From the NCBI GenBank assembly GCA_041671565.1, contig JBAZBH010000004.1:9308-73307 (forward strand): a stretch of DNA of 64,000 nt, in the 5' to 3' direction. This DNA is from Patescibacteria group bacterium. GTDB lineage: Bacteria > Patescibacteriota > Patescibacteriia > JACRDY01. The notes below the pieces were generated by a model. The model ran no database searches. It saw nothing but the letters and a program-made list of their open reading frames with translations, and was not told the origin of the DNA. Below, in pieces: positions 1 to 64,000 of this stretch (positions are counted from its first letter, which is position 1; each line of letters begins with the position of its first letter). Both the position numbers and the translations under genes were made by a program.

Positions 1-228
1 GGCGCCACAACCGCTACTTATTTGAATAAAGTCGTTAGCCGGATCATCCTGGGCGGCGCTTTATTCCTCGGTATTATTGCGGTTTTGCCGTTAACGGTCC
101 GATACCTTACCGGCATGCAGACGCTGGCAATTGGCGGCACTTCGCTTTTGATTGTGGTGTCGGTGGTGATTGAAATTGTTAAACAAGTGGAATCACAGTT
201 GACGATGCGGGACTATGAAGGATTTTAG
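1..228 (+). CDS. secY: Preprotein translocase SecY, C-terminal fragment (gene begins upstream of window)
   Basis: Translation ends ...GGTSLLIVVSVVIEIVKQVESQLTMRDYEGF, the conserved SecY C-terminus (TM10 + QxESxLxxRxYEGF). The ORF-track Met at 22 is internal. Confidence 0.7.
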   Translation, partial: GATTATYLNKVVSRIILGGALFLGIIAVLPLTVRYLTGMQTLAIGGTSLLIVVSVVIEIVKQVESQLTMRDYEGF

Positions 229-268
229 GTAGGCAGGAGGATAGGAAGTTAGGAGGTTAGGAAGATAG
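228..268. repeat. AGGAGGTTAGGA-word repeat (same family as 1187-1268)
   Basis: aggtaggcaggaggataggaagttaggaggttaggaagatagg. Confidence 0.5.
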
Positions 269-290
269 GCGCCCGAGGGGCGTTCTTTTT
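268..290 (+). terminator. Intrinsic terminator after secY (GC hairpin cgccc-gag-gggcg + T-run)
   Basis: ggcgcccgaggggcgttctttttt directly after the secY stop. Confidence 0.5.
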
Positions 291-292
291 TG

Positions 293-452
293 TAGATTTA
301 AGAATCAAGAATAAATGCCCAATGCCCAAGCTCCAATGTCCAATCAAATCCCAATGACCAATGTCCAACCCCAACGGGGTCGCTTCGGGATTACCACCTT
401 TGGTCATTGGACATTGATTGGACATTGGGATTTGGATATTGGACATTTTTAC
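293..452. repeat. CCAATG-word palindromic intergenic element (family shared with 57640-57680, 60783-60999, 61861-62045)
   Basis: aatgcccaatgcccaagctccaatgtccaat...ggtcattggacattgattggacattgggatt. Internal inverted symmetry. The ORF-track entries 315..503 and 249..455 are translations of this repeat. Confidence 0.65.
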
Positions 453-577
453 CATAGTTATTCGTTCAAGTCAGAATCATTGATATTCTTAAAATTACCC
501 TAAAATTAAACTATTTTCGCCATTTGCTTTAGAATAATTTTTTTGTTATAATAGCCTCGTTAATTAAACCAATTTTT

Positions 578-1186
578 ATGGTGTTTCTACCGTGGCAAAA
601 GAGCAATTTCTGGCAAAATGAAAAACTGCGCGAAGCGGTCGGTTTTAGCTTAGAAATCATTAAAATCGTCATTATTTCTCTGGCCATCATTTTTCCGGTG
701 CGCTATTTTCTGATTCAGCCGTTTTATGTCAAAGGCGCGTCGATGGAGCCGAATTTTTATAATCACGAGTATTTGATTATCAATGAGATTTCCTATCGGT
801 TTGAAGCGCCCGTCCGCGGCGAGATTGTGGTTTTCCGGCCGCCGAATGGGCCAGCCGGCGATTTCTTTATCAAACGGATTATTGGTTTGCCGGGCGACCG
901 GGTGGTGGTCCAAGACGGTAAAATCAAGATTTTTAACGAAACTCATCCTACTGGAGTGGTTTTAGATGAAACCCAGTATTTGGAGCGGCGGCTAGTGACC
1001 GCCGGCAATTCAGATGTGACACTCGGCGCTAATGAATATTTTGTTTGCGGCGACAACCGGCCTTCTAGCCTTGATTCACGGACTTTTGGGCCGATCAAGG
1101 CGAGCAGTATTGTCGGCAAGGTTTGGTTGCGCGGCTGGCCCTTTGACCGGGTGACGATTTTCGGAGTGCCGGCGTATAATTTATAG
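578..1186 (+). CDS. lepB: Signal peptidase I
   Basis: N-terminal TM, then GASMEPNF (Ser box), VVFRPP, FIKRIIGLPGD (Lys box), YFVCGDNRPSSLDSRTFGPI. Confidence 0.9.
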   Translation: MVFLPWQKSNFWQNEKLREAVGFSLEIIKIVIISLAIIFPVRYFLIQPFYVKGASMEPNFYNHEYLIINEISYRFEAPVRGEIVVFRPPNGPAGDFFIKRIIGLPGDRVVVQDGKIKIFNETHPTGVVLDETQYLERRLVTAGNSDVTLGANEYFVCGDNRPSSLDSRTFGPIKASSIVGKVWLRGWPFDRVTIFGVPAYNL

Positions 1187-1268
1187 GAGGTTAAGAGGAT
1201 AGGAGGTTAGGATGATAGGAGGCTTATTTTCCTATCCTCTTATCATCCTATCCTCCTAACTACCTATT
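1187..1268. repeat. AGGAGGTTAGGA-word hairpin element
   Basis: aggaggttaagaggataggaggttaggatgataggagg / cctatcctcttatcatcctatcctcctaac form a near-perfect inverted repeat between lepB and hisS. Confidence 0.65.
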
Positions 1269-1269
1269 T

Positions 1270-2664
1270 ATGCCTAAGAAAAAAATTATCAAAAATCACA
1301 TGCCAGTAAAAAAAATCAGCCCGACACAGACCAAGGCCGAAAGAGAAGTGGTGGCCGAGGAAAAACGCGAAAAAATCCGCAAGGGTTTTCAGTTGCTCCG
1401 GGGAATGAAGGATATCTTGCCATCCGATCAGCCGGCTTGGCAGTTTTTGTATAAAAAAGCCGAGGAATTGACTGGTTTTTATGGCTTCAGGCGGATTGAG
1501 ACGCCGATTTTGGAGTCCAGTAATCTCTTTAAACGCTCGGTCGGCGATGTGACCGATATCGTGGAAAAGGAGATGTACACCTTCAATGATCCGGGCGGCG
1601 AGTCAGTTAGCCTGCGGCCAGAGGCGACCGCTTCAGTTTGCCGGGCTTACCTAGAACACGGTTTAATCAACCAACCTCAGCCAGTTAAACTCTGCTATTG
1701 GGGACCAATGTTTCGCCATGACCGGCCGCAAAACGGCCGTTACCGCCAGTTTCACCAATGGGGCGCGGAAACTATCGGCGAGATCAATCCGGCGGTGGAC
1801 GCGGAGTTAATTCTCTTGGCTTGGTTGTTTTTCAAGGAAATCGGCCTTAAAGTCAATCTGCAAATCAACAGCATCGGCTGTCCGAACTGCCGGCCGGAAT
1901 ATAAAAAGAATTTGGTGGCTTATTACCGCCGCAAGAAAAAGCACTTGTGCGCGGACTGCCAGCGGCGGCTCCTTAAAAATCCGTTGCGGCTTTTGGATTG
2001 CAAAGAAGAAGGTTGCCAAGAGGCCAAGGCCGAGGCGCCGCAGATTATTGATTGGCTGTGTGAGGAATGTAAAAATCACTTCATGAAAGTTTTGGAGTAT
2101 TTGGATAGCATGGAAATACCTTACCAATTGGATAATTTCTTGGTGCGCGGCCTGGATTATTACACCAAAACCATTTTTGAATTTTATCCGGCGGCCGCGG
2201 CGAAAGAAGGCGAAGAAGCCACGCGCCAGTCGGCTCTCGGCGGGGGCGGGCGCTATGACGGCCTTTTGGAAATTTTGGGCGGCCGGCCGACTCCGGGCGG
2301 CGGCTTTAGCCTGGGGATTGAACGGATTATCAATGAAATGCGCCGCCAAGAAGTGGAGCCGACGGTAAAAAAACCGCCGCAGATATTTCTCGCTCAGATT
2401 GGCGAGCAAGCGAAGCAAAAGGCTTTCCGGCTTTTTGAGGAACTCCGCCGGGAAAAATTACCCGCCGGCCAGATGTTTGGCAAAGACAGCCTGAAAGCCC
2501 AACTAGAAATCGCCGATAAAATGGGCGTTAAATATGTTTTGATTTTGGGCCAAAAAGAAATCTTGGAAGATACGGTCCTGCTCCGCGACATGGACGGCGG
2601 AGTGCAGGAAACCATTGGCTTTGACCGCGCGGTGGCCGAAGTCAAGAAGAAATTAAAGAGCTAA
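1270..2664 (+). CDS. hisS: Histidyl-tRNA synthetase (class II) with Cys-rich insertion
   Basis: LLRGMKDILPSD, RYRQFHQWGAE (motif 2), GGGGRYDGL (motif 3), C-terminal anticodon-binding domain. Insertion: CPNC...CADC...CKEEGC...CEEC. Confidence 0.9.
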   Translation: MPKKKIIKNHMPVKKISPTQTKAEREVVAEEKREKIRKGFQLLRGMKDILPSDQPAWQFLYKKAEELTGFYGFRRIETPILESSNLFKRSVGDVTDIVEKEMYTFNDPGGESVSLRPEATASVCRAYLEHGLINQPQPVKLCYWGPMFRHDRPQNGRYRQFHQWGAETIGEINPAVDAELILLAWLFFKEIGLKVNLQINSIGCPNCRPEYKKNLVAYYRRKKKHLCADCQRRLLKNPLRLLDCKEEGCQEAKAEAPQIIDWLCEECKNHFMKVLEYLDSMEIPYQLDNFLVRGLDYYTKTIFEFYPAAAAKEGEEATRQSALGGGGRYDGLLEILGGRPTPGGGFSLGIERIINEMRRQEVEPTVKKPPQIFLAQIGEQAKQKAFRLFEELRREKLPAGQMFGKDSLKAQLEIADKMGVKYVLILGQKEILEDTVLLRDMDGGVQETIGFDRAVAEVKKKLKS

Positions 2665-2797
2665 ACGCGATGCTAAATGCGATGCTAATCTACGAATGAC
2701 CCCAGCATACGCGGGGCAGGCATGCGAATGCTACAAATAAGGCTCCGCATTTGTAGATTCGCATGTAATCCGTAGCATTCGCATCGCTTCCAGCCAG
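2665..2797. repeat. GCGAATGCTACGAAT-word palindromic element (family with 27895-27960 and 30950-31100)
   Basis: gcgatgctaaatgcgatgctaatctacgaatg...cgcatttgtagattcgcatgtaatccgtagcattcgcatcgc; inverted symmetry. Confidence 0.6.
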
Positions 2798-2863
2798 ATG
2801 GACAAAGCGAGCCACGCGAATTATCGGCGGAGATTAACAGTTAGTCATTATATTCTTTATAAT

Positions 2864-3199
2864 ATGTGTGTGTTTTGCCAGATTATTAATAAAGAGATCC
2901 CGTCAAAACTGTTGTTTGAAGATGATGAAATGGTGGCTTTCCCTGATATTAAGCCGTCGACGGCGGTCCACCTTTTAATTGTCCCCAAAAAGCATTTGGC
3001 GTCTTTAGCCGAAGTGGATGACTTGGACCAAGAGCTTTTGGGTCGGCTCTTGTACCGGGCGAAAGAGCTGGCGGCGGAACAGGGGATTGCTGAAGGCGGT
3101 TATAAGATCGTGATCAATACCGGCAAAGACGGCGGCCAAATTGTGCCGCATTTACACCTGCACCTTTTGGGCGGCGAGCCGCTAAAACATCCGGTTTAA
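2864..3199 (+). CDS. HIT-family (histidine triad) nucleotide hydrolase
   Basis: MCVFCQII N-terminus and HLHLHLLGG (HxHxHxx) motif. The 111 aa length fits Hint. The ORF-track start at 2798 would add 22 atypical residues overlapping the repeat. Confidence 0.8.
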   Translation: MCVFCQIINKEIPSKLLFEDDEMVAFPDIKPSTAVHLLIVPKKHLASLAEVDDLDQELLGRLLYRAKELAAEQGIAEGGYKIVINTGKDGGQIVPHLHLHLLGGEPLKHPV

Positions 3200-3325
3200 G
3201 GCTGTGAATTTGCCACCAGATTCCTTTTGACAGCGTTGGTTTTTAATGATATTATTTAGTTGAGATTAGCTAATAAATAACAGGATAGCTTTATGGCTAT
3301 TCTGACTTAGAAAGGCAGGTGTAAC

Positions 3326-3556
3326 ATGTCAGAAGTCAAACGGAAAAAAGGCGAATCTTTCGAGGCGCTTTTACGGCGGTTTAATAAGACCACAATTCGC
3401 AGTGGCCGGATTTTACAAGCCAAGAAAATCCAGTTTTATCGCAAGCCGAAAAATAAAAGCGCGCGCAAGACCTCCGCTCTCCGCTCCAAAGAGCTGCGGG
3501 AAAAGCGCGAGTATTTGCGTAAAATCGGCAAATTACCCGAAGAATATCAAAGATAA
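3326..3556 (+). CDS. rpsU: 30S ribosomal protein S21
   Basis: MSEVKRKKGESFEALLRRFNK...FYRKP; basic 76 aa protein. Confidence 0.85.
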   Translation: MSEVKRKKGESFEALLRRFNKTTIRSGRILQAKKIQFYRKPKNKSARKTSALRSKELREKREYLRKIGKLPEEYQR

Positions 3557-3561
3557 AATTT

Positions 3562-4002
3562 GTGTCTTTACTGGAAACTATTGAGCAAGATTTCCAAGCG
3601 GCGATGAAAAGCCGGACCGCAACCGTAGTTTCTACTCTACGGTTGCTTAAGGCTGAAATCATGAAAAAAGAGCGCGCCGGCAAGGAGCTGAAAGCTTTGA
3701 CTGAGGAGGAAGTAGCGGCGGCAGTAAAAGGCCAGATTAAACAGCGGCAGGATTCGATTGCCGAATACCAGAAGGCTGGTCGGGCTGATTTAGCCGAGCC
3801 GGAAGAGGCCGAGCTCAAGATTCTCCAGAAATATCTGCCCGAACAGCTGTCCGAGGCGGAAATTGAAAAGCTGGTTGAGGCGGCCGCCGCGGAAGTCGGT
3901 ACAGCCAATTTTGGCCAGCTGATGGGCGCGGTGATGAAAAAAGTCGGCGGCGCGGCGGACGGTAGTGTGGTTAGCCGGCTAGTTAAAAACAAAATAGTCT
4001 GA
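3562..4002 (+). CDS. yqeY: GatB/YqeY-domain protein
   Basis: LRLLKAEI, LKILQKYLPEQLSEAEIEKLV, GQLMGAVMKK; GTG start; ends with TGA. Confidence 0.8.
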   Translation: MSLLETIEQDFQAAMKSRTATVVSTLRLLKAEIMKKERAGKELKALTEEEVAAAVKGQIKQRQDSIAEYQKAGRADLAEPEEAELKILQKYLPEQLSEAEIEKLVEAAAAEVGTANFGQLMGAVMKKVGGAADGSVVSRLVKNKIV

Positions 4003-4179
4003 GATGGTTACAAAATTGTTTTTGCCGTAATTTGTCCTTTTTGGCTAAGGCTTCGTCAAGGTAGCGACAAAATTATTTTCGTCGTAGCTCGGCTACGGCT
4101 CAAATCATTTTGTCGCCCTTTCCTCGCCTTAACCAAAAAGTCCTAAATTCCGCCTAAAAACAGTTTTGTAACCATCTCA
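4001..4179. repeat. 179 bp palindromic element with 18 bp perfect terminal inverted repeats
   Basis: gagatggttacaaaattg ... cagttttgtaaccatctc. Internal arms are also mutually complementary (ggctaaggc / gccttaacc). A tataaat box follows immediately. Confidence 0.6.
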
Positions 4180-4208
4180 CAGTAAATAGTTATAAATTGG
4201 GCGAGAAG

Positions 4209-6536
4209 ATGGCGGGTTACTTCAAATTTTTTAAACCCATGAGCCCCAAGAAAAACAAAAAAATCCTAGTGAGTTTTGCCGGCATTGTTTTAGTGCTGGT
4301 TTTTTTATTATTGGGCGTGAAGCTGGCTTTAGCCTTAGATCAAACGACACTGGGCCTGCAACCGGTCGCCGAGAGCACGATTTTGCCGACAACCGACATT
4401 CGGGTGATTGTGGCGCGGATTATCCAGGTGGCGCTCGGCGTAGTCGGCCTGCTGTCGGTCGGCATGATTATCTATGCCGGCTGGCTTTGGATGACTTCAG
4501 GCGGGGAAGAGGATAAGATCAGTGAGGCTAAGAAAACCATGCTGAACTGGGCGATTGGTCTAATTATTATTTTTCTCGCTTTTGCGATTGTTACCTTTAT
4601 TTTCCAGATGCTGGGCGTGCAGATGGACGGGTTTATCTTCAGCGAGCGGCCGGGGACTAATAGCTTCGGCACTGGGGCGCTCGGCAACGGCATTATCGAG
4701 AGCCATTATCCGGCCCGGGACGCCGTTGGCATACCGCGCAACACACGGATCATTGTGACTTTTAAAGAGGCAATAAGCTTGTCGACGATATTTGATGCGG
4801 CGGCTGGTATTAGGCAAACTGAAAATCCGGTAACTCATGTGATTAAATACAGCGGTTTTTTAAATAGCGACAATATTAAAATTTTTGCTAAAGAATTAGA
4901 TGATGCCGCCACCACGGAGATCGAAGGCGCTCTCGCCTCAACTGAAGTGACCGTGGTGACGATTGATAAAAAAACTTTTACTTTTTCGCCGCCTTTACTC
5001 GGCAGCCAGTCGCATAATATGGATTATGCCGTGCGGCTGGGCGAGGGGTTGAAAAAATCTAACGGCGACAACGCTTTTCCGGCCGGAATAAACAGTTTTT
5101 ACATCTGGCAGTTCCAAGTCAGCACTTTTCTCGATATCACGCCGCCGCGAGTGGTGGATTTTTTCCCGCAACATGACCCACTGGGCGGAACGCCGGAATA
5201 CCGGAATGCGATTGTCCAGATTACTTTTGACGAGGCAATTGATCCGACCACGGTTGACCGACTGACGGTTTATGAGCTTGATGCGCCTAACGGATTGATA
5301 ACGAAACCGGTTGTCGGCAAATTTAGTATCTCCAATCAATATAAAACCTTGGAATTTGTGCCGGATGATTTTTGCGGGGTGAACTCTTGCGGCGACGAAA
5401 TTTTCTGTTTGCCGAAGGACACCAATCTTAAAGTGGTGGCGCCGGCCGGCACTTTATATATTGATCCCATTACTCATGAACCTTCTCCGGATTGGCCGGC
5501 TAAGAGCGATGGATTGGATGGCATTACCGATGTCTGTGCCAACTCGCTTAACGGCAACGGCACGGCGGGCGCGATTTGCGCGGATGACCGCGAAGTGGAA
5601 ATAGACGGCGCGTTTCCGTTTAATTGTTTAGGTAATACCGCGGCCGAGGTTGGCGGGGTGCCGGTGGTTCATCTTGGCCATTGCGCTTGCGCCATCGGTC
5701 CCAATCCGGCGCCAACGGCGGTTCAGGGCGCCACCCCACCACATTGGGATAACTTTGTCTGGCAGTTTAAAGCGGGCGATGAGATAAAAGTTACCCCGCC
5801 GCTGCTGGAAGAAATCAAACCCGGGCCGACCATTGACGATCGGAGTTGGGTGAATCTGGCGGCGGCGGCCACCGGCAAATTTGACGGACGGATGATGGGC
5901 CAGACCCTGACTAGCGACAATATTAGGCTAAAAACCGATAATAAAATTTTGTTTCCGCCGGATACTACCCAGCCTTTAGACGAGACGGATTTCCTTTGGT
6001 ATTTTATCCATTTTGATAACGAAGGCACTCCCCACCAAGTCCCGGCTTGCCAAAAAGCGTCGGCAACCAGAGAACTTAATTGTACAGACTTGGCCGGGTC
6101 GCAAGCGATGTGCCAGAATTCGGCTTGGCAGTGCCATTGGGTTAGTCCTAATGAATGTTTTTATGGTTGGCCGGATATCGAAGATCGGCCACAATGTTCG
6201 GATATTACTAATGAGGCCGAGTGCGGGCAAACTAGCGGCATTTGCGCTTGGCAACCGACCGGCGGAGTGAACACCACCTACAAAACCAAAGTTTATATTG
6301 AGCACCGGCCGTATCAAGAGACGCTAAGGACTCAATCGTCAGCTTTTGACTATTCAACGCATTTTCTTTCCGGGGTTAAAGATGTTTATCAGAATTGCTA
6401 TAAACCTTCCAGTTTACATGTTAATGCGACTGATTGGTGTGACGGTACTGATTCTTGTTGTATTAGTCAGTATTATTATTCTTATACTGGGGCGTGTCCG
6501 GAGCCTTTGCCGGTGGATTGGACGCCGGAAGAATAA
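4209..6536 (+). CDS. Surface protein with N-terminal T4SS-pilin-like (TrbC/VirB2-like) TM domain and Cys-rich C-terminus
   Basis: Signal/TM segment, then DIRVIVARIIQVALGVVGLLSVGMIIYAGWLWMTSGG...AIGLIIIFLAFAIVTF (pilin-like two-helix domain). About 600 aa extracellular region with a C-terminal CxW Cys cluster. Start is uncertain (TTG 4197, ATG 4209 or ATG 4239). Confidence 0.7.
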   Translation: MAGYFKFFKPMSPKKNKKILVSFAGIVLVLVFLLLGVKLALALDQTTLGLQPVAESTILPTTDIRVIVARIIQVALGVVGLLSVGMIIYAGWLWMTSGGEEDKISEAKKTMLNWAIGLIIIFLAFAIVTFIFQMLGVQMDGFIFSERPGTNSFGTGALGNGIIESHYPARDAVGIPRNTRIIVTFKEAISLSTIFDAAAGIRQTENPVTHVIKYSGFLNSDNIKIFAKELDDAATTEIEGALASTEVTVVTIDKKTFTFSPPLLGSQSHNMDYAVRLGEGLKKSNGDNAFPAGINSFYIWQFQVSTFLDITPPRVVDFFPQHDPLGGTPEYRNAIVQITFDEAIDPTTVDRLTVYELDAPNGLITKPVVGKFSISNQYKTLEFVPDDFCGVNSCGDEIFCLPKDTNLKVVAPAGTLYIDPITHEPSPDWPAKSDGLDGITDVCANSLNGNGTAGAICADDREVEIDGAFPFNCLGNTAAEVGGVPVVHLGHCACAIGPNPAPTAVQGATPPHWDNFVWQFKAGDEIKVTPPLLEEIKPGPTIDDRSWVNLAAAATGKFDGRMMGQTLTSDNIRLKTDNKILFPPDTTQPLDETDFLWYFIHFDNEGTPHQVPACQKASATRELNCTDLAGSQAMCQNSAWQCHWVSPNECFYGWPDIEDRPQCSDITNEAECGQTSGICAWQPTGGVNTTYKTKVYIEHRPYQETLRTQSSAFDYSTHFLSGVKDVYQNCYKPSSLHVNATDWCDGTDSCCISQYYYSYTGACPEPLPVDWTPEE

Positions 6537-6548
6537 AAAATAAATAGC

Positions 6549-9500
6549 ATGTTTAAGAAATTCAGTAAAATTTTTTTGGTGCTAGGTTTGACCGCAGTTT
6601 TGTTGCTGACGGCTTTTGGCGTCAGAACCGCGCTGGCGGCTGATGCCACTGACCTCGGTTTGTCTTATGTTAGCAATAACACCATATTGCCGACCGGCGA
6701 CATTCGGGTGTTGATTGCCAATATCATCCGCTACGCGCTGGGACTCCTCGGGATCGTGGCGGTGGTGATTTGCCTTTACGGCGGCTGGCTGTATATGACT
6801 TCGCAGGGCAATGAAGAGCAGACCACCAGGGCTAAAGCCGTTCTCCGCGACGGGCTGATCGGCCTCGCGATTATTTTGCTCGCTTTTGCCATTGTTTCCT
6901 TGGTCTTTAATTTCTTGGTTAATGCCACTAACCCAGGAGAAAGCTGCGCGCCTGGTGATCCGCCTCGGGGTTGCAATTGGGCTCCAGGACCTAATTGTTC
7001 TGGCACTCAACGCTGTGAGAGTAATAACCGTTGGGGCGGTTGTATTCCCAATTACCCGATACCACCTGAGTGCGAACTTCGTGATCAATTCTATATTCAT
7101 CATTTTTCGCCGCCACCTTATCCGCCGGTTACCGACCCATCAAAAATTGGTTATTGGCATGCGATTAAAGTCCGCAATGCGACCGAGGAGATAACTTTTA
7201 GCATGGCGGTTAATCCCGAGACTTTATTTGAAACCGCGCCAGATTCAGCGGCGTCGACTGCGGAGCCGGCTTTTATTGTGAGTAAAACATTTTTAAGTTT
7301 AAGCGGTGTTGATTATAGCGACCACTTGGTGATGACGGCGTCCAAGACCGGAAACGGAATAGAGATATTGTCAAACGGACAGAATGTGGCGCCTCTGGCT
7401 GACGGCATAAATAATTTCAAGTGGGCGGTCGTCAAGGTGACTGGCGGAAATTGGTCGGGCGACAACATCACGGTGATATTCCGGACTGATCAAATAACCA
7501 ATCAAGGTGATCTAGAGAGCTGGCTCGGCCAGCACAATGACATTGACGCGGGAAATTATACGGTGGTCAATATATTTGCGGTGGAAATTGCGGCCGCCGG
7601 GGTAGGCCATGACTACTTTACAGAATTCCCGCCAGCGGCCACCTATGCCGCCGGATCCGATCCGGCTGGCAGTATTTATTTGAACTACAGCGCGGCGGAG
7701 GCCGCCCAATCTGGTTCGGCGCGCATTAAGGTTTATAATCTCGGTATTACTTATGACCCAGCGAGCGCTGATCCGGCTAGGCATTTAGACGCGGTGGGCC
7801 AGCAACTTAAAGATATGTCAGAAGCTGATCTCAAGGCTTTGATGTTGCCCGATAAGCAAGTAGCCGGTGATTTGGTGGTGGTCAATGGGACAATAGTAGC
7901 GTTTAACCCGTCCGCGCCTTGCCCGGCAGGCCATGAGACTTTCTTTTGCTTTGATCAAAATACGGCCTATGGTGTGCTGGTGCTACCGGGTGTGGAAAGC
8001 CAGACGGGCAAACGGCTATTAGTGGACAGCGCTTGGCCTGATTTTGCTTACTTCTTGACCGGCGACAAAATCGACACCGAAGCGCCGGCAGTTACCTTAA
8101 ATATGCCGTTTGAAGGCCAGGGAGTTTGCGCCGACCAGTTTAACTTATCACCCGCCCAGAGCAATCTACAAAGTGACGCTCGGGATGACACCGAGATTAC
8201 GCGGGTGGCTTATTCAGTTTATGACGCTTCCGGTCCCCGGGGGCAATTGCCGATTCATTATTTTATTGATGGTGGCACTGGAAAAATTATGCCGAATACA
8301 GAAGCGTTATGGCATATTGACTATCCGAGCGGCGGACCGCTACCCGATAAGTATATTTCTTATGGTTCTTGGGATACTTATGGCTTTACATTTGTTACTC
8401 CACCACCACCGCGGGTGACTGTCAAAGCCGAAGCTCATGACTGGAATTTGAGTGTGGAAGACAGTAATACGGTGGTGATGCGGGCGGATCACTGTTGTAA
8501 TGGGAAAAAAGACCTCGATGAAACCGGAGTTGATTGCGGCGGGGCGTGGTGCGGCGGTTGTGACGGCGACGCTTGCAGTCTGGATACACAGTCTTGCCAG
8601 CCTGATCCCACGCTTTGCGCTTCCAGTTTTTGCGATCCGACCACCTGTGTTTGCCGGCATTTGCCAATCATTACTGAGGTGGATCCGGGTAATGGCGCGC
8701 CCGGCAATTTTATTACTATTTATGGCAAGTTTTTTGGGTCGCAGATCGGGCAAGTGGTATTTCTCGGCGCGGCTGGAGCCGGCGACGATAAAGTTGCTAA
8801 ATTACCGAACGAAATTAACCCGGCTTGCGGCAATACCTGGCAAGATGAACAGATTGTGGTGGCGGTGCCAACTGGCGCGGTTGATGGCCCAATTAAGGTG
8901 GTGACGGCGGGCGGCTTGGAAGACACCACCGAGTCCGGACCTTTACACCAAAGATATCCGGAAGAAGTGGTAATGACTTTTGATGTTAATCTGACTTTGC
9001 GGCCGGGGGCTTGTTTACTTCGTCCCGCGAGCGGTAAATTTAGCGAACAGGTGGATATTGTTGGCACCGGCTTTGGCCTGGGCACCGGCACTAGTGACAA
9101 AGTTTATTTTGGTACTATCGTTGGACCGGCAGTGGCTAACAGTTGGACACAAACGACGGTCGGGGCGCAGGTGCCAAATATCGCGGGCGGGCAAACCGTG
9201 GCGGTCAAAGTGCAAGTTGGGGCGGAGCAGAGCAATGGGCTGAGGTTTAATGTTACCGACGAAGGGGATAATAATTTTCCGCAGATTAATTATTTGGATC
9301 CGGTTGATGGCAATATCGGCCAATATGTGACAATTTTTGGCAAGAATTTTGGCGGCGACACCGGCACGGTGTTGTTCACTTATAACGCCGGCAGTGAAGC
9401 TCAGACCGCGTGGGGCGACTTTAATTTTCCGGCCGGTTGCGGCCAGACTTGGTCTGATAGCCAGATCATTGTTAAAGTGCCGCCGAGCTTTTTAAGTATT

Positions 9501-12500
9501 GGCGAGGTTCCCGGCGGGCCGCTGGTGTTGAATGTTAATTATAAGGTTAGCGTCAAGCGCCGGAACGACGGAGCCGAGAGCAATGCCGTGACCTTTTCCA
9601 CGGTTGATCGGGCGCTTAGCCCGGGCATTTGCCGCCTGAATCCGGACAACGGCCCGGAGGGCACGCCGGTTTACGCGTTGGGTGAAAATTTTGGCGCTTC
9701 CGATGAAGAGAAGAACGGATTTTTATTCTTTTCTTTAACTAAAGCTGATAATGTCGCCCGTGCCGGAGTGCCGCTCTGGGGCGATACCGCGGCTAAAGTT
9801 TTTGTGCCAGCGGAAGCCAATACCGGACCGGCTTATCTTTATAATCAAGGCTATTTTCCTTATACCGGCAAAAGCAATGAGGTTGGTTTCCGGGTCGGCG
9901 CCTGCACCCAAAATCTTTGCAATAATTATCCTGATGGCCTGGCCTGTAATAGCGGTAATCGCGGTCAACACGCGCCGGACGGCGCTCGCTGTTGGCTGTG
10001 TCTCGCTAACGGCTGGGAGTGGGATTACACGGCCGCGGATTGCAGCAGTCAGTTTAAAGATTGTTGCGATGACGGCGTTTGTTTAGATAAAAAATCCACT
10101 AACCCTCAGCCTTGCGCCACCCGCGGCAACAATTCTTCGCTTGCCTGGGCGTTTTCGACTGGTGAGATACCGGTTTATCCCCGCGTGGTGGAGGAGTGCA
10201 CTCAGTCGCTAAGTTGCAATCAAGCTAATCTGCCCAGCCCCAGCCCTTGGACGCCGGATTTTGACATTGATCGGGAATATGAGCTGGCTTGCAGTAACTC
10301 GGTAATTACCGCCCGTTTTACCGCGCCTATGAAACCGACTTCTTTTATTTATTTGACGGCGAGAAGTCCAGATGTCTATAAAGATGGCACTGGCGCCATT
10401 CAGCCAGCGTCAGCCACGGCCACGGTTGAAGTTAAAAAATGCGTAACCGCGGTGGTGGTTGATAATCATTTTATTAGTTGCAGTAACTGGGATAATCCGC
10501 TGCCGGGCGAACCGGAAATGCCGCCCAGCCCTGATAGTTTTCAATTTTATCCCGGCAGTAAAGCCGTCGGCACGGCGTTAGACCCTGATAGCTGGTATCA
10601 AGTGACACTTTTTGGCCGGCCGGCCGGGCAGACAAGCGGGGGACTGGTGGGGGTGAATGACTATCCGTTGCAGCAGAATTATGTTTGGCAATTTAAAACC
10701 CGTTCGGCTGCTGACGAGCCTTGCAAGGTGGGCTGTGTGACTGTGACGCCACCCAGTGTCACCGCCAGATTTTTAGGGCCTCTTCATCATTATAGCGCCG
10801 ATGGGATTGAGGGCGATCTTTGGTATCACCAGGCCTTTATTAGCGCCGAAGATAGCCCCTGTAATTTAATTAATGCCAGCGCTTATGGTTGGCTCTGGTA
10901 TGCGACTCAAAATGAGTTTATTAGGAAAGGTGCACGGGTAAACCATATCGCCTATAATCGGGTGAATGGCGCGCCGGATAAGCAGTTGGTTACCGCCCAG
11001 TTTGAGACCGCCGGTTTGCCAGTATTGTTGTGGGCCGAAGAAACATCTAGTCATCATAAAAATAAGGGCGATGTGTATGTCGATCTGGTTGACCCGCAGA
11101 TTATCGCCCGCTGGCCGGATTGTGGCACGGCTTGCGTTAACGCGCAGATTGGCGCGGCGTTTAACACCGAGATGGTCGCAAACGATTTTGATAGCGCCGA
11201 TACGGTTCAACTATTTTCCTGCGGCACTGATGCCACTTGTTCCGGCGTTATGGCCAGCGTGCCAATCAGCGATGTTTTTTATCAAGATCAAGACCAGCGC
11301 GCAACTTTACCGCCCGGCCATTATTTTCACGAATTAACCTTTAACGCCTCGGCGGCGCTCCTACCTAACATCTATTATCGGGTGGTGATCAAAAATACGG
11401 TTCAGAGCGTTGACGGCGTCTTTTTGACCATACCCAATGCCGCTGATCGTTATGACAGCAATCCGCAGGATGGCAATGTTGACGGTTATAGCTGGATTTT
11501 CAAAACTAAAAATGATTTTAACCTTTGCGCGATCGGTCGGGTGGCGGTGTCGCCCGCGGCGGCCAAACTGATTTGGATACCGGATTACCAGTTTTTTGGC
11601 GCGCAGGCTTATGGCTTTCCTGATGATTGCAACCAGTATGGCCAACGATTGGTTAATAGCTCTTACGCTTGGGATTGGGCGGCGACGGATAAAGCTAATG
11701 AACCACCATACGAAAATCCGGTGGCCAGAATTTCTCAGGTGCCGGCAGTCGGTTGCGGCAACGGCCTGATCAACCGCGGCGAGGACTGCGACGCTGGCCC
11801 GCGGAACGGCTTAGTTGGCAGTGGTTGCACGACCCAGTGTTTACATACCGGCAGTGTGGCTGGCGGCACTTGTCGTAATGGCGTGGTGGATGTTGGCGAG
11901 GAATGTGATTATGGTGAATTGGTAAATAATGATGATGACAGTACTAATTATAGCTTAAAATATTGTGATTCCGTCACTTGTTTGCGGTTGGGTAACGGCA
12001 ATAGCGGCACGGTTTGCGGCAACGGCCTCTTGGAGCCTGGCGAAGCGTGCGACACACTCTTTGAACCCAATGGCGATGATAGCGATGGTTGCACTGACCA
12101 CTGTACTCATTCTGGTAGTTTGCCGCTAGCCGCTGGCGGCACTTGCGGCGACGGCCGAGTGGGTCTGGGTGAGGAATGTGAAAGTTGTCTGGTGTGCCAA
12201 GGGGGGACGGCAGCTAATAACTGTTCGGCTAAAGAGCCAACCGCGGCGGCTTGCATCATGCCTTGTTCAGTGCGGACAGCCACTACACCTTACTGGGAAT
12301 GCACGGGGGCGACTGGTTGTTCGGCTAAAGGTGAAACCTCTTGCCGCGCTGACAATGCCTGTGTCTGGACCAGAAGAACTTTAGCCTGCGAGACACCGAC
12401 GGCATCCAGCGAGGGTTGTTACACTAATTGTTTATTACTAAATGGCGATTTGTATAAATATTCCGGCAGTAATTATTCAACTTCTATGTCGGTTTGCCAT

Positions 12501-15500
12501 AACGGTCTGGTGGAAATCGGCGAGGAGTGCGATTTGGGGCTGCCAATCAATATTGGCGGCGCGGATAATTATAGATTAAATCAGTGTAACTCTGCCAATT
12601 GTTTGAATGCCGGCGCTCCAATTTTAACAACTTATGCGCCGGCCGGCCCGTTTCAGATTGCCACTTCGGTTAATGAAGGCTTTTCTGAAATCACCGCGGC
12701 GGCCGGCGGGTTTTGCGCTAGCGACCACAGTAAAGCTTGCGTAGCCAATTTTGATTGTCCGGTTAATGACACCTGCGACATTAGCCTCCAAAAGAAGAAT
12801 GACCCGGTGTCCGAACTGGAAGTGGTCTGCCATCTGGCCGCTGAAGATTGCCCTTATTCCACGCCTAGCGACCTTTTTCCCAGAGGACTAGATAGCAATG
12901 GTTGTTGCCGTCTGCGGCCGCAAGTCGCGGTGATGGTGCCGGCCAATAACCCTGACTCGGATTGGGAGTGTGTCGGTCCGGGTACTTGTTCGAGTAACGG
13001 CCGTAGCGCTTGCCTAGCGGATACTTCATGTTCTTGGACTAGAAAAAATGCGGTTTGCCGCAATACCGTGATCACGGCTTCGTTTAACTATCCTGATGGC
13101 ACCGTTACATTAGAGGCCATGGATGCCAGTAGTTTTACCAAAGATAATGTGGTTTTGGAATATAATAACGGCTTGAATGTCTGTCCGGGAGCGCCGGTCA
13201 GTTTCTTACAAAATAAGTTCCCCTGGATTAAAGTGTTTGGCCAAGATGGCTTGTTATCTTGGGGTTATCACAAGTTAGGGGAGCTAGCCAAAAAGTTTTT
13301 GGGCCAAGACGCTTTAGCCGATGCCCGGCCGGAGGATATCTGGTGTCCGGTCAAGTCTTCAGTCACCGGCAGCGGGGATAAATTGGAGGTTAATCTCTTA
13401 GAAATGTTGCCGGCGAATAAGCAAATCCGGGTGGTAGTGAAAGAAGGTGTGAAAGACAGCCACGGCACGCCGCTCGGTAATTTCAATCACCGAATAGTTG
13501 ACGGGCTCGATATCTCTTGCAACGACCGAGATGGCAATGCTAATGGCTGTAATAGTTTTGTTTGGACCTTTAATACCGGCGCGGATATTTGTCTTTTAAA
13601 CCGAGTAGTGGTTGATCCGCTACAGGCTTCTTTGAACTACCATTTTGACGCCGCCACCCAGCTTGATGGCAGTTATTACGACCCGAAAGCCACCGCCAAG
13701 AGTTCTAACGGCCCGATCCAAATGGTGCCGGGGACTTATAGTTGGACTTGGAGTTGGTCTAAGGGCAGTTTGCCGGACGCCGTGGCGACGATGACTGATA
13801 ATCGATATTGTTCCGAAAATCCGTCGCAGGTTTGCACTAATAATACTGTTGCTTGCGCTAATGACAAAGGCGCTTGCACGGCTGACGCCGCGCCGAGCGT
13901 TTTAAAACATTGTTCCGGCGATCCAACGGTTGATTGCACCGCTGACGCCACGGTTTGTAAACCAAATTGCGTTTCTCACGACCAGCAAAAGGTTATGGCC
14001 CAGCAGCAAAACGGCGAAGGTGTGATCACCGCCACGGCTAAAGTTAATCAGGTTGACCCGTCGCTCGTGAGTGAAACTTTACTGGGCGCGGCTTATTCCG
14101 GCGAGTCGCAACTGGTGGTTTTCTTCTGCAATAATCCTTGGCCGCGGGTTTGTAAACATTATGATGCTAATTCTAACTCGTGGTTAACAAGCAGTCCTTT
14201 AACACCTTGTCAGATTGGTGATGATTTACTTGATGATGATTGCGCGGCGGGGGACAGTTGCAGTTTTGACGCTTGGGGACTGGAAGATTCGTCAGACACA
14301 GCGGTTCCGGCTTTCTTAAGCAATCCGGTTTATACCAATTTTAAAACTTATTATTGCCGCGATGCCGGCGCTGCTGACCGGACTAGCGACGATTTGCCCT
14401 CACTCGCTTTCCCGCCAACCGTGATTCCGCCCAATATACAGCCGCTCGGAGTGGGCGGCAGTAGCCAGCTTCTGCGGCACATGCTCCTGCCACGGGCGAT
14501 TGATTCCTCCTTCTGGGGGAGTGAGATTGGCGGTTCCAGCGACGCGGTGATTATCAGCGTGGAAAAAAATATTGAGCACCTTTCGCCGGCGCTTTGGTTC
14601 ACCGAGAAGTTCGGCGGCGCGCCCACGGCGGAAAAAGTTGACGGCTATGAGGCGGTCAATTCGGGCAACACGCATTATATCAACGCCGGTAATTTTGTGC
14701 CGGCCACCGGGGAAACTAATTATGGCCCCTGCGTCTTGCCTGCCGGTAACGGTGTTTGTCGGCTACAACCGTCGTTAGCTTGTCAAAATGACGGGCAGTG
14801 CCGTGTGCCTAGCGATAGTAGTTGGACTAGTAGAACCAGTATCCCTGATCGGAGTTGGCAGTCGGTCGCTTATGGTAATGGTAAATTTGTTGCCGTGGGT
14901 CAAACTGATATAGTGATAACTTCACCGGATGGCATTAACTGGACTAGTCAAACCGCCATTAATAATACCTGGCAATCCGTCACCTATGGCAACGGCATCT
15001 TTGTGGCAGTGAATGATTCTAACACCGGTGATCGGGTAATGACTTCGCCAGATGGCATTACTTGGACCAGCCGACCAGCTGATTATGGCCAATATACTCA
15101 ATGGCAATCCGTCACCTTTGGCAATGGTAAATTTGTGATGGTGAATAGCAATGGTACTGGCAATCAAGCGATGACTTCACCGGATGGCATTAATTGGACT
15201 AGTCAAACCACGCCGACCCCCAATAATAGTTGGTCTGCCGTCACCTACGGCAATGGTTTGTTTGTGGCCGTGGCTGATTCTGGCGCTGGCGTAATGACTT
15301 CACCGGATGGCATTACTTGGACCAGCCGCACCGCCGTTGATAGTGAATGGCGATCTGTCACCTATGGCAACGGCTTATTTGCAGCCGTGGCAATATCATC
15401 TGGCTCCCATCCTAGAGTAATGACCTCACCGGACGGCATTACTTGGACTAGCCGAACTGCCCCGGCTCAGCTTTGGTCATCCGTCACCTATGGCAATGGC

Positions 15501-18500
15501 TTGTTTGCGGCCGTGGCTTATTCTGGTACCGGCAATCAAGCCATGACTTCACCGGATGGCATTACTTGGACCAGCCAAACTCCCGCTCATAATTTTTGGT
15601 CCGCCGTCACCTATGGCAATGGCTTGTTTGTGGCGGTGGCTTATGGCGGCGGCACTGGCAATCGAGTGATGACTGCTTCGCTCTCAGCCGGTGGGGAAAC
15701 CGATTATGGGCCTTGTGATATTGCTACCGGCGGCACTTGTGAACTCAACTCGTCTTTAGCTTGCCAAAATGATGGCCAGTGCACGGTTCATAGCGGCGGC
15801 GGTGTCAACGATCGTTTATACACCAATATTTACATTTTGTCCCAGACCGAGAATTCTAATTCCAACACCAATAATATCTTCCAACAGTTGTTGAGGAATT
15901 TAACCTTTAACACCAATATCCCCAGCTCTAATACTTGTTTTAAACAAATCGGGGCCACCCCCCAAGAAATTTTGGACGCCGATGGCAATCCGGTGGTCTG
16001 TAGCCAAGATGCCGACTGTTATCGCTGTTCTCCGAACATTTCTGTCGCCAATCCTAACCCGGATAAGATTTGCGAGATTAGTGACGATTGCGCGGCGCCC
16101 GGAACCACGGCGTTGGAGTGTGATGCCGATCGTCCCGGTGTCACCATTACTTGCAACAGCCCCAAACTTAAAGTTACCCGCAATGTCAAACGGGCGGCGG
16201 ATATTCATGATACGCGCAGTCTCCTGGCGGCCTATGGCGAACAGCATAAAGTTGATAATATCAAAACTTACCCGAGTTTAGCCGCCGGCAGTTATCTTAA
16301 TGGCCAATCTTACAGCGCTTGGCCGTCCTGGCAGGCGACGCTGGGCAATGCGCTTGGCCGCACGCTGGCAATTGATCCGCTGAATGCTTTTTATGGTTGT
16401 AGCGCGCCTTATAATTCTACCACTTGCTGGGACCAGAAGACCCTGCGGTTTGCTTGTCCGGCGAAGTCTTACACCTATTATTACAGCGTGGCGCCGGATC
16501 TGAAGACTTATCGGCTGCTGGCTAATTTTGAGCAGTTTAGCACTACGCCGATAGCCGATCTTTGGGATGTGTTTAAAGATTATGAAAGCGTATTGCAGGA
16601 GGTTTGTTATAACTTTGAAGGGCGGAATTTTGACGATTACGACCAGGACGGTGTCAAAGACAGCGTGGATAATTGTCCGGGCGACAAGAATGGCTATACC
16701 TTGCCTTGCGACGGTTCTAATGACGGACTGTGCTGTCCGTACGACGATGTTCGCTTTTGTTGCCCTTATTATAATCCTGATATGCCAGATACTGATCCGG
16801 GTTTTGATGCCATGATAGCGGCGGTACGGGATAATTGCGGCCACACCAGGACCGGCCAAGCCGATACTGACGGTGATGGTATTGGCAATACTTGCGAAGA
16901 TTGTCCGAATGACGCCAACCATAATGACGCGGATAACGACGGCTTATGTGGGCAGGAGGATAATTGCTGGATGATTAGTAACCCAGAACAATTGGATAGT
17001 GATAATAGCTGTCCGGAGCCGCCATTTTATACCAGCGGCGCTGATCCCCAAACTTACGATCCGGCCTGCGGCGATGTTTGCGATTCTACCTGTCGCGGCC
17101 TGGGCGATGATGATTGCCAACAGGTTTGTGAGGGTAATAATAATGTTTGGTTAAATCAGGGCGGGCAGTCTAACTGTTGCGGCGACGATCCGGGTGAAGG
17201 CGCGGTGGGGACGATTGAAACCGGTAGCCAGTGCTTTGACGGCATTGACAACAACTGCGACGGCCGGATTGACGAAAGTGTTGACCCGGACAGCGACGGC
17301 GCCGGCTCCTGCGACCGGCCGGTGGCGGATTGTAATAACGATCCCGCCAGCCGTCCCGTTAGCGGTTCCGATATCTATCCTGGGGCAACCGAAGATTGTT
17401 ATAATAATATTGATGATAATTGCAATGGATTACTCGACGCCGCTGATCCGCAGTGCGCTCTTGTTACTTTTTCTCTTTCTGAAGCCATAACCCCGACTAC
17501 CGATTCTTATTATATTAAATTTACTAAAGATGATGATCCTAATTTTGTCGGTATGGTCGGGGCGCCGCAGGGCGTTTCCTATGGCCTACCCAATGAATTA
17601 GTTTGTTTTGGCACTAATACTTCCGGTGTCGTGCCAGCGCCATACCGAGCCTGCTTTGATAAATCCGGGCAAAGACCATTTTCAGATTTTCAAGGGTTTA
17701 TTTTGCCAGTCGGTAACTATACGGCCGAGATTTATCCAATTGAACCTAGTTCGGCGGTTGGCGATTATAGCCTGACGGCCAGCCAAAATGTTGCCGTTAC
17801 TGATATTTCTCATCCTAGCTGTGTTAATAATAACTACCTTAATTATGGCGCGGCTGACGGCGGACATTGCCTGCCGTGGAGCCATACCGAGTTTTGGGCC
17901 GACGCCTCTGATTGCGCCCTGACTGTCGGGGGGAACCATTATACTGATCCTAACTATTTACAAGCTTGGGGCGTGGATGGAAATGTTTTAACCACGCCAA
18001 CGAGAGAGCAACAACATTGTTTCAATCTCGCGCCGACTGATAAATATTACACTTTTCGGTTGGATAGCGACCATAGTGTTTTAAACGCGCCTTTACCCGA
18101 CTTTGAAAATACTTTTGTCGGCGCTGAATATGATTGGCAAGGTGTGGCTTATGGCGAGAACACATTTGTGGCGATTAGCGCTGACAAGGTAATGACTTCA
18201 GCTGACGGCGCCACTTGGATTGCCCGTAACGGTGGCGGCATGCAAGATTGGCATAGTGTGGCCTATGGCGGTGGCAAATTTGTGGCCGTAGCCAATAACG
18301 GCCACGCTGGCCTTAAAAGGGTGACGATTTCCGATGACGGCATTACTTGGCGGTATGGGATGTCTACCGGAGATCGAGAGGATGATTATCAGAGCATTGC
18401 TTATGGCGGTGGCAAATTTGTGGCCGTGGCTAGCGGCACTGGCAATCGAGTTATAACTTCGTCTGATGGCATCGCCTGGACTGCCCACGCTACTCCAAAC

Positions 18501-19082
18501 AACAATGATTGGCAAAGTGTGGCTTATGGCGTTGTCCAGAGCCGCGGCACATTCGTGGCCGTGGCTAATTCCGGCACCGGCCGGATTATGACTTCAACGG
18601 ATGGCGCCAGTTGGACGGCTTTAAATATCGGCGACGCTTATGATTGGCAGAGTGTGGCTTATGGCGAGGGCAAGTTTGTGGCGGCGGGCACTGATAGCGC
18701 GGGCAAATTAGTTGAAGCCTTTTCCGATGGCGCTAGTTGGACAGTCAATGTTTCGGCTAATACCGGCAAAGTGTATGCCTTGGCTTATGGCGGCGGCACA
18801 TTTGTGGCCGTGGTTGATAGCGCCGCGGGTAAGCAAGTAATAACTTCACCTGATGGCGCTAGTTGGACACCTTCGCCCAACCACACGCTGGATAATGATT
18901 GGCGGAGCATTGCTTATGGCGGCGGTAAGTTTGTGGCCGTGGCTAGTTCCGGCGTGGGCAACCGAGTGATGACTTCTTATAATGGCATTGATTGGGAACC
19001 CCAAGCCGCGGCGGTTTCGCCTAACCCAGTTTATTGGGATCCGGATGTTTTAATTAAATTTAGGTTTACCGTTACACATTAA
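6549..19082 (+). CDS. Giant (4177 aa) surface/adhesin-like protein with the same N-terminal pilin-like domain, followed by IPT/TIG domains, Cys-rich repeats, TSP3 Ca-binding repeats and two BNR/Asp-box beta-propellers
   Basis: N-term DIRVLIANIIRYALGLLGIVAVVICLYGGWLYMTSQG...LAFAIVSLVF. IPT/TIG-like ITEVDPGNGAPGNFITIYGKFFG (x3). CGNGxxExGEECD Cys-rich repeats. DQDGVKDSVDNCPGD / DTDGDGIGNTCEDCPND TSP3 repeats. About 7 + 8 repeats of WxSVxYGNGxFVAV...MTSPDGITWT, where SxDGxTW is the BNR/Asp-box. Confidence 0.8.
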   Translation: MFKKFSKIFLVLGLTAVLLLTAFGVRTALAADATDLGLSYVSNNTILPTGDIRVLIANIIRYALGLLGIVAVVICLYGGWLYMTSQGNEEQTTRAKAVLRDGLIGLAIILLAFAIVSLVFNFLVNATNPGESCAPGDPPRGCNWAPGPNCSGTQRCESNNRWGGCIPNYPIPPECELRDQFYIHHFSPPPYPPVTDPSKIGYWHAIKVRNATEEITFSMAVNPETLFETAPDSAASTAEPAFIVSKTFLSLSGVDYSDHLVMTASKTGNGIEILSNGQNVAPLADGINNFKWAVVKVTGGNWSGDNITVIFRTDQITNQGDLESWLGQHNDIDAGNYTVVNIFAVEIAAAGVGHDYFTEFPPAATYAAGSDPAGSIYLNYSAAEAAQSGSARIKVYNLGITYDPASADPARHLDAVGQQLKDMSEADLKALMLPDKQVAGDLVVVNGTIVAFNPSAPCPAGHETFFCFDQNTAYGVLVLPGVESQTGKRLLVDSAWPDFAYFLTGDKIDTEAPAVTLNMPFEGQGVCADQFNLSPAQSNLQSDARDDTEITRVAYSVYDASGPRGQLPIHYFIDGGTGKIMPNTEALWHIDYPSGGPLPDKYISYGSWDTYGFTFVTPPPPRVTVKAEAHDWNLSVEDSNTVVMRADHCCNGKKDLDETGVDCGGAWCGGCDGDACSLDTQSCQPDPTLCASSFCDPTTCVCRHLPIITEVDPGNGAPGNFITIYGKFFGSQIGQVVFLGAAGAGDDKVAKLPNEINPACGNTWQDEQIVVAVPTGAVDGPIKVVTAGGLEDTTESGPLHQRYPEEVVMTFDVNLTLRPGACLLRPASGKFSEQVDIVGTGFGLGTGTSDKVYFGTIVGPAVANSWTQTTVGAQVPNIAGGQTVAVKVQVGAEQSNGLRFNVTDEGDNNFPQINYLDPVDGNIGQYVTIFGKNFGGDTGTVLFTYNAGSEAQTAWGDFNFPAGCGQTWSDSQIIVKVPPSFLSIGEVPGGPLVLNVNYKVSVKRRNDGAESNAVTFSTVDRALSPGICRLNPDNGPEGTPVYALGENFGASDEEKNGFLFFSLTKADNVARAGVPLWGDTAAKVFVPAEANTGPAYLYNQGYFPYTGKSNEVGFRVGACTQNLCNNYPDGLACNSGNRGQHAPDGARCWLCLANGWEWDYTAADCSSQFKDCCDDGVCLDKKSTNPQPCATRGNNSSLAWAFSTGEIPVYPRVVEECTQSLSCNQANLPSPSPWTPDFDIDREYELACSNSVITARFTAPMKPTSFIYLTARSPDVYKDGTGAIQPASATATVEVKKCVTAVVVDNHFISCSNWDNPLPGEPEMPPSPDSFQFYPGSKAVGTALDPDSWYQVTLFGRPAGQTSGGLVGVNDYPLQQNYVWQFKTRSAADEPCKVGCVTVTPPSVTARFLGPLHHYSADGIEGDLWYHQAFISAEDSPCNLINASAYGWLWYATQNEFIRKGARVNHIAYNRVNGAPDKQLVTAQFETAGLPVLLWAEETSSHHKNKGDVYVDLVDPQIIARWPDCGTACVNAQIGAAFNTEMVANDFDSADTVQLFSCGTDATCSGVMASVPISDVFYQDQDQRATLPPGHYFHELTFNASAALLPNIYYRVVIKNTVQSVDGVFLTIPNAADRYDSNPQDGNVDGYSWIFKTKNDFNLCAIGRVAVSPAAAKLIWIPDYQFFGAQAYGFPDDCNQYGQRLVNSSYAWDWAATDKANEPPYENPVARISQVPAVGCGNGLINRGEDCDAGPRNGLVGSGCTTQCLHTGSVAGGTCRNGVVDVGEECDYGELVNNDDDSTNYSLKYCDSVTCLRLGNGNSGTVCGNGLLEPGEACDTLFEPNGDDSDGCTDHCTHSGSLPLAAGGTCGDGRVGLGEECESCLVCQGGTAANNCSAKEPTAAACIMPCSVRTATTPYWECTGATGCSAKGETSCRADNACVWTRRTLACETPTASSEGCYTNCLLLNGDLYKYSGSNYSTSMSVCHNGLVEIGEECDLGLPINIGGADNYRLNQCNSANCLNAGAPILTTYAPAGPFQIATSVNEGFSEITAAAGGFCASDHSKACVANFDCPVNDTCDISLQKKNDPVSELEVVCHLAAEDCPYSTPSDLFPRGLDSNGCCRLRPQVAVMVPANNPDSDWECVGPGTCSSNGRSACLADTSCSWTRKNAVCRNTVITASFNYPDGTVTLEAMDASSFTKDNVVLEYNNGLNVCPGAPVSFLQNKFPWIKVFGQDGLLSWGYHKLGELAKKFLGQDALADARPEDIWCPVKSSVTGSGDKLEVNLLEMLPANKQIRVVVKEGVKDSHGTPLGNFNHRIVDGLDISCNDRDGNANGCNSFVWTFNTGADICLLNRVVVDPLQASLNYHFDAATQLDGSYYDPKATAKSSNGPIQMVPGTYSWTWSWSKGSLPDAVATMTDNRYCSENPSQVCTNNTVACANDKGACTADAAPSVLKHCSGDPTVDCTADATVCKPNCVSHDQQKVMAQQQNGEGVITATAKVNQVDPSLVSETLLGAAYSGESQLVVFFCNNPWPRVCKHYDANSNSWLTSSPLTPCQIGDDLLDDDCAAGDSCSFDAWGLEDSSDTAVPAFLSNPVYTNFKTYYCRDAGAADRTSDDLPSLAFPPTVIPPNIQPLGVGGSSQLLRHMLLPRAIDSSFWGSEIGGSSDAVIISVEKNIEHLSPALWFTEKFGGAPTAEKVDGYEAVNSGNTHYINAGNFVPATGETNYGPCVLPAGNGVCRLQPSLACQNDGQCRVPSDSSWTSRTSIPDRSWQSVAYGNGKFVAVGQTDIVITSPDGINWTSQTAINNTWQSVTYGNGIFVAVNDSNTGDRVMTSPDGITWTSRPADYGQYTQWQSVTFGNGKFVMVNSNGTGNQAMTSPDGINWTSQTTPTPNNSWSAVTYGNGLFVAVADSGAGVMTSPDGITWTSRTAVDSEWRSVTYGNGLFAAVAISSGSHPRVMTSPDGITWTSRTAPAQLWSSVTYGNGLFAAVAYSGTGNQAMTSPDGITWTSQTPAHNFWSAVTYGNGLFVAVAYGGGTGNRVMTASLSAGGETDYGPCDIATGGTCELNSSLACQNDGQCTVHSGGGVNDRLYTNIYILSQTENSNSNTNNIFQQLLRNLTFNTNIPSSNTCFKQIGATPQEILDADGNPVVCSQDADCYRCSPNISVANPNPDKICEISDDCAAPGTTALECDADRPGVTITCNSPKLKVTRNVKRAADIHDTRSLLAAYGEQHKVDNIKTYPSLAAGSYLNGQSYSAWPSWQATLGNALGRTLAIDPLNAFYGCSAPYNSTTCWDQKTLRFACPAKSYTYYYSVAPDLKTYRLLANFEQFSTTPIADLWDVFKDYESVLQEVCYNFEGRNFDDYDQDGVKDSVDNCPGDKNGYTLPCDGSNDGLCCPYDDVRFCCPYYNPDMPDTDPGFDAMIAAVRDNCGHTRTGQADTDGDGIGNTCEDCPNDANHNDADNDGLCGQEDNCWMISNPEQLDSDNSCPEPPFYTSGADPQTYDPACGDVCDSTCRGLGDDDCQQVCEGNNNVWLNQGGQSNCCGDDPGEGAVGTIETGSQCFDGIDNNCDGRIDESVDPDSDGAGSCDRPVADCNNDPASRPVSGSDIYPGATEDCYNNIDDNCNGLLDAADPQCALVTFSLSEAITPTTDSYYIKFTKDDDPNFVGMVGAPQGVSYGLPNELVCFGTNTSGVVPAPYRACFDKSGQRPFSDFQGFILPVGNYTAEIYPIEPSSAVGDYSLTASQNVAVTDISHPSCVNNNYLNYGAADGGHCLPWSHTEFWADASDCALTVGGNHYTDPNYLQAWGVDGNVLTTPTREQQHCFNLAPTDKYYTFRLDSDHSVLNAPLPDFENTFVGAEYDWQGVAYGENTFVAISADKVMTSADGATWIARNGGGMQDWHSVAYGGGKFVAVANNGHAGLKRVTISDDGITWRYGMSTGDREDDYQSIAYGGGKFVAVASGTGNRVITSSDGIAWTAHATPNNNDWQSVAYGVVQSRGTFVAVANSGTGRIMTSTDGASWTALNIGDAYDWQSVAYGEGKFVAAGTDSAGKLVEAFSDGASWTVNVSANTGKVYALAYGGGTFVAVVDSAAGKQVITSPDGASWTPSPNHTLDNDWRSIAYGGGKFVAVASSGVGNRVMTSYNGIDWEPQAAAVSPNPVYWDPDVLIKFRFTVTH
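14850..15700 (+). repeat. Tandem ~135 nt coding repeats (7 BNR/Asp-box blades) inside the giant ORF
   Basis: Repeated ...tggcaatccgtcacctatggcaatggc...atgacttcaccggatggcattacttggacc... Confidence 0.65.
18128..19005 (+). repeat. Second tandem BNR/Asp-box blade array (about 8 blades) at the C-terminus of the giant ORF
   Basis: Repeated DWQSVAYGGGKFVAV...MTSxDGxxWT units. Confidence 0.6.
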
Positions 19083-19091
19083 CGCTAAAAT

Positions 19092-19586
19092 ATGGTATTT
19101 TTGCCCGCTAACGATCCGATGCAACCGGATAAAAACCGCAAGTTAATCTACGCGATTGTTGCCGTGGCAGTTTTGATTTTAGTGGTTTTTGGTTATATTC
19201 TATTGAAGTGGTGGCAGAGGCCGCCTGCCGAACCGCAGGGACAGACGCCGGCAATTAACCAACCAGTTAATGAGGCGCCGGCAGTTAATCAGCCAACCGC
19301 CGAAAACCCAGAAGGCAAGCCTTCGGCGGGCGAAGTAACCAAGGTTAAGGGGGAAAATGGCAATTATTTAACTTTGGCCGAAGTAGAGAAAATATTAAGT
19401 GAAGCTAAGCCGGTTCTGGGGCCAGACGCGGATAATGACGGCCTGAGCGACAGTGAGGAAAAGTTTTATGGCACAGATAAGAATAACCCCGACACTGACG
19501 GCGACGGCTATAAAGACGGGGAAGAGGTGCAAAAAGGCTACAATCCGCTTGGCCCCGGCCGCGACATCAAGATCTTTACTCAATAA
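19092..19586 (+). CDS. Small TM-anchored protein with bacterial TSP3-type Ca-binding repeats (paralog 1 of 3)
   Basis: N-terminal TM; PAINQPVNEAPAVNQP linker; GPDADNDGLSDSEEKFYGTDKNNPDTDGDGYKDGEEVQKGYNPLGPG. Confidence 0.65.
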   Translation: MVFLPANDPMQPDKNRKLIYAIVAVAVLILVVFGYILLKWWQRPPAEPQGQTPAINQPVNEAPAVNQPTAENPEGKPSAGEVTKVKGENGNYLTLAEVEKILSEAKPVLGPDADNDGLSDSEEKFYGTDKNNPDTDGDGYKDGEEVQKGYNPLGPGRDIKIFTQ

Positions 19587-19613
19587 ATAATAATAATTAA
19601 TTTTTTAAAATCT

Positions 19614-20396
19614 ATGTTTGATGATGCCAAAAAACCAGACACGGCTGTAAACACCGAAGACATTTTCTCGGAAGTGGATCAGACGCCAGCCACGCCAGTT
19701 CGCCAGCCGTTTAACCAACCAGCGGTTCCGCCAGCGCCGGGTATGCCTGAGCCGGGATTTCCCAGTATGGGCGGCGGCCGGCCGTGGCTCAAGATTGTCT
19801 TGGTGGTTTTGATAGTTTTGGCAGTGGTGGTTTTGGGGGCGGTAGCCGCGAAATTTTTGTGGCCGACCGGCAATACGCCAGCCATTAATTCCACGCCAAC
19901 TTTAAACCTGAATAGCGCCATTAACCAAGAGCCGGCGTTGAATTTAAACCAGCCAATTATTAATCAAGATGAAGTAGAGCCTTTAATCAATGAGCCGGTA
20001 GCAGCGCCCTTGGACAGCGACAGCGACGGGCTAACCGACGCCGATGAGATAAAATATGGCACCAATCCTTATTTGCCGGACACGGATTTGGACGGTTTGT
20101 TTGATAAAGAAGAGATCGAAATTTACAAAACCAATCCGCTCAACGCCGATACTGACGGTGACAGCTACCAAGACGGGGCAGAGGTGAAAGGCGGTTATAA
20201 CCCGAATGGTCCTGGCCGGCTCTACAGTCCGGCGGCGCCCGCCACTAATTCGAATCAAACCGCTACCCCGAGTTCAAGTTTTACCTGCCCAACTGCCACC
20301 GAGACCACCAACTGTATGCCGGTTTTAACTAGCGAACGAGCTATCTTTTGCCAATGGGTCAAAGACAATTGCCCGAATGCTAAAATTGTTTACTAA
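19614..20396 (+). CDS. Small TM-anchored TSP3-repeat protein (paralog 2 of 3)
   Basis: TM helix; N/P/Q-rich linker; [68 protein letters not shown]; Cys-containing C-terminus. Confidence 0.65.
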
Positions 20397-20398
20397 TT

Positions 20399-21397
20399 AT
20401 GTTCAATTGGGGCAAGAAAAACACGGCCACGCCCGCGGTTAAGCCAAAACCGGCGGCCAAATTGCGGCCGGAAGAAATCCAGGTGATGCCGCGGCAGTTT
20501 TTTGCTACCTCGCATTCAGGGCTTAGTTCTCGCGCCAAAGTGATTATTCTTGTAGTTTTATGTCTAATTTTAATTGGCGCTTTGGTGGTGTTTTTCGCGG
20601 TTGACTGGCGAACAGTTAATCAGTTGGCAGTTAATTCCACTCCGGCAGTTAACGAACCGGTGGTTGCTCCGGCAGTAGAAGAAGCGCCGGTGGCGGTTAA
20701 TGCTAATATTAACGCCGAAGCTTTGCCTGAGGTGAATGCCAATCAGCCGACTACGGAAGTTAAGCCAATCGCTGAAGAAACGCCGACAACCGGCGGCGCG
20801 ATAACGCCAGTGTCGTCGCCAGTGACGGTTAAGCTAACCAGCGGGCCGGATGCTGATGGCGACGGTCTGACTGACGCCGAAGAAGCGGCGCTGGGCACCA
20901 ATCCAAACAAGCCCGATACCGACGCCGATGGTTATGTAGACGGCCAAGAGGTGAGGAGCGGTTTCGACCCGTTATTGCCCAATAAGACGCTAAGCGCTTC
21001 CAAAGCGGTCCAGAATTATGCCAGTCCGATTTATCATTATAACTTGTTTTATCCCGCCGCCTGGAAGGTACGGGCGATGGATGAAACCGGCGCCCAACTG
21101 ATTATTCAGCCGCCGGCCGGCAAAGAGTTTCTCGAGGTGATTGTGATTGAGGGCGTTAGCGGCGGCCTTGGCAAGTGGTATCAGACTTATGTTAGCCAGT
21201 CGGCCAGCCAGCCGGCGGTCGCTCAGCTTAATAGCTGGCAGATAATCTATAGCGACGATCATTTAACCGCTTATTTAAGTCAGCCGGACCTGAAGCAGGT
21301 ATTTATTGTTAATTATAATAACGCCGGGCAAGCGGAGTTAAGCTGGCAGACAATTTTTCAGCTGGTGATTAATAGTTTTAAGCTGGCGGCTAGTTAA
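20399..21397 (+). CDS. TM-anchored TSP3-repeat protein with extra C-terminal domain (paralog 3 of 3)
   Basis: TM; [25 protein letters not shown] linker; [46 protein letters not shown]. Confidence 0.65.
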
Positions 21398-21405
21398 TAA
21401 AACGG

Positions 21406-21885
21406 ATGCGAATAGAAATAAACAAACAAGTGCGGTCGCCAATCAGCCCGCGGCTAGTTGAAAAAATCGGCCGGGCGTTTGTTTCGCTGGTTTTGGTTAA
21501 TTGGCGGGAAGTATCGCTTGGCATAGTGGGGGACAGCGAGATAAAAAAGTTGAATCGCCGTTATCGCCACCATGATCAAGTGACCGATGTTCTCAGTTTT
21601 GCCGTCTCGCCTGATAATTTTCCCGCAGCCAGCGTGGTTACCGGCGGTGAGATTATCATTTGTTATCCGCAGGCCGTCCGCCAGGCCAAAGCCGCCGGGC
21701 GGCCGATTGCCGAGGAATTCAGTTGGCTTTTAATCCACGGTTTGTTGCATCTGTCCGGTCTGGACCATGAGAAAAGCGCCAAAGAAGCCAAAATTATGGC
21801 TCGTTTGGAAGAAAATTTGTTATCTCAGATTTGGCGAAAAAAGGCAAAAAGAGGTATAATTAGGCAAGTTAAAAAAAGCCGATAG
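21406..21885 (+). CDS. ybeY: Endoribonuclease YbeY (rRNA maturation)
   Basis: HGLLHLSGLDHE zinc-binding motif (HxxxHxxGxDH). Confidence 0.85.
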   Translation: MRIEINKQVRSPISPRLVEKIGRAFVSLVLVNWREVSLGIVGDSEIKKLNRRYRHHDQVTDVLSFAVSPDNFPAASVVTGGEIIICYPQAVRQAKAAGRPIAEEFSWLLIHGLLHLSGLDHEKSAKEAKIMARLEENLLSQIWRKKAKRGIIRQVKKSR

Positions 21886-21896
21886 TCATCAACAAT

Positions 21897-23150
21897 ATGT
21901 CTTCCGAAGAATTAATCACTGGCCTGGATGTTGGTTCAGCTACCATTCGTATGGTAGTGGGCCAGCGGTCGGCCGAACAAAAACTTAATATCATTGCCGC
22001 CGCCGAGGTGTCGGCTGAAGGTATTAGCAAAGGCACGATTGTTAGTATTGAAGACGCGGTCGCTAGCATTAATAAATGCTTGGAAAAGACCGAAAAAATT
22101 GCCGGCGCCGCCATGGAAAAAGCCTGGGTGGGTATTTCCGGCAGTCATATTATTTGTCAGGAATCAAAAGGGGTGGTGGCGATTTCCCGGTCGGACGGCG
22201 AGATTACCGAAGAGGATGTGGATCGGGCGATTGAGGCCGCGCGGACCGTAGCGACCCCGTCCAATTACGAGATTTTGCATGTGATTCCACGGTCTTTCAG
22301 TATTGACGGCCAGACCAACATCAAAGACCCGGTGGGCATGTCCGGTATTCGCTTGGAGGTAGACACGCAGATTATTCAAGGCCTAGGCTCGCAAATCAAA
22401 AATTTGACCAAATGCGTTTATCGCACCGGCCTGGATATTGAGGATTTAGTTTTATCAATTTTGGCGGCGGCGGAAGCGGTGCTGACCAATCGCCAGCGGG
22501 AACTTGGTGTGGTTTTGGTTAACATCGGCGCGGCGACCACTTCCTTGATAGTTTTTGAAAACGGCGATGTTTTACATACGGCCGTTTTGCCGATTGGTTC
22601 TGACCATATTACTTCGGATATTGCCATTGGCCTGCGGGTTTCAATCGATACCGCCGAGCAAGTGAAGCTGAACTACGGCACAGCCTCAGCCAAAGATATT
22701 TTGAAAAAAGAAGAAATTGATTTATTTGACCTCGACCAGACCGTCACTCAAACTGACAGTGTGGTTTCTCGCAAATATGTGGCGGAAATCATTGAGGCGC
22801 GGGTGGAAGAAATCTTTGAAAAAATAGACGCCGAGCTGAAAAAAGTTGAACGATCCGGCAGTCTGCCGGCCGGCGTGGTTTTGATCGGCGGCGGCGCCAA
22901 GTTGCCCGGCGTGGTGGATCTCGCCAAAAGAAAACTAAAACTGCCGGCTTGCCTGGGTTTTGCCCAAAATCTAACTTCGGCGATTGATAAAGTGCAGGAC
23001 CTAGGCTTTCTCACGGCTGTGGGTTTGGTCGTCTGGGGTGACCAACTAACTCGCGGCAAAAAACGCGGTTTTTCTTTGTCGCAGTTTAAGAGCGTGGCGG
23101 TCGTCGGGGAGAAGATTCGCGGGTGGTTTAAGGGCATCAGCGGCAACTAG
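21897..23150 (+). CDS. ftsA: Cell division protein FtsA
   Basis: ITGLDVGSATIRMVVGQ actin-like N-terminus; SHSP/actin fold motifs; followed by ftsZ. Confidence 0.9.
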   Translation: MSSEELITGLDVGSATIRMVVGQRSAEQKLNIIAAAEVSAEGISKGTIVSIEDAVASINKCLEKTEKIAGAAMEKAWVGISGSHIICQESKGVVAISRSDGEITEEDVDRAIEAARTVATPSNYEILHVIPRSFSIDGQTNIKDPVGMSGIRLEVDTQIIQGLGSQIKNLTKCVYRTGLDIEDLVLSILAAAEAVLTNRQRELGVVLVNIGAATTSLIVFENGDVLHTAVLPIGSDHITSDIAIGLRVSIDTAEQVKLNYGTASAKDILKKEEIDLFDLDQTVTQTDSVVSRKYVAEIIEARVEEIFEKIDAELKKVERSGSLPAGVVLIGGGAKLPGVVDLAKRKLKLPACLGFAQNLTSAIDKVQDLGFLTAVGLVVWGDQLTRGKKRGFSLSQFKSVAVVGEKIRGWFKGISGN

Positions 23151-23244
23151 ATTTATTCCAGTTTTAGGATGTTTATGATATAATATCGGTAGTTATCTGT
23201 TACTGTTGATAAATTGAGTAAGATTAGTATTCATCATTATTTTT

Positions 23245-24405
23245 ATGGCTGAGGTCAAGCCCGACATTGAAACTTTTGCCAAGATAAAAGTTTTGGGCAT
23301 CGGCGGCTCCGGCGGTTCGGCTCTCAACCGGATGATCGCCGCCAAAATTAAAGGCGTGGAATTTATTGCCATCAATACCGATGTGCAAGCGCTTTATTAT
23401 TGTCAGGCGCAGAAGAAAATCCATATTGGCAAGGCGGTGACCAAGGGCCTCGGCGCCGGCATGGATCCGGATTTGGGCCGGTCGGCGGCGGAAGAAAACC
23501 AAAACGAGATCCGCGACGCGGTGCGTGACGCTGATATGATTTTTATCACTTGCGGGCTAGGCGGCGGCACTGGCACGGGCGCGGCGCCGATTGTCGCCGA
23601 GATTTGCCGCGATGTTGGGGCGTTGACGGTCGCAGTAGTCACCAAGCCGTTTGCTTTTGAAGGCGCGCAACGGCGGGCGATCGCCGAAAAAGGTTTGGAA
23701 GAATTGCAGAGCCGGGTGGACACGATTATCACTATTCCCAATGACCGCCTCCTGCAAATTATTGATAAAAAAACCCTGCTTTTGGACGCTTTTAATATCG
23801 TTGACGACATCTTGCGCCAAGGCGTGCAGGGCATTTCCGAGTTGATTACCATTCCGGGTTTGATCAATGTGGACTTTGCCGATGTTAAGGCGATCATGAA
23901 AGACAGCGGTTCGGCTTTGATGGGCATTGGCCAGAGTAAAGGCGATAACCGGGCGATTGAAGCCGCTAAATCGGCGGTTGCGTCGCCGCTTTTGGAACTT
24001 TCCATGGAAGGCGCCAAGGGCATCTTATTTACCATTTGCGGTTCTAAGAATCTAGCCATGCAAGAGGTGAGTGAGGCGGCGAAGGTGATTACCGCTTCGG
24101 CTGACCCGGACGCTAAGATTATCTTTGGCGCGGTGATCAATGAAGACATGGGCGATGACATCAAGATTACGGTGGTGGCGACCGGTTTTGAAAAAGGCCG
24201 CAAGCCGTCGGAGGCCATGAATCAGCCGACCGGTTATAAGCCCAGCCGGTTTATTAGCCGGCGCCAAGACGAGGCGGAGGCCGAAGAGAGCGATGACGAA
24301 GATGATGTTAAGCCGCGGGTTTTCGGGCGCAAAAAAGTAGAAGATAAGCCGGCAGATGATGAGGAATTGGATATCCCGGCTTTCATCAGAAAAAAAATGA
24401 AGTAA
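23245..24405 (+). CDS. ftsZ: Cell division GTPase FtsZ
   Basis: [13 protein letters not shown], tubulin signature [10 protein letters not shown], acidic C-terminal tail with DIPAFIRKK. Confidence 0.95.
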
Positions 24406-24802
24406 ATTAGATAGCGGAGTAACGAGGCCTCTGGCCTCGTTGTGTTTTTAGCACAATCTCAGGTTGTGTTTTTTAGTTTATCTTACTAATTTTCTTTTGC
24501 CCATCGCCTGCGGCGGGCTTTGCTACTTTCTGTGACCAGAAAGTAGCGCAAAGAGTCCCGGGGTGGCCCCGCATGCGCAGGGGCAGGCAAAAAGCCCGAT
24601 CTTCGTGGCACCTGGGTTCTTCTCGCCCCGCCTCACCTCGCAGTCGCTACCTTTGGTTCTATTACCCCTATATATCGCTTTGCGGCAACATATATTTACT
24701 AGTTAGTAGAAAGGGTCGGTTCGTCTCGGTCCGCCAACTGGCGGACACCCCGGACCCCGATTCTGGTTGGTTTTGTACTTTTGAATAAAAGACACTGTAG
24801 AG
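24406..24802 (+). repeat. ~400 nt non-coding element, copy A (second copy at 48556-48989)
   Basis: Shares with copy B the 5' block aaattagatagcggagtaacgRggcc..ggcc.cgttgtgttttt, the core tactttctgtgaccagaaagta..aaagagtc..gggg, gttcttctcgccccgc and the 3' block ttttgaataaaagacactgtagag. Confidence 0.6.
24421..24449 (+). terminator. Intrinsic terminator after ftsZ
   Basis: aacgaggcctctggcctcgtt hairpin + gtgttttt. Confidence 0.6.
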
Positions 24803-24888
24803 ATGTTCTTAAATAAAAACTTAATTTGTATGAGGATGGTAGTTTGTTTCTGGCTTTTTGCGGTTATTTTTGCTAAGATAAGAGTAAT

Positions 24889-26298
24889 ATGGCATTAAAA
24901 CTCCACAATACTTTAACGCGGCAAAAGGAAGAATTCCGCCCGTTACGGGGCAAAAAGGTCACGATGTATCATTGCGGCCCGACGGTTTATTGGACTCAGC
25001 ATATCGGTAATCTGCGGGGGATGGTGATGGCTGATTTAGTAGTTCGGACCTTGAAGTATCTGGGCTATAAAGTTAAATTGGCGCGCAATTACACTGATGT
25101 TGGCCACCTAACTTCCGACGGTGACGAGGGCGAGGATAAGATGGCAAAGGGCGTTAAGCGGGAAGGCTTGTCGCCGCGCCAAATTGCCAAGAAATATATC
25201 AAAATTTTTGAGCATGATTATCGCGCCGTGAATGTTTTGGAGCCGGATTATAAGCCGCGCGCCACCAAGTATATTAAGGAAATGATTAAGTTGGTGCAGG
25301 AGTTAATAGCCAAAGATTATGCTTATCCGACTGATTTAGCGATATATTTTGATGTAACTAAGGCGGCTAATTACGGCCAACTTTCCGGCCAAGGGTTAGC
25401 TGATAAACTGGAAGGCGCGGGTAAAGGCGAGGTGGAAGACGGGCAAAAAAAACACCCGGCGGATTTTGCTTTATGGTTTTTTAAAGCCGGACGGCACCAA
25501 AACGCGCTGCAATTTTGGCCCTCGCCGTTTCAGTCGCCTTTAGTAAGAAGGGGGATTGGTTTTCCTGGCTGGCATATCGAGTGTTCGGCCATGGCGCGGA
25601 AACTGCTTGGCAAAACTCTGGACCTGCACATGGGCGGCATTGAACATATTGCTGTCCATCATACTAATGAAATCGCCCAGAGCGAAGCGGCTAATGGCGT
25701 CAAATTCGTTAATTATTGGCTCCACAACGAACATTTGTTAGTCAATGACCGCAAGATGGCCAAATCCGAAGGCACGGGCTACAGCTTGGCGGAAGTGGAG
25801 GAAAAAGGTTTTGGCCCACTCGCGCTCCGTTTTTTCTTTTTGCAGGCGCATTACCGCGGCAAGCAGAATTTTACTTGGGAAGCGCTCGGCGCGGCCGCGA
25901 GCGGACTCCAAAATATTTATAACCAAGTTAGGGAATTGGGCGGTAAAAAGGGCAAAATTAGCATTGAGTTTAAAAATAAGTTCATCGAGAAAATTAGCGA
26001 CGATTTCAATTTACCGCAGGCTTTAGCCGTAGTTGCCGAGATGTTGAAAGCGGATTTGCCGGCCAAAGATAAGCTGGCGACGATTTTGGATTTTGATAAG
26101 GTTTTGGGGCTGGGTTTAGGCAAACTGAAAAAAGAAAAACTAACCATCCCAGCGGCAGTTAAACAGTTGGCTGAAGACAGATTAAAGGCCCGTTTGGTTA
26201 AAGATTGGGCTAGATCTGACGAGTTGAGAAAGAAAATCGGGGAGCTGGGTTACACGGTTGAAGACGATAAAGACGGTTATCAGATCAAAAAAAAGTGA
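24889..26298 (+). CDS. cysS: Cysteinyl-tRNA synthetase
   Basis: MYHCGPTVY..HIGN (HIGH), KMAKSEGT (KMSKS), Cys-binding GWHIECSAM. Confidence 0.9.
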   Translation: MALKLHNTLTRQKEEFRPLRGKKVTMYHCGPTVYWTQHIGNLRGMVMADLVVRTLKYLGYKVKLARNYTDVGHLTSDGDEGEDKMAKGVKREGLSPRQIAKKYIKIFEHDYRAVNVLEPDYKPRATKYIKEMIKLVQELIAKDYAYPTDLAIYFDVTKAANYGQLSGQGLADKLEGAGKGEVEDGQKKHPADFALWFFKAGRHQNALQFWPSPFQSPLVRRGIGFPGWHIECSAMARKLLGKTLDLHMGGIEHIAVHHTNEIAQSEAANGVKFVNYWLHNEHLLVNDRKMAKSEGTGYSLAEVEEKGFGPLALRFFFLQAHYRGKQNFTWEALGAAASGLQNIYNQVRELGGKKGKISIEFKNKFIEKISDDFNLPQALAVVAEMLKADLPAKDKLATILDFDKVLGLGLGKLKKEKLTIPAAVKQLAEDRLKARLVKDWARSDELRKKIGELGYTVEDDKDGYQIKKK

Positions 26299-26345
26299 TA
26301 ATTTAATAAAGAGACGCGCCGCGGCGCGTCTCTACTAGTGCTAAC

Positions 26346-26900
26346 ATGTCAGATGATAAATTTAAGAATAAATATCGGATACCGTCGGCGCGTTTAAAAA
26401 ATCATGATTATTCCGGGGTTGGTCTATATTCGGTGACCATTTGTGTGAAAGATAGAAAATGTTGCTTGGGGGAGATTAAAGACGACAAGGTGGTTTTATC
26501 AGCGATTGGAGAGATAGTTAGAGAAGAATTGCTAAAAACGCCACAAATGCTGCCGAATGTTTTATTGGATACCTGGATAATAATGCCGAATCATATTCAT
26601 GCCATTTTTGAGATCATGTCTACCGGCGTAGAGACGCGCCGCGGCGCGTCTCCGCAGAATCAATTTGGTCAAATTTTTAGAAATTCCATCCCCGTTATTA
26701 TTAATCAATTTAAGGGTTCGGTCGTTCGTCGCATAAACCAAAAATACGGCCCCGGCCATTTTGCCTGGCAACCGCGCTATTACGACCATATCATCGCCGA
26801 TGAAAGGGAATATAACAATGTTGCTCAGTATATTCTGGATAACCCGAGCCAATGGCCGAAAGACGAGAATAACCCAGTAAACTTTAAAAATGCCAAATAA
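26346..26900 (+). CDS. REP-associated tyrosine transposase (RAYT) / IS200-like Y1 HUH transposase
   Basis: HuH motif IIMPNHIHAIF and catalytic Tyr region QPRYYDHII. The palindrome gagacgcgccgcggcgcgtctc lies upstream (26311-26334) and again inside the ORF (26628-26651). Confidence 0.75.
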   Translation: MSDDKFKNKYRIPSARLKNHDYSGVGLYSVTICVKDRKCCLGEIKDDKVVLSAIGEIVREELLKTPQMLPNVLLDTWIIMPNHIHAIFEIMSTGVETRRGASPQNQFGQIFRNSIPVIINQFKGSVVRRINQKYGPGHFAWQPRYYDHIIADEREYNNVAQYILDNPSQWPKDENNPVNFKNAK

Positions 26901-27837
26901 ACTGTTTAAAAGTCAGCCGCTTCTCGCTCTCGCGCCGATGGCCGGAATTACGGACTCGGCGTTTCGTTTGTTGTGCCGCGAATCGGGCGCTGATTTGGTG
27001 TACTCGGAAATGGTTTCGGCTGACGGGCTGGTTTATGGCAAAAAAAGTTGGGAATTGGTTAAATTCAGTTCACGGGAAAGGCCAATTGTCATTCAACTTT
27101 TTGGCAAGAAGCCGGACAAATTCGCCGCCGCGGCCGCGATGATTGTCCGGAAAATCAAGCCCGAGGCGATTGACATCAATATGGGTTGTCCGGCCAAAAA
27201 AGTCGTGCGCTCCGGCCACGGTGTTGTCCTGATGCAAGACCCGGCGCTCGCTTGCCAGATTGTCCAAGCCGTCAAAAAGGCGGTTGGCGATAAATGTTTA
27301 GTCTCGGTCAAAACACGCCTCGGCTTTAGCAACAAAAAAGAGATTTTATCGTTCGCGCCCAAACTGGAAAAGGCCGGTATGGATTTTCTCTGCCTGCACG
27401 GCCGGACTTACCCCCAAGGATTCAGCGGCGAGGTTGATTTACTGATGATTAAAAAAGTTAAAGATTTGCTTAAAATTCCGGTTCTCGCGAACGGCGGAGT
27501 GAAAACGCCGGAACAAGCCGCGGCGATGTTAAAAGTGACCGGCGCGGACGGGCTGGCGCTCGGCTTGGGAACTTTGGGCCGGCCGTGGTTATTTCAAGAA
27601 ATCAAAGAATTTTTAAATACGGGCGCTTACCGCGAACTAACTTGGTCGGAGATTAAAAAAGTAATGATGCGCCAGGCTAAACTCGCTTATCAGCAAAAGG
27701 GGAGTTTCGGCCTAGTGGAACTGCGAAAGCACTTGTGTTGGTACACTAAGGGCCATGCGGGCGCCGCCGAGTGGCGGGCGCGGCTAGTACGAGTGGAAAC
27801 GCTCCGGGATATCCAAAAGATTTTAAAAGAGATATAG
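26890..27837 (+). CDS. dus: tRNA-dihydrouridine synthase
   Basis: LAPMAGITDSAFRLL, IDINMGCPAKKV (FMN/catalytic Cys region), TIM-barrel Dus family. Confidence 0.85.
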   Translation: MPNKLFKSQPLLALAPMAGITDSAFRLLCRESGADLVYSEMVSADGLVYGKKSWELVKFSSRERPIVIQLFGKKPDKFAAAAAMIVRKIKPEAIDINMGCPAKKVVRSGHGVVLMQDPALACQIVQAVKKAVGDKCLVSVKTRLGFSNKKEILSFAPKLEKAGMDFLCLHGRTYPQGFSGEVDLLMIKKVKDLLKIPVLANGGVKTPEQAAAMLKVTGADGLALGLGTLGRPWLFQEIKEFLNTGAYRELTWSEIKKVMMRQAKLAYQQKGSFGLVELRKHLCWYTKGHAGAAEWRARLVRVETLRDIQKILKEI

Positions 27838-27894
27838 TTTAATTAATAGTTTTGGTTATTTATAATCATTTGTCGGTAATTCATATTAATCGTG

Positions 27895-27960
27895 TTATTT
27901 ATCCGGCTGGAAGCGATGCGAATACTACGAATTACATGCGAATGATGCGAATAATAAGGC
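27895..27960. repeat. GCGAATGCTACGAAT-word element (copy 2)
   Basis: ggctggaagcgatgcgaatactacgaattacatgcgaatgatgcgaat. Confidence 0.55.
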
Positions 27961-28028
27961 AATCAATTAACATAAGCGGTTTATAAAACAACCATTTAAC
28001 CAGGGCTCAAGTTGGCAGGAGGGCAAAC

Positions 28029-28400
28029 ATGAGTGAGGCAAATGGTTCTGGTAAGTGCCAGGTTTGCGGTTTTGATTTCAGAGTCGTGATTAGCGATTCG
28101 GAAGAAGCCAAACGGCTGGCGGAAGTGTGCCGGCGCGGCCGGCCGGTTCTTAAAGAACCGCGATTGGCGGTTGGTTTGTGGGTTTGGGCGACATTACCGA
28201 GCCAGAATGGCAACGGCATCCAGCCAGCGGTGGTCGGCCGGATCCGGGAGGTTATTTGGCTGAACGCGTTCACTGCGGTTTATCCCGAACGGCCGCATGC
28301 CATTGTGTATGCCGTTGAACTGTCCGACGGCCAAATAGTCAGGCTGCCCGATCGGTTAAAAGTCATCAGCATCCATCCAAGATCTTTGCAGGTAACATAA
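28029..28400 (+). CDS. Hypothetical protein with N-terminal CxxC
   Basis: ORF with RBS ggcaggaggg; CQVCGFDF; no recognisable family. Confidence 0.4.
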   Translation: MSEANGSGKCQVCGFDFRVVISDSEEAKRLAEVCRRGRPVLKEPRLAVGLWVWATLPSQNGNGIQPAVVGRIREVIWLNAFTAVYPERPHAIVYAVELSDGQIVRLPDRLKVISIHPRSLQVT

Positions 28401-28401
28401 A

Positions 28402-28437
28402 AGGCGGCATTTCATCAATGGCCGCCTTGTTTTTTTA
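28402..28437 (+). terminator. Intrinsic terminator
   Basis: aaggcggcatttcatcaatggccgcctt + gttttttt. Confidence 0.6.
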
Positions 28438-28640
28438 AAAAAGAGAATCAAGAATTAAGAATCATGAATCAAGAAGCCCTTTTTATTCTCTTATTCTTAA
28501 TTCTAGTTCTGATTTCTTAATAACTACTTGGTATATGGTATATCGTATATGGTATGTGGCTGCTAAGTTTACTTGGTTCTTTAGAGATTAACTTGGTATT
28601 AAACCCTCTTGATTCATGATTCTAGCTTCATGATTCTCCT
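28438..28640. repeat. Composite palindromic element: GAATCAAGAATTAAGAATC-word arms around a ggtatatggtatatcgtatatggtatgtgg core (inverted copy at 57606-57815)
   Basis: gagaatcaagaattaagaatcatgaatcaag ... cttgattcatgattctagcttcatgattctc. Confidence 0.65.
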
Positions 28641-28642
28641 TC

Positions 28643-29575
28643 CTACCACCACCGTTTCTTCTTGAAAATTAGAATTAAAACTCCCGCCACCACCGCCATC
28701 AGCGCGATAATCAGCCAAAAATCCGCTGGCTGGCCAACGAGGGGGTGATAGACCGTATTCATGCCAAAGATGAAGGCGAGGAGGTTAATTGGCATGAAAA
28801 TCACCGAAATAATGGTCAGGGTTTTGATAATCTGGCTTAGCTGATAAGAGGCGAGCGAAGCGTGAGTTTCATACAGGGCGTTAACCGTGTTTTGGCAGTT
28901 TTCCAGTGTGTCCCAGATTTCTTTTGATTGTTCCACCAGATTTTTAAAGCGGAGTTCCAGCTTCTGGCCCGGCAAAAGGCGGTCGCCCGCTTCCATCAAC
29001 CGGTAGATCAGGTTTTTATGGGTTTGCATCGCCTGGCGGAAATTAACGATATTTTTTTTGATCAGGGCAATCTCCCGGATTAATTTTGGCCCTGGGGCGG
29101 TGAAGATCTGGCTTTCAATCTGGTTAACATCGTTATTGAGATGGGCGAGCATGGGGAAACAGTATTCGGTCAAGCGGTTGAGGAGTTCATAAAGCAAAGC
29201 CGCCGGGCCGCCGCTGAGCAGGTGGGCAAACATTTCCGTGTCCTTTTGGCAAAGGGCAAAAAAGTCGCGAAGGGGCGGCAATTGGCTGTCGTGGCAGGTG
29301 ACGAGAAAATTTTGGCCGATAAAAAAGTCCACTTCCACGGCTTTAATCTCCCGGGTGGGGCGGTTATAAATCGGGAAAAGCAAGGTTAAAAACAAGTAAT
29401 CGCGCCGTTCCAGGAGTTTGGGCCGGTTGTTGGGCGGCAGGCAGTCTTTGAGGTCGAGCGGGTCAAAATCAAAGTTTTTCTTCAGCCAGTTGATCTCGCA
29501 GAGTGTATTCTGGGTGGCATTAACCCACTGGTAGTTGTTTTCGCGCAAGAGATGGATGTGTTTGGGTTGAGGCAT
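28643..29575 (-). CDS. corA: CorA-family Mg2+/Co2+ transporter
   Basis: Two C-terminal TMs with GMN motif (FIFGMNTV), acidic N-terminal funnel domain, KKRWW terminus. Confidence 0.75.
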   Translation of the reverse strand: MPQPKHIHLLRENNYQWVNATQNTLCEINWLKKNFDFDPLDLKDCLPPNNRPKLLERRDYLFLTLLFPIYNRPTREIKAVEVDFFIGQNFLVTCHDSQLPPLRDFFALCQKDTEMFAHLLSGGPAALLYELLNRLTEYCFPMLAHLNNDVNQIESQIFTAPGPKLIREIALIKKNIVNFRQAMQTHKNLIYRLMEAGDRLLPGQKLELRFKNLVEQSKEIWDTLENCQNTVNALYETHASLASYQLSQIIKTLTIISVIFMPINLLAFIFGMNTVYHPLVGQPADFWLIIALMAVVAGVLILIFKKKRWW

Positions 29576-29600
29576 ATTTTTGTTTTAAAATTATTCAATC

Positions 29601-30233
29601 CTATTTTTTTCCGTCCCATTCTGATAAAAATTCATTTAAAAAGTTTTTCATAAAGATTACCCTCCGTTTGGCTATATATTTTGCAGTCTTTGTATACATT
29701 TTTGAGTCAAGTAGTAATAGTTTCTCATAAAAATGATTAACCATCGTTTTACTCCCACCAATAAAAGTCGGGTTGGGCCTAATGTCGGGATCATGAATTG
29801 GCCTATTTTTGCTGACGCAGTATTGAACCGTTCGAATTACGCCAATAGCTCCAACTGCGTCCATGGCATCACAATCAGCAATTATTTTTGCTTCTATAGT
29901 TTTAGGTTCTCCAATTTCGTCAGACCAAGAATGGGTTAATATGCAATCGGCAATGGGGTCAAGTATTTTAGGTGTAAGTTTAAATTGTTTGAGAAATGTT
30001 TTTGCAACCGAAGCACAAGATTTGGTATGGGTAAATGCTGGACCGTGCTCGCCAATGTCATGCAATAAAGCGGCAAGTTGCACTATAAACACATTAGCCT
30101 TTTCCTTTTTAGCTATCTTTTCTGCTATTTTAAACACTCTTATAACATGCCAATAATCATGACCCGAATTATCACTAAGTAACTTTTTTTTAATAAAGCT
30201 TTTAGTTTTTTGAAGAATTTCTTTTTTATTCAT
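29601..30233 (-). CDS. HD-domain phosphohydrolase
   Basis: H...HD motif (YWHVIRV ... LLHDIGE). Confidence 0.7.
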   Translation of the reverse strand: MNKKEILQKTKSFIKKKLLSDNSGHDYWHVIRVFKIAEKIAKKEKANVFIVQLAALLHDIGEHGPAFTHTKSCASVAKTFLKQFKLTPKILDPIADCILTHSWSDEIGEPKTIEAKIIADCDAMDAVGAIGVIRTVQYCVSKNRPIHDPDIRPNPTFIGGSKTMVNHFYEKLLLLDSKMYTKTAKYIAKRRVIFMKNFLNEFLSEWDGKK

Positions 30234-30408
30234 TTGCGTTGTCTTAAGAATATTAACTGTATTGCATGGTTGGTTATTATCAGATTTTGTGATATTGGTT
30301 GAAATTATTATAACATATTTATGCCGGCCGCCGAAATCGGTTTTTCTTTTTTGCGGTTTTTTGTTATAATAATGCCAGTTAAATCAAGGATGGTTAACCC
30401 TAGAAATT

Positions 30409-30918
30409 ATGCCTTTAGATAAAAATCGGCAGGCAGAGCTGGCGCGGGAGGCGGTTCGGCCGCCAACAGAAACCAAGATTGAGTCAGCGCCAAAGCCGTC
30501 AACGGAAATTAGCCAAGAGAATCGGCCGGAGAAGCAGTTTTTGGGCGAGGTCAAGGCTGGTCCGGAAAGGGCGGCCGCGGCGAGTATTGTTAGTCCGGCT
30601 CATCCTAACGCTGTCGCTGACCGCGAATCCGAAAAACTTCATGAAATTGAAGAGATTTTGGCCGAAGATTTGGAGGAGATTTACCTCGGTCTTTCGCCCG
30701 CCAAAAAAGAAGAGTTTAAACGGGAGGGCGAAAAAGCCGCTTCTTTAATTTTAGTCTTGTTGCGGCAAGTTAAAATTCATACCGCCAAAATTTACCGTTT
30801 GATCCGCCGGTGGCTCAAAATTATTCCCGGAGTCAGCCGTTATTTTCTTGCCCAAGAAGCAAAAATCAAAGCCGATCGGTTAGTGGCCGATGAGGAAAGG
30901 GAAAGGCAAAGAAGATAA
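30409..30918 (+). CDS. Hypothetical charged protein
   Basis: ORF after a ttgttataat promoter-like box; low-complexity E/K/R-rich. Confidence 0.4.
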   Translation: MPLDKNRQAELAREAVRPPTETKIESAPKPSTEISQENRPEKQFLGEVKAGPERAAAASIVSPAHPNAVADRESEKLHEIEEILAEDLEEIYLGLSPAKKEEFKREGEKAASLILVLLRQVKIHTAKIYRLIRRWLKIIPGVSRYFLAQEAKIKADRLVADEERERQRR

Positions 30919-30949
30919 TTGCGTTGATAATTTACGGAATTAGGTTTAT

Positions 30950-31100
30950 TGATCTGGCTGTAATGCGATGCGAATGCTACGAATTACATACGAATGCTAC
31001 AAATTATGCCGATCATTATGTATAATTTTAACTATTTTTACCGTCGTCTTTATTCGTAGATTCGCATGTAATTCGTAGCATTCGCATCGCTTCTTAGCGT
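30950..31100. repeat. GCGAATGCTACGAAT-word palindromic element (copy 3)
   Basis: ggctgtaatgcgatgcgaatgctacgaattacatacgaatgctacaaat ... cgtagattcgcatgtaattcgtagcattcgcatcgc. Confidence 0.6.
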
Positions 31101-31107
31101 CGCTTTT

Positions 31108-33792
31108 ATGGGCCAAACTGATGTTTTTAACCAATTTGACCAAACCCAAAAGTTGGGTGATTTCGGTCAGACCGCCGCGGCGGGCGGGCAGTCTTTGTTA
31201 AGCCAGCCAGTGGTGGCCGGGGTTTTGTATTTTATTTTGTTTATCGCGATCGTGGTTGCTGGTTTGGCGCTTTTGCGGTTTTTGTTAATTGCTTTGCGGC
31301 GCCGGTTGGCGACTTTTAACCGGGTGGTGTTGCAAGTTCTCCTGCCCAAAGAGTCGGAGGAACAGGCGGAGAAAGAAGAAGCGATCCAGAAAAAAGACAT
31401 TAAAGAAGTGATCGCCGAGGTAGAGGGGCTCTACGCCGCCTTGATCGGCACGGCGCGGCCGCATAATTGGGGTTATTGGTGGTACGCTTTTCGGCGGTTT
31501 TGGACCGGCCACCACAGCCATTTGTCCTTGGAAATGGTGGCTTGGCAGGATAAAATCAAGTTTTATCTGGTCACGCCGAAGCACTTGGCGGAATATGTGG
31601 AGAAGCAAATTCACGCCGCTTACCCGGACGCCACGGTGGAAAAAACGAGTGACTATAATATCTTTACGCCTCACGGCGCGGTGGCCGGCAGTTACCTTTG
31701 TCCCAGCCGCAGCCAGATTTTGCCGCTCCGGACTTATAAAAAAATGGACTTTGATCCGCTGGAGTCAGTCACCAGCAATCTGTCCAAGTTTGAGGCGGAG
31801 GACGGCGTGGCGATTCAACTTCTGGTCCGGCCCGGCAAAAGCAAATGGCGCAGCCAGGGGATTGGCATTGCCAAAAAAATGCACCAAGGTGAGACGCTGG
31901 AAAACGCCTTGCGGGGACAAAGCGGTTGGTTGAATTTTATCGGTTGGAGTTTTGGCTTACCTTATAAAGGGTTGAAATTTTTGGTGGACAACTTTTTCGT
32001 CACCGCGCCGAAACCGGGCGCGGAAAAGCCGGCCGGGGAAATGAGCGAAGGCGATAAAATGCGCCACGCGCCGGTCCGGATACTGAAACGGGAAGAAGAG
32101 CTGATTCAGGCGCTGGAAGAAAAATACGCCAAACCCTGTTTTGAAGCCAATCTGCGGCTGGTGGTTTCGGCTAAAACCCCGGAACGGACGACAATACTCC
32201 TCCGCAGTGTTATTGGTTCGTTTTCGCAGTTCAGCTCCACTTCCATTAATAATCAGCTCAAAGGGCCGCTCCTTTGGTTCAAGAGCATGTTTATCAATGA
32301 TTTTATCTGCCGCAACTTCCGGGAGTTTAAAAAATTTATCATTTCCAGCGAAGAATTGGTTAGTTTGTATCATTTCCCGCTGTCTTTCAATGAAACGCCA
32401 AATATCGTTTGGCTGCCTTCCCGCCGCGCCGCGCCGCCAGTGGATTTGCCCACCGAAGGCATTATCTTGGGCAAGAGTGTTTATCGCGGGCAAGAGAAAT
32501 TGGTGCGGCTGCAAAAGGACGACCGCCGGCGCCACACTTATATCATCGGTAAATCCGGCACCGGTAAATCGTTTCTCCTCGCCAATATGGCAATCCAGGA
32601 CATCCAGGCCGGCGAGGGTGTTTGTATTATCGATCCGCACGGCGATTTGGTGGACGATGTTTTTGAGCGGGTGCCGAAAGAGCGCGCCGACGATGTGATT
32701 TTATTTGACCCGGCGGACATTGAGCGGCCGATGGGTTTAAACTTATTAGAATACGATCCGCGCTACCCGGAGCAGAAAACTTTTGTGATCAACGAAATGA
32801 TCAAGATTTTTGACAAGCTTTATGACCTTAAACAAACCGGCGGGCCGATGTTTGAGCAATACATGCGGAACGCCATGCTTTTGGTCATGGAAGACCCGGA
32901 GAGCGGTTCCACTCTAATGGAGATTTCCAAGGTTTTGGTTGATCCGGATTACCGCCGTTACAAAATCAGTAAATGCCAGACGCAAGTAGTCAAGGACTTT
33001 TGGGTGAAAGAAGCGGAAAAAGCCGGCGGCGAGGCGGCCCTTGCCAACATGGTGCCTTACATTACTTCCAAATTAACCTCTTTTATTTCCAATGATTTCA
33101 TGCGGCCGATTATCGGCCAACAGCACAGCGCCATCAACTTCCGCGATGCCATGGACAGCGGCAAAATCCTGCTGGTTAAACTGTCTAAAGGGCGCCTGGG
33201 CGACATTAACACCAATTTAGTCGGCATGATGATGGTCGGCAAGATCCTGATGGCCGCCCTTAGCCGGACGGATATGCCGAAAGAAAAGCGCCGAGATTTT
33301 TACCTGTATATCGACGAGTTCCAAAACTTTACGACCGACAGCATTGCGGTGATTTTGTCCGAGGCGCGGAAATACATGCTTAACTTGATTATTGCCCACC
33401 AGTATATTGGCCAATTGGTGAAGCATGACGACACCACCATCAAGGACGCGGTCTTTGGCAATGTCGGCACGATGATTGCTTTCAAAATCGGCGCCGAAGA
33501 CGCCGAGCATATCGCCAAGGAGTTCGCCCCGATTGTTAACCAGTTTGACTTGATCAATGTCGAGCGCTTCAACGCCTACATCAAACTCTTGATCAACAAC
33601 CAAGCCTCGCGGCCGTTTAACCTCCAGACTCTGATTTTGCCGCCGGGCAACCCGGAATTATCCCAAAAAATCAAAGAACTCTCGCGCCTCAAATACGGCC
33701 ACGACCGGGCAAGCGTGGAGCGGGAGATTATTGAACGGAGCCGCTCGGCCGAGTTTTCTTTGGGTAAAGTTGACAAAGAGGCGAAAATCTAG
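31108..33792 (+). CDS. Membrane-anchored FtsK/HerA-superfamily ATPase, VirB4/TraC- or DUF87-like (T4SS-type)
   Basis: N-terminal TM (VVAGVLYFILFIAIVVAGLALL); Walker A IIGKSGTGKS followed by IIDPHGDL; Walker B LYIDEFQNF; about 450 aa N-domain before the P-loop, as in VirB4. Confidence 0.6.
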   Translation: MGQTDVFNQFDQTQKLGDFGQTAAAGGQSLLSQPVVAGVLYFILFIAIVVAGLALLRFLLIALRRRLATFNRVVLQVLLPKESEEQAEKEEAIQKKDIKEVIAEVEGLYAALIGTARPHNWGYWWYAFRRFWTGHHSHLSLEMVAWQDKIKFYLVTPKHLAEYVEKQIHAAYPDATVEKTSDYNIFTPHGAVAGSYLCPSRSQILPLRTYKKMDFDPLESVTSNLSKFEAEDGVAIQLLVRPGKSKWRSQGIGIAKKMHQGETLENALRGQSGWLNFIGWSFGLPYKGLKFLVDNFFVTAPKPGAEKPAGEMSEGDKMRHAPVRILKREEELIQALEEKYAKPCFEANLRLVVSAKTPERTTILLRSVIGSFSQFSSTSINNQLKGPLLWFKSMFINDFICRNFREFKKFIISSEELVSLYHFPLSFNETPNIVWLPSRRAAPPVDLPTEGIILGKSVYRGQEKLVRLQKDDRRRHTYIIGKSGTGKSFLLANMAIQDIQAGEGVCIIDPHGDLVDDVFERVPKERADDVILFDPADIERPMGLNLLEYDPRYPEQKTFVINEMIKIFDKLYDLKQTGGPMFEQYMRNAMLLVMEDPESGSTLMEISKVLVDPDYRRYKISKCQTQVVKDFWVKEAEKAGGEAALANMVPYITSKLTSFISNDFMRPIIGQQHSAINFRDAMDSGKILLVKLSKGRLGDINTNLVGMMMVGKILMAALSRTDMPKEKRRDFYLYIDEFQNFTTDSIAVILSEARKYMLNLIIAHQYIGQLVKHDDTTIKDAVFGNVGTMIAFKIGAEDAEHIAKEFAPIVNQFDLINVERFNAYIKLLINNQASRPFNLQTLILPPGNPELSQKIKELSRLKYGHDRASVEREIIERSRSAEFSLGKVDKEAKI

Positions 33793-33832
33793 CTATAATT
33801 AGCTATAAAAATCAAAACAATACCAAAACCAA

Positions 33833-34444
33833 ATGACCAGTAAAAAACAAAAAGACGACGATTTTTTGGAATTTGCCGAGGAGGTTCCCGGAGAAGATCA
33901 GTTGGCAGGCCAAAAATTAGCGGTCGTTAAAAAGATACTTTTGCAATTGCGCTCTAACCTCGACAAGGCGTTAAGGCTTTTGGATGAAGCCGGACCGGGG
34001 AACGCGACGCTGGTTTTGGAGAAACTGGAAGAAATCAAAAACGGCGCTTTTAACGAGCAGGAAGTGTTAAATAACGCGCAAGTGGTCGAAGGGGTTTTCG
34101 ACGGCCAGAAAATGGTGGGCGCCGATGGCCGGGAATATCAAGTGCCGCCGAACTACGCTTCCAAGTCAAAGTTGGTGGAGGGCGATATTCTGAAACTGAC
34201 GATTGATAACCGCGGCAATTTCATTTACAAACAAATCAGCCCGATTGAACGATCGCGGGTCAAAGCCAAACTTTTCCAAGACGCCGAGACGCGGCAGTAC
34301 TTTGCCACCGCCGGCAGTAAGCGTTGGAAACTCTTGACCGCGGCGGTGACTTATTTCAAAGGCAGTCCGGATGACGAAGTGATAATCCTGATTCCGCAGA
34401 AAAGCAAGTCGGCCTGGGCGGCAGTTGAAAATATAGTGAAATAG
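33833..34444 (+). CDS. Hypothetical protein
   Basis: ORF in operon position after the ATPase; no recognisable motif. Confidence 0.4.
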   Translation: MTSKKQKDDDFLEFAEEVPGEDQLAGQKLAVVKKILLQLRSNLDKALRLLDEAGPGNATLVLEKLEEIKNGAFNEQEVLNNAQVVEGVFDGQKMVGADGREYQVPPNYASKSKLVEGDILKLTIDNRGNFIYKQISPIERSRVKAKLFQDAETRQYFATAGSKRWKLLTAAVTYFKGSPDDEVIILIPQKSKSAWAAVENIVK

Positions 34445-34496
34445 TTTTGGCCTCCCATGTCGTCGCTGTTTACTGTTAAAATCAACAATCGTGGTT

Positions 34497-34632
34497 AAAA
34501 GTTCAAAACCCAAAGTTCAAAGTTCAAATCAAGTTCAAATGCCAAAAGGTGGCTTCACGGTTAGCCAAGAATAGCATTTGATATTTGAACTTGATTTGAA
34601 CTTTGGGTTTTGAACTTTGAACTTTTGGCCGT
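34497..34632. repeat. GTTCAAAGTTCAAAT-word palindromic element
   Basis: gttcaaaacccaaagttcaaagttcaaatcaagttcaaatg ... catttgatatttgaacttgatttgaactttgggttttgaactttgaac. Confidence 0.65.
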
Positions 34633-34667
34633 GTTTATTGGTTTAAATGGCTATTATGTAATTTTTT

Positions 34668-35312
34668 ATGGTTCGTAAGCCGATATATCAAATAGTATTT
34701 CTGGGCCCTCAGGGTTCGGGCAAAGGCACGCAAGCCGAAAAGCTGGCGGCCGATTTTAAAATTCCGGTGATTGCCACCGGCCAGATTTACCGTGATGAAG
34801 CCAAAAAGAAAACCGTTTTGGGCGACAAAGTTGCCAGTTGCGTTAACCAGGGCAAACTGGTGCCGGACGATATTACTAACGATTTGATTATTCGGCGCCT
34901 CGGCAAAAAAGATTGCCGCCGCGGCTTTATTCTCGATGGTTATCCGCGGACTTTGGCGCAGGCCGAGGCCTTGGCGGCGATTACTTCTTTAACCCAGGCG
35001 ATTTCGATTGATCTGCCTGACCGCGAGGCGATTGCGCGGATTGCCGGCCGGCTGATTTGCAATGAATGCGGCGCTACTTATCACTTGAAAGCCAATCCGC
35101 CGCAGGAGCCAGGTATTTGCGATAAGTGCGGCGCGGCGCTGTTAGCGCGCAAAGACGACCAAGCCGAAGCGGCTTTACGCCAGCGGTTGGCGATTTATCA
35201 TGAGCAGATTGACCCGATTGTTAAATTTTATGAAAATCAGGGGATTTTGTGCCGAATTGACGGCCGACAGAGCATTGACGAGGTTTATCGGGCAGTGAAG
35301 AAAGTCTTTTAA
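34668..35312 (+). CDS. adk: Adenylate kinase (Zn-lid type)
   Basis: IVFLGPQGSGKGTQ P-loop, GFILDGYPRT, lid CNECGATYH...CDKCGAAL. Confidence 0.9.
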   Translation: MVRKPIYQIVFLGPQGSGKGTQAEKLAADFKIPVIATGQIYRDEAKKKTVLGDKVASCVNQGKLVPDDITNDLIIRRLGKKDCRRGFILDGYPRTLAQAEALAAITSLTQAISIDLPDREAIARIAGRLICNECGATYHLKANPPQEPGICDKCGAALLARKDDQAEAALRQRLAIYHEQIDPIVKFYENQGILCRIDGRQSIDEVYRAVKKVF

Positions 35313-35314
35313 GT

Positions 35315-35392
35315 ATTCAGGGAACAGTATTCGGGGATCAGGGAGGGGTTCAAATTCACCGTTCATGGATATAATCCCCTGAATACTCTTTA
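35315..35392. repeat. Palindromic terminator-like element (GTATTCAGGGGAT arms)
   Basis: tattcagggaacagtattcggggat ... atcccctgaatactc. Confidence 0.55.
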
Positions 35393-35396
35393 ATTT

Positions 35397-36161
35397 ATGA
35401 TTACTACCAAAACCGAGGAAGATATCAAAAAACTGGCTTACAGCGGCCGGTTGCTGGGTAAAATTTTAAAGCAACTGGTCAAGGCGGCCAAGCCCGGTGT
35501 TAGCACGCAGGAGTTGGACATGATGGCCGAAGATTTAATCCGGCGCGCCGGCGGCCGGCCGGCTTTCAAAGGTTATCAGGGCAGTCGCAACGATCCGCCG
35601 TTTCCTTCCACTATTTGCGCTTCCGTCAATAACGAACTGGTCCACGCGCCGGCTTCGGCGCGGCGGTTGAAAGACGGCGATATTCTTAGTATTGATATTG
35701 GTATGAATTACGAAGATTTATACACGGATATGGCGACCACCGCGCCGATTGGCCATATTCCGAGCGAGATTAAAAGGCTTTTGCGGGTGACGGAAAAGTC
35801 TTTGACTCTCGGGATTAAACAAGTCAAACCCGGAAACTTCGTCCACGATATTTCTCGCGCGGTCCAGACTTATGTTGAGGGGCAGGGGATGGCGGTGGTC
35901 AAAGATTTATTCGGCCATGGCGTCGGCTACGCCGTCCACGAAGATCCGCGGATTCCCAATTTCTTGGCCGAGAACCAGCCGCGGGTGGAGTTGCGGCCCG
36001 GCATGGTGATTGCGATTGAACCAATGGTCAGCCTGGGCACGGACAAAATTGCCACACTGGACGACGAGTGGACGGTAGTGACGGCCGACGGCAAGCTTTG
36101 CGCTCATTTTGAACACACGGTGGCGGTCACGGCGAAAGGACATCTCATACTTACTAAATGA
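35397..36161 (+). CDS. map: Methionine aminopeptidase type I
   Basis: SIDIGMNYED, FGHGVGYAVHE, EPM, FEHTVAVT metal ligand motifs. Confidence 0.9.
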   Translation: MITTKTEEDIKKLAYSGRLLGKILKQLVKAAKPGVSTQELDMMAEDLIRRAGGRPAFKGYQGSRNDPPFPSTICASVNNELVHAPASARRLKDGDILSIDIGMNYEDLYTDMATTAPIGHIPSEIKRLLRVTEKSLTLGIKQVKPGNFVHDISRAVQTYVEGQGMAVVKDLFGHGVGYAVHEDPRIPNFLAENQPRVELRPGMVIAIEPMVSLGTDKIATLDDEWTVVTADGKLCAHFEHTVAVTAKGHLILTK

Positions 36162-36165
36162 TTAT

Positions 36166-36290
36166 AGGAGATTTGATGAACGGAAGGGTTTAATAGGTTG
36201 ATAGGTTGTTAAGTCGTTAGGTGGTTATGGCGCCGCCTGCGGCGGCGCAAACCTAACAACTTAACGACCTATCAACCTAACCACTATTCT
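36166..36290. repeat. TAGGTNGTTAGG-word palindromic element (family with 36686-36760, 56116-56212, 56775-56830)
   Basis: ggtttaataggttgataggttgttaagtcgttaggtggttatggcgccgcctgcggcggcgcaaacctaacaacttaacgacctatcaacctaacc. Confidence 0.65.
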
Positions 36291-36291
36291 T

Positions 36292-36684
36292 ATGTCCAAA
36301 ATCCTCGGCATCGACTACGGCAGTAAAAGGATCGGCCTGGCGCTCGGCGACGAAGAAAGCCGTCTCGCTCTGCCTTTTGATGTCGTCGATAACCAGCGGG
36401 GGATGATTGGCGAATTGCGGCGGATTATTGAAGGCGAAAAAATTTACCGGCTGGTGGTCGGGTTGCCGCTTAACATGTCCGGCGGCGAGACCCAAAAAAC
36501 CGCTGAAGTCCGGCAGTTTATTGAGCTACTCGAACAAAATTTTAATCTGGCGGTGATTACCGAGGATGAACGGTTGACTTCCAAGGCGGCCGACAGCCTT
36601 TTCCGTTCTTACCGGCAAAAATACGACCGCGACGCCATCGCCGCGATGGTGATCTTGCAGGGGTATTTAGATAAAATCAAGTAG
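36292..36684 (+). CDS. ruvX: Putative pre-16S rRNA nuclease / Holliday junction resolvase-like YqgF
   Basis: ILGIDYGSKRIGLALGD RNase H-like N-terminus. Confidence 0.85.
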   Translation: MSKILGIDYGSKRIGLALGDEESRLALPFDVVDNQRGMIGELRRIIEGEKIYRLVVGLPLNMSGGETQKTAEVRQFIELLEQNFNLAVITEDERLTSKAADSLFRSYRQKYDRDAIAAMVILQGYLDKIK

Positions 36685-36685
36685 G

Positions 36686-36760
36686 CAGGTGGTTAGGTCG
36701 TTAGGTCGTTAGGTTTGCGGCGCCATAACCACCTAACTACCTATCAACCTAACCACTACC
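36686..36760. repeat. TAGGTNGTTAGG-word element
   Basis: gcaggtggttaggtcgttaggtcgttaggtttgcggcgccataaccacctaactacctatcaacctaacc. Confidence 0.6.
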
Positions 36761-37486
36761 ATGGAATACTTCACCCAAGCCATTGTCCTCAGTAAAACCG
36801 GCGTTCGGGAATACGACCGCCTTTTTTGTCTTTATACCAAGCATTTGGGTAAAACCACGGTCCTCGCTCGCGGCGCTCGGCGGCCGGGCAGCAAGATGGC
36901 CGGGCACCTAGAACCGTTTGGTTTATTAGCTGTTAAAATCGCCATCGGCCGCGGCCAGCCGCTCCTCGCCAATGTGGAAACCTTAAAGCGCTATCAAAAC
37001 ATTCTTAAAAATCTGGAGCTGATTAAATTGGCGCGCCGTTCAACGGCTTTAGTCGACCGGCTGGTTAAAGAGGGGAGTTGCGATTTGGGGATTTTACAGC
37101 TTCTGAACCAAATTCTGGAGCTTCTAAATTCGCCGGCCGCTAGCCTGCCGACCAAAGTTTTTCTAGTCCAAGTTTTTCAGCTTCAACTTCTAGGCCACCT
37201 CGGTTACCGGCCGGAGCTCGGGCAGTGTTTAGTCTGCCGGCAGAAGCTTCAGCCCGCAGGCAACTTCTTTGATCCGTTAAAAGGCGGCGTTGTCTGCCCG
37301 GCTTGCCAAGCGAAAGTTGTTGATTTACATCAGGCCAGAGTCATTAGCGCGCCGGAAATCAAACTTTTGCGGTTGGCTCTCGGCGAGAAGCTGTCATTTT
37401 TTGCCGGCAAGCGGGTGGCGGCGGAGTTAGCCACCAGTGTTGGCGCGATCATTGATTCTTTTGTCCGAGTGGTGAGTGAGAAGTAA
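36761..37486 (+). CDS. recO: DNA repair protein RecO
   Basis: OB-fold N-terminus (AIVLSKTGVREYDRLFCLYTKHLGK) and CLVC...CPAC zinc motif. Confidence 0.8.
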   Translation: MEYFTQAIVLSKTGVREYDRLFCLYTKHLGKTTVLARGARRPGSKMAGHLEPFGLLAVKIAIGRGQPLLANVETLKRYQNILKNLELIKLARRSTALVDRLVKEGSCDLGILQLLNQILELLNSPAASLPTKVFLVQVFQLQLLGHLGYRPELGQCLVCRQKLQPAGNFFDPLKGGVVCPACQAKVVDLHQARVISAPEIKLLRLALGEKLSFFAGKRVAAELATSVGAIIDSFVRVVSEK

Positions 37487-37522
37487 ACTTGACTTTTTAT
37501 GCCATTATGCTATACTAACATT

Positions 37523-37579
37523 ATGAAAACTTACCAAGCCGTGAATAATAATAACAATAATAACCAGCTACGGGGCTGA
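37523..37579 (+). CDS. Putative 18-codon Asn-rich leader peptide MKTYQAVNNNNNNNQLRG
   Basis: tatact -10 box at 37511-37516. ATG at 37523; 7 of 18 codons are Asn; TGA stop. A terminator/antiterminator follows. Confidence 0.35.
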   Translation: MKTYQAVNNNNNNNQLRG

Positions 37580-37604
37580 GAGGTTTTCTATTAATAAAAA
37601 CCTA

Positions 37605-37637
37605 AGGCCCCGTGAAAGCGGGGCTTCTTTGAATTTT
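37605..37637 (+). terminator. Intrinsic terminator / attenuator hairpin
   Basis: ggccccg-tgaaag-cggggc + ttctttgaatttt. The upstream cggggc (37571-37576, inside the last leader codons) can pair alternatively with gccccg. Confidence 0.5.
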
Positions 37638-37750
37638 ACGGACTTCTCAAGTTCGCCGCAGGCGAACGCCGAGAAGGCCAGAGTAAAATTCATCCGCCGA
37701 ATCCAGCTGCAGAACCCTGCGGCTGGAGAAGGCGGATAGTTGTTTGCTAG

Positions 37751-37806
37751 GCTCTGGGGTAGTTTAATGGTAAAACGCCTGGCTGCCTGCCCGCAATGCT
37801 CTGCGC
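37751..37806 (+). pseudogene. Degenerate 5'-half copy of tRNA-Asn
   Basis: gctctggggtagtttaatggtaaaacgcctggctg closely mirrors the genuine 5' half gctctgggatagttcagtggtagaacgcctggctg. Confidence 0.5.
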
Positions 37807-37878
37807 TCTGGGATAGTTCAGTGGTAGAACGCCTGGCTGTTAACCAGGATGTCGCAGGTTCGAATCCTGCTCCCAGAG
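37807..37878 (+). tRNA. tRNA-Asn (GTT)
   Basis: Cloverleaf: acceptor tctggga/tcccaga (U1-A72 as in E. coli tRNA-Asn); D stem gttc/gaac; anticodon loop ctGTTaa; T arm gcagg-ttcgaat-cctgc; CCA not encoded. Confidence 0.85.
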
Positions 37879-37880
37879 CA

Positions 37881-37920
37881 TAGCGCAGGCAGGCGGGCGT
37901 TCGATTCCTCCCCCCAGAGC
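37881..37920 (+). pseudogene. Degenerate 3'-half copy of tRNA-Asn
   Basis: gcgggcgttcgattcctccccccagagc mirrors the genuine gcaggttcgaatcctgctcccagagc; acceptor complementarity to the upstream 5' pseudo-half (gctctgggg/ccccagagc). Confidence 0.5.
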
Positions 37921-37967
37921 TTAATAGATAATACTTGGCCGCTTAATCTTTACTCTAAATTAAGATA

Positions 37968-40184
37968 ATGGTAATATATAGGTATATGCCATGGAAACTT
38001 CCGATCCCATCAAAAATAAAAAGGATTGAGACAAAGGATAAAAAAGAAGCGGCTAGTTTTAAAAAAGCCGGTTTTTCTCAAAAAAGAATGAAAAGCGGCA
38101 AGTTTGTTTTAGAAAGAAAACTCCCAAAATGGGAATACTTTCAAGAAAAAGTTCGTGTATTTTTAGATGTTCTTGGATTTCAGGATATTGAATGTGGACA
38201 ATCGGCTCGATTGGGGAGATATCAGATTGATGTTTTTGGTGGGTACGAAGGGACCTTTTTGGTTTTTGAATGCAAAAGTGTTAACGAACCAAAGCGAAAA
38301 ACGATTAGACAGATTATAAATGATTTTGCCGGAAAAAAAGCAGAAATAGAGCAAGCAATAAGAGAAAGATTTGGTTCTAAATACAATGAAGTTAAATTTA
38401 TTTTAGCTCTCGAAGAAATAGACATTTTAGAAGAAGATGAAAAAACTGCTCGTGAAAATGATATTTATATATGGGGTAGTAGTTATTTAAAAACTGGTGA
38501 AGATCTCTTTTCACTTATTGGTCCGTTGGCTTTACATTATGTTTTAAAAGAATTAGGTGTTAGTTCAAAACCCATTAAAGATGAGGAAGGAGGGGCTGAT
38601 TATAAAGTTCCAAGTTTTCGTATAACGGTGGGAGATCAACAATTATATAGTTTTTTTCTTCCTGCCGAAAAATTGTTAAATTTAGTGTATGTTTTTCGTC
38701 TTCAGCCGGGGAATGAAGATGCCTATCAAAGATTTATTTCAAAAAAACGTATTCTCGGAACAAAAGATGAAATTGGTATAACTGATTTTATAAACAACGG
38801 CGGATTTTTTAAAAACACCGTTGTTTGTAGTTTTGAAAGGCAAGTCCATTTTGAGGCAAAACCAACTGGTCTTTTATTGCAATCAACAAATATAGAATTT
38901 GGTATTTTGAGCATTCCAAAATTATATGGAACAGTTTGGGTTATTGATGGACAACATAGAATCTATGGTTATGCCGGTGCAAATCCTGAAACTAAAAAAT
39001 CACATATTGGGATAATGGCTTATCAAGATATTGAAAAAAAACGTCAAGCAAAAGATTTTATTGATATTAATCAAAAACAAAAATCAGTAGATCCTAATAC
39101 TCTTTGGGATTTACTTTCCCAAACAGATCCATATTCAATGCAGGGTGCGATAACAAAAATTGCTCGCGGATTGAATAAAAATGGAATTTTTAAAAATAAA
39201 ATTTTAATTCCAGGGAAAATGTTTCATGGTAAAAAATCATTATATCCATTAAAAATAGCCAATATTTGTAATAGTTTGTATGATCGCAGATTACTTGACT
39301 ATAAAGGCCGCGACAATTTATATAAAAGAACTTCAGATGTAGCGGATAGTAATTATTACCCGGATAGTGTTATAAACTACCCAGTAGATGTCCTTAATCA
39401 GTATTTTTCTTTACTTTGGGATATTGCAGACAAAACTCCAGAATGGAGAAAGGGGTTTATCATTCAAAATAATGGATTTAATATTTTTTTGCGCGTTCTC
39501 GCAGAAGTTTTGAAATTTCAAAAAGGCAATTGGGATAAACAGGTAGCAAAAGAATTAATGGATGAACCATTGAAATTATATTTTGAAGAGCAGTTTGAAA
39601 AAATAAAAGATATAAGGATCTCAACAAGTAATGAGGCGGGTAGAGCAAAGGTTGCTTTAGAAATTATAAAGCATATTAACCAGAAACAAGAGTCTTTTGC
39701 CCGTGAATTTATTGCGGAAACAGAAAAAAGAGAACGGTCGGCTTTTGAAAAATTAGAGCCTTATCAAACATTAAAAGAATTAGAAACAAGTTTAAGGGTT
39801 TTTATTGAGGAAAAATTAAAGCAATTAACACCAAATTGGTGGAAACAAAGAATCCCATCGGATGTTCAGGAAAAAGCTGAAGAAAACATGGCTAAAAACG
39901 AAAGTCCTTGGCCATGGGTACCAATAGAGGAAAAATCGCCGATCTTTTATATTAATTTTCCTGATTATGGGAAAATAATTCAAAGAAAAGATAACTGGAA
40001 TGATATTTTTTCAAAAATATTTAAAGATTCTAATATAATCTTTTCTTGGTTGAGGGAGTTGGAGGATATCCGCAATAAAATTGCCCATTTTCGTCCTATT
40101 TCCGTTGAAGAGTCTACCACCCTTAGACTTAATACAAGTAAAATTATAAAAACTATCAAACCAACAGAAGAGAAAGAGGAGTAG
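37968..40184 (+). CDS. Three-domain fusion: PD-(D/E)xK (Mrr_cat-like) nuclease + DGQHR (DndB-like ParB-fold) domain + C-terminal HEPN (Rx4H). Candidate defense protein on an AT-rich islet.
   Basis: N-term FLDVLGFQDIECGQSARLGRYQIDVFGGYEGTFLVFECKS (D..ExK); middle GTVWVIDGQHRIYGY; C-term WLRELEDIRNKIAHFRP (R-N-K-I-A-H). About 36% GC versus about 50% flanking. An alternative start at 37986 is possible. Confidence 0.75.
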   Translation: MVIYRYMPWKLPIPSKIKRIETKDKKEAASFKKAGFSQKRMKSGKFVLERKLPKWEYFQEKVRVFLDVLGFQDIECGQSARLGRYQIDVFGGYEGTFLVFECKSVNEPKRKTIRQIINDFAGKKAEIEQAIRERFGSKYNEVKFILALEEIDILEEDEKTARENDIYIWGSSYLKTGEDLFSLIGPLALHYVLKELGVSSKPIKDEEGGADYKVPSFRITVGDQQLYSFFLPAEKLLNLVYVFRLQPGNEDAYQRFISKKRILGTKDEIGITDFINNGGFFKNTVVCSFERQVHFEAKPTGLLLQSTNIEFGILSIPKLYGTVWVIDGQHRIYGYAGANPETKKSHIGIMAYQDIEKKRQAKDFIDINQKQKSVDPNTLWDLLSQTDPYSMQGAITKIARGLNKNGIFKNKILIPGKMFHGKKSLYPLKIANICNSLYDRRLLDYKGRDNLYKRTSDVADSNYYPDSVINYPVDVLNQYFSLLWDIADKTPEWRKGFIIQNNGFNIFLRVLAEVLKFQKGNWDKQVAKELMDEPLKLYFEEQFEKIKDIRISTSNEAGRAKVALEIIKHINQKQESFAREFIAETEKRERSAFEKLEPYQTLKELETSLRVFIEEKLKQLTPNWWKQRIPSDVQEKAEENMAKNESPWPWVPIEEKSPIFYINFPDYGKIIQRKDNWNDIFSKIFKDSNIIFSWLRELEDIRNKIAHFRPISVEESTTLRLNTSKIIKTIKPTEEKEE

Positions 40185-40305
40185 GGGAGTTTTGTGGATG
40201 AATATCTATAAGTTGATATTCTCTGGGCGAGTATTGTCCCGAGAATTTTTTGTTTATCCTTTACCCCACCCTTGGGGATAACTGGCTATTTACCCCTTAA
40301 CGGCG

Positions 40306-40334
40306 TTGACTTTTGGCTAGCCGGGCTCTATAAT
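40306..40334 (+). promoter_or_regulatory. Near-consensus sigma70 promoter (TTGACT-17-TATAAT)
   Basis: ttgact tttggctagccgggctc tataat. Confidence 0.6.
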
Positions 40335-40380
40335 TTTGCTAGTGTTAAAGCATAATCCTTTGGAGGGCGAGATAAATAAT

Positions 40381-40497
40381 ATGGTCCTAGACCAAGTGGC
40401 GATAGGTGAGAGTGAGCCGCCTAGCGGTTGTCGGTTTTTAAGCAAGTTAAATTTACAAAATAATTTATCGCTTGGTTTGATTATTCAGTCGTTTTAA
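40381..40497 (+). CDS. Possible 38 aa leader micro-ORF (MVLDQVAIGESEPPSGCRFLSKLNLQNNLSLGLIIQSF)
   Basis: ggaggg SD 14 nt upstream; spans a ccgcctagcgg hairpin + T-run; lies in the ~190 nt leader of the ATP-grasp/KamA cluster. Confidence 0.25.
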   Translation: MVLDQVAIGESEPPSGCRFLSKLNLQNNLSLGLIIQSF

Positions 40498-40525
40498 AAC
40501 CGGCTGTTTTTTAATTAACTAATTT

Positions 40526-41641
40526 ATGACCGAAGGCAACGGGACAAACGGGCAAAACAACAATGGCGTTGGCGCGGCGGCGGATAAAAGGGCCGCGGCT
40601 TTGGTTTTGCCGCAAAAAGTGGCGATCATTTACAGCGAGGTCAAGCGGGAGTATTTTCCTACAGAAACCCAGTATTTGACCGAGAAAGACGCGCTTCGCG
40701 ACGCCCAGGCGGTGGCCGGCTATTTGGAAAAACTGGGCGTGACGCCAATGCTTTATCCCGGCGACGCTGACTTGGCGGAGAAAATCCGTCACGACCGGCC
40801 GGAAATGCTGATCAATATGGTCGGTTCGGTCAAAGGCAATGAGTATCTGGCTTCCGCCATTCCGGCGCTCGCCGAGCTCCTAGACATTCCTTATACTGGC
40901 GCCGGCATTTTGGGCGAGTCGCTCGCTTACAATAAATTTCTGGTTAAAAAACTTTTACAGCAAAACGGCGTGCCGGTACCCAACTACCAGCTGTTTAGTG
41001 ACCAAAATGATTTTCTCGACCCGACACTGCGGTTTCCGGTCATTTCCAAACTCAATGAAATTCATGGCGCCGTGGAAATTACCAAAGACGCCGTGTCCGA
41101 GAACGAAAAGCATTTGCGGGCGCGGCTCAGTTTCCTGATCAAAACCTACGAACAGCCGGTTTTGGTGGAGGAGTTTATCGCCGGCCGGGAAATTTCCGCC
41201 ATGCTTTTGGAAGGTTTGAACAAAAAGGTTTATCTTGCCGAAAAGGTTTTTAACAAGCCGGATGAAAAATACGCCTTTGCCACTTTTGAAGACCAGTGGT
41301 TGGAAGAGGCCTCAGGCAAAGCGCCATTCACTTACCAAAAGTTTCAGGACAATATTCTCAAAGAATATGTGAAAAAAGCCTTTGAAATCACCAAAATGGC
41401 TGACTATGGCAAGTTTGATGTCCGGCTGGATAACTCCGGCCGCTACTACTTTGTGGACTGCAACAGCAACCCGGCGTTTGGCCCGAAAGAAGTGGACTGC
41501 GCCATTGCCAATATCCTTGATCTTTACGGTGTCTCTTTTTTAGAAATTTTGCGGCGGCTCCTCCTTAACACCGCCCGCGACGCCAAGTCCAAGATTTCGC
41601 CCAGCCCGGATTCTGGCGATGACAGCAATAATGAAAAGTAA
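40526..41641 (+). CDS. ATP-grasp ligase, D-alanine--D-alanine ligase family (paralog 1)
   Basis: Ddl-like N-domain (KVAIIYSEV...LGVTPMLYP), central LAELLDIPYTGAG, ATP-grasp core KLLQQNGVPVP...PVISKLNEIHGA...VLVEEFIAGREIS, C-terminal VDCNSNPAFG. Confidence 0.7.
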   Translation: MTEGNGTNGQNNNGVGAAADKRAAALVLPQKVAIIYSEVKREYFPTETQYLTEKDALRDAQAVAGYLEKLGVTPMLYPGDADLAEKIRHDRPEMLINMVGSVKGNEYLASAIPALAELLDIPYTGAGILGESLAYNKFLVKKLLQQNGVPVPNYQLFSDQNDFLDPTLRFPVISKLNEIHGAVEITKDAVSENEKHLRARLSFLIKTYEQPVLVEEFIAGREISAMLLEGLNKKVYLAEKVFNKPDEKYAFATFEDQWLEEASGKAPFTYQKFQDNILKEYVKKAFEITKMADYGKFDVRLDNSGRYYFVDCNSNPAFGPKEVDCAIANILDLYGVSFLEILRRLLLNTARDAKSKISPSPDSGDDSNNEK

Positions 41642-41644
41642 TTT

Positions 41645-42676
41645 ATGAAGAAGCTTAACCTAGGCTTCATCTATAATGTCCGCCACACGGCGCCGGATTT
41701 AAACAATCCGCAGTATTTGCTGGAAGCGGAATTTGACACGCCGGAGACGATTGCCGGCATCACCGGGGCGTTGGAAAGTTTGGGCCACACGGTTTATCCG
41801 GTGGAGGCGGACGAAGACGCTTACCCTAAACTCAAAGAATTAAAAGGCAAAGTTGATTTGGTTTTTAATGTTGCTGAAGGCATTCGCGGCGCCGACCGTG
41901 AAGCGCAGTTGCCGGCGATGATGGAAATGCTCGGCTTGCCTTACACTGGGCCGCCGCCGATCGGCTACGCTTTAGGTTTAAACAAAGCCGTGGCCAAAGA
42001 AATCCTGGCTTATTACCACATTTTAACCCCGCGCTGGCGGACAGTTTCGCGTTTAGAAGAATTGGAACAAAAGCAGTTTGATTTTATGCCGGTGATTGCG
42101 AAGCCGCTGTCCGAAGGCTCGAGCAAGGGGATACAAGCTAAGAATTTAGTTCATAATTTAGCCGACTTAAAAACCATCACGGCGGAACTTTTGGCGGCCT
42201 ATCATCAGCCGGTGCTTTTGGAGGAATATCTGCCGGGCCGCGAGTTTACCGTTGGCGTGATTGGCACGCCACCAGAGGTCCTGCCGATCATCGAGGTGTC
42301 GTTTGACGCTTTACCCCCGGAGATGCCCAAATTTGACCATTTTGAGGCTAAATGGGTATATGACAATCCGGCCACGGAGGCTGATCCGCTGGTTTGCCCG
42401 GCCGTTCTTTCGCCGGAGCTGGAAGGGCAGATCAAGAACCTTTGCCTGCAGGCGTTTGATGTCCTGGAAATGGCGGACTGGGCGCGGTTTGATGTGCGGC
42501 TCGACAAGAATAATTTACCCCACATCTTGGAAGTTAACTGCCCGCCGGGGATTATCCCGGACCCGAAAGAAAATTCCCGCTTTCCGCGGGCGGCGCGGAC
42601 CGCTGGTTACAGTTTCCCGCAAATGTTAGAAAAAATATTGCTGTCGGCTTGCCACAAAACTCTCGCCCCACCTTAG
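41645..42676 (+). CDS. ATP-grasp ligase, D-alanine--D-alanine ligase family (paralog 2)
   Basis: FNVAEGIRGADREAQLPAMMEMLGLPYTGP (Ddl N-domain), PVIAKPLSEGSSKGI, VLLEEYLPGREFTVGVIG, LEVNCPPGI. Confidence 0.7.
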   Translation: MKKLNLGFIYNVRHTAPDLNNPQYLLEAEFDTPETIAGITGALESLGHTVYPVEADEDAYPKLKELKGKVDLVFNVAEGIRGADREAQLPAMMEMLGLPYTGPPPIGYALGLNKAVAKEILAYYHILTPRWRTVSRLEELEQKQFDFMPVIAKPLSEGSSKGIQAKNLVHNLADLKTITAELLAAYHQPVLLEEYLPGREFTVGVIGTPPEVLPIIEVSFDALPPEMPKFDHFEAKWVYDNPATEADPLVCPAVLSPELEGQIKNLCLQAFDVLEMADWARFDVRLDKNNLPHILEVNCPPGIIPDPKENSRFPRAARTAGYSFPQMLEKILLSACHKTLAPP

Positions 42677-42716
42677 AAAACTGGTTAAAACCTGCCCGGC
42701 CATCCGCCGGCAGTTT

Positions 42717-43574
42717 GTGCCGAGCGCGAAGGAGGGGAAAGACGAAGTCCTGACTTCGACTGACCCGCTGATGGAAGAGCACTTTACCGTCACCCGCGGC
42801 CTGGTCCACAAATATGGCAATCGCGCTTTGGTTCTTCTGACTATGAATTGCGCCGCTTACTGCCGGTTTTGCACGCGCCGCCGGTCAGTGTCGGATATTC
42901 AAAAGGGGATGATTACGCCCGCCGACATCAAGAAAATGGTTAGTTATGTCAGAAAGCACCGGGAAATCACCGAGCTGATTTTTTCCGGCGGTGATCCGCT
43001 GACCGTGCCGGCGATTTTAAAAATGGCTTTACGGCAGTTTGCTAGTTTGCCGCAGATTAAAGTCATCCGGGTGGGTTCGCGCCTGCCGGTGTCGAACCCC
43101 GCGGCCGTTAATCGCCAAGTGATTTCGGCGCTTCAGGAAGTTAAAAAGCAACCATTATATCTCATGCTCCACTTTGAACATCCGGCGGAAATCACGCCGG
43201 CAACGGTTGCGGCGGTTAAACGGCTGCAGTCAGTTGCCACCATGACGCTGTCGCAGTCGGTTTCGCTGAAAGGTGTTAATGACTCAGTTAAAACGCTTTA
43301 CGAGCTTTTCAGCCGGCTGGTGGAAATCGGGGTCAAGCCTTATTACCTTTACCGTTGTGACCCAGTCAAAGGAGCCGAGCATTTTATTGTGGATTTTAAA
43401 AAAGAAGTCCGAATTTTTACCGAACTTCGTAAACGCCTCAGCGGTCTCGCCACGCCCCTGTATGTCATTGACGCGCCCGACGGCGCCGGCAAAATTCCCG
43501 TGCCGCTCGATTTCTGGCAGTTTGACGCTACTGGTTACCGAGATTTCCGGGGGAAGAAGTTGAAAGTGATTTAG
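42717..43574 (+). CDS. KamA-family radical SAM protein (lysine 2,3-aminomutase / EpmB-like), short form
   Basis: CAAYCRFCTRRR (Cx3Cx2C cluster in the KamA-specific CRxCxRR context); SGGDPL; only 285 aa. Confidence 0.7.
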   Translation: MPSAKEGKDEVLTSTDPLMEEHFTVTRGLVHKYGNRALVLLTMNCAAYCRFCTRRRSVSDIQKGMITPADIKKMVSYVRKHREITELIFSGGDPLTVPAILKMALRQFASLPQIKVIRVGSRLPVSNPAAVNRQVISALQEVKKQPLYLMLHFEHPAEITPATVAAVKRLQSVATMTLSQSVSLKGVNDSVKTLYELFSRLVEIGVKPYYLYRCDPVKGAEHFIVDFKKEVRIFTELRKRLSGLATPLYVIDAPDGAGKIPVPLDFWQFDATGYRDFRGKKLKVI

Positions 43575-43612
43575 ATAGCCGATAGCACATAGCTCATAGC
43601 CGATAGTTGGAC
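43575..43612. repeat. GATAGCCGATAGC-word repeat
   Basis: gatagccgatagcacatagctcatagccgatag. Confidence 0.45.
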
Positions 43613-43643
43613 GAGTTGTAAGTTCTTCTTTTTATAATAAAAT

Positions 43644-44984
43644 ATGGAAGGGATACTCGTTATAATAGGGATAGCTATAATTTGGGGAATAATTTCTTGG
43701 TTTATTGAAATTTTTTCTAATTCAAAAAGATACTTAGAATTAAAGCCAAAACTAGATAATTTAGAAAAAGCAACGAAGGAGCAAGAATTAAAAATTTTAA
43801 ACAATGCGGCAAAATTAGAGGCAGAGTCACAGAAAAGATTAGATGAATTTTCGCAAAAAGTTAAGAAAACAAGCGACGAATTTGAGCTAAAAGAAAAATT
43901 ATGGAATGAACAGATGCAGAGGGAGATAGGTGAAATTCAAAAAATAGCTAAACAAAAATCAATGGGATTTCCTTGGTTAGCCGAAGCATATGCAGATTAT
44001 TTCACATTAGAAGATTATAAATTAGAAAAATATCTAAAAGATAAAAAACATCCAGCATATACTGCCGCAGAAAATGTAAGGATTATTAAAAATGAAAAGA
44101 GGGAATTATTGAAGGAAAATAAAATAGTCAGATATAAAATTAATTATTTTGAAAAATTATTTCCATGGCTCTCCGAATTAATTGCTGAAGACGAAGACGA
44201 ATATATTCCAGTTAGAATTGATAATATAGATGATGACAATAATGAAGATAGGGTTAAAGATTTTCTTACACCAGAAGAATACAAAAATCTTCCCTCTGTC
44301 GAAAGAAATCAAATAGCCCTAGATAGATATTTGAAAAATAGAAATAAGTCAAAATGGGCGATTGGCAGAGATTATGAAATGTATGTTGGGTATTTATATG
44401 AACAAGCCGGGTATTCTATCGAATACAAAGGAATTCTCGATGGTTTTGAAGATCTGGGTAGAGATATTATTGCTAAAAAGGGTGGTGAAGTTTGTATTAT
44501 CCAATGTAAACACTGGGCACAATATAAGGAGATACATGAAAAACATATTTTTCAACTCTTTGGAACAACGATGGAATATTGGATAAATAATTATCAAGCT
44601 GTGAGGAGCCAATTAAATTTATTCTCTCAAAATTTGAATAGTAATAATGCACCTAAAAGTTTTGAAGAATTTGCAAAATTTTTAAATGAAAATAAACTTC
44701 GGCCAATATTTTTTACATCAACAAAACTATCTAATAAAGCCAAGGAAATGGCAAATGCCTTGAGCGTTGAAATTAGAGAAAACGAATCACCTGGCGAATT
44801 TCCAAGAATCAAATGTAATATAAATAGCGACGAGTTTAGTTATCCAACAAAAATTTATCACCTGCCAATGGATCAGCAATATGATCGGACTATAATAGGT
44901 AATCGTTCAGGAGAGTTTTATGCTTTTACGGTTAAACAGGCAGAAGATGCTGGATTTAGGCGAGCTTTTAAGCACAGATTTTAG
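43644..44984 (+). CDS. Membrane-anchored coiled-coil protein with Mrr_cat-like (PD-(D/E)xK) restriction-endonuclease domain; AT-rich islet
   Basis: N-terminal TM; about 120 aa K/E-rich coiled coil; GRDYEMYVGYLYEQAGYSIEYKGILDGFEDLGRDIIAKKGGEVCIIQCKHW (Mrr_cat pattern). About 31% GC. Confidence 0.6.
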   Translation: MEGILVIIGIAIIWGIISWFIEIFSNSKRYLELKPKLDNLEKATKEQELKILNNAAKLEAESQKRLDEFSQKVKKTSDEFELKEKLWNEQMQREIGEIQKIAKQKSMGFPWLAEAYADYFTLEDYKLEKYLKDKKHPAYTAAENVRIIKNEKRELLKENKIVRYKINYFEKLFPWLSELIAEDEDEYIPVRIDNIDDDNNEDRVKDFLTPEEYKNLPSVERNQIALDRYLKNRNKSKWAIGRDYEMYVGYLYEQAGYSIEYKGILDGFEDLGRDIIAKKGGEVCIIQCKHWAQYKEIHEKHIFQLFGTTMEYWINNYQAVRSQLNLFSQNLNSNNAPKSFEEFAKFLNENKLRPIFFTSTKLSNKAKEMANALSVEIRENESPGEFPRIKCNINSDEFSYPTKIYHLPMDQQYDRTIIGNRSGEFYAFTVKQAEDAGFRRAFKHRF

Positions 44985-45061
44985 GTGATTCTTACTGCTC
45001 GTCATTCAAAAAATAAAATTAATATTATATATAAAAAAACACTTACCTTAGTTTTTTATAA

Positions 45062-45093
45062 AAAGGCTAAAGCCCGCGAAATGATTCGCGGGC
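45062..45093. terminator. Bidirectional intrinsic terminator
   Basis: aaaaaggctaaagcccgcgaaatgattcgcgggcttttt. Confidence 0.6.
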
Positions 45094-45108
45094 TTTTTGT
45101 GACGGTTG

Positions 45109-45312
45109 TCAGGAGGGCAGGCCGATATTGCCGGACAGCGCTTGGGCGATGATGCCCAGCAGTTTGACCAGCACTTCTTCCAGGCCGACGAAAATGCTCG
45201 GCAGGAAGAGTTTGATCACGACGATGGCCAGGGCCAGCGACAGCGCGCTTCTCATAGATTTTAGTCTATGAATTAGTCCAGCGAGGTTGAACCATTCAGC
45301 CGGGCTGACCAC
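45109..45312 (-). CDS. Possible small membrane protein (67 aa)
   Basis: Hydrophobic ORF on the opposite strand immediately after the bidirectional terminator; no family signal. Confidence 0.25.
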   Translation of the reverse strand: MVSPAEWFNLAGLIHRLKSMRSALSLALAIVVIKLFLPSIFVGLEEVLVKLLGIIAQALSGNIGLPS

Positions 45313-45434
45313 GCCCGCTGTTAGGCTGGCCTTTGGTTTCCCTCCTGGCGCAGTGCTCCTGCGTCAAGAGGGAAAATTGGCAATGTTCAGGGGGTAATAC
45401 CTTTTTAACTTATTTAATCAATCCTGCCAATGAT

Positions 45435-45463
45435 TTTGCTTTTTTGTCAACAGAGGTGTATAC
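45435..45463 (+). promoter_or_regulatory. Putative sigma70 promoter (TTGCTT-17-TATACT)
   Basis: ttgctt ttttgtcaacagaggtg tatact, about 60 nt upstream of the CYTH gene. Confidence 0.4.
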
Positions 45464-45522
45464 TGGAAGCAATTTTGAAAATTAGTAACATTATTTTTTT
45501 GCCGCCGTCTAAATAAGCGTTT

Positions 45523-46101
45523 ATGGCGATTGAATACGAGGCAACATTTTGGCCAGTTGATAAGGATGAAGTCAGAGACAGATTGAAACAAGCCGGCGCA
45601 AAACTTTTGCGGCCGGAATTTTTGCAACGGCGGTATAATTTTGCTTTGCCGGGCGTCGGTAAGGTGACGGACACTTGGCTCCGGGTGCGCGACGAGGGGG
45701 ATCAGATTACGATGAGCCTGAAAGGCGTTTACGGCGAGCGGATTGAAGACCAAAAAGAGATTTGCCTGAAAGTTGATAATTTTGAAGAAGCGAAAAATTT
45801 TCTGGAAGGCTTAAACTGCCAGATTAAATCTTACCAAGAGACCAAAAGAGAAATTTGGCAGCTTGACGGCGTCGAGATTGTGATTGACGAGTGGCCTTTT
45901 CTGGAGCCGCTGGTTGAAATCGAAGGCCCGGGTGAGGCGGCGGTCAAAGCCGCAGCCGTTAAGGCCGGGTTTGATTACACCACGGCGCAGTTTTGTTCCG
46001 TTGCCAAACTCTATAAAGACAAATATAACTTAGAATGGGACCAAATCAGCAACCAGACGCCGAAAATTGTTTTTGAAATGGCTAATCCGTTCGTTAAGTA
46101 G
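45523..46101 (+). CDS. CYTH-domain protein (class IV adenylyl cyclase / triphosphatase fold)
   Basis: IEYEATFWP (ExExK-type start), TWLRVRDEG, ...EPLVEIEG acidic tunnel motifs. Confidence 0.65.
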   Translation: MAIEYEATFWPVDKDEVRDRLKQAGAKLLRPEFLQRRYNFALPGVGKVTDTWLRVRDEGDQITMSLKGVYGERIEDQKEICLKVDNFEEAKNFLEGLNCQIKSYQETKREIWQLDGVEIVIDEWPFLEPLVEIEGPGEAAVKAAAVKAGFDYTTAQFCSVAKLYKDKYNLEWDQISNQTPKIVFEMANPFVK

Positions 46102-46115
46102 TTAAGAGGGGCTAT

Positions 46116-46748
46116 ATGGCTAATTGGGATAAAATTTATCGTGATTATAAAAAAGGAGGCGAGGCATGGGCAACTCTCAGTGAAGATATTCATCCGCTGT
46201 TTAAAAGCTTAATCAAGAAAACAAATTTTAAGTTTAAACAGGTTTTGGATATTGGCTGTGGTACCGGAAAATACGCCCTTTTCTTGACTGGCAAGGGATT
46301 TGCGGTTGATGGCATTGATTCTAGCGCTACCGCTATCCAAATGACTAAAGATTTACTTGGCAAGAAAGCCGGCCTAATAAAAAAGGCCAATATGTTTAAA
46401 TCGCGTATCGCTAAAGGCAAGTATGATTTGATAATTTCCGTGGCCACCATACATCACGGCGTTAAAAAAGATATTCAAAGTTTGATTGATAAAATATTTT
46501 TTTCTTTGGTGGCGGGTGGTAAGGCGTTTATTACTCTGCCAGACTTCGAAAGTTCAAAGAAATGGAATACCTTTAAAGATCATCAGGATTTGGGCGGCGG
46601 TACCTTCACTCCATTGTCCGGCCCGGAAAAAGGTTTGCCTCATAGTTTTTACACTAAGGTGGAAGTTCAAAAATTATTTACCCAATTTAGTAAGGTCAAA
46701 ATAAGCTTGGATAATATTGGTCGTTGGGTGGCTCAAGCGTCTAAGTAA
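46116..46748 (+). CDS. Class I SAM-dependent methyltransferase
   Basis: VLDIGCGTGKYALFL (motif I), GFAVDGIDSS (motif II). Confidence 0.75.
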   Translation: MANWDKIYRDYKKGGEAWATLSEDIHPLFKSLIKKTNFKFKQVLDIGCGTGKYALFLTGKGFAVDGIDSSATAIQMTKDLLGKKAGLIKKANMFKSRIAKGKYDLIISVATIHHGVKKDIQSLIDKIFFSLVAGGKAFITLPDFESSKKWNTFKDHQDLGGGTFTPLSGPEKGLPHSFYTKVEVQKLFTQFSKVKISLDNIGRWVAQASK

Positions 46749-46791
46749 CAGATTTTATAACCTTTCAGAATAAAGTTTATTAAAACAGTTT

Positions 46792-48552
46792 ATGAAATAC
46801 AACACTAAAAAAACTCTCAGTTACTACTTGCGGGCGGCGAGCCACTATCCGTTCTCCGGCCTGAGTTTGGTGTTGGCGGCGATTAGCTCCACGGTTGCTA
46901 CCAGTATTATCCCTTTATATTTTAAGGATCTTTTTGATGTGCTGAGCGCCGGCGCGCCGAGCGATTCGGCGGTTAGTCGGCTGTTTGGGATTTTGGCCAT
47001 GATTATTGGTTTGAGCCTTTTGGAGTGGCTGTTTTGGCGGCTGGCGACTTGGGCGGCGATTTATTTTCAGAATCATGTCATTATTGATTTAAGTAATTCT
47101 TGTTTTGCTTATCTCCATCGCCATTCGGTTACTTTCTTCAATAACAATTTCGCCGGTTCGCTGGTTAAGCGGGTCAAATGGTTTTCCGGCGCTTTTGAAA
47201 ATATCGCCGATGCCATTGTCTGGCGGATTGTGCCGCTAGTCGTTAATATCATCATGATTATTACGATTTTGTCTTTTCGCAATCGCTTGTTGGCGGGCGC
47301 GGTGGGGTTGTGGATTGCGTTTTTTCTCACGGTTAATTGGATATTTACCAAATACAAACTCCGTTATGATATCGCCCGGAGCGCGGCCGAAACCAGCATT
47401 ACCGGCTTGCTCGCCGACACCATTGGCAATCAAAGCTCGGTCAAGCTGTTTAACGGTTATTGGCGCGAGCTGAAAAGATTTGCCGCTTCGGCGGCTAAAT
47501 TGGGCGAGGCCCGCCGGCTGACTTGGAGTTTGGACATGTATTTTGAGGCGGTGCAGGGCCTATTAACCTTGGTTTTGGAAGTGGGAATTTTTTATTTGGC
47601 GATCAGATTGTGGCAGCAAGGCCTGGTGACGGTTGGTGATTTCGTTTTACTGCAATCTTATGTTCTGACGATTATTATGCGGGTGTGGGACTTTGGCAAA
47701 ACCGTTCGTCAGATTTACGAGCGCCTGGCTGATGCCGAGGAAATGACGATAATTCTGGAAACGCCGCACGAGATCCAAGATCTGCCAGCTGCCAAAAGTT
47801 TAAAAGTGCCGGCCGGCCGGATTGAGTTTAAAAATGTTGACTTTGCCTATCATCAAACCCGGAAAGTATTGAAGAAATTTAATTTAATTATCCAGCCGCA
47901 TGAACGGTTGGCGCTCATCGGGCCGTCGGGCGCCGGCAAAAGCACGGTGGTGCGGCTGCTCCTGCGTCAGCATGATTTAACCGCCGGGGAGATCTTGATT
48001 GACGGGCAAAATATCTCTGAAGTCACCCAGGAAAGTCTGTGGCAAAATATCAGCTGGGTGCCGCAGGATCCGATTTTGTTTCACCGGACGCTGAAGGAAA
48101 ATATCCGCTATGGCCGGCCGAGCGCCACCAACGCCGAAGTCTTGGCCGCCGCCAGAGCCGCCCATTGCCATGAGTTTATTAAAAATTTCCCTGAAGGTTA
48201 TGATACTTTCGTTGGCGAGCGGGGAGTGAAGCTTTCCGGCGGCGAACGCCAGCGGGTGGCGATTGCCCGGGCGATACTCCGTAACGCGCCGATCTTGATC
48301 TTGGATGAAGCTACTTCCAGCCTGGACTCTGAGTCTGAAGGCCTGATTCAAGATGCGCTGAATAAATTAATGGTTAATAAAACCGTGATTGTGATTGCCC
48401 ACCGGCTGTCCACGATTAGAAAAATGGACCGGATTATTGTGGTGGACCGTGGCGGCATCATTGAAGAAGGCGCGCATGACGACCTGACCGGCAAGGCCGA
48501 TGGCTTATACAGCCGGTTGTGGCGGATGCAGGCGGGCGGGTTTTTGAAGTAA
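46792..48552 (+). CDS. ABC exporter, fused permease + ATPase (MsbA-like)
   Basis: 6 TM N-domain; IGPSGAGKST Walker A; LSGGERQRVAIARA signature; ILILDEATSSLD Walker B. Confidence 0.9.
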   Translation: MKYNTKKTLSYYLRAASHYPFSGLSLVLAAISSTVATSIIPLYFKDLFDVLSAGAPSDSAVSRLFGILAMIIGLSLLEWLFWRLATWAAIYFQNHVIIDLSNSCFAYLHRHSVTFFNNNFAGSLVKRVKWFSGAFENIADAIVWRIVPLVVNIIMIITILSFRNRLLAGAVGLWIAFFLTVNWIFTKYKLRYDIARSAAETSITGLLADTIGNQSSVKLFNGYWRELKRFAASAAKLGEARRLTWSLDMYFEAVQGLLTLVLEVGIFYLAIRLWQQGLVTVGDFVLLQSYVLTIIMRVWDFGKTVRQIYERLADAEEMTIILETPHEIQDLPAAKSLKVPAGRIEFKNVDFAYHQTRKVLKKFNLIIQPHERLALIGPSGAGKSTVVRLLLRQHDLTAGEILIDGQNISEVTQESLWQNISWVPQDPILFHRTLKENIRYGRPSATNAEVLAAARAAHCHEFIKNFPEGYDTFVGERGVKLSGGERQRVAIARAILRNAPILILDEATSSLDSESEGLIQDALNKLMVNKTVIVIAHRLSTIRKMDRIIVVDRGGIIEEGAHDDLTGKADGLYSRLWRMQAGGFLK

Positions 48553-48555
48553 AAA

Positions 48556-48989
48556 ATAAATTAGATAGCGGAGTAACGGGGCCTTTGGCCCCGTTGTGTT
48601 TTTCGGAATGACCCCGCCGTGGCGGGGTCATTTTAGTTTGACCAAATAAGTTTATTTCGCTCCTGCGCGGGTCTTAACCGGCTGGTTTAGTAGGATGGCG
48701 AGTAGGGGCAATCCACGAATTGCCCTAAACTAATTACCTTAATTTATTACCTAAGTTTAGCCCTCGCCGGGTAGGCGTTACTTTCTGTGACCAGAAAGTA
48801 ACCAAAGAGTCTTGGGGGTTCCAGACGCGCGACTGCTCGCCACCTTAGTTCTTCTCGCCCCGCTCCGCCACTCCCGCTCGTCCGCCTCCGGCGGACTCGA
48901 CTCCCGTGGCTCCGCTCGGCGCGGCCTTCCGCCCCCAAACCCCCGACTGCTTGGCAATTATTATCTTTTGAATAAAAGACACTGTAGAG
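48556..48989 (+). repeat. ~430 nt non-coding element, copy B (see 24406-24802)
   Basis: Same conserved 5' terminator block, tactttctgtgaccagaaagta core, gttcttctcgccccgc and 3' ttttgaataaaagacactgtagag as copy A. Confidence 0.6.
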
Positions 48990-49000
48990 GAGTTCTGGAA

Positions 49001-49040
49001 AAAAACAAAAACCACCTTAAATTAAAGTGGTGTTTTTGTT
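49001..49040. terminator. Bidirectional terminator (serves zupT on the - strand)
   Basis: aaaaacaaaaaccaccttaaattaaagtggtgtttttgtt. Confidence 0.55.
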
Positions 49041-49047
49041 AATTTTA

Positions 49048-49791
49048 TTATTCACTAATCAGTAATCCGGCGCCGTACATGACGGCGAGGCCGAGGAGTA
49101 GGACTAAAAAATGAATCAAGGTATTTTTGGTGCCACGGTCTTGGTTGGTCATGGGGACCAGGTCAGTGAGGGCGATATAGATAAAGTTGCCGGTCGCTAG
49201 AGCGATCAAAATCAGGCTGAGCGATTGGACTTCGCCTTTCAGAAACCAAACAAATAAACCGCCCACCAGGCTACCGGCGGCCGAGAGCAGGTTATAAAAA
49301 ATAATCTTGCCAGGCTTCATTTGATTGTGGAGCATCACGGCGAAATCGCTGATTTCTTGGGGAATTTCGTGAAATAAGACGGCTAGAGTGGTAATAATGC
49401 CCAGGCGGAAATCAACCAGAAACGCGCCGGCGATAATCGTGCCATCCAGGAAATTATGGATGGTGTCGCTAATGATTATTAAAGTGCTGGAAGTGTGGAC
49501 CTCACATTCGTCATTTTCATGGCAATGGTAGACGATTAACAGCTTTTCCAAGAGGTAGAAAATTAAGATACCAAGTAAAACCAAAATTAGCGATGTTTCC
49601 ACTTTTGGCGACCCATTAATCAATTCCGGCAGTAAATGGGTGAAAACCGCCACCAACATGGCGCCAATAGCAAAAGAAACCATGAAGCCGGAGATTCTTT
49701 TGGCGCGGTTTTCTTGCCACAATAACAGCAAGCCGCCAGATAAGCCTAAAAAACCGGAAAGGGCGATAGCGAGGATAATATAGAGTAGCAT
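49048..49791 (-). CDS. zupT: ZIP-family zinc/metal transporter
   Basis: HNFLDG and HEIPQEISDF ZIP signatures; 8 TM. Confidence 0.8.
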   Translation of the reverse strand: MLLYIILAIALSGFLGLSGGLLLLWQENRAKRISGFMVSFAIGAMLVAVFTHLLPELINGSPKVETSLILVLLGILIFYLLEKLLIVYHCHENDECEVHTSSTLIIISDTIHNFLDGTIIAGAFLVDFRLGIITTLAVLFHEIPQEISDFAVMLHNQMKPGKIIFYNLLSAAGSLVGGLFVWFLKGEVQSLSLILIALATGNFIYIALTDLVPMTNQDRGTKNTLIHFLVLLLGLAVMYGAGLLISE

Positions 49792-49923
49792 AGCTTAAGT
49801 TAAAAGTTAGGAATGAATTTGTAGTCTTATTTTAACCAATTATTCCGTATAAAGCAAATTGAGTCGGCTCATTTTGACTTTGGGGGTAAATTACCCTATA
49901 ATTAAATAAAATAAGCTAAAATT

Positions 49924-51219
49924 ATGTCATTATCTTTAATTTCTCAATTGGCCGCTAAGGCGGGTGAAAGCGTGACGCTTGGTGGCTGGGTTTATAATTT
50001 CCGCTCTTCGGGCGGACTTTATTTTTTGCAACTGCGCGACGGTAGCGGGTTTATCCAGGCCGTAGTGGATAAAGAAAAAGTCAGTTCGGAAGTTTGGTCG
50101 GCCTGTGAAAAGATTACTATAGAATCATCAGTTGAAGTTACTGGCCAAGTAACCGAGCACCCCAAAAAACCGGGCGTGTTTGAATTGCAAGTTAGCGGCT
50201 TAAAAATTGTGCAGATTGCCGAGGAATATCCGATCGGCAAAAAAGAGCACGGGCCGGACTTTCTTTTGGACAACCGGCATCTGTGGCTCCGTTCTGGCCG
50301 GCAATGGGCGATTCAGCGGGTGCGCGACGCGATCATTACCGCGATTTACGAGTTTTATCACCAGCGCGGTTTTATTAAAATTGACACGCCGATTATCACG
50401 CCGAACGCTTGCGAGGGGGCAACGACTTTATTTGATATAAAATATTTTGACCAAGGCAAAGCTTATTTGTCGCAGTCCGGGCAACTTTATTTGGAAGCGG
50501 CGATTATGTCGGTCGGGCGAGGTTTTGATTTTGGTCCGGTATTCCGCGCCGAGAAAAGCAAGACGCGGCGGCATTTGGCCGAGTTTTGGATGATGGATGC
50601 CGAGGCGGCATTTGTTGACCACGAGGGCAATATGAAACTGCAAGAGGATATGATTTGTTATATTGTAGAATATTGCTTGACGCATTGCCAAACGGAATTG
50701 GCGCTTTTGGAACGCGACCTAGAACCGTTAAAAAAGATTAAGGCGCCGTTCACGCGTTTGACTTATACTGAGGCGATTAAAAAATTGCAAGAATTAGGTT
50801 CAGACATCAAGTTTGGCGAAGATTTGGGCAACGACGACGAAGGCCTATTAACCCAAGACAGCGCCGTGCCGGTTTTCGTCCACAAATGGCCGGCGGCGAT
50901 AAAGCCGTTTTACATGAAAGTCGATCCCGATAACGCCGAATTGGTTTTAAACGATGATTTAATCGGCGTTGAAGGCGCCGGCGAGCTGATTGGCGGCAGC
51001 CAACGCGAGGATAGTTATGAAATTTTGAAAGCGAAAATTGAAAAGGAAGGTTTAAAGGGCGAAGAATACCAGTGGTATTTGGATCTGCGGAAATACGGCA
51101 GTGTGCCGCACAGCGGTTTCGGCTTGGGTCTAGAACGAACCGTCGCTTGGATCGCCGGCGCCGAACACATCCGCGAGACCATTCCGTTCCCGCGGTTGAT
51201 TAATAGATTAAGGCCATAA
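49924..51219 (+). CDS. asnS: Asparaginyl-tRNA synthetase (class IIb)
   Basis: N-terminal OB fold, FRAEKSKTRRHLAEFWMMDAEAAF (motif 2 AsnRS type), GGSQRE, GFGLGLER (motif 3); 431 aa. Confidence 0.8.
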   Translation: MSLSLISQLAAKAGESVTLGGWVYNFRSSGGLYFLQLRDGSGFIQAVVDKEKVSSEVWSACEKITIESSVEVTGQVTEHPKKPGVFELQVSGLKIVQIAEEYPIGKKEHGPDFLLDNRHLWLRSGRQWAIQRVRDAIITAIYEFYHQRGFIKIDTPIITPNACEGATTLFDIKYFDQGKAYLSQSGQLYLEAAIMSVGRGFDFGPVFRAEKSKTRRHLAEFWMMDAEAAFVDHEGNMKLQEDMICYIVEYCLTHCQTELALLERDLEPLKKIKAPFTRLTYTEAIKKLQELGSDIKFGEDLGNDDEGLLTQDSAVPVFVHKWPAAIKPFYMKVDPDNAELVLNDDLIGVEGAGELIGGSQREDSYEILKAKIEKEGLKGEEYQWYLDLRKYGSVPHSGFGLGLERTVAWIAGAEHIRETIPFPRLINRLRP

Positions 51220-51274
51220 AAAATAATAAAAATAATAGCACTTTTTATTTTTAAGTGAGGAGGCAGTTAGGAGG

Positions 51275-51493
51275 TTGATTATGTGGAAATGGCTAAAAGA
51301 TTTTTGGGTAAAGATTTTTAGCGAGCCACATCGGACCGGTATGTGTCCGGTTTGTGATGAACAAGTGTCAATCACAAAAAAAGGCGGAAACTTTATAATC
51401 GAACTTCATTTTGAAGACGGCAGCAGCTATCTTCGCTGCGGCGGAAGTTCAGAAGAGCCGGTTGAAGGCACGGTTTCCCTCAAAGGCAGATAA
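51275..51493 (+). CDS. Small Zn-ribbon-like hypothetical protein
   Basis: Strong SD (gaggaggcagttaggagg); CPVCDE...RCGG. Confidence 0.45.
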   Translation: MIMWKWLKDFWVKIFSEPHRTGMCPVCDEQVSITKKGGNFIIELHFEDGSSYLRCGGSSEEPVEGTVSLKGR

Positions 51494-51538
51494 TATTTCC
51501 GCCTCCTCACTTAAGAATAAAAAATTAATTATAATTAT

Positions 51539-51976
51539 ATGGCCGAATTTAAACATTCAGCTTCGTTTAATCCGCAAGGTCAACCCAACTTTGTTACCAT
51601 TGCTTCCGGGCCGGTGATTATTAAAGATGGCAAAGTTTTGCTCGACAAACACGGCGATGATTTTTGGAAATTTCCGGGTGGGGCAGTGGAGAGCGGCAAC
51701 AGTTTCGAGGAAAACGCCAAGCGGGAAGTCAAAGAAGAGTTGGGGGTGGAAGTTGAGCTTAAAGGCGAGCCATATATTATCAGTTTTACGCGAGAGAAAG
51801 ACGGCAAAGAGGAGTTGGTGATTTTAATCCACTATTTGGCGGAGATCATCAGCGGTGAGCCGCAGGCCGGACAGGATGTGGTGGAATTTGGTTGGCACGA
51901 TGTTAACAGCTTGCCGGCTGACTGCGCGCCGAACATCAAGCCGGTGGTTGAATATTTTAGAACATTAAAACATTAA
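51539..51976 (+). CDS. NUDIX hydrolase
   Basis: Nudix box GGAVESGNSFEENAKREVKEELGVEV. Confidence 0.85.
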   Translation: MAEFKHSASFNPQGQPNFVTIASGPVIIKDGKVLLDKHGDDFWKFPGGAVESGNSFEENAKREVKEELGVEVELKGEPYIISFTREKDGKEELVILIHYLAEIISGEPQAGQDVVEFGWHDVNSLPADCAPNIKPVVEYFRTLKH

Positions 51977-52040
51977 AACACTAGAACATTAAAACCAAAC
52001 GAGGTCCGATGTTTTAATGTTTTTATGTTCTAGTGCTTTA
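51958..52040. repeat. ACATTAAAAC-word palindrome
   Basis: aacattaaaacactagaacattaaaacc...gatgttttaatgtttttatgttctagtgctttaatg. Confidence 0.5.
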
Positions 52041-53315
52041 ATGAATTATATGAAAGAGGCAATTAAGAAGATTTTCCGGAAAATCGGTCCTGGGTTTATC
52101 ACTGGCGCGGCGGACGATGACCCGTCAGGCATTGGCACTTATTCGGCGGCTGGCTCGCGGTTTGGTTTGGGCCAGCTGTGGACGCCACTCTTCACTTTTC
52201 CCTTGATGGCGGCGGTGCAAGAGATCTGCGCGCGGATTGGCCTGGTGACCGGCCGGGGACTAGCCGGAGTGATTAGAAAAAATTATTCACGAAAGCTTTT
52301 ATTTTTTTGTGTTACTTTGTTAGTTATTGCCAATACCATTAATATCGGCGCCGATATTGGCGCGATGGCGAGCGCCGTTGGCCTTTTGACCTCGCGAGCA
52401 TCCTTTGCTTTTACCGCCGGAGCGTTAACTTTTCTGATTTTGGCCTTGGAAATTTTTGTGCCGTATCGGGTTTATGCCAGGTTTTTGCGCATTTTTGCTT
52501 TCTCTCTATTCGCTTATTGGCTGACGGCGCTGTTTATCAAAATCAACTGGACGGAAGTGGCGACGCGGACTTTCTGGCCGCAATGGCAATGGAATTTTGA
52601 TTATATTTTAATTTTGGTCGGCGTTTTTGGCACCACCATCTCACCTTATCTTTTTTTCTGGCAAGCTTCCGAAGAAGTGGAAGAAGAAATTATTGAAGGC
52701 CGGTGGTCGATCAAGTCGCGTCAGGGCGCAACACTGCCGGAGATTAAAGATATGCGCGAGGATGTATTTATTGGCATGCTCTTTTCCAATATTACGATGT
52801 TTTTTGTTATCTTGGTCGCCGGCTCGACGCTCTTTGCCAACGGTGTTTTTAATATTGAAACCGCCGAACAAGCGGCATCGGCTTTAAAGCCGCTCGCGGG
52901 GGATTGGGCGTATTTACTTTTTACTTTGGGGATTATCGGCGTTGGCTTGCTGGCAATACCGGTGCTGGCCGGATCGGCGGCCTACGCGGTTAGCGAGGCG
53001 TTGAAGTTGCGCGAGGGCTTGGGTTTGAAATGGAATCAGGCCAAGGGTTTTTACGCTATTATTTTATTGGCTACCGTAGTTGGTTTAGGCATGAATTTTT
53101 TGGGGATCAATCCGATGCAGGCGCTCCTTTACACCGCGGTCCTGAACGCCATCATTTCCGTGCCGCTCCTGTTTGTGATTATGAAAGTGGGTAATGACGG
53201 GAAAATCATGGGTGAATTCAAAAACGGCCCGTTAGCAAACTTTCTAGGCTGGGCGGCGACAATTGTTATGACGCTTGGCGCGGTCGTTTTATTCATTAGT
53301 TTTATCGTGAAATAA
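52017..53315 (+). CDS. mntH: NRAMP-family divalent metal (Mn2+) transporter
   Basis: GPGFITGAADDDPSGIGTYSAAGSRFGLGQLWTPLF and MAAVQEICARIGLVTG NRAMP signatures. The true start is probably the ATG at 52041 or 52050. Confidence 0.8.
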   Translation: MFLCSSALMNYMKEAIKKIFRKIGPGFITGAADDDPSGIGTYSAAGSRFGLGQLWTPLFTFPLMAAVQEICARIGLVTGRGLAGVIRKNYSRKLLFFCVTLLVIANTINIGADIGAMASAVGLLTSRASFAFTAGALTFLILALEIFVPYRVYARFLRIFAFSLFAYWLTALFIKINWTEVATRTFWPQWQWNFDYILILVGVFGTTISPYLFFWQASEEVEEEIIEGRWSIKSRQGATLPEIKDMREDVFIGMLFSNITMFFVILVAGSTLFANGVFNIETAEQAASALKPLAGDWAYLLFTLGIIGVGLLAIPVLAGSAAYAVSEALKLREGLGLKWNQAKGFYAIILLATVVGLGMNFLGINPMQALLYTAVLNAIISVPLLFVIMKVGNDGKIMGEFKNGPLANFLGWAATIVMTLGAVVLFISFIVK

Positions 53316-53317
53316 AT

Positions 53318-53965
53318 ATGGCGGCGAAAATCAGTGAAATTTATTTTGTCCGCCATGGCGAGTCAACCAATAATGTTGAAGGCACTTTTGTCCAGGAGAA
53401 TAAGCACTGGCTGACGGCCAAAGGTGAAAAACAAGCGCAAAATCTTATAAAAGTTTTAAGAAAAGAAAAATTTGACTTGATTGTCACTTCTAGTTACGAG
53501 CGGACGCAGTTGACCGCCTGGCCCCTGCTTAAAAAACATAAAAAAGATTTTGTAGTCTGGCCGGTGCAAGAGTTTACGCCGTTGCCCAGCAAGCGGTACT
53601 CAAAATTAACCATCGCTGAGCGGCGGCGTTTAAACACCGCCTATTGGGAGAAATGTGATCCTGGTTATCAGGCCGACCGCGGCACAGAAAATTATATTGA
53701 TTTTATAAAAAGAATCGATGCCGTAAAAAAGCGGATTCTCAAAGGAAACTTTAAAAAGATTGTTATTTTTACCCACGGCGCTTTTATTCGTCATTTTATC
53801 TGGCGCAATTTTTATCCGCGAAGGAAAATTGATAATCAAGCAATGTTGTCAGGGGCGAGAGTCGGTTGGGGGTTGGCGATAAAAAATACCGAAATAATTA
53901 AAGCCATTAAAATCAATAATAAATTATATTTTGGAGAATTGGACTCCCGCCATTTAAAAAATTAA
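53318..53965 (+). CDS. Histidine phosphatase (phosphoglycerate mutase-like) family protein
   Basis: IYFVRHGES (RHG motif), second His in FTHGAFIRH. Confidence 0.75.
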   Translation: MAAKISEIYFVRHGESTNNVEGTFVQENKHWLTAKGEKQAQNLIKVLRKEKFDLIVTSSYERTQLTAWPLLKKHKKDFVVWPVQEFTPLPSKRYSKLTIAERRRLNTAYWEKCDPGYQADRGTENYIDFIKRIDAVKKRILKGNFKKIVIFTHGAFIRHFIWRNFYPRRKIDNQAMLSGARVGWGLAIKNTEIIKAIKINNKLYFGELDSRHLKN

Positions 53966-54055
53966 AACGCCAAAGCAATTTATATTTCAAGATTTAAGAA
54001 AATTAATTACTGAGTTTTATTCTTAAATCCTAAATCTTAATTCTTAAATCTATTC
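53966..54055. repeat. TTAAGAATC / TTCTTAAATC-word repeat
   Basis: caagatttaagaaaattaattactgagttttattcttaaatcctaaatcttaattcttaaatc. Confidence 0.5.
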
Positions 54056-54058
54056 ATT

Positions 54059-55480
54059 ATGAAAACCTACATCAACGAAACTTTAACTAAAGTTGGGGAG
54101 ACGGTGGAGCTCAAAGGCTGGGTGCATGTTAAGCGCGATATGGGCAAGATTTCTTTTATTGATCTGCGCGACTCCACCGGGATTATTCAAGTCGTTTTGG
54201 TGCCCGGGGAAATGGATGAGAGCAAAGATTTGGTCAAAGAATTGCGGCCGGAGTTTGTGGTGGCGATTAAAGGCGTGGTTCAGGAACGGAATGCCAAGAG
54301 CGTTAACGCGGAAATGCCGACTGGCAAAATTGAGGTGCTCGCCAAAAATTTGGTGATTATCAATGAAGCGGCCCTGGCGCCGTTTGAGATTAACACCGAA
54401 GAGCGGCAGGCGAACGAAGAACTGCGGTTGAAATACCGTTATTTGGACCTGCGCCATCCGCGCCTCGCTAAAAACTTGCAAGCGCGTTCGGCGGTTATCC
54501 GCTTTGTGATTGATTATCTGGCGGATCAAGGTTTTACTTATCTGCAAACGCCGATTTTGTCCAAATCCACTCCCGAAGGCGCTCGCGATTACTTAGTCCC
54601 TTCCCGGGTGCACCAGGGCCAGTTTTTCGCGCTACCGCAGTCGCCCCAGCAGTATAAACAGCTTTTGATGGTGGCCGGCTTTGAACGATATTTTCAAATC
54701 GCGCCGTGTTTCCGTGATGAAGACGCGCGGGCCGACCGCAGTCCGGGCGAGTTTTATCAACTGGATATTGAAACTTCATTTTTCAGCCAAGACGAGATTC
54801 TCCAGTTAGTCGAAGGCATGTTCACCACCATGATTAAAAAACTGTTTCCGGAAAAGCATTTTACTTTTTCACCTTGGCCGCGGTTAAAGCACGACGAAGT
54901 TAAGGCGAAATATCAGAGCGACAAGCCGGATCTGCGGAAAGATAAAAATGATCCGAATGAATTGGCTTTCGCCTGGGTAGTGGATTTTCCGCTCTTTACC
55001 GAGCAGAGAGAAGACGATTTTTTCCATGGTTCGGGAGCCGGTAAGTGGGCGCCGTCGCACCACATGTTTACCCGACCGAAAGACGAGGACTTGGCGCTTT
55101 TAGACAAGGATCCGGGCAAAGTCCATTCTTATCAGCATGATTTAGTCTTGAACGGCATTGAGGTGGGCGGCGGGTCGGTCAGAATCCACGACCCGAAACT
55201 CCAGGAAAAGGTTTGGGATTTAATTGGTTTTACCGCCGCGCAGAAAGAGCAGTTTAAGCATTTGATTGAAGCTTTCCAATACGGCGTGCCACCGCATGGC
55301 GGTATCGCGCCGGGTTTAGATCGGCTGGTTTCACTTCTTTGCGGCGAAAAAAATATCCGTGAAGTGATCGCTTTCCCCTTGACCGGCGACTGCCGCGATC
55401 CGTTGATGGAAGCGCCATCCGCCGTAACCAAAGAACAGTTGGATGAGCTCGGAATTGAAATTAAAAAAAAGAAAAAATAA
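54059..55480 (+). CDS. aspS: Aspartyl-tRNA synthetase, short form lacking the GAD insertion
   Basis: FRDEDARADRSPGEFYQLDIETSF (AspRS motif 2), QSPQQYKQLLMVAGFERYFQIAPCFRDE, GGGSVRIHD, GIAPGLDRL (motif 3); 473 aa. Confidence 0.85.
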   Translation: MKTYINETLTKVGETVELKGWVHVKRDMGKISFIDLRDSTGIIQVVLVPGEMDESKDLVKELRPEFVVAIKGVVQERNAKSVNAEMPTGKIEVLAKNLVIINEAALAPFEINTEERQANEELRLKYRYLDLRHPRLAKNLQARSAVIRFVIDYLADQGFTYLQTPILSKSTPEGARDYLVPSRVHQGQFFALPQSPQQYKQLLMVAGFERYFQIAPCFRDEDARADRSPGEFYQLDIETSFFSQDEILQLVEGMFTTMIKKLFPEKHFTFSPWPRLKHDEVKAKYQSDKPDLRKDKNDPNELAFAWVVDFPLFTEQREDDFFHGSGAGKWAPSHHMFTRPKDEDLALLDKDPGKVHSYQHDLVLNGIEVGGGSVRIHDPKLQEKVWDLIGFTAAQKEQFKHLIEAFQYGVPPHGGIAPGLDRLVSLLCGEKNIREVIAFPLTGDCRDPLMEAPSAVTKEQLDELGIEIKKKKK

Positions 55481-55492
55481 ACTATCAAAAAT

Positions 55493-55741
55493 ATGGCAGA
55501 AAAAATTGGTGGAGTGGGCGCGCCTAAATCAGAAAATAAGGTGTTGCCGCCGGAGAAGATTGGACGGGTTGGCGATCGGCGGCAAAATTTACCGACTGAG
55601 GCGCCAGAAGGCGCCGGCGCCGAACCAAATAAAAGTCCGTTGGAAAAAGAAGATACAGTAACGATTAGCGATACCGCTAAAAAAATGGCGGCGTGGCAAA
55701 AACGCCGAGAAAAAGAGTTGACTAGCGATAATGAGAAATAA
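55493..55741 (+). CDS. Hypothetical protein
   Basis: ORF with low-complexity G/P/E-rich sequence. Confidence 0.35.
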   Translation: MAEKIGGVGAPKSENKVLPPEKIGRVGDRRQNLPTEAPEGAGAEPNKSPLEKEDTVTISDTAKKMAAWQKRREKELTSDNEK

Positions 55742-55821
55742 TTTAAAGCAGGTTCTTAAGCTTGGTTTAGTTGTTTTTTATAATAAAATCAGCTATAATT
55801 TAAAGGTTAGGAGGATGTTTT

Positions 55822-56115
55822 ATGCGTCTTTCCGCCTTACAACGGCATATCTTGCGCCAGTGCTTCCAGGCGCGAAAAAAACTTAGCCGGGCGCGGTTAG
55901 TTGATTTTTATAATAACGCCAAAAACAAACCAAAAAGCGAGGACCAAATTAATATCATTACCAAGAGTATTGAGCGGCTGATTACTAAAGGCCTGTTAGT
56001 CGGTTACGGCGTTAAAACCGCGGAAAAGTGGTTTATTCGCGAGATTAGCTTGACGCGGGCAGGCCAAAAGGCGGCGCGCGAGGCGCTGGGCAAACAGCAG
56101 AAACTCAAGATTTAG
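55822..56115 (+). CDS. Small basic hypothetical protein, possible winged-helix
   Basis: SD aggagg 8 nt upstream; basic 97 aa. Confidence 0.4.
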   Translation: MRLSALQRHILRQCFQARKKLSRARLVDFYNNAKNKPKSEDQINIITKSIERLITKGLLVGYGVKTAEKWFIREISLTRAGQKAAREALGKQQKLKI

Positions 56116-56212
56116 TTGTTAGGTTGTTAAGTTGTTAGGTAGTTAGGTGCGGCTCCGCCGAAGGCGGAGCCGCCATAACGACTTAACGACCTAACTACTT
56201 AACCACTACTTT
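56116..56212. repeat. TAGGTNGTTAGG-word palindromic element
   Basis: ttgttaggttgttaagttgttaggtagttaggtgcggctccgccgaaggcggagccgccataacgacttaacgacctaactacttaacc. Confidence 0.65.
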
Positions 56213-56213
56213 T

Positions 56214-56774
56214 ATGATCAACCAAAAAGTCCTCAACTACCTTAATAAACAAAAAGTTGGCTTCACCGTGATTGACCACAAAAAGATTTTTACGGCTTAT
56301 GATTTGGCGCAGACGCTTAAAATGGATTTAAAAAAAGTTGCCAAAACACTACTGGTGCAAGCCGACAAAAAGTTTGTGATCGTGATTGTGCCGGCGCATT
56401 ATCGGCTGGATTTTAAAAAGCTCAAAAAAGTTCTAAAAGCGAAGCAAATCAAGATTCCTTCCGAGAAGATTATGGAAAAAGTTTTAAAGGTGAAAGTTGG
56501 CGGCATCACGCCGTTTGGCGCTTTGCACGGGCTGGAAACGGTGGTGGATAAGAGCCTCTTAAAAACTCAAGAAACCATTCTTAACGCCGGCAGTTTTACC
56601 CAGAGTTTGCGGTTGAAAGTTAAGGATTTCCTTAAAATGGAAGAAGCTAGACTCGGCAGTTTTGTGGAATCGGCGGGGTATAAGAAGCCAAAGGTTAATA
56701 AACCCAAAAAAGTGAAAGCCAAAAAGGCAAAGAAAATTAAGAAAGTTAATAGAGTTAATAAAAAGAAAAAATAG
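56214..56774 (+). CDS. ybaK: YbaK/ProX-type aminoacyl-tRNA deacylase domain protein with Lys-rich tail
   Basis: FTVIDHKKIFTAYDLAQTL...VKVGGITPFG; C-terminal KPKKVKAKKAKKIKKVNRVNKKKK. Confidence 0.65.
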   Translation: MINQKVLNYLNKQKVGFTVIDHKKIFTAYDLAQTLKMDLKKVAKTLLVQADKKFVIVIVPAHYRLDFKKLKKVLKAKQIKIPSEKIMEKVLKVKVGGITPFGALHGLETVVDKSLLKTQETILNAGSFTQSLRLKVKDFLKMEEARLGSFVESAGYKKPKVNKPKKVKAKKAKKIKKVNRVNKKKK

Positions 56775-56830
56775 AATCTAACTACCTAACTACCTATCAA
56801 CTTAACAACTTAACTACCTAACAACTAATC
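56775..56830. repeat. CTAACTACCTA-word repeat
   Basis: aatctaactacctaactacctatcaacttaacaacttaactacctaacaactaatcc. Confidence 0.55.
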
Positions 56831-56918
56831 CTATGACTTGTGGTTGCTGTTGCGGCGGGATGAAGAAAAAAACCGCCCCCAAAAAGAAAGTTAAAAAAGC
56901 GAAGAAAAAATAAACTCT

Positions 56919-57605
56919 GTGGTTTATCAGATAGCGAGTGAACAATTTTCCGGGCCGCTGGATTTGCTTTTACATTTGATTGAAGGCGAAAAACTGGATA
57001 TCACCAAGATCTCGTTGGCAAAAGTCGCCGACGAGTATTTGCGTTTCGTCCAGGCCGAAGCCAAAATCGATCCGCAGGATTTGGCGGATTTTTTGATGGT
57101 GGCTGCTAAGTTGATTTTGATTAAATCCAAAGCGTTGCTCCCTAATTTTGAACTTGAGGCCGAGGGTGACTTGGAAATTCAACTAAAACTTTACAAAGAG
57201 TTTTTGGCCGCGTCCAAGGTGGTGGAAGGGCTGATCAAGCAAAAAAAATTCAGCTATTCGCGCGAGAAATTGCCCGTGGGGATTGAGCCGGAGTTTAACC
57301 CGCCCAAAAAACTGACCGGCGAGAAAATGGCGGAAATTTTTTGGCTCGCTCTCGCGCGGCTGGAGCCGATTGTCCATTTGCCAGAGAAAACTCTAGAACG
57401 GGTGATTAACATCGAAGAGCGGATCCGGCACATTAAAGATTATATTATCAATAAAATTCAGACGACTTTTCATGAGATTGTCGGGCGCGGCGATAAAGCT
57501 GAAGCGATTGTCAGTTTTTTGGCGCTCCTGGAACTGGTGAAGCAGAGGACGCTGGTGATGGACCAGGAGGAGTTGTTCGGGGATATTACGGTAAAGAAAA
57601 TATAA
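56919..57605 (+). CDS. scpA: Segregation and condensation protein A
   Basis: FSGPLDLLLHLIEGEKLDITKISLAKVADEYL kleisin N-terminus. Confidence 0.85.
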   Translation: MVYQIASEQFSGPLDLLLHLIEGEKLDITKISLAKVADEYLRFVQAEAKIDPQDLADFLMVAAKLILIKSKALLPNFELEAEGDLEIQLKLYKEFLAASKVVEGLIKQKKFSYSREKLPVGIEPEFNPPKKLTGEKMAEIFWLALARLEPIVHLPEKTLERVINIEERIRHIKDYIINKIQTTFHEIVGRGDKAEAIVSFLALLELVKQRTLVMDQEELFGDITVKKI

Positions 57606-57815
57606 TAGCAGAATCAAGAATCATGAATTAAGAATCAAGAGTAAATGCCCAATGTCCAAATACCAATGACCAAGCAAACTTAGCAGCCGCATACGACATA
57701 CCATATACGATATACCGACCAAGATGATAAGTAGTTAGAATGGGAATAAAGAATTAGGAAATTAAGATCCGCCAGCTGGCGGGCTTAATTCTTAATTCTT
57801 AATTCTTAATTCTAC
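57606..57815. repeat. Composite element (GAATCAAGAATCATGAATTAAGAATC arms + CCAATG fragment + catacgacataccatatacgatatacc core); inverted copy of 28438-28640
   Basis: cagaatcaagaatcatgaattaagaatcaagagtaaatgcccaatgtccaaataccaatgacc...gcttaattcttaattcttaattcttaattc. Confidence 0.65.
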
Positions 57816-57819
57816 TTTT

Positions 57820-58374
57820 GTGTCTACCCTAAAATCCAAACTCGAAAGCCTATTATTCATTTCGCCGAAGCCTTTGTCGCTCGGTAAACTTGCCGAACTG
57901 ACCGAACAAGGCAAAGAAGCGGTGGGTGAGGCGCTAAAACAGCTAATGGTGGAAACTGCCGATCGTGGCATCGTCATTAAGCAGGCGGATGATAAATTTC
58001 AAATGATGACTAGCGGCGACAACCATAAGCTGGCGCAGGATTTTGTTAAAGAAGAAATCACCGGTGAATTAACGCGGCCGTCACTGGAAACTCTAACCGT
58101 GGTTGCTTACCGCGGGCCGATAACCAAAACCGAGCTGGAGTTGATCCGCGGCGTGAACTGCAGTCTGATTTTACGGAATTTAATGATTCGCGGGCTAGTG
58201 GAAGAGAGCGAAGACAAGCAACGGGGTTTGCTTTATCAGGTTACGCTTGATTTTCTCAAACATTTAGGCCTGCAGCAGATCAGCGATTTGCCAGATTACC
58301 AAAAATTAAACCAAGATGAAAATCTGCAAAAACTGCTCGCCGCGACGCCGACAGCGCCAGAAGCCGTTGAATAA
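57820..58374 (+). CDS. scpB: Segregation and condensation protein B
   Basis: LESLLFISPKPLSLGKLAEL ... tandem winged-helix; GTG start. Confidence 0.85.
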   Translation: MSTLKSKLESLLFISPKPLSLGKLAELTEQGKEAVGEALKQLMVETADRGIVIKQADDKFQMMTSGDNHKLAQDFVKEEITGELTRPSLETLTVVAYRGPITKTELELIRGVNCSLILRNLMIRGLVEESEDKQRGLLYQVTLDFLKHLGLQQISDLPDYQKLNQDENLQKLLAATPTAPEAVE

Positions 58375-58386
58375 TACGATTAAATT

Positions 58387-59349
58387 ATGTTCTCGGTTTT
58401 ATTAAATTTAATTTTTTCCGTTATTTTAACTAAGGCTGATTGGCCGCAAGTTGAACGAGAGTATTTTATTGCGCCAATTGCTGAAACAGTTGAGATTATT
58501 CCGCAAAGCGGGGGAGACCAAGTTTATGCCGGTCGGCTCAAGTCCGCAGCGGATAAGCCGGTAGCGCCGAAGAAAATTAACCAAAACAGTTTAGGTGTGG
58601 AAGTGACGGCGCTTAGCGGATTAGCGGTTGATTGGGACAGCGGTAAGGTTTTGTGGGAGAAAAACTCCGGTGAGAAAAGGTCTTTGGCGAGCCTGACTAA
58701 ATTGATGACCGCCTTGGTTTTTCTGGAACATAATCCAGGCTGGGATAAAGAGGTGGAAATCACCGCCGAAGACCAGCGGGAAGGTGGCGCTAATTTTTTC
58801 TTGGTCGGTGAGACTACAACAGTTCGTGATTTATTTTATTCTACTTTAATTGGCTCGATCAATTGTTCGGCGGTGGCTTTAGCCCGTTCCACCGGTTTGA
58901 GCGAAGCTGACTTTGCCCGAGCGATGCAACAAAAAGCTAAAGCGTTGGACTTGGTATCGGCGATTTTTGTTGAACCGACCGGCCTGCTTGACGGCAATCA
59001 AGCCACAGCCGAGGACACGATAAAGCTTTTGCGGGCGGCGCTCGGCAATACGGCGATTGGCAATGCCACTACGCTGGGCAGTTATGAAGTTAATATTTTG
59101 AATAAAAATAGTAAACGGACGGTAAGTAATACTGATTGGCTTCTGGGCGGCTTTCTCAATCAATCACCTTATAGCATATTAGGCGGCAAGACCGGCTACA
59201 TTGATAACGCCGGCTATTGTTTGGGGCTTGGCGTGGAGCGCGGCGGCCGGCGAGTGCTTTCGGTGATGCTCGGCAGTAATAGCTTAGAAAACCGCTTTCA
59301 GGACACTAAGGCCGTGGTGGATTGGATTTTCCGTAATTATCAGTGGTAG
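58387..59349 (+). CDS. D-alanyl-D-alanine carboxypeptidase (peptidase S11, PBP5/6-like)
   Basis: SLASLTKLMT (SxxK), SINC (SxN), KTGY (KTG) motifs. Confidence 0.8.
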   Translation: MFSVLLNLIFSVILTKADWPQVEREYFIAPIAETVEIIPQSGGDQVYAGRLKSAADKPVAPKKINQNSLGVEVTALSGLAVDWDSGKVLWEKNSGEKRSLASLTKLMTALVFLEHNPGWDKEVEITAEDQREGGANFFLVGETTTVRDLFYSTLIGSINCSAVALARSTGLSEADFARAMQQKAKALDLVSAIFVEPTGLLDGNQATAEDTIKLLRAALGNTAIGNATTLGSYEVNILNKNSKRTVSNTDWLLGGFLNQSPYSILGGKTGYIDNAGYCLGLGVERGGRRVLSVMLGSNSLENRFQDTKAVVDWIFRNYQW

Positions 59350-59399
59350 AGTGATTTTTACAAGAAAACAAAAAATACCATATAAGTTATGGTATCTTT

Positions 59400-59476
59400 T
59401 GGTAGCTGGGGAGGGAGTTGAACCCTCGACCTCGGGCTTATGAGTCCCACGCTCTAACCAACTGAGCTACCCAGCC
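59400..59476 (-). tRNA. tRNA-Met (CAT), elongator-type, CCA encoded
   Basis: Reverse complement: ggctgggtagctcagttggttagagcgtgggactCATaagcccgaggtcgagggttcaactccctccccagctacca. Confidence 0.8.
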
Positions 59477-59514
59477 ACGAAATAAATATAAATTGTTAAA
59501 TTAACATAGTTTTA

Positions 59515-59580
59515 CGAGCCCCACGCTCTAACCAGCCCCGGGCCGACGACCCGCTAGGGCCGGGCCTGAGCTACCCAGCC
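59515..59580 (-). pseudogene. Pseudo-tRNA: 5' half of tRNA-Met interrupted by a GC-rich palindromic insertion
   Basis: Reverse complement ggctgggtagctcag[gcccggccctagcgggtcgtcggcccggggc]tggttagagcgtggggctc; no T arm. Confidence 0.5.
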
Positions 59581-59694
59581 AAGACTCAAAAACTTCTACC
59601 ATTTTAGATGAATATAGGGCAAAAGTCAACTTTATCCTTTGACAGTTTAGTAAATTTAGATTAGACTGATAACTGAATTAAGCTATTTTAACCG

Positions 59695-59778
<84 letters not shown>

Positions 59779-59858
59779 TTTAAAAAATTGGTTTAGATTC
59801 TTGCTTTTTTCCAAAAAAGAGAATATAGTATAATCCTCTATTAAATATCGCGGGGTAG

Positions 59859-59935
59859 AGCAGTCTGGCAGCTCGTCGGGCTCATAACCCGAAGGTCGTC
59901 GGTTCAAATCCGACCCCCGCAACCAAGAAACTATT
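59859..59935 (+). tRNA. Initiator tRNA-fMet (CAT), CCA encoded
   Basis: C1xA72 mismatch; three G-C pairs in the anticodon stem (tcgggctCATaacccga); tataat box at 59840. Confidence 0.8.
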
Positions 59936-60017
59936 TTTGAATAAAAAGTAGTTTTTTGTTTGAAAAAATGTTATAATTAAGCCACGCGTTAATATAAAGG
60001 TTAGGTTTAATTAAGGT

Positions 60018-60782
60018 ATGGCGAGAGTAATTTCCATTGTTAATCAGAAAGGCGGAGTGGGGAAGACCACGACCGCGGTGAATCTGGCGGCTTATCTCGC
60101 TAAATACGGCCGCAATGTTTTGCTGGTTGATATGGATCCGCAGGCGAACGCCACTTCGGGCCTAGGAATCGACCATCAGACTTTGCCCTATGGCATTTAT
60201 GAGGTAATTGCCGGTCTGCAGCCTTTGCGCCAAGTGGTGGTGGGCACAGCGCACGCGGGGCTAAAAGTGGCGCCGGCGACGATTTCGCTTGCTGGGGCGA
60301 GTGTGGAACTGGTTAATGAAGCGGAAAGGGAATTTAAGCTTTATCGCGCTCTTTTGGAAGGGGCCGGGGCTTATGATTATATTTTAGTTGACTGTCCGCC
60401 GTCACTCGGTTTAATCACGATTAACAGCTTAACCGCCGGCGATGAAGTGCTGATTCCGGTCCAAGCCGAGTATTACGCCCTAGAAGGACTGGGTCAGCTT
60501 TTAAACACTATTAATTTAGTCAAAGAGAATTTAAAGCCGAATTTAAATATCTTGGGCGCGGTGTTGACCATGTATGACCGCCGCAACAAACTGTCCAATG
60601 AAGTGATGGAACAGCTTTACCAGTATTTTCCTAACCGAATTTTCCGTTCCGTGATTCCGCGGGTGGTGCAACTGGCGGAAGCGCCGTCGCACGGTAAATC
60701 AATTTTGCATTATCGGCCGTTGTCGCGCGGCGCTTGGGCCTATGACCGGCTGGCAAGGGAAGTGATGGCAACGGAAAAATAG
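60018..60782 (+). CDS. parA: Chromosome partitioning ATPase ParA/Soj
   Basis: ISIVNQKGGVGKTTTAVNLAA deviant Walker A. Confidence 0.9.
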   Translation: MARVISIVNQKGGVGKTTTAVNLAAYLAKYGRNVLLVDMDPQANATSGLGIDHQTLPYGIYEVIAGLQPLRQVVVGTAHAGLKVAPATISLAGASVELVNEAEREFKLYRALLEGAGAYDYILVDCPPSLGLITINSLTAGDEVLIPVQAEYYALEGLGQLLNTINLVKENLKPNLNILGAVLTMYDRRNKLSNEVMEQLYQYFPNRIFRSVIPRVVQLAEAPSHGKSILHYRPLSRGAWAYDRLAREVMATEK

Positions 60783-60999
60783 ATTTAAGAATTAAGATTT
60801 AGGATTTAAGAATGCCGGTCATTAGAGTTTAAACTATAAACCTAGTTAAAAATGTCCAATATCCAAATCCCAATATCCAATCAATGTCCAATGACTAAAG
60901 GTGGTAATTGGACATTGGTCATTGGGATTTGATCGGTCATTGGAGCTTGGGCATTGGGCATTTATTCTTAAATCTTAAATCTTAAATCTACTTAAAAAT
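60783..60999. repeat. CCAATG-word palindromic element flanked by TTAAGAATC / TTAAATC-word arms
   Basis: aatgtccaatatccaaatcccaatatccaatcaatgtccaatgactaaaggtggtaattggacattggtcattgggatttgatcggtcattggagcttgggcattgggcatttattcttaaatcttaaatcttaaatc. Confidence 0.65.
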
Positions 61000-61860
61000 A
61001 TGTCTCTCGGCCGCGGTCTAGATTCACTTATTCCCAAAAAGATTGTTTTGCCGTCCTCGCCTTCGCCTGACAAACCGGACGAAACCGTGGGCGGGGAGCG
61101 GATTTTGCAATTGGCGCCGAGCCAGATCGCGGTTAATCCGCACCAGCCGCGGCAGGAGTTTGGCCATGCTGACCTGGAAGAGCTGATTAATTCCATTAAG
61201 GAACACGGCATTCTGCAACCATTAATTGTGACTAAAGTTGGCAACGGCTATGAATTAATTGCCGGGGAGCGGCGGCTGCGCGCGGCCAAAGTTTTGGAAT
61301 TGGGGGCGGTGCCGGCGATTGTCCGTGAAGCGAGTGAAAACGAGAAACTGGAACTGGCGATTATTGAGAATATCCAGCGCAAAAATCTTAATCCAATCGA
61401 AGAGGCAGTGGCTTACCGGCGGCTAATGGAAGAGTTTTCCCTGACCCAAGAAGAAACTGCCAAGAAAGTCAGCAAGTCGCGGGCGGCCGTCGCCAATGTT
61501 CTCCGACTTTTAGATTTACCAGCCGAAGTGCAGGAGGCGATTTCCCAGGAAAAAATCTCTGAGGGCCACGCCAAAATCCTCGCCGGCATTAATGATCCGG
61601 CCGAGCAACTGAAATTTTTCAAAAAAATTGTTGAGGAAAAGCTTAATGTCCAGGATACCGCCACTGTCGTCCGGGCAACCAAACCGGGCAAAGCGGCGAA
61701 ACCTTTGGCCTTGCCCGACGCGGAAACTCTTGCCCAAGAAGAAACGCTCCGCGGCAAATTGGGGACTAAAGTAAAAATCGAGAAGCAGGGCGGGCGGGGC
61801 AAGATAATTGTAGAATTTTATTCAGAGGAGGAGTTGAGGGGGTTGATAGAAAGGATTTAG
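61000..61860 (+). CDS. parB: Chromosome partitioning protein ParB/Spo0J
   Basis: GILQPLIV, LIAGERRLRAAK ParB boxes; HTH; C-terminal dimerisation region. Confidence 0.9.
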   Translation: MSLGRGLDSLIPKKIVLPSSPSPDKPDETVGGERILQLAPSQIAVNPHQPRQEFGHADLEELINSIKEHGILQPLIVTKVGNGYELIAGERRLRAAKVLELGAVPAIVREASENEKLELAIIENIQRKNLNPIEEAVAYRRLMEEFSLTQEETAKKVSKSRAAVANVLRLLDLPAEVQEAISQEKISEGHAKILAGINDPAEQLKFFKKIVEEKLNVQDTATVVRATKPGKAAKPLALPDAETLAQEETLRGKLGTKVKIEKQGGRGKIIVEFYSEEELRGLIERI

Positions 61861-62045
61861 GATTTAAGAATAAATGCCCAATGACCAAGCTCCAATGACC
61901 AATCAATGTCCAATGACTAATGTCCAATAACCGACTTTTGGCATTTGGCATTGATTGGACATTGGGATTTGGAAATTGGACATTTTTAACTAGGTTTATG
62001 GTTTAAACGCGAACTGCCGGCATTCTTAAATTCTAAATCTTAAAT
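61861..62045. repeat. CCAATG-word palindromic element (near-copy of 293-452)
   Basis: ggatttaagaataaatgcccaatgaccaagctccaatgaccaatcaatgtccaatgactaatgtccaat...attgattggacattgggatttggaaattggacattttta. Confidence 0.65.
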
Positions 62046-62051
62046 CTTTTT

Positions 62052-62570
62052 ATGAAAATTATTGTTGGTCTCGGCAATCCCGGCAAAGAATACGCCAAAA
62101 CCCGCCATAATCTAGGCTGGTTGGTTTTGGATAAGCTGGCCGGCAAAAATAAATGGCAAGAGAATAAAAAAGCCAAAGCTTTATTTTTGGCCGCCGAAAT
62201 TGACGGGCAAGAAGCGCTACTGGTTAAACCGACGACTTTTATGAATAACTCCGGCCTGGCGGTTAGGGCGATGATAAAGAAATACAATTTAAAACCAAGC
62301 GACTTGATTGTGGTTCATGATGATAAAGACTTGGACTTCGGCCGGATCAAAGTGACCGGGGACTCTGGCTCCGCCGGGCATAACGGCGTTAAATCGTTAA
62401 TTGATGTTTTGGGCACACAAAAATTTATTCGCGTTCGAGTGGGAGTGAAAAATGAGTTATTAGAAAAAATGCCGACGGATAAGTTTGTTTTGGGGCGATT
62501 TAATAAGGAAGAAATCAAACAACTCGACAATATTCTTAAAGAAATAATTGCCAAAATATGCCAGAATTAG
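62052..62570 (+). CDS. pth: Peptidyl-tRNA hydrolase
   Basis: MKIIVGLGNPGKEYAKTRHNLGW, catalytic His region, VHDDKD. Confidence 0.9.
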   Translation: MKIIVGLGNPGKEYAKTRHNLGWLVLDKLAGKNKWQENKKAKALFLAAEIDGQEALLVKPTTFMNNSGLAVRAMIKKYNLKPSDLIVVHDDKDLDFGRIKVTGDSGSAGHNGVKSLIDVLGTQKFIRVRVGVKNELLEKMPTDKFVLGRFNKEEIKQLDNILKEIIAKICQN

Positions 62571-63733
62571 CAGGGGAATATCCGATAAAAGGGGATGAGG
62601 CCTTTTCCGCAGAAGCTAAGGAAAGCCAAATTGAGCCGGAAGGCATTGAATTTTCTATAGTAAAAGATTATAAAATACCGGGCAAGGAAGAAAGAGGCCA
62701 GCATGAGTTATTGGCTGAAGCTATGGGCCAATTAATCCATAAGATTAAAGAGGGCCATTATGCCAGCGTGGTATTTTTAGACAAAGCCGCTCGGCCGCTA
62801 GTTACAATGTTGCAGGATATGTGGCCGTATAATTTTGATGCCAATGGTAAATTGGTTGGCTTAGAAGAAGATGGGTCTCACTTACCAACCATAAATTTTT
62901 TAAATGTGGGTACGGAAACGGAAGAAGTTTTTACAAATTATTTTACCGGTAAAAAGAAGAAAAATTCTTTGATATCTGGGGCAGAAAAGCAATTGCAGAC
63001 GGCTACGGCGGCGAAAGATAATTTAGAAGAAACAATTTTGGCCGGTCCATATTCTAGGGCAATTGGTTATTTCCGATATCAAAACAGTTGGCTTGGTTAT
63101 CTTGAAGGTAAAAGTGAAGAAGAAAAAAAAGAAATAGAAAATATAGTAGAGATATTCTCAAAGGCTAAAGATGAAGTTGGGCATTGGAAAGATCTAGAGT
63201 CTCGGGTAAGAAATGAAGGATATTTTATTCCTCAATTTGTTGAAGATAATGATTACGCTAGATTAATGTCGTTGATTACCAATGATATGACTATTGAGGC
63301 TGTTGGCAAAGAAAAACTACAGAAGTTGGTAAAAGAGTATGCTTTGTTTAAAAATAGTGGGCCAGTATTAATTGTTGATGAATATTCTAATACCGGCCAA
63401 TCTTTGGAACTGGCAAAAAAAGTTATAGAAGCCGGCATGGCTTTAAAAGACAAAAATAATTTAATTGACGGATATAATTTTTCCGACGAGCGGCGAAGCT
63501 ATCTTTTTACAAAAGAAGATGGTTTTCGCGTTAATCCGCCTTGGCGAGAAAGCTCGTCTCAGTCGGAAATGAGAGGTGTCACTGGCGTAGTGGATCCGGC
63601 CGAAGGCGAATTGACCGCCGAAAAATATGGCCGAGAAAATCCAGAAGCCGCCAAGCGCGTACAACAACTGAGGGCTGAATTGCATGCCATCGCCAATAAA
63701 TATTTGGAAAAAGAAAAAGAAAGGTTGACATAA
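62558..63733 (+). CDS. Hypothetical protein with C-terminal phosphoribosyltransferase-like motif
   Basis: VLIVDEYSNTGQSL matches the type I PRTase PRPP-binding loop; the rest is unassigned. Confidence 0.4.
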   Translation: MPELAGEYPIKGDEAFSAEAKESQIEPEGIEFSIVKDYKIPGKEERGQHELLAEAMGQLIHKIKEGHYASVVFLDKAARPLVTMLQDMWPYNFDANGKLVGLEEDGSHLPTINFLNVGTETEEVFTNYFTGKKKKNSLISGAEKQLQTATAAKDNLEETILAGPYSRAIGYFRYQNSWLGYLEGKSEEEKKEIENIVEIFSKAKDEVGHWKDLESRVRNEGYFIPQFVEDNDYARLMSLITNDMTIEAVGKEKLQKLVKEYALFKNSGPVLIVDEYSNTGQSLELAKKVIEAGMALKDKNNLIDGYNFSDERRSYLFTKEDGFRVNPPWRESSSQSEMRGVTGVVDPAEGELTAEKYGRENPEAAKRVQQLRAELHAIANKYLEKEKERLT

Positions 63734-63833
63734 TAGTCGGTTGAGGTAAATATTGAAGCGGCTAAGAAGATGATTGAGGTGTTATAAAAGCAGCAAAGGT
63801 TTTAGTTCAGTTGATAAAGTAAAAATTGCGATA

Positions 63834-64000
63834 TGAGTGGTAACCAGAAAATTGAATCAAATATCTGGAAATACTATCTAGCGGTTTCGCTGGCTTATTT
63901 TGCATTTTATACGCCGATTATACAGCTATTTTATCTTGATCGCGGTTTAACTATTCTTAAAATCGCGATTCTGGGAATTGTCTGGACTATAGTAAAAATG
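63834..64000 (+). CDS. 5' end of a membrane protein gene (continues beyond the window)
   Basis: MSGNQKIESNIWKYYLAVSLAYFAFYTPIIQLFYLD... hydrophobic. Confidence 0.4.

Follow-up and report, generated by a model that had tools for sequence, protein, structure and literature searches.

A putative Asn-codon leader-peptide attenuator upstream of tRNA-Asn in Patescibacteria

Known attenuators and the leader upstream of tRNA-Asn

The closest described systems are the classical leaders of amino-acid biosynthetic operons in Enterobacteria, namely trpL, hisL, pheL, leuL, thrL, and ilvL. In E. coli pheM-pheST an attenuator precedes aminoacyl-tRNA synthetase genes, and in Firmicutes Asn-specific T-boxes are located upstream of asnS and asnA. 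Bacterial tRNA genes are usually seen as globally controlled (growth rate, stringent response) and not as controlled singly; gene regulation in the Candidate Phyla Radiation is, to our knowledge, almost unexplored. Leader-peptide attenuators are also present in Actinobacteria and Firmicutes (PMC1262725, PMC2965389), a His-codon leader is found upstream of hisS/hisZ paralogues in Bacilli (PMC2965389), and leaderless short polycysteine ORFs of mycobacteria serve as stalling sensors (Canestrari et al., bioRxiv 10.1101/834739).

In this work we analyzed a leader upstream of a tRNA-Asn gene in a 64,000-nt stretch of Patescibacteria DNA (the window) and in its relatives. We consider it probable that this leader acts as a transcription attenuator of the ribosome-mediated (leader-peptide) kind, through which tRNA-Asn comes under feedback by its own product. 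The basis for this assignment is sequence analysis of the parts, their conservation, the mutually exclusive structures, the geometry of ribosome positions, and the link to tRNA-Asn. Like the classical leaders, the element has a short 5' ORF in which codons of a single amino acid are repeated in a row (hisL likewise has 7 consecutive regulatory codons), the 5' arm of its terminator can alternatively pair upstream, and the ribosome position, stalled or at the stop codon, would select the structure. The classical leaders control biosynthetic enzymes, whereas here the cognate tRNA gene follows. Further differences are the amino acid (Asn, for which Rfam holds no leader), an ORF that begins 6-11 nt past the -10 box without a Shine-Dalgarno (SD) sequence on an mRNA predicted to be (near-)leaderless, an equivalent of the trp 1:2 protector hairpin that is weak and found in 8/13 lineages only, and the host phylum, Patescibacteria. 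The synthetase attenuators share with it the control of a translation-apparatus component for one amino acid by a leader ORF rich in the codons of that amino acid; their target is protein-coding, whereas here the sensing codons are decoded by the target tRNA itself, and this would close a direct feedback loop on the sensed molecule.

The same architecture was found upstream of tRNA-Asn in 13 distinct Patescibacteria lineages, the window and 12 others (L043, L170, L171, L174, L175, L177, L044, L047, L001, L003, L002, and L097), all from uncultivated organisms known only as metagenome-assembled genomes. Several of the related genomes, among them L001, L004, and L007, come from groundwater of the SO_2016/2017 sample series. 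The lineages were reached through the neighboring recO gene (RecO 45-64% identical) or through the tRNA itself, so that the search was blind to the leader. The conserved order is promoter, ATG, 4-9 Asn codons, stop codon at segment 1 (the 5' strand of the antiterminator), antiterminator, terminator, and tRNA-Asn. The earlier note had named loss of the Asn run and of the alternative pairing in relatives as grounds against attenuation; both are kept in all 12 further lineages.

Leader promoter, ORF and Asn run

The features of the leader in the window are as follows.

37489-37494, + strand: -35 box of the leader promoter, TTGACT (promoter scan; TTGAC[TA] in 12/13 lineages)
37508-37516, + strand: extended -10 box TGcTATACT, with TATACT at 37511-37516, 6 nt 5' of the ATG
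37523-37579, + strand: leader ORF for MKTYQAVNNNNNNNQLRG, 18 codons and the stop TGA; its start, the first ATG 3' of the -10 box, shares the frame of the Asn run
37544-37564, + strand: 7 successive Asn codons (AAT AAT AAT AAC AAT AAT AAC), the proposed sensing codons
37565-37578, + strand: small hairpin CAGCU/GGCUG (segment 0 with segment 1), -6.2 kcal/mol, directly 3' of the Asn run
37569-37577, + strand: segment 1 (UACGGGGCU), 5' strand of the antiterminator, spanning the three sense codons before the stop and the first base of the stop
37581-37603, + strand: inner hairpin AGGUUUU-N9-AAAACCU within the antiterminator, present in all lineages with sequences that differ and co-vary
37606-37614, + strand: segment 3 (GGCCCCGUG), common to the antiterminator (with segment 1) and the terminator (with segment 4)
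37606-37634, + strand: intrinsic terminator with an 8-bp stem GGCCCCGU/GCGGGGCU and a GAAA loop, then the interrupted T-tract TCTTTGAAT

The TATACT box followed by an 18-codon ORF with seven Asn codons in a row, from which the earlier note started, is present at 37511-37516 and 37523-37579. The promoter is near-consensus (TTGACT-16-TGcTATACT; 10/12 matches, 16-nt spacer). Among the 12 lineages with a recognizable promoter, the distance from the -10 box to the ATG is 6-11 nt in 11 and 16 nt in L097, and in 11/12 the Asn run shares its frame with the first ATG past the -10 box. In L001/L169, where no promoter is recognizable beside the leader, an ORF of 141 codons separates the leader from the ancestral promoter. 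Because the -10 box of the window is only 6 nt 5' of the ATG, transcription is predicted to start at or adjoining the AUG, and promoter geometry alone gives a predicted 5' UTR of 0-5 nt in 11/13 lineages. There is no SD sequence before the start codon of the leader, which is normal here because SD sequences are rare in the window (2/35 long ORFs). The mycobacterial polycysteine ORFs resemble this arrangement in being very short, in lying at the 5' end of the transcript (predicted in our case), and in carrying consecutive codons of one amino acid. In that system the stalled ribosome exposes the next gene's ribosome-binding site and the targets are cysteine metabolism genes, whereas what follows here is a tRNA gene, which is not translated, and the controlled element would be a terminator.

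A run of at least 5 successive AAY triplets occurs a single time in the 64 kb, in the leader, and none is expected (100 shuffles). The ORF has 15-20 codons in 13/13 lineages, its stop codon is in or just before segment 1 in all of them, and the encoded peptide is unconserved outside the Asn run. Across the lineages the runs comprise 69 AAT, 20 AAC, and 7 other codons; variation of the run is thus mainly synonymous T/C change at the third position. The conserved frame and this synonymous variation are indirect evidence that the leader ORF is translated.

The codon pattern also bears on the proposal that the leader is an untranslated RNA switch in which a protein or, in the manner of a T-box, tRNA-Asn itself binds the AAU/AAC run and thereby selects the antiterminator or the terminator. 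Riboswitches, T-boxes, and protein-dependent attenuators likewise work through a terminator paired with an antiterminator, and a start codon without an SD sequence would fit an RNA that is not translated, but the lack of SD is the norm in this genome, the run varies codon-wise (AAT/AAC third position, whole-codon interruptions), and it is in frame with a conserved ATG and with a stop placed at segment 1. There is also no conserved structured aptamer 5' of segment 1, the first ~45 nt of the leader being predicted open. In a cmscan search of 36500-38500 against Rfam (E up to 10), only the tRNA and chance-level matches were found, with no amino-acid leader family; the T-box model gave no match at the same threshold, and the structured stem I is absent. 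The T-box-like reading was rejected for lack of a T-box match and for a pattern that is one of codons. T-boxes do share the principle that the state of one tRNA species is turned into a choice between terminator and antiterminator. A T-box binds uncharged tRNA via its specifier loop and conserved T-box sequence with no ribosome, whereas the sensing run here would be part of an ORF read by the ribosome. We regard an untranslated switch as very unlikely.

Alternative RNA structures and ribosome position

In the nascent-RNA fold of the window, 37569-37577 pairs with 37606-37614 (-23 kcal/mol), and this antiterminator encloses the small inner hairpin. The stem-loop of the terminator (37606-37625) has a stem fold of -15.1 kcal/mol. 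Both conformations that the earlier note had suggested for folding are predicted, and they are mutually exclusive. The note had paired cggggc (37570-37575) with a downstream gccccg; the complementarity was confirmed, and the downstream site was corrected from 37606-37611 to 37607-37612. Its terminator hairpin was recovered by a scan of the + strand from 36500 to 38500 as the only terminator-like site (about 37605-37626), and the T-run that it described is imperfect (TCTTTGAATTTT), giving a broken U-tract in the RNA (UCUUUGAAUUUU). A GC-rich terminator hairpin with a T-run is present in 13/13 lineages (-7.7 to -16.5 kcal/mol), 11 of which have at least 4 T in a row directly 3' of the stem. The folding z-score of the leader region is -3.6. 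The hairpin of segments 0 and 1 was found in 8/13 lineages (-4.6 to -7.9 kcal/mol) and may be a pause or anti-antiterminator hairpin.

The nascent-RNA fold pairs segment 1 with segment 3 in 13/13 lineages, the antiterminator and the terminator being mutually exclusive; in L002 the two overlap by only 2 bp. We folded each of the 13 sequences in silico under masks for the ribosome footprint. With the footprint at the stop codon, the antiterminator drops to 0 to -2 kcal/mol in 13/13 lineages. When the A site is instead placed at Asn codon 1 or 3, the antiterminator keeps -14 to -24.5 kcal/mol, again in 13/13. The geometry of ribosome-mediated attenuation, recognized by the earlier note in the window, thus corresponds to a predicted switch in every lineage.

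Since any ribosome short of the stop codon would favor the antiterminator, the same folding would also suit a general sensor of translation capacity, with read-through rising whenever ribosomes slow down, or an element for processing or stability of the tRNA precursor, in which the Asn run is incidental (e.g., an AAT microsatellite). The locus is rich in hairpins and tRNA relics, suggesting a complex processing or insertion history. This explanation is scarcely probable at all: with the flanks diverged, the run of 4-9 Asn codons is the sole peptide feature kept in 13/13 lineages, a neutral AAT microsatellite would not hold the frame or confine changes to the third position, and in every case it is the cognate tRNA that is linked to the element.

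Co-variation of the three helices, whose sequences differ between lineages, was examined by alignment-free permutation tests comparing cognate with cross-lineage pairing. Cognate pairing is stronger than cross-lineage pairing for segments 1 and 3 (permutation p = 1e-4), and cognate stability exceeds cross-lineage stability for segments 3 and 4 (p = 5e-5) and for the inner hairpin (p = 1.5e-4). The complementarity of segment 1 also exceeds that of shuffles (Fisher p = 6e-10); the relatedness of the lineages makes this value an upper bound on significance. These tests and the ribosome-mask folding replaced column-wise tests because of the poor alignment register. A covariance model was derived from a MAFFT alignment of the 13 leaders and served to re-align them, and the result was poorly registered: the pair counts gave 65% paired, 30/500 shuffles reached the score, and divergent sequences were at least one column out of register. 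Column pair counts are uninformative here because loop indels put the divergent sequences out of register. RNAalifold predicted no pairs on the antiterminator segments, owing to the same misregistration.

The linked tRNA-Asn gene, the proposed circuit and its meaning

In every lineage the leader is followed by tRNA-Asn, which is the only conserved gene 3' of it; the genes beyond vary between lineages. The downstream gene is not a biosynthetic operon or an aminoacyl-tRNA synthetase gene, unlike the targets of known leader-peptide attenuators. A choice of targets that make or charge the amino acid is a habit of those attenuators and not part of the mechanism. A metagenome scan with a pattern for the tRNA-Asn anticodon arm gave 120 tRNA-Asn loci, mostly from unrelated bacteria, of which only L097 has the element. 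The ~119 other loci served as negative control and contained no Asn-run ORF and no match to the covariance model. The other tRNA genes of the window (two tRNA-Met and one tRNA-Leu) have plain promoters, and no cognate-codon leader was found before them. The features between the terminator and the end of the tRNA locus are as follows.

37631-37737, + strand: two GC-rich hairpins between terminator and tRNA (37631-37691 and 37692-37737), from folding
37753-37785, + strand: 5' half (to G34 of the anticodon) of a degenerate outer tRNA-Asn
37807-37879, + strand: intact tRNA-Asn(GTT) (ARAGORN; Rfam tRNA model, 76.4 bits)
37886-37918, + strand: outer tRNA-Asn, 3' remnant comprising T arm and acceptor strand

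The tRNA-Asn that the earlier note had seen downstream is there, beginning 181 nt past the terminator stem. In 10/13 lineages the tRNA begins 16-29 nt past the terminator, too close for a promoter of its own to fit between, and the spacer in the window is 127 nt. The scan of the window found no promoter-like site from 37552 to tRNA-Asn. A promoter of the tRNA past the terminator, which the note had listed among the grounds against its proposal, is therefore lacking in the window by scan and has no room in these 10 lineages. The candidate TTGTTT-17-TTTAAT was rejected as a tRNA promoter: it lies inside the tRNA relic, does not have the essential A at position 2 of the -10 box, and was not reported by the scan.

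Proximity and promoter placement also bear on a separate small gene, a ~105-nt sRNA or an Asn-rich micropeptide with a function of its own, that adjoins tRNA-Asn by chance, with a constitutive tRNA supply that comes from leaky read-through or a different promoter. The unit does have its own promoter and terminator, it is 181 nt away from the tRNA in the window, and action in trans is known for attenuator-derived RNAs and peptides such as rnTrpL/peTrpL of Sinorhizobium (PMC7298713). However, the tRNA is invariably 3' of the element, and at 16-29 nt past the terminator in 10/13 lineages it would be without a promoter of its own. A co-varying pairing of segments 1 and 3 that competes with the terminator would be pointless in a plain sRNA gene, and the peptide is unconserved outside the Asn run, its C-terminus being set by an RNA stem. 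The chance that the unit is such a gene appears very small to us, and we prefer an attenuator of tRNA-Asn.

The two inserted GC-rich hairpins are missing from most relatives (the second one, 37692-37737, is also in L174); they are therefore probably palindromic insertions, and they are probably transcribed within the tRNA precursor. With the interrupted U-tract and 127 nt of inserted hairpins, control may be weaker in the window genome. The tRNA-Asn of the window is nested inside an older, degenerate second tRNA-Asn gene. A direct-repeat copy at 37751-37785 shares 89% identity with the corresponding stretch of the inner tRNA, the outer 5' half matches a plain tRNA-Asn at the same position in L097, and the outer 5' half and the 3' remnant form a long stem surrounding the inner tRNA. 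Removal of the insert in silico restored a tRNA in L001 and L047 and not in the window. A functional intron-containing outer tRNA was thus rejected for the window, where in-silico splicing yields no tRNA, and is possible in L001 and L047. The nested relic, the two inserted hairpins, the inner hairpin, and the -35 box with the extended -10 had been missed by the earlier note.

Transcription start, translation of the ORF, stalling, and regulatory output are predictions from the sequence, and the proposed circuit would work as follows. A strong sigma-70-type promoter would produce an RNA starting at the AUG or a few bases from it, and a ribosome would translate the 15-20 codon ORF containing the Asn run. 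When Asn-tRNA(Asn) is plentiful, the ribosome would reach the stop codon and cover segment 1 and the 5' side of the inner hairpin. With segment 1 covered, segments 3 and 4 would form the terminator behind RNA polymerase, and transcription would stop after ~105-110 nt. When charged tRNA-Asn is scarce, the ribosome would stall at early or middle Asn codons and leave segment 1 free to pair with segment 3 once it is made; the antiterminator, stacked on the inner hairpin, would then block the terminator. The polymerase would continue into tRNA-Asn, and the usual tRNA-processing enzymes would excise the product from the precursor. For an untranslated leader the default is probably read-through rather than super-attenuation, because the protector hairpin is weak and occurs in 8/13 lineages only.

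No precedent for attenuation of a tRNA gene by its own codons was found in the literature searched or in Rfam, in agreement with the earlier note, which knew of none; a literature search for Asn codons, leader peptide, and attenuation found no paper. E. coli tRNA-Phe genes were considered as a precedent and rejected: pheV is preceded by a plain promoter without any leader ORF, and the literature search was empty. We judge that the attenuation mechanism is known and that feedback on a tRNA gene through its own codons would be new.

It seems rather likely, with somewhat more reserve than we attach to attenuation as such, that a bacterial tRNA gene, possibly for the only tRNA-Asn of the genome, gauges the decoding capacity of its own product through leaderless cognate Asn codons. 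If so, this would be a textbook mechanism newly wired, with direct homeostatic feedback on one tRNA species hard-wired in the leader of its gene. Extra tRNA alone is no cure for an amino-acid shortage, so the physiological signal may be the tRNA level or the Asn supply. If Asn is made only on tRNA in these reduced genomes (non-discriminating AspRS and GatCAB), the tRNA would also be the scaffold of Asn biosynthesis and the element the functional equivalent of an amino-acid biosynthetic attenuator. The element of ~150 nt is self-contained and could become a compact synthetic sensor for the supply of a specific tRNA. With it, leader-peptide attenuators would have their first described member in Patescibacteria and their first for asparagine, and the mechanism would reach into the Candidate Phyla Radiation and into SD-less organisms.

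The Asn leader in the window and in related loci

Upstream of the tRNA-Asn gene, sequence analysis established a leader with a promoter, a micro-ORF carrying a run of Asn codons, and an antiterminator/terminator region, together with its geometry and its conservation. The features in the window are as follows.

37489-37494, + strand: -35 box TTGACT (promoter scan)
37511-37516, + strand: TG-extended -10 box TATACT, ending only 6 nt upstream of the ATG
37523-37579, + strand: leader ORF, 18 codons then TGA, product MKTYQAVNNNNNNNQLRG
37544-37564, + strand: Asn run of seven consecutive codons (ORF translation)
37569-37577 with 37606-37614, + strand: antiterminator pairing (folding)
37581-37603, + strand: inner hairpin (folding)
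37606-37625, + strand: GC-rich terminator hairpin GGCCCCGU-GAAA-GCGGGGCU, then a T-rich tail (terminator scan)
37807-37879, + strand: tRNA-Asn(GTT) (ARAGORN and the Rfam tRNA model)

The TATACT box and the 18-codon ORF with seven Asn codons in a row (ATG at 37523, TGA at 37577-37579), both described in an earlier note from the sequence alone, were confirmed. The gccccg segment named there as pairing partner of the ORF end is also present, at 37607-37612 and not 37606-37611, and the terminator hairpin was found as claimed, with a T-tract that is broken as TCTTTGAATTTT rather than uninterrupted. The sigma-70 promoter has 10/12 matches and a 16-nt spacer. The hairpin was the sole terminator-like site on the + strand in a scan of 36500-38500, and the leader region folded more stably than its shuffles (z = -3.6). 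A run of at least five AAY triplets occurs once in the 64 kb, with zero expected by chance; Asn accounts for 4.8% of codons, an unremarkable share.

The genes upstream of the leader in the window are adk, map, ruvX, and recO; the encoded RecO has an identical counterpart in a Patescibacteria MAG. Relatives were found via RecO and not via the leader, so that the sampling was blind to the tested feature: the 13 closest RecO proteins were aligned, one genome per species was then scanned with this alignment, and single RecO homologues were also traced back to their own contigs. Where RecO identity is 45% or more, a tRNA-Asn gene lies downstream of recO in every relative except L176 (L numbers are handles of related loci from other genomes or metagenomes), and in each of those with the downstream tRNA-Asn, an Asn-run micro-ORF and then a terminator lie between the two genes. 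A separate metagenome scan with the anticodon arm of tRNA-Asn alone as pattern added L097, which has a different flank. After duplicates were dropped, 13 distinct leaders remained, and these keep the Asn run and the alternative pairing on whose conservation the earlier note had made its proposal depend. The MAG contigs of L002 and L003 are titled 'uncultured Gammaproteobacteria bacterium' in their records; these labels look wrong, because the adk-map-ruvX-recO-leader-tRNA-Asn order and the RecO identity (45-52%) agree with Patescibacteria MAGs.

Leader peptides of the 13 lineages
Window: MKTYQAVNNNNNNNQLRG
L043: MKLICLNNSNNNNNRLRG
L170: MKIYIELNNNNNNNQLRG
L171: MKKYLQKLNNNNNNNNQLTG
L174: MKAGLRESNNNNSTRLRR
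L175: MMKFFLNNNNNNNNQPWG
L177: MKKVLLNNNNNNRNR
L044: MFLGNNQNNNNNNNLPRGW
L047: MKFIVVQFNNNNQHWG
L001: MSYIMNNNNNNNQYWG
L003: MKVSCAANNNNTNTNPY
L002: MMSQSVNNNNNNRPPRI
L097: MINFNLNNNNNNNQT

Codon content, promoter, and start of the micro-ORF

Among the 13 lineages the peptides show no conservation beyond the Asn run, and their C-termini are dictated by the RNA stem (GGGGCUGA yields ..RG* or ..WG*). Codons inside the runs of all lineages are 69 AAT, 20 AAC, and 7 other; variation is therefore mostly synonymous at the third position (T/C), and interruptions are whole codons, a pattern which suggests that the run is read as codons. The AAT share of Asn codons in the leaders (78%) is close to genomic usage (68-69%). 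UGA is the stop codon in 10/13 leaders vs 2/30 long ORFs of the window, an excess that may be a mere by-product of the GGGGCUGA stem or may prolong ribosome residence at the stop codon.

A TTGAC[TA]-16/17-TAnnnT promoter was found in 12 of the 13 lineages. In 11 of these 12 the Asn run shares its reading frame with the first ATG past the -10 box, and the distance from the end of the -10 box to the ATG is 6-11 nt in promoter-bearing lineages (16 nt in L097). No Shine-Dalgarno sequence was found upstream of the leader ATG. The window genome hardly uses such sequences (an SD-like tetramer at -20 to -4 in 2 of 35 window ORFs of at least 200 aa), and from the promoter geometry the leader mRNA is predicted to be leaderless or nearly so. 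The exception is L001 4709-5195 (= L169 3270-3695), where a 141-codon ORF without known domain separates a consensus promoter (TTGACT-17-TATAAT) from the Asn leader; this leader has no promoter of its own, and its translation would have to proceed from a polycistronic RNA.

Two mutually exclusive RNA structures

Each of the 13 leaders was folded individually, with and without ribosome masks. In 13/13 lineages the nascent RNA preceding the terminator 3' arm (seg4) folds into a single composite hairpin (-14 to -26 kcal/mol). At the base of this hairpin the 5' antiterminator strand (seg1) is paired with the terminator 5' arm (seg3), which is common to both structures, and the smaller inner hairpin is enclosed. 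Seg1 either overlaps the stop codon together with the sense codons just before it or lies at most 8 nt after the stop. When a terminating ribosome was imposed (RNA covered to 13 nt beyond the first base of the stop codon), the antiterminator dropped to 0 to -2 kcal/mol in 13/13 and seg3 was released for the terminator. With Asn codon 1 or 3 of the run in the A site, the antiterminator was kept (-14 to -24.5 kcal/mol, 13/13); with the ribosome on the last Asn codon it was already eroded in most lineages. The alternative pairing of the ORF end with the terminator arm, as proposed in the earlier note, gives two mutually exclusive conformations in the folding of all 13 lineages. In 8/13 the codons after the Asn run also pair with the 3' part of seg1 (-4.6 to -7.9 kcal/mol; CAGCU/GGCUG in the window), and this small hairpin (seg0:seg1; window 37565-37578) might serve for pausing or as a weak anti-antiterminator.

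Sequence-based alignments of the 13 leaders put the helices out of register, and alignment-free tests were therefore chosen. Complementarity to the cognate terminator 5' arm was higher for the 23 nt around each stop codon than for shuffles of them (individual p 0.004-0.29; Fisher combined p = 6e-10, which overstates the significance because the lineages are related). In a permutation test, segments of one lineage were paired with those of another; cognate pairing gave the higher stability in all three helices, namely seg1:seg3 (p = 1e-4), seg3:seg4 (p = 5e-5), and the inner-hairpin halves (p = 1.5e-4). With one representative per sequence solution the values were 1e-3, 1e-4, and 4e-4, respectively. 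In each differing solution seg4 is altered to match seg3.

Sequence solutions of seg1 / seg3
Most lineages: GGGGCU / AGCCCC
L174: CUGCGG / CCGCAG
L177: GACGUGG / CCGCGUC
L003: GGGUGAU / AUCACCC
L097: GUCGGG / CCCGGC

The putatively controlled gene and the proposed attenuation

The tRNA-Asn is the sole gene always downstream of the leader; genes beyond it vary between lineages. From terminator stem to first tRNA(-like) base there are 16-29 nt including the T-tract in 10/13 lineages, a gap too short for any promoter. The spacer in the window is 127 nt because two GC-rich hairpins are inserted, and a promoter scan of it found no promoter-like site. Transcription of tRNA-Asn would therefore have to pass the terminator. 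Plain promoters precede the other tRNA genes of the window. Among 120 tRNA-Asn loci with the same anticodon arm in the metagenome scan, only L097 has the leader element, the other 119 having neither an Asn-run ORF nor a covariance-model match, and it is absent from more distant RecO loci. We concluded that the leader is real, conserved, and specific.

Around the window tRNA-Asn lie the two parts of a second tRNA-Asn gene, whose break comes just after anticodon base G34.

37631-37691 and 37692-37737, + strand: two GC-rich palindromic hairpins in the terminator-tRNA spacer (fold)
37753-37785, + strand: outer tRNA-Asn, 5' half (repeat comparison)
37886-37918, + strand: outer tRNA-Asn, 3' remnant (repeat comparison)

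Such nested loci are found at window 37753-37918, L001 5344-5530, L047 3886-4062, L043 3161-3253, and L170 1000-1375. The outer gene matches the plain tRNA-Asn at the same position in L097, and is therefore ancestral, the inner tRNA being the insertion. The sequences on either side of the inner tRNA pair together, and short inverted repeats border the insert. In silico removal of the insert restored a complete tRNA-Asn in L001 and L047 and none in the window, where the outer copy has lost ~19 nt and is dead. L170 has several layers of tRNA relics, and 3' relics lie downstream in L002, L003, L175, and L177. Evidently the leader kept its position as successive insertions replaced the tRNA gene downstream of it. 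The nested loci suggest that a tRNA-carrying element was inserted each time, or possibly that the insert is a tRNA-bearing 'intron'. Besides these insertions, the second spacer hairpin (ATCCGCC...GGCGGATAG) is shared with L174, the closest relative (1575-1615), and similar palindromes (GCCTGCCTGCC/GGCAGGCAGGC, CAGCTGCAG..CTGCAGCTG) recur in L002 and L047, suggesting a family of small mobile palindromes. At window 59515-59582 (- strand), adjoining tRNA-Met 59400-59476, a partial tRNA-Met copy, with a GC-rich hairpin (gccccgggccgacgacccgctagggccgggc) interrupting it, is a broken relic like those at the Asn locus.

Directly after the tRNA-Asn locus is a low-GC island (37925-40200; 31-33% vs about 50%), whose ORF 37968-40184 (738 aa, DndB-like (DGQHR) and Swt1-like HEPN domains) probably represents a defence-type gene gained by horizontal transfer at a tRNA hotspot. 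In L047, a diversity-generating-retroelement-like pair (bAvd accessory protein and reverse transcriptase; 6095-6738) lies ~2 kb downstream of the tRNA-Asn locus. Elsewhere in the window are two tandem genes with D-Ala-D-Ala-ligase-type ATP-grasp domains (40526-42676) and a single ORF of about 4,177 codons (6549-19082, + strand); giant proteins are typical of Patescibacteria.

In silico the Asn leader has the mechanistic features of leader-peptide attenuators, and its way of working resembles that of the classical ones (trp, his, phe, leu, thr, ilv) and of those before pheST or hisS (PMC2965389). It differs from the classical attenuators in its target (a tRNA gene), amino acid, phylum, and start (no Shine-Dalgarno, ATG adjoining the promoter). 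Mycobacterial polycysteine ORFs (10.1101/834739) share a leaderless sensing ORF, but act on translation. Rfam gave no family match for the element, leader families and T-box included. The earlier note held attenuation of a tRNA gene by its cognate codons to be undescribed; our full-text literature search, with most subscription journals outside it, likewise returned no leader-peptide attenuation of a tRNA gene, no Asn leader, and no attenuators in Patescibacteria, and a precedent is likely, though not certainly, lacking. E. coli pheV was ruled out as one, having a plain promoter on direct inspection.

With fairly high confidence, the best explanation of the leader is a leader-peptide attenuator by which Asn codons control the tRNA-Asn gene; we infer its transcription start and its translation, as well as ribosome stalling and the regulatory output. 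With plentiful Asn-tRNA(Asn), the ribosome would reach the stop codon and cover seg1, the terminator would form, and a short RNA of ~105-110 nt would be released. With scarce Asn-tRNA(Asn), the ribosome would stall at an early or middle codon of the Asn run, seg1 would capture seg3, and the polymerase would continue into the tRNA gene. Asn-codon decoding capacity would in this way be under negative feedback. In folding, the antiterminator was thermodynamically favoured without a ribosome; read-through is therefore probably the default state, subject to the role of the seg0:seg1 hairpin, and this would be a safe arrangement, given that the tRNA is essential and that translation of its sensor depends on it.

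Follow-up and report, generated by a model that had tools for sequence, protein, structure and literature searches.

The gene studied here lies in a window of 64,000 nucleotides, by which we mean the whole stretch of DNA that was analysed, from a contig of a Patescibacteria group bacterium. The locus consists of a tRNA nest, a single open reading frame encoding a protein of three modules, and a spacer that leads into the next operon. Its features, with residues numbered from the first ATG of the frame, are:

37751..37785, + strand: degenerate 5' half-copy of tRNA-Asn (89% identity)
37807..37879, + strand: tRNA-Asn (GTT), 88 nt upstream of the open reading frame, the apparent insertion landmark
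37886..37923, + strand: degenerate 3' half-copy of tRNA-Asn (74% identity)
37968..40184, + strand: three-module open reading frame, 738 aa from the first ATG, GC 0.32
38016..38120, + strand: N-terminal beta/alpha mini-domain, aa 17-51 (from AF2 secondary structure and the starts of phmmer matches)
38127..38477, + strand: PD-(D/E)xK nuclease domain, aa 54-170
38229-38231, 38268-38270 and 38274-38276, + strand: catalytic residues D88, E101 and K103 of the nuclease domain
38598..39197, + strand: DGQHR / ParB-fold module, aa 211-410, with signature motifs YQR (253-255), DGQHR (327-331; 38946-38960) and FIDIN (364-368)
39255..39749, + strand: all-helical middle region, aa 430-594 (AF2 model)
39756..40157, + strand: Swt1-type HEPN domain, aa 597-730, with the Rx4H residues R702 (40071-40073) and H707 (40086-40088)
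40218..40255, + strand: terminator-like hairpin (40218-40246) and T-run after the stop codon (-12.5 kcal/mol, z -2.2)
40306..40334, + strand: near-consensus promoter (TTGACT-17-TATAAT) of the downstream Ddl-like operon, marking the return to host DNA

The true start of the gene is probably the ATG at 37986 (MPWKLP...), which gives a protein of 732 aa, because the database copy P0001, 100% identical to the window protein, has this length and the starts of the close homologues align there. The original prediction had put the GC content of the gene at about 36%; the measured value is 0.32, against about 0.50 in the flanks, the latter as it had estimated. The GC content is back to about 0.47-0.53 from about position 40250 onward. 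The non-coding stretch 3' of the gene, earlier given as 340 bp, is a spacer of 341 nt that contains the hairpin and the promoter listed above. The flanking genes encode Adk, Map, RuvX, RecO, two Ddl-like proteins and a KamA-like radical-SAM protein. None of them is a Dnd, Dpd or Ssp gene, in agreement with the claim that dnd and ssp partners are missing, nor is there a TGT-like (DpdA) neighbour. The 64-kb window contains only two ACGT sites, both inside the gene. A specificity of the nuclease itself for ACGT was considered and dropped, since the gene carries these two sites and the genomes of close homologues have a normal ACGT frequency. Comparison of the gene with homologues of 72-87% identity gives dN/dS values of 0.04-0.06 (with dS partly saturated), and this sequence divergence shows strong purifying selection.

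The tRNA-Asn is indeed bracketed by degenerate half-copies of itself, and the 5' and 3' copies pair into a long stem that encloses it. Rfam searches of positions 37480-37970 with permissive thresholds detected the tRNA alone. Scans of metagenomes with the tRNA-Asn sequence, both exact and degenerate, returned no matches, so that neither the tRNA nest nor the insertion site has a comparator. We also searched for an empty site through homologues of the downstream Ddl-like gene. Three related CPR loci keep that operon, but what precedes it there is ClpB, not RecO and the tRNA-Asn, so they give no borders for the insertion.

The window protein does contain all three folds with their catalytic motifs, at the positions where these had been read from the translation. 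The N-terminal domain has the alpha-beta-beta-beta-alpha-beta core of PD-(D/E)xK nucleases and the triad D88-x12-E101-x-K103. It had been labelled Mrr_cat-type, and this identity was abandoned: neither the window protein nor seven homologues matched Mrr_cat (PF04471) or Mrr_cat_2 at E <= 1. The best HMM for the domain is Hjc, and the domain is Hjc/FokI/Card1-like; a sequence search of the PDB with the family profile gave no matches. The central module scores 96.9 bits with the TIGR03187 DGQHR profile (cut-off 58.85) and 38.3 bits with the PF14072 DndB profile (cut-off 29.1). It carries the motif in the stretch VWVIDGQHRIYGY (residues 323-335) and has all three signatures that define the DGQHR family, i.e., a QR pair, the DGQHR pentapeptide and FxxxN (PMC4619093); in the structural model it adopts a ParB/Srx-like fold. 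The C-terminal module, with 43.5 bits in the PF18731 HEPN_Swt1 profile (cut-off 27.5), the motif R702-x4-H707 and a helical HEPN fold, belongs to the Swt1 clade and is a predicted RNase. Among the remaining parts of the protein, the mini-domain at aa 17-51 is found in the window's clade, with phmmer matches that start at about aa 8 in close homologues versus about aa 56 in distant ones. The helical middle region aligns, in distant family members, with the C-terminal part of DpdB.

An alignment of 90 family sequences speaks against chance matches, the outcome that would have undone the original prediction. All 90 sequences keep D88, E101 and the DGQHR motif, 89/90 keep K103, and R702 and H707 are each kept in 80/90. 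Y253-Q254-R255, D327-R331 and N368 do not vary, and at least 90% of the sequences have F364. The HEPN R or H is thus missing in about 11% of the family, which suggests that the RNase activity is dispensable in some members.

In the clade to which the window protein belongs (identity 56-87%, dN/dS about 0.05), seven of the eight closest loci have a gene poorer in GC than the DNA on either side, and the gene adjoins a tRNA in four of 11 close-clade loci. The homologue at locus L082, which is 74% identical and also lies 3' of a tRNA-Asn, has direct repeats of the tRNA-Asn 3' end and inverted repeats of about 100 nt around it; it is a single-gene cassette. In contrast, no att-type direct repeats or terminal inverted repeats above chance surround the islet of the window. 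The contexts of the close homologues are mutually unrelated: an IS110 transposase with a SIR2-like gene; HNH, RadC, UvrD-PDDEXK and PIN genes; a large serine recombinase; a CfrBI restriction-modification pair; and HicA. Such variable mobile and defence contexts, and the RuvX/RecO neighbourhood that no homologue shares, are not those of a housekeeping gene in conserved synteny. By its GC content, its ACGT sites and the contexts of its homologues, the gene is foreign to its host; together with the tRNA-Asn repeats of L082, these features bear out the earlier view of a horizontally acquired, self-contained islet at a tRNA. A methyltransferase occurs within three genes in 3/11 close-clade loci (D12 in L090, N6_N4 in L093, C5 in L095). 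The clade moves as a single gene and has no consistent methylase. The D12 methylase of L090 adjoins an ORF of 546 aa that has no Pfam match, a possible nuclease partner of this methylase.

The wider family is large. Over 512 genome loci and at least 243 clusters (formed at 50% identity) have the same architecture, including a full-length homologue on plasmid pNL1 of Novosphingobium aromaticivorans, and databases label all members solely "DGQHR domain-containing protein". Phage records contain DGQHR-domain matches alone and no full-length homologues, and PHROGs gave weak partial matches only. A DNA methyltransferase is the immediate neighbour in 40 of 81 loci (31 D12, 5 N6_N4, 3 MT-A70, 1 C5). 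Many of the gene/methylase pairs overlap, by 1-40 nt, the stop codon of one gene often running into the start codon of the next, and the methylase types swap along the family tree. Methylase-linked relatives occur in cultured strains, e.g., Listeria portnoyi FSL L7-1582, Flavobacterium paronense, Pedobacter ureilyticus THG-T11 and Terrabacter sp. BE26. At about 10 loci, a radical-SAM/GHKL partner takes the place of the methylase; this variant is represented on a plasmid of Agrobacterium sp. S7/73 and on pNL1. With half of its members in operons with methyltransferases, the family looks restriction-modification-like rather than a new class, and this coupling, not the architecture, is what is new about it. 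The original prediction knew of no described system with this domain order. This still holds in that no PADLOC system model covers the window protein and the literature yielded no experimental description of the three-module family; it does not hold for the architecture as such, given the clusters in public databases and the domain fusions catalogued by computation in 2013. These comprise a Swt1-like HEPN fused to ParB (Saro_3948; PMC3710099) and fusions of ParB/DGQHR to PD-(D/E)xK and HEPN domains (PMC3632139).

We read the gene as a self-contained, horizontally acquired, nucleic-acid-targeting defence enzyme, either a nucleotide-gated restriction nuclease or an abortive one, with a probability slightly above one half (about 0.55). 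By analogy with DndB-like and DpdB proteins, the DGQHR module would bind ATP/GTP and DNA and serve as sensor and switch. Nucleotide-driven self-association of the ParB fold could then pair two FokI-like domains for a double-strand cut and, in the same way, two HEPN domains into a composite Rx4H RNase site. The outcome would be cleavage of the invading DNA, with RNA cleavage as a second or fail-safe effector, a role proposed for HEPN domains fused to restriction-modification nucleases (PMC3710099). The methylase-linked clade presumably relies on methylation to shield self DNA, like classical restriction-modification systems. For the window's clade, the likeliest mode of action is that of a type IV restriction enzyme or of an abortive-infection nuclease, which would respond to infection or to some feature of foreign DNA, e.g., modified bases, rather than being restrained by a cognate methylase. 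Tentatively, and with less confidence than in the defence role itself, this clade might form a new class of methylase-independent, single-polypeptide restriction factors in which the DGQHR switch licenses a DNase and a HEPN RNase, and the wider family a modular reader-effector placed on several writers. The writers may include four methyltransferase classes and a previously undescribed module of short-DGQHR, B12/radical-SAM and GHKL ATPase genes, and this module could be a candidate installer of a new DNA modification.

Among the alternatives, the gene could encode a classical restriction subunit that cuts unmethylated sites, with a methyltransferase from another part of the genome shielding self DNA in trans. 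The coupling of half the family to D12, MT-A70, N6_N4 or C5 methyltransferases, the methyltransferases no more than three genes away in L090, L093 and L095, and a view of the genome that spans 64 kb are all compatible with this. We nevertheless consider it unlikely. The gene transfers as a single-gene unit, both in the window islet and in the L082 cassette, and a nuclease that requires a methylase should be lethal when it arrives alone. Moreover, the 64-kb window has no methyltransferase akin to the family's partner methylases, none is adjacent and the nearby ORFs have no DPPY-type motif, and the methylase of L093 is already paired with its own CfrBI-family endonuclease. Quite unlikely, in our view, is an abortive-infection toxin that stays inactive until it senses a phage product or an altered nucleotide pool, and then kills or arrests the cell mainly through the HEPN RNase, with the DNase as an accessory. 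The nuclease triad and DGQHR are more strictly kept than the HEPN dyad (89-90/90 versus 80/90); the family-wide methylase coupling also favours DNA discrimination over pure suicide. These points weigh against the conservation of a Swt1/Abi2-clade HEPN, the C-terminal matches to the PADLOC candidate PDC-M34B and to the HEPN part of the DS-11 anti-phage protein, the presence of a single gene with no methylase, and a ParB-fold module that may, by analogy, be a nucleotide sensor. A non-defence role, either within a DNA-modification pathway (as DndB-like regulator or accessory ATPase) or as a housekeeping recombination or repair nuclease, is very improbable: the domain-level homology to DndB and DpdB and the recombination genes RuvX and RecO next door would suit it, but the equivalog scores are far below their cut-offs (see below), Dnd, Dpd and Ssp genes are absent nearby, the composition is foreign, the close homologues sit in unrelated mobile and defence contexts, and none has the RuvX/RecO neighbourhood.

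A nucleotide switch based on the ParB fold is known from chromosome segregation and from GmrSD, BrxU, SspE, DndB and DpdB. If the mechanism proposed for the defence enzyme is true, this principle extends to an enzyme in which the switch controls two different nucleases simultaneously, and CPR bacteria, DPANN archaea and many cultured phyla commonly carry a compact defence module made of just one gene. As a natural experiment, the family shows one restriction scaffold re-paired with different modification enzymes, and its radical-SAM/GHKL variant is a concrete lead toward a possibly new DNA modification. For the host, the locus records the recent arrival of a gene in a tiny CPR genome, at a tRNA-Asn hotspot.

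Several known systems share parts of this architecture. The fusion described by Anantharaman et al. in 2013 (Saro_3948) also pairs a ParB-fold domain with a Swt1-clade HEPN; that clade was called "mostly active" (PMC3710099), which matches the 80/90 conservation found here. The 2013 catalogues (Anantharaman et al.; Makarova et al., for COG1479/DGQHR fusions) give it a one-line entry, with no N-terminal REase domain for that entry and neither methylase coupling nor experiments. The cleavage domains of FokI and BspD6I are only 8-14% identical in sequence to the one studied here, which is N-terminal and coupled to a ParB-fold module, with no FokI-like recognition domain. At the C-terminus, the HEPN domain is similar to the PDC-M34B profiles (E = 3e-16; aa 585-722) and to the HEPN portion of NF053863, which stands for the anti-phage protein DS-11 (CBS-HEPN; E = 1.6e-6). 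The similarity is confined to the last ~140 aa; the rest of the protein differs, as do the partner genes among the ten flanking ORFs scanned, none of which matched a PDC-M34 profile.

DndB and DpdB belong to the same domain family, with the YQR, DGQHR and FxxxN motifs in common, and distant family members align to nearly the entire DpdB profile: in a PADLOC profile scan of 10 members, the methylase-linked ones covered positions 6-320 of its 370. Both accompany DNA-modification enzymes and bind or hydrolyse ATP/GTP: a DndB-like protein binds ATP and GTP (bioRxiv 10.1101/2025.10.10.680097), and DpdB is a ParB-like ATPase (PMC12839542). They differ in being shorter (~350-380 aa), with no REase domain or active Swt1 HEPN, and in serving as regulator or ATPase in multi-gene modification operons, of which there is none at the window gene. 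The window protein scores 40.7 bits with the DndB-type equivalog TIGR04172 (cut-off 450) and 39.6 bits with the DpdB equivalog NF041060 (cut-off 300). The link to phosphorothioation sensing drawn by the original prediction is thereby reduced to homology at the level of the domain. In its organisation, the protein resembles GmrSD, BrxU and SspE, which also combine a ParB-fold nucleotide-binding sensor and a DNase in one polypeptide, are encoded by lone genes on mobile elements and in defence islands, and need no cognate methylase; the DGQQR motif of the GmrSD-type sensor is related to DGQHR (PMC4619093). Those enzymes have a DUF262 sensor and a C-terminal DUF1524 HNH nuclease, neither of which matched the window protein at E <= 1. 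In their place, it has a ParB fold of the DGQHR (DndB/DpdB) type and an N-terminal, FokI/Hjc-like PD-(D/E)xK domain, to which it adds a HEPN RNase module, in a wider family of which half is linked to methylases.

The DGQHR gene of the window encodes a protein that exceeds the cut-offs of the TIGR03187 DGQHR profile (96.9 bits; cut-off 58.85), the Pfam DndB profile (38.3 bits; cut-off 29.1) and the Pfam HEPN_Swt1 profile (43.5 bits; cut-off 27.5). In an alignment of 90 homologues (21-87% identity), the nuclease residues D88, E101 and C102 occur in every sequence, K103 in 89; the central module has invariant YQR 253-255, DGQHR 327-331 and N368, and the HEPN residues R702 and H707 are each found in 80. 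These matches and this conservation show that the three motifs originally read from the translation (D-x12-E-x-K, DGQHR and Rx4H) are correct, but the nuclease fold is not of the proposed Mrr_cat type. The sole profile match of the N-terminus is to Hjc, below threshold. Among the N-terminal segments of eight family members, none matches Mrr_cat in Pfam, Hjc is the best or near-best match in all eight (one above cut-off), and further matches are to Card1_endonuc, NERD and PDDEXK_3; we therefore class the domain as an Hjc/FokI-like PD-(D/E)xK nuclease. Because the central region of distant family members covers almost all of the DpdB profile (positions 6-320 of 370), the architecture is a restriction endonuclease, a complete DndB/DpdB-like module and a Swt1 HEPN domain. 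No PADLOC model covers the whole protein, the DpdB, DndB and PDC-M34B profiles alone matching it, each partially, and a sequence search of the PDB found no related structure.

The gene and its immediate surroundings comprise the following features.

37751-37785, 5' half-copy of tRNA-Asn (89% identity)
37807-37879, tRNA-Asn(GTT), 88 nt upstream of the ORF
37886-37923, 3' half-copy of tRNA-Asn (74% identity)
37968-40184 (+), DGQHR nuclease gene ORF, 738 aa
40218-40255, terminator-like hairpin and T-run, in the spacer 3' of the gene
40306-40334, near-consensus promoter serving the downstream Ddl-like operon, in the same spacer

The true start is probably at 37986, because the first residue of close homologues aligns with Met7; the identical database entry, from a Patescibacteria MAG, has 732 aa and is named only "DGQHR domain-containing protein". 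The predicted bracketing of the tRNA by degenerate half-copies and the non-coding stretch after the stop codon (341 nt, for some 340 bp predicted) were both found, and a scan of the flanking ORFs showed housekeeping genes on either side. The gene is indeed AT-rich, although its GC content is 0.32, not about 36%, against about 0.50 in its neighbours.

The tRNA region has features of its own. Base pairing between the two half-copies, through a 17-nt stem (37774-37790 with 37885-37901) and a further acceptor-like stem, is predicted to enclose the genuine tRNA-Asn in a long hairpin (MFE -90.1 kcal/mol, z -5.6), a geometry that differs from the usual attL/attR. Exact and degenerate metagenome scans for the tRNA-Asn sequence found no comparators. 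Upstream, at 37489-37516, a promoter-like site (TTGACT-16-TATACT) precedes some 190 nt that form three hairpins of very high stability (z -6.3 and -8.8) immediately 5' of the tRNA; the region 37489-37750 matches no Rfam family, even at permissive thresholds.

The gene is functional and foreign, and it joins three folds with predicted catalytic motifs in one polypeptide under selection: dN/dS is 0.04-0.06 against homologues of 72-87% identity, with dS partly saturated. The tetramer ACGT occurs only twice in the 64,000 nt, at 38747 and 39041, both within this gene. The remaining ~61.8 kb have none, against ~67 expected under a second-order Markov model and ~246 from base composition alone; the next rarest 4-mer, GTAC, occurs 29 times. 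Because ACGT frequency is normal in related CPR loci and in genomes with close homologues, its avoidance is a trait of the host lineage, to which the gene has not yet adjusted. The two sites are thus a marker of foreign origin independent of the GC drop. The near-absence suggests pressure of long duration from an ACGT-specific nuclease, or another ACGT-directed process, in the host lineage.

The contexts of the close homologues (56-87% identity) are mutually unrelated: the gene follows Obg, a large serine recombinase or a CfrBI restriction-modification pair, has an IS110 transposase on one side and a SIR2-like gene on the other, or lies next to either HNH, RadC, UvrD-PDDEXK and PIN genes or a C5 methylase and HicA. 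Together with GC content and the ACGT sites, these unrelated, mobile or defence contexts uphold the proposed horizontal acquisition. GC is below that of the flanks in seven of the eight closest loci examined, and a tRNA gene adjoins in 4 of 11 close-clade loci. One homologue of 74% identity (locus L082) is likewise 3' of tRNA-Asn. There, positions 7638-10324 hold in order tRNA-Asn, a degenerate copy of its 3' end, a left inverted repeat, the gene, a right inverted repeat and another 3'-end copy (90%). Since direct repeats of the tRNA 3' end (7685-7713, 7771-7799, 10296-10324) and inverted repeats of about 100 nt each (in the right one, 70 nt at 87% complementarity and another 30 nt) bracket the gene, it is a single-gene cassette; the 10.8 kb seen of this locus carry no recombinase gene. 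A search for direct or inverted repeats around the window copy found no distal repeat.

Other AT-rich or unusual ORFs are present in the window. A second single-gene islet (43644-44984, GC 0.31) encodes a 446-aa protein in which residues 242-311 match the Mrr_cat restriction-endonuclease domain (PF04471, E = 7e-8) and the N-terminal half shows, by eye, a hydrophobic segment then a charged, coiled-coil-like stretch; this protein, too, is probably a type IV-like nuclease that was acquired. An HD-domain ORF (29601-30233, minus strand, GC 0.35) is one of just four ORFs of 80 aa or more that a greedy ORF map places on that strand. A generic class I SAM methyltransferase (46116-46748, plus strand, GC 0.39) partially matches the PADLOC mad2 profile, and a 4177-aa ORF spans 6549-19082 on the plus strand.

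The domain order, predicted to match no described system, is not unique. A word-indexed protein search returned 305 relatives, phmmer against 1.84 billion cluster representatives gave 243 clusters at E <= 1e-30 and 1119 at E <= 1e-10, and at least 512 loci were confirmed when one genome per species was scanned. The loci listed include CPR, DPANN and other archaea, Chloroflexota, Bacteroidota, Alphaproteobacteria, Actinomycetota, Listeria and Enterococcus. Makarova et al. 2013 (PMC3632139) noted the combination of ParB-like and HEPN domains in DndB, and frequent fusion of COG1479/DGQHR ParB-like domains to HNH, PD-(D/E)xK and HEPN nucleases; Anantharaman et al. 2013 (PMC3710099) listed, for the Swt1-like HEPN clade, a fusion to "ParB (Saro_3948), mostly active". 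A full-length homologue, which may be Saro_3948, is carried by plasmid pNL1 of Novosphingobium aromaticivorans. Databases already contain the family without a name for it; it was catalogued in part in 2013 and has yet to be characterised experimentally, literature searches having found no experimental study of it. The observation behind the original prediction stands, and its interpretation does so in part, without the Mrr_cat label and the uniqueness.

The family is coupled to DNA-modifying enzymes. We clustered the neighbours at 80 loci and scanned immediate neighbours with Pfam at 81, pNL1 included. A DNA methyltransferase is the immediate neighbour in 40 of the 81 (D12-class adenine in 31, N6_N4 in five, MT-A70 in three, C5 in one), mostly on the same strand as the nuclease gene and in many cases overlapping it by 1-40 nt, most commonly 4 or 8. 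In the neighbour-joining tree, methylase-linked members form one large clade (proteins of 755-815 aa) along which methylase types were swapped. In about 10 loci, a B12-binding/radical-SAM protein and a GHKL (HATPase_c_3) ATPase replace the methylase. Both annotated plasmids of this kind add a short DGQHR protein (335-342 aa): in Agrobacterium sp. S7/73 (L096, 5827-12531) the four genes, long nuclease gene included, share a strand, and in pNL1 the long nuclease gene lies on the strand opposite to its three partners. This variant could be an undescribed DNA modification-restriction system. With the ACGT-free host DNA and the tRNA nested in the hairpin of its own half-copies, it is among the more unusual findings here.

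A DndB-like protein binds ATP and GTP (bioRxiv 10.1101/2025.10.10.680097), and DpdB is described as a ParB-like ATPase (PMC12839542). The DGQHR module may thus bind nucleotide and DNA and act as the switch. FokI-like domains must dimerise to make a double-strand break, and HEPN domains to form a composite Rx4H site. Self-association of the DGQHR module would unite both pairs, and the outcome would be DNA restriction with the RNase as a second effector. In methylase-linked members, self DNA is presumably protected by methylation. The window protein is in a separate clade without an adjacent methylase, and the 64 kb encode no methyltransferase related to the family's partners. A protecting methylase encoded elsewhere in the genome, as the family's coupling would allow, is unlikely; the clade spreads as a lone gene, which is hard to square with the need for a cognate methylase. 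Our preferred reading for this clade is therefore activation that is type IV-like (modification-dependent) or set off by infection. An abortive-infection toxin driven mainly by the HEPN domain is somewhat more doubtful still, and a DndB-like role outside defence is very improbable. As a whole, the explanation as a DNA-restricting nuclease switched by its DGQHR module, with an RNase effector and type IV-like or infection-triggered, has in our estimate a probability of about 0.55. In kind, the enzyme falls among the restriction and type IV nucleases that have a ParB-fold sensor.

What the first reader, a model, noticed from the sequence alone, without database searches (positions are those of the whole stretch)
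40526..43574. Operon of two tandem D-Ala-D-Ala-ligase-like ATP-grasp enzymes plus a short KamA-type radical SAM aminomutase
Two paralogous Ddl-family ATP-grasp genes (371 and 343 aa) are followed by a 285 aa protein. That protein carries the lysine-2,3-aminomutase-type cluster CAAYCRFCTRRR. KamA/EpmB enzymes make beta-lysine. ATP-grasp ligases of the Ddl family condense amino acids, or an amino acid onto an amine. Together they suggest synthesis of a beta-amino-acid-containing dipeptide or oligopeptide. Candidate products include a compatible solute, a cell-wall building block or a small secondary metabolite, rather than D-Ala-D-Ala itself. The window shows no mur genes adjacent, and two Ddl paralogs in tandem is atypical. 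The cluster sits between the two foreign nuclease islets, behind a consensus promoter and a long leader.
Basis: inference. Interest (0 to 1): 0.65.

Follow-up and report, generated by a model that had tools for sequence, protein, structure and literature searches.

The report
Beta-lysine enzyme with paired ATP-grasp ligases
An uncultured Patescibacteria (CPR) bacterium has a three-gene operon that joins a probable beta-lysine-making radical SAM aminomutase to two divergent D-Ala-D-Ala-ligase-like enzymes; the pairing recurs across the phylum with no described function, and in this strain a 37-bp deletion has removed the aminomutase's start codon.

Summary
The three ORFs are real and at the stated coordinates. 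Both ATP-grasp proteins belong to the Ddl superfamily but fail every curated Ddl cutoff and differ at substrate or catalytic positions. The third protein is a KamA-family radical SAM enzyme. It keeps the Fe-S cysteines, the PLP lysine and both lysine-binding aspartates of Clostridium lysine 2,3-aminomutase. Its 285-aa length comes from a lesion: a near-identical contig shows that the window lacks 37 bp, which removes gene 2's stop and the KamA ATG. The family is normally about 309 aa. Across 167 related loci, KamA-type genes sit in tight same-strand runs with Ddl-like ATP-grasp genes in about 40 loci and more than 10 architectures. These involve two different KamA subfamilies, and often a MurL-like adenylating enzyme or a GNAT. 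That supports functional coupling: beta-lysine formation followed by ATP-grasp ligation. The link is not obligate, since ag1 usually occurs without KamA. In two lineages KamA orthologues cluster with EpmA or EF-P, so an EpmB-like role in EF-P beta-lysylation is a serious rival. The acceptor of the ligation is unresolved. No publication describes this combination. I rate it a new variant of a known kind, of moderate interest.

The parts
40306..40334 (+). Sigma-70-like promoter candidate (TTGACT-17-TATAAT)
   Evidence: It matches 11 of 12 consensus positions and is the best site in 37400-45600. This is a consensus match only. It lies just downstream of the low-GC islet.
40335..40525 (+). Leader of about 190 nt, specific to this window, with a weak terminator-like hairpin at 40415-40439
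   Evidence: No Rfam match (best E 1.2). Folding z-score is -0.01. No nucleotide conservation upstream of ag1 in any of the 168 related loci held at that point. Only TTG-start mini-ORFs are present.
40526..41641 (+). ag1: divergent Ddl-superfamily ATP-grasp protein (371 aa) from a very slowly evolving CPR family
   Evidence: Pfam Dala_Dala_lig_C 53.6 bits. Ddl models give 89.5 bits against a 243 cutoff. It is 25% identical to DdlB. The ATP/Mg site is kept, but K215Q, R255K, S150G, E270D, S281E and Y216W are invariant across the family. Homologues are 66-75% identical across CPR classes. Median identity is 69%, against 42% for ag2 in the same loci.
41645..42676 (+). ag2: Ddl-like ATP-grasp ligase (343 aa); its last ~7 codons and its stop are altered by the deletion
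   Evidence: Pfam 99.7 bits. Ddl models give 165 bits against 243. It is 33% identical to DdlB. The AF2 model has pLDDT 93 and all top PDB matches are Ddl or VanA-type ligases. S150, K215, R255, G276 and S281 are kept; H63E, Y216W and L282Y/R are family-wide. The native C-terminus is ...SACQRYSLPLK in L001.
42647..42654 (+). Junction of a 37-bp deletion, within the octamer GCTTGCCA (imperfect repeat GCTTGCCA / GCTCGCCA in L001)
   Evidence: L001 positions 1-1865 equal window 40790-42654 at 100% identity. L001 1895-3543 equal window 42647-44295 with one mismatch. The offsets differ by 37 nt.
42648..43574 (+). KamA-family radical SAM/PLP aminomutase coding region without its ATG (first listed start is GTG 42717; 285 aa against about 309 aa in the family)
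   Evidence: TIGR00238 scores 207.5 against 199.2 for the window ORF and 215.5 for the intact form P0003. Aligned to LAM 2A5H at E 4e-55, the CxxxCxxC motif, R134, D293, D330 and K337 equivalents are conserved. Motif coordinates are CAAYCRFCTRRR 42849-42884, YRCD 43350-43361 and IDAPDGAGK 43467-43493. The frame is open from 42648, with CGG where the family has its start codon.
37968..40184 (+). Upstream low-GC islet: DGQHR (DndB/DpdB-like) + Swt1-type HEPN protein (context, not part of the operon)
   Evidence: GC is 31-33%. Hits are TIGR03187 DGQHR at 96.9 bits, Pfam HEPN_Swt1 and DndB, and PADLOC PDC-M34B at 3e-16.
43644..44984 (+). Downstream low-GC islet: Mrr-type restriction endonuclease-like protein (context)
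   Evidence: GC is 31%. Pfam Mrr_cat scores 33 bits. In relatives this position holds a NIF3-like gene followed by RuvA.

Best explanation
The three genes form a conserved Patescibacteria operon. The KamA-family enzyme converts L-lysine to beta-lysine by radical SAM/PLP 2,3-aminomutase chemistry. The two co-translated Ddl-superfamily ATP-grasp ligases use ATP to form acyl-phosphate intermediates and join that beta-lysine by amide bonds to an amino-acid or peptide partner. The product is a beta-lysine-containing peptide that is not D-Ala-D-Ala. I consider a cell-envelope (peptidoglycan-precursor-type) peptide the most likely product class. ag2 is the catalytically canonical ligase. ag1 is a slowly evolving paralogue with altered catalytic positions, and may be a specialised ligase or a partner subunit. 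In this strain a 37-bp deletion removed the KamA start codon, so the beta-lysine branch is probably weakly expressed or inactive. What is shown: gene identities, active-site conservation, the deletion, and the recurrent linkage. What is inferred: beta-lysine as the shared metabolite, the ligation step, and the acceptor.
For: KamA chemistry: the family cutoff is met, and the Fe-S cysteines, R134, D293, D330 and PLP-K337 equivalents of LAM are conserved. In glutamate 2,3-aminomutase the two aspartates are replaced (my own knowledge, Ruzicka and Frey), so their retention points to a basic substrate. Coupling within the operon: the ag1-ag2 gap is 3 nt, and the native ag2-KamA gap is 2 nt. Coupling across genomes: at least one Ddl-like gene lies within 6 genes of KamA in 33 of 83 KamA-anchored loci. 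About 40 loci place KamA in a tight same-strand run with ATP-grasp genes, in more than 10 architectures that include fused double ATP-grasps. A second KamA subfamily, about 40% identical and with the same active-site residues, occupies the same position next to ag1/ag2 in other lineages. Not Ddl: all Ddl cutoffs are failed, and no mur genes appear in any locus. ag2 has invariant acidic replacements in the first-substrate site (H63E, plus D/E at the S19 column) together with Y216W and L282Y/R, which fits a cationic, larger substrate. Cell-envelope lean: a distant MurL-like family (8 of 9 members match, best E 4e-11) lies directly beside ag1 or ag2, and sometimes KamA, in at least 15 loci. MurL is an ATP-dependent epimerase of the terminal residue of a peptidoglycan precursor peptide (PMC5808125). 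FemAB, DegT and DUF218 neighbours also occur. GNATs recur between ag1 and ag2.
Against: The linkage is facultative. In ag1-anchored loci only 7 of 80 have a KamA gene in the DNA fetched, 32 loci show ag1 alone in its run, and 50 of 83 KamA loci lack an adjacent ATP-grasp. KamA orthologues sit with a protein that passes the EpmA equivalog cutoffs (L016, L019) and with EpmA plus EF-P (L083), which already supplies a known consumer of beta-lysine. ag2 is 33% identical to E. coli DdlB, and the window encodes an S11 D-Ala-D-Ala carboxypeptidase, so a Ddl is needed somewhere in this genome. The MurL similarity is remote and far below its cutoff of 700. ag1 has non-canonical residues at K215, R255 and S150 and may not be a ligase. 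There is no biochemical evidence and no literature. In this window the KamA gene lacks its start codon.
Confidence: 0.4

Rival explanations
1. Two unrelated housekeeping functions are kept adjacent only by synteny. The KamA protein is the CPR version of EpmB and supplies (R)-beta-lysine to EpmA for EF-P Lys modification. ag2 is the organism's divergent D-Ala-D-Ala ligase for peptidoglycan, and ag1 is a paralogue linked to the cell wall.
For: A protein that passes the EpmA equivalog cutoffs (300.8 against 286.9; 274.5 against 264) lies in the same cluster as a 68-70% identical KamA orthologue in L016 and L019. L083 reads KamA-EpmA-EF-P, and EF-P lies 5 kb upstream in L170. The best-scoring KamA models include EpmB and AblA_like_2. 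ag2 is 33% identical to DdlB, keeps K215, R255, S150 and S281, has a Ddl fold, and is named Ddl by NCBI. The window has an S11 D-Ala-D-Ala carboxypeptidase but no other ddl. KamA often stands alone in variable contexts.
Against: True EpmA is adjacent in only 3 of 83 loci, and none is in the 64-kb window. The KamA clade fails the EpmB cutoff (217 against 369). Synteny alone does not readily explain more than 10 different ATP-grasp/KamA architectures, or a second KamA subfamily in the same slot. ag2 and eight of its paralogues fail the Ddl cutoffs and never match the Ddl N-terminal substrate motif region. H63, Y216 and L282 are replaced family-wide.
Confidence: 0.27
2. The ATP-grasp enzymes modify a protein. 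They attach beta-lysine to EF-P Lys or to another translation-related target, or extend it there. This would be an acyl-phosphate route analogous to, or downstream of, the adenylate-using ligase EpmA.
For: In every lineage the KamA gene is paired with some ATP-dependent carboxylate-amine ligase: EpmA (L083), Ddl-like ATP-grasps (about 40 loci), or a weakly GSP-synthase-like 475-aa protein in Armatimonadota. In L016 and L019 ag1 and ag2 sit between EpmA and KamA. ag1's unusually slow evolution (69% against 42% for ag2) fits a conserved macromolecular partner. SET and CxxCxxCC (FliB-type) genes occur in some clusters.
Against: No Ddl-type ATP-grasp is known to act on proteins (my own knowledge; RimK and LysX belong to other branches). 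EpmA and the ATP-grasps coexist in L016, so simple replacement is unlikely. ag1 occurs mostly without KamA. There is no EF-P gene in the window. The GSP-synthase similarity is marginal (E 0.02-0.05) and has no PDB support.
Confidence: 0.13
3. The operon makes a free small molecule, either an N-acylated or peptide-linked beta-lysine compatible solute or a secondary metabolite, in the manner of AblA/AblB or the L-amino-acid ligase pathways.
For: KamA plus GNAT pairing has precedent (AblA/AblB; my own knowledge), and GNATs recur in these clusters. Arrays of one to four ATP-grasp domains with GNAT, SET and CxxCxxCC genes resemble small biosynthetic clusters.
Against: The genes are widespread, chromosomal and (for ag1) extremely conserved in genome-reduced CPR bacteria, which is unlike accessory secondary metabolism. 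No transporter or regulator is consistently linked. The window's own cluster has no GNAT.
Confidence: 0.12

Closest known systems
EpmB (YjeK) / EpmA (PoxA, GenX) EF-P beta-lysylation system
   Same: A KamA-family aminomutase of EpmB-like size, without the C-terminal domain of LAM, is genetically paired with an ATP-dependent carboxylate-amine ligase. Orthologues of this KamA lie next to EpmA and EF-P in L016, L019 and L083.
   Different: The clade fails the EpmB equivalog cutoff (217 against 369). Here the partners are Ddl-type ATP-grasp enzymes (acyl-phosphate chemistry), not a class II aaRS paralogue (acyl-adenylate chemistry). There is no epmA or efp in the window.
Lysine 2,3-aminomutase KamA/AblA (Clostridium subterminale LAM, PDB 2A5H; methanogen AblA/AblB)
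   Same: The CxxxCxxC motif, R134, D293, D330 and the PLP-binding K337 equivalents are conserved, with E 4e-55 to 2A5H. GNAT genes accompany some related clusters, as AblB accompanies AblA.
   Different: The protein is about 309 aa against 416 aa. The alignment ends at LAM residue 344, so the C-terminal domain is absent. The AblA cutoff is failed (230 against 525). The window copy additionally lacks its first 24 codons.
D-alanine--D-alanine ligase (DdlB) and VanA-type ligases
   Same: The fold is the same (ag2 TM 0.7-0.8 to Ddl structures), as is the ATP/Mg site. ag2 keeps S150, K215, R255, G276 and S281.
   Different: Scores are below all curated Ddl, Van and D-Ala-D-Ser cutoffs. H63E, Y216W and L282Y/R apply to ag2, and K215Q, R255K, S150G and S281E to ag1. 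The N-terminal GGxSxE region is not matched. There is no mur/dcw context, and the genes occur as tandem arrays of one to four paralogues.
Enterococcus faecium Aslfm/Racfm (ATP-grasp D-aspartate ligase with its racemase, building the peptidoglycan side chain) - recalled from memory, not tested here
   Same: The logic is the same: an enzyme that makes an unusual amino acid is encoded next to an ATP-grasp ligase that would attach it to a precursor peptide.
   Different: The amino-acid-forming enzyme is different (radical SAM aminomutase against racemase). No sequence comparison was made. Beta-lysine is not a known peptidoglycan constituent.
MurD2/MurL alternative peptidoglycan pathway (Xanthomonas)
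   Same: In related CPR loci a distant MurL homologue (U457 family) lies directly beside ag1 or ag2, and sometimes KamA. The logic of ligase plus ATP-dependent epimerase of the peptide's terminal residue is the same (PMC5808125).
   Different: No U457 gene is in this window. The similarity is remote (best E 4e-11, cutoff 700 bits). The partner ligases are ATP-grasp enzymes, not Mur ligases.

Membership tests
KamA family radical SAM proteins (TIGR00238) | Score at or above the curated subfamily cutoff (199.2 bits) | tested here: met
   207.5 bits for the window ORF and 215.5 bits for the intact form P0003.
KamA family radical SAM proteins (TIGR00238) | CxxxCxxC [4Fe-4S]/SAM motif and a PLP-binding lysine in the GGGK-type motif | tested here: met
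   CAAYCRFC at 42849-42872 and IDAPDGAGK at 43467-43493 align with C125/C129/C132 and K337 of 2A5H.
Lysine 2,3-aminomutase (AblA/KamA equivalog TIGR03820) | Equivalog score cutoff (525.4 bits) | tested here: not met
   223.5 bits (window ORF) and 230.1 bits (P0003).
Lysine 2,3-aminomutase (AblA/KamA equivalog TIGR03820) | Lysine-binding residues Arg134, Asp293 and Asp330 | tested here: met
   CTRRR, YRCD and IDAP align with these residues of 2A5H. They are invariant in the family alignment A1.
Lysine 2,3-aminomutase (AblA/KamA equivalog TIGR03820) | C-terminal domain beyond about residue 345 of the 416-aa enzyme | tested here: not met
   The alignment to 2A5H ends at residue 344, and the protein ends about 19 residues later.
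EpmB, EF-P beta-lysylation protein (TIGR03821) | Equivalog score cutoff (369.3 bits) | tested here: not met
   203-217 bits for the window ORF and for four relatives, including the EpmA-linked copies.
EpmB, EF-P beta-lysylation protein (TIGR03821) | Co-occurrence with EpmA and a Lys-type EF-P | tested here: inconclusive
   EpmA is in the cluster in L016 and L019, and EpmA plus EF-P in L083. Neither is in the 64-kb window. The rest of the genome was not available.
D-alanine--D-alanine ligase (NF002378 / TIGR01205) | Curated score cutoffs (243 and 245.65 bits) | tested here: not met
   ag1 scores 89.5 and 83.4; ag2 scores 165 and 139.5. Eight ag2-type paralogues score 151-191.
D-alanine--D-alanine ligase (NF002378 / TIGR01205) | Substrate and catalytic residues of DdlB (E15, H63, S150, K215, Y216, R255, S281, L282) | tested here: not met
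   ag2 has H63E, Y216W and L282Y/R. ag1 has K215Q, R255K, S150G, S281E and Y216W, across 50-60 family members.
D-alanine--D-alanine ligase (NF002378 / TIGR01205) | Genomic association with mur/dcw genes | tested here: not met
   None is present in the window or in the loci inspected. FtsA-FtsZ at 21897-24405 is preceded by YbeY, not ddl.
ATP-grasp superfamily, Ddl-like branch (Pfam PF07478) | Gathering score, Ddl-like fold, and ATP/Mg ligands (K97, K144, E180, E187, D257, E/D270, N272) | tested here: met
   53.6 and 99.7 bits against 24. The ligands are invariant in both families. The ag2 model has pLDDT 93 and all its top PDB hits are Ddl. The ag1 model was too poor to use (pLDDT 51).

The most novel reading that the evidence does not exclude
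CPR bacteria have an undescribed beta-lysine ligation chemistry. In it, Ddl-type ATP-grasp enzymes, often together with a MurL-like adenylating enzyme, install or extend beta-lysine on a core cellular acceptor. The acceptor would be either the peptidoglycan precursor peptide (a beta-lysine-containing cell wall) or EF-P (an ATP-grasp alternative or extension to EpmA). The near-invariant ag1 would be a phylum-wide core component.
Probability: 0.3. Interest if true: 0.75.

Novelty: new variant of a known kind. Interest (0 to 1): 0.55.

Why it matters
Beta-lysine currently has few known fates in bacteria: EF-P modification, lysine fermentation, N-acetyl-beta-lysine solutes and some antibiotics. 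A recurrent pairing of KamA enzymes with Ddl-type ATP-grasp ligases in genome-reduced Patescibacteria would add a new fate. It could bear on cell-wall composition or on translation-factor modification in a phylum whose biochemistry is almost entirely inferred. It also matters for annotation, because ag2-type proteins are deposited as 'D-alanine--D-alanine ligase' although they fail every curated Ddl test. The ag1 family (about 70% identity across CPR classes, annotated as hypothetical) is a tractable target for finding a core CPR function.

Tried and rejected
1. Riboswitch or attenuator in the long leader: no Rfam hit, folding z = -0.01, no conservation in 168 loci, and no convincing leader peptide. 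Rejected.
2. A naturally short KamA: rejected in favour of a 37-bp deletion.
3. A single '450-500 aa partner family' upstream of ag1 or KamA: hhalign shows at least five unrelated groups. One is MurL-like, one is a further ATP-grasp, one (Armatimonadota) is only marginally GSP-synthase-like with no PDB hit, and the others are a histidine kinase and a solute-binding protein.
4. EpmA hits in L075, L084 and the window: these are ordinary AspRS/AsnRS-type class II synthetases.
5. AF2 model of ag1: mean pLDDT 51, so it was not used for fold search.
6. AFDB fold search: the library was unavailable.
7. Names for distant ag1 relatives: none were informative.
8. Literature searches for aminomutase + ATP-grasp, EpmA/EpmB + ATP-grasp, and CPR + Ddl found nothing relevant.
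9. Search for a canonical Ddl in about 2 Mb of fetched CPR loci: none found, but this is uninformative because the loci were chosen around the anchor genes.
10. att-type direct repeats bounding the islets: none convincing.


Full report
OBSERVATION. The window encodes three co-directional ORFs at 40526-41641 (371 aa, called ag1 here), 41645-42676 (343 aa, ag2) and 42717-43574 (285 aa, GTG start). ag1 and ag2 both match Pfam Dala_Dala_lig_C above its gathering score (53.6 and 99.7 bits) and are 27% identical to each other. The third ORF carries CAAYCRFCTRRR (42849-42884) and passes the KamA subfamily model TIGR00238 (207.5 against 199.2 bits). Homologues with E-values of 1e-185 and lower place the contig in an uncultured Patescibacteria (CPR) bacterium close to Magasanikbacteria. 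The cluster has background GC (49-53%). It lies between two segments of 31-33% GC. One encodes a DGQHR+HEPN protein and the other an Mrr-like nuclease. The best promoter-like site of the region (TTGACT-17-TATAAT, 40306-40334) lies about 190 nt upstream of ag1.

THE 'SHORT' KamA IS A LESION. Family members are 308-313 aa and begin MLATRLSPYL.... In the window the same frame is open from 42648 but reads CGG where the start codon should be. A Logan contig (L001) is 100% identical to window 40790-42654, and identical apart from one mismatch to 42647-44295, but carries 37 extra bases between them. Those bases hold the native end of ag2 (...SACQRYSLPLK, stop) and the KamA ATG 2 nt later. The junction falls within an imperfect octamer repeat (GCTTGCCA / GCTCGCCA). 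That fits either slippage or an assembly collapse. Of 78 family ORFs in related loci, 76 extend at least 23 residues further upstream. No Shine-Dalgarno sequence precedes GTG 42717. NCBI had to call an ATC start for this contig (P0002). In this strain the aminomutase is therefore truncated by 24 conserved residues, and is probably poorly translated.

WHAT THE PROTEINS ARE. The intact KamA form aligns to Clostridium lysine 2,3-aminomutase (2A5H) at E 4e-55. The three cluster cysteines are conserved, as are Arg134 (alpha-carboxylate), Asp293 and Asp330 (epsilon-ammonium) and the PLP lysine K337. The alignment stops at residue 344 of 416, so the C-terminal domain is missing, as it is in EpmB-sized enzymes. 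The clade is roughly equidistant (about 200-255 bits) from the AblA, AblA_like_2, EpmB, Glu- and Arg-2,3-aminomutase models and reaches none of their cutoffs. It is a distinct KamA clade whose active site predicts a lysine-type substrate.

ag2 has a confident AF2 model (pLDDT 93), and all its best PDB matches are Ddl or VanA-type ligases. It is 33% identical to E. coli DdlB. Even so, ag1, ag2 and eight further ag2-type paralogues all fail the curated Ddl cutoffs (89-191 against 243 bits), and the matches start only at profile position 22-32.

Both families keep the ATP/Mg ligands. ag2 keeps S150, K215, R255, G276 and S281, but has H63E, Y216W, L282Y/R and an extra invariant acid in the first-substrate site. 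ag1 has K215Q, R255K, S150G, E270D, S281E and Y216W. ag2 therefore looks like an active ligase with a changed first-substrate pocket that may bind a cation. ag1 is non-canonical.

COMPARATIVE GENOMICS. A scan of species-representative genomes with a KamA family alignment found 349 relatives, in many Patescibacteria classes and in Armatimonadota. In the 83 loci analysed, 33 have at least one Ddl-like gene within six genes of KamA. The typical order in the closest clade is IleRS-ag1-ag2-KamA-NIF3-like-RuvA.

The reciprocal scan, anchored on ag1 in metagenomes, gave 80 loci. An ag2-type gene follows ag1 in about 30 of them, and a KamA gene is present in only 7. Four of those seven carry a different KamA subfamily (348-365 aa, about 40% identical) that keeps the same active-site residues.

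Counting only tight same-strand runs, KamA or KamA2 is joined to ATP-grasp genes in about 40 loci with more than ten architectures. These include AG1-AG2-KAM, AG2-KAM, U457-AG2-KAM, AG1-KAM2-AGC, KAM-AG2-AG2 and fused double ATP-grasps flanking KamA. This diversity argues for functional coupling and not just inherited gene order. However, the coupling is facultative: 32 runs contain ag1 alone and 13 contain KamA alone.

ag1 is remarkably conserved. It is 66-75% identical across Roizman-, Woese- and Chisholmbacteria. Its median identity is 69%, against 42% for ag2 in the same 32 loci. The family is small, with 76 representative clusters at E<=1e-30.

TWO CONTEXT CLUES POINT IN DIFFERENT DIRECTIONS. 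(i) EF-P. In L016 and L019 the cluster reads IleRS-EpmA-DUF218-CxxCxxCC-ag1b-ag2-KamA, and the EpmA passes both NCBIfam equivalog cutoffs. L083 reads KamA-EpmA-EF-P. In L170 an EF-P gene lies 5 kb upstream of U457-ag2-KamA. EpmA needs beta-lysine, so at least these KamA orthologues very probably act as EpmB.

(ii) Cell envelope. A 450-505-aa family (U457) with a PP-loop-like SFGKDS motif lies directly beside ag1 or ag2 in at least 15 loci, and beside KamA in L004/L030, L023, L170 and L162. Eight of its nine sampled members match NCBIfam MurL, with best E 4e-11. [quoted passage not shown] FemAB, DegT and DUF218 neighbours also occur, and GNATs recur between ag1 and ag2. None of these accessory genes is in the window.

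MECHANISM. My best reading (confidence about 0.4) is as follows. KamA makes beta-lysine. The two translationally coupled ATP-grasp ligases join it, through acyl-phosphate intermediates, to an amino-acid or peptide partner. The product is a beta-lysine-containing peptide, most likely related to the cell envelope. In this strain the beta-lysine branch is crippled by the deletion.

The main rival (about 0.27) is that KamA is simply the CPR EpmB, and that ag2 and ag1 are divergent housekeeping cell-wall ligases kept adjacent by synteny. The window does encode an S11 D-Ala-D-Ala carboxypeptidase (58387-59349), and no ddl accompanies FtsA-FtsZ. A Ddl activity must therefore exist somewhere in this genome.

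Two further rivals remain. One is ATP-grasp-mediated protein (EF-P) modification (about 0.13). The other is a free solute or metabolite (about 0.12). In every lineage KamA is paired with some ATP-dependent carboxylate-amine ligase: EpmA, Ddl-like ATP-grasps, or in Armatimonadota a marginally GSP-synthase-like protein. This is the common thread behind all the beta-lysine-ligation readings.

WHAT IS NOT THERE. The long leader has no Rfam match, no excess folding energy, no conservation and no credible peptide ORF. It is best explained as sequence left between the inserted islet and ag1.

NOVELTY. No paper in the searchable library links KamA or EpmB enzymes with ATP-grasp ligases, or discusses these CPR Ddl-like families. 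Public annotation calls ag2 'D-alanine--D-alanine ligase' and ag1 'hypothetical protein'. The logic (an enzyme that forms an unusual amino acid, next to an ATP-dependent ligase) is known from EpmB/EpmA, AblA/AblB and, from memory, Aslfm/Racfm. The enzyme combination and its distribution are new. I classify it as a new variant of a known kind, with interest 0.55.

Noticed in passing
window 37751-37920: The intact tRNA-Asn(GTT) at 37807-37879 is flanked by what look like the two halves of a second tRNA-like sequence. The 5' part (37751-37785) is 89% identical to the tRNA-Asn 5' half. The 3' part (about 37896-37920...TTCGATTCCTCCCCCCAGAGC) is complementary to its acceptor 5' strand. This could be an integration scar beside the low-GC islet, or a nested or disrupted tRNA gene.
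   Followed up: partly
window 37968-40184: A low-GC (31-33%) single-gene islet encodes a 738-aa fusion of a DGQHR (DndB/DpdB-like) domain with a Swt1-type HEPN domain. The HEPN part matches the PADLOC candidate defence family PDC-M34B at 3e-16.
   Followed up: partly
window 43644-44984: A low-GC (31%) islet encodes a 446-aa protein with an Mrr-type nuclease core and a weak C-terminal 'sunset' domain match. It has no PADLOC hit. It occupies the position where relatives have a NIF3-like gene.
   Followed up: partly
L095, L099, L101, L102, L136, L093, L123, L162, L170, L023, L004/L030 (for example L170:7434-8951): A 450-505-aa CPR protein family (U457) with an SFGKDS PP-loop-like motif and a conserved C...WC..C..C cluster lies beside the Ddl-like ATP-grasp genes. 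It is a distant relative of MurL, the ATP-dependent peptidoglycan-precursor epimerase (8 of 9 members match, best E 4e-11). This could mean CPR bacteria make D-residues at the peptide level.
   Followed up: partly
L091:11062-12159, L115:12075-13121, L137:10974-12059, L162:2928-4019: A second KamA subfamily (348-365 aa, about 40% identical to the window's, below the TIGR00238 cutoff at 153.6 bits) lies directly after ag1 or ag2 in Microgenomates-type contexts. It keeps the Fe-S cysteines and the R134, D293, D330 and K337 equivalents.
   Followed up: partly
L057-L082 (Armatimonadota; for example L059:8584-10011 and the two following genes): In Armatimonadota the short KamA gene is preceded by a conserved 475-aa protein with no Pfam family. 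That protein has marginal GSP-synthase pre-ATP-grasp hits (E 0.02-0.05) and no PDB hit. KamA is followed by a CPYC glutaredoxin-like protein of about 80 aa. This is a different, also undescribed, KamA partnership.
   Followed up: partly
window 40526-41641 and ag1 homologues (P0121-P0240): ag1 is 66-75% identical across distant CPR classes, while its operon partner ag2 is about 42% identical in the same loci. That is unusually strong constraint for a protein annotated as hypothetical. It also has non-canonical residues at the Ddl catalytic positions K215, R255 and S150.
   Followed up: partly
window 4197-19082 and 31108-33792: A 779-aa protein with a T4SS-pilin-like domain plus a Big_5 domain is followed by a 4177-aa giant protein with TIG, Big_5 and EPTP-like repeats. 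A VirD4/TrwB-like coupling-protein homologue (894 aa) lies further on. These are typical CPR surface and type-IV-related genes.
   Followed up: no
window 21406-24405 and 58387-59349: FtsA-FtsZ is preceded by YbeY and TSP3-repeat proteins, not by murC/ddl/ftsQ. An S11 D-Ala-D-Ala carboxypeptidase is encoded 15 kb downstream of the operon, so the organism presumably makes D-Ala-D-Ala-terminated stem peptides.
   Followed up: no
L002/L012 and L004/L030: Magasanikbacteria relatives expand the cluster. One form is three ATP-grasps + GNAT + CxxCxxCC (FliB/YkgJ-type) + KamA. Another is two fused double ATP-grasps (about 795 aa) + U457 + KamA + a SET-domain protein. In both cases an M17 aminopeptidase and a U32 peptidase follow.
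   Followed up: partly
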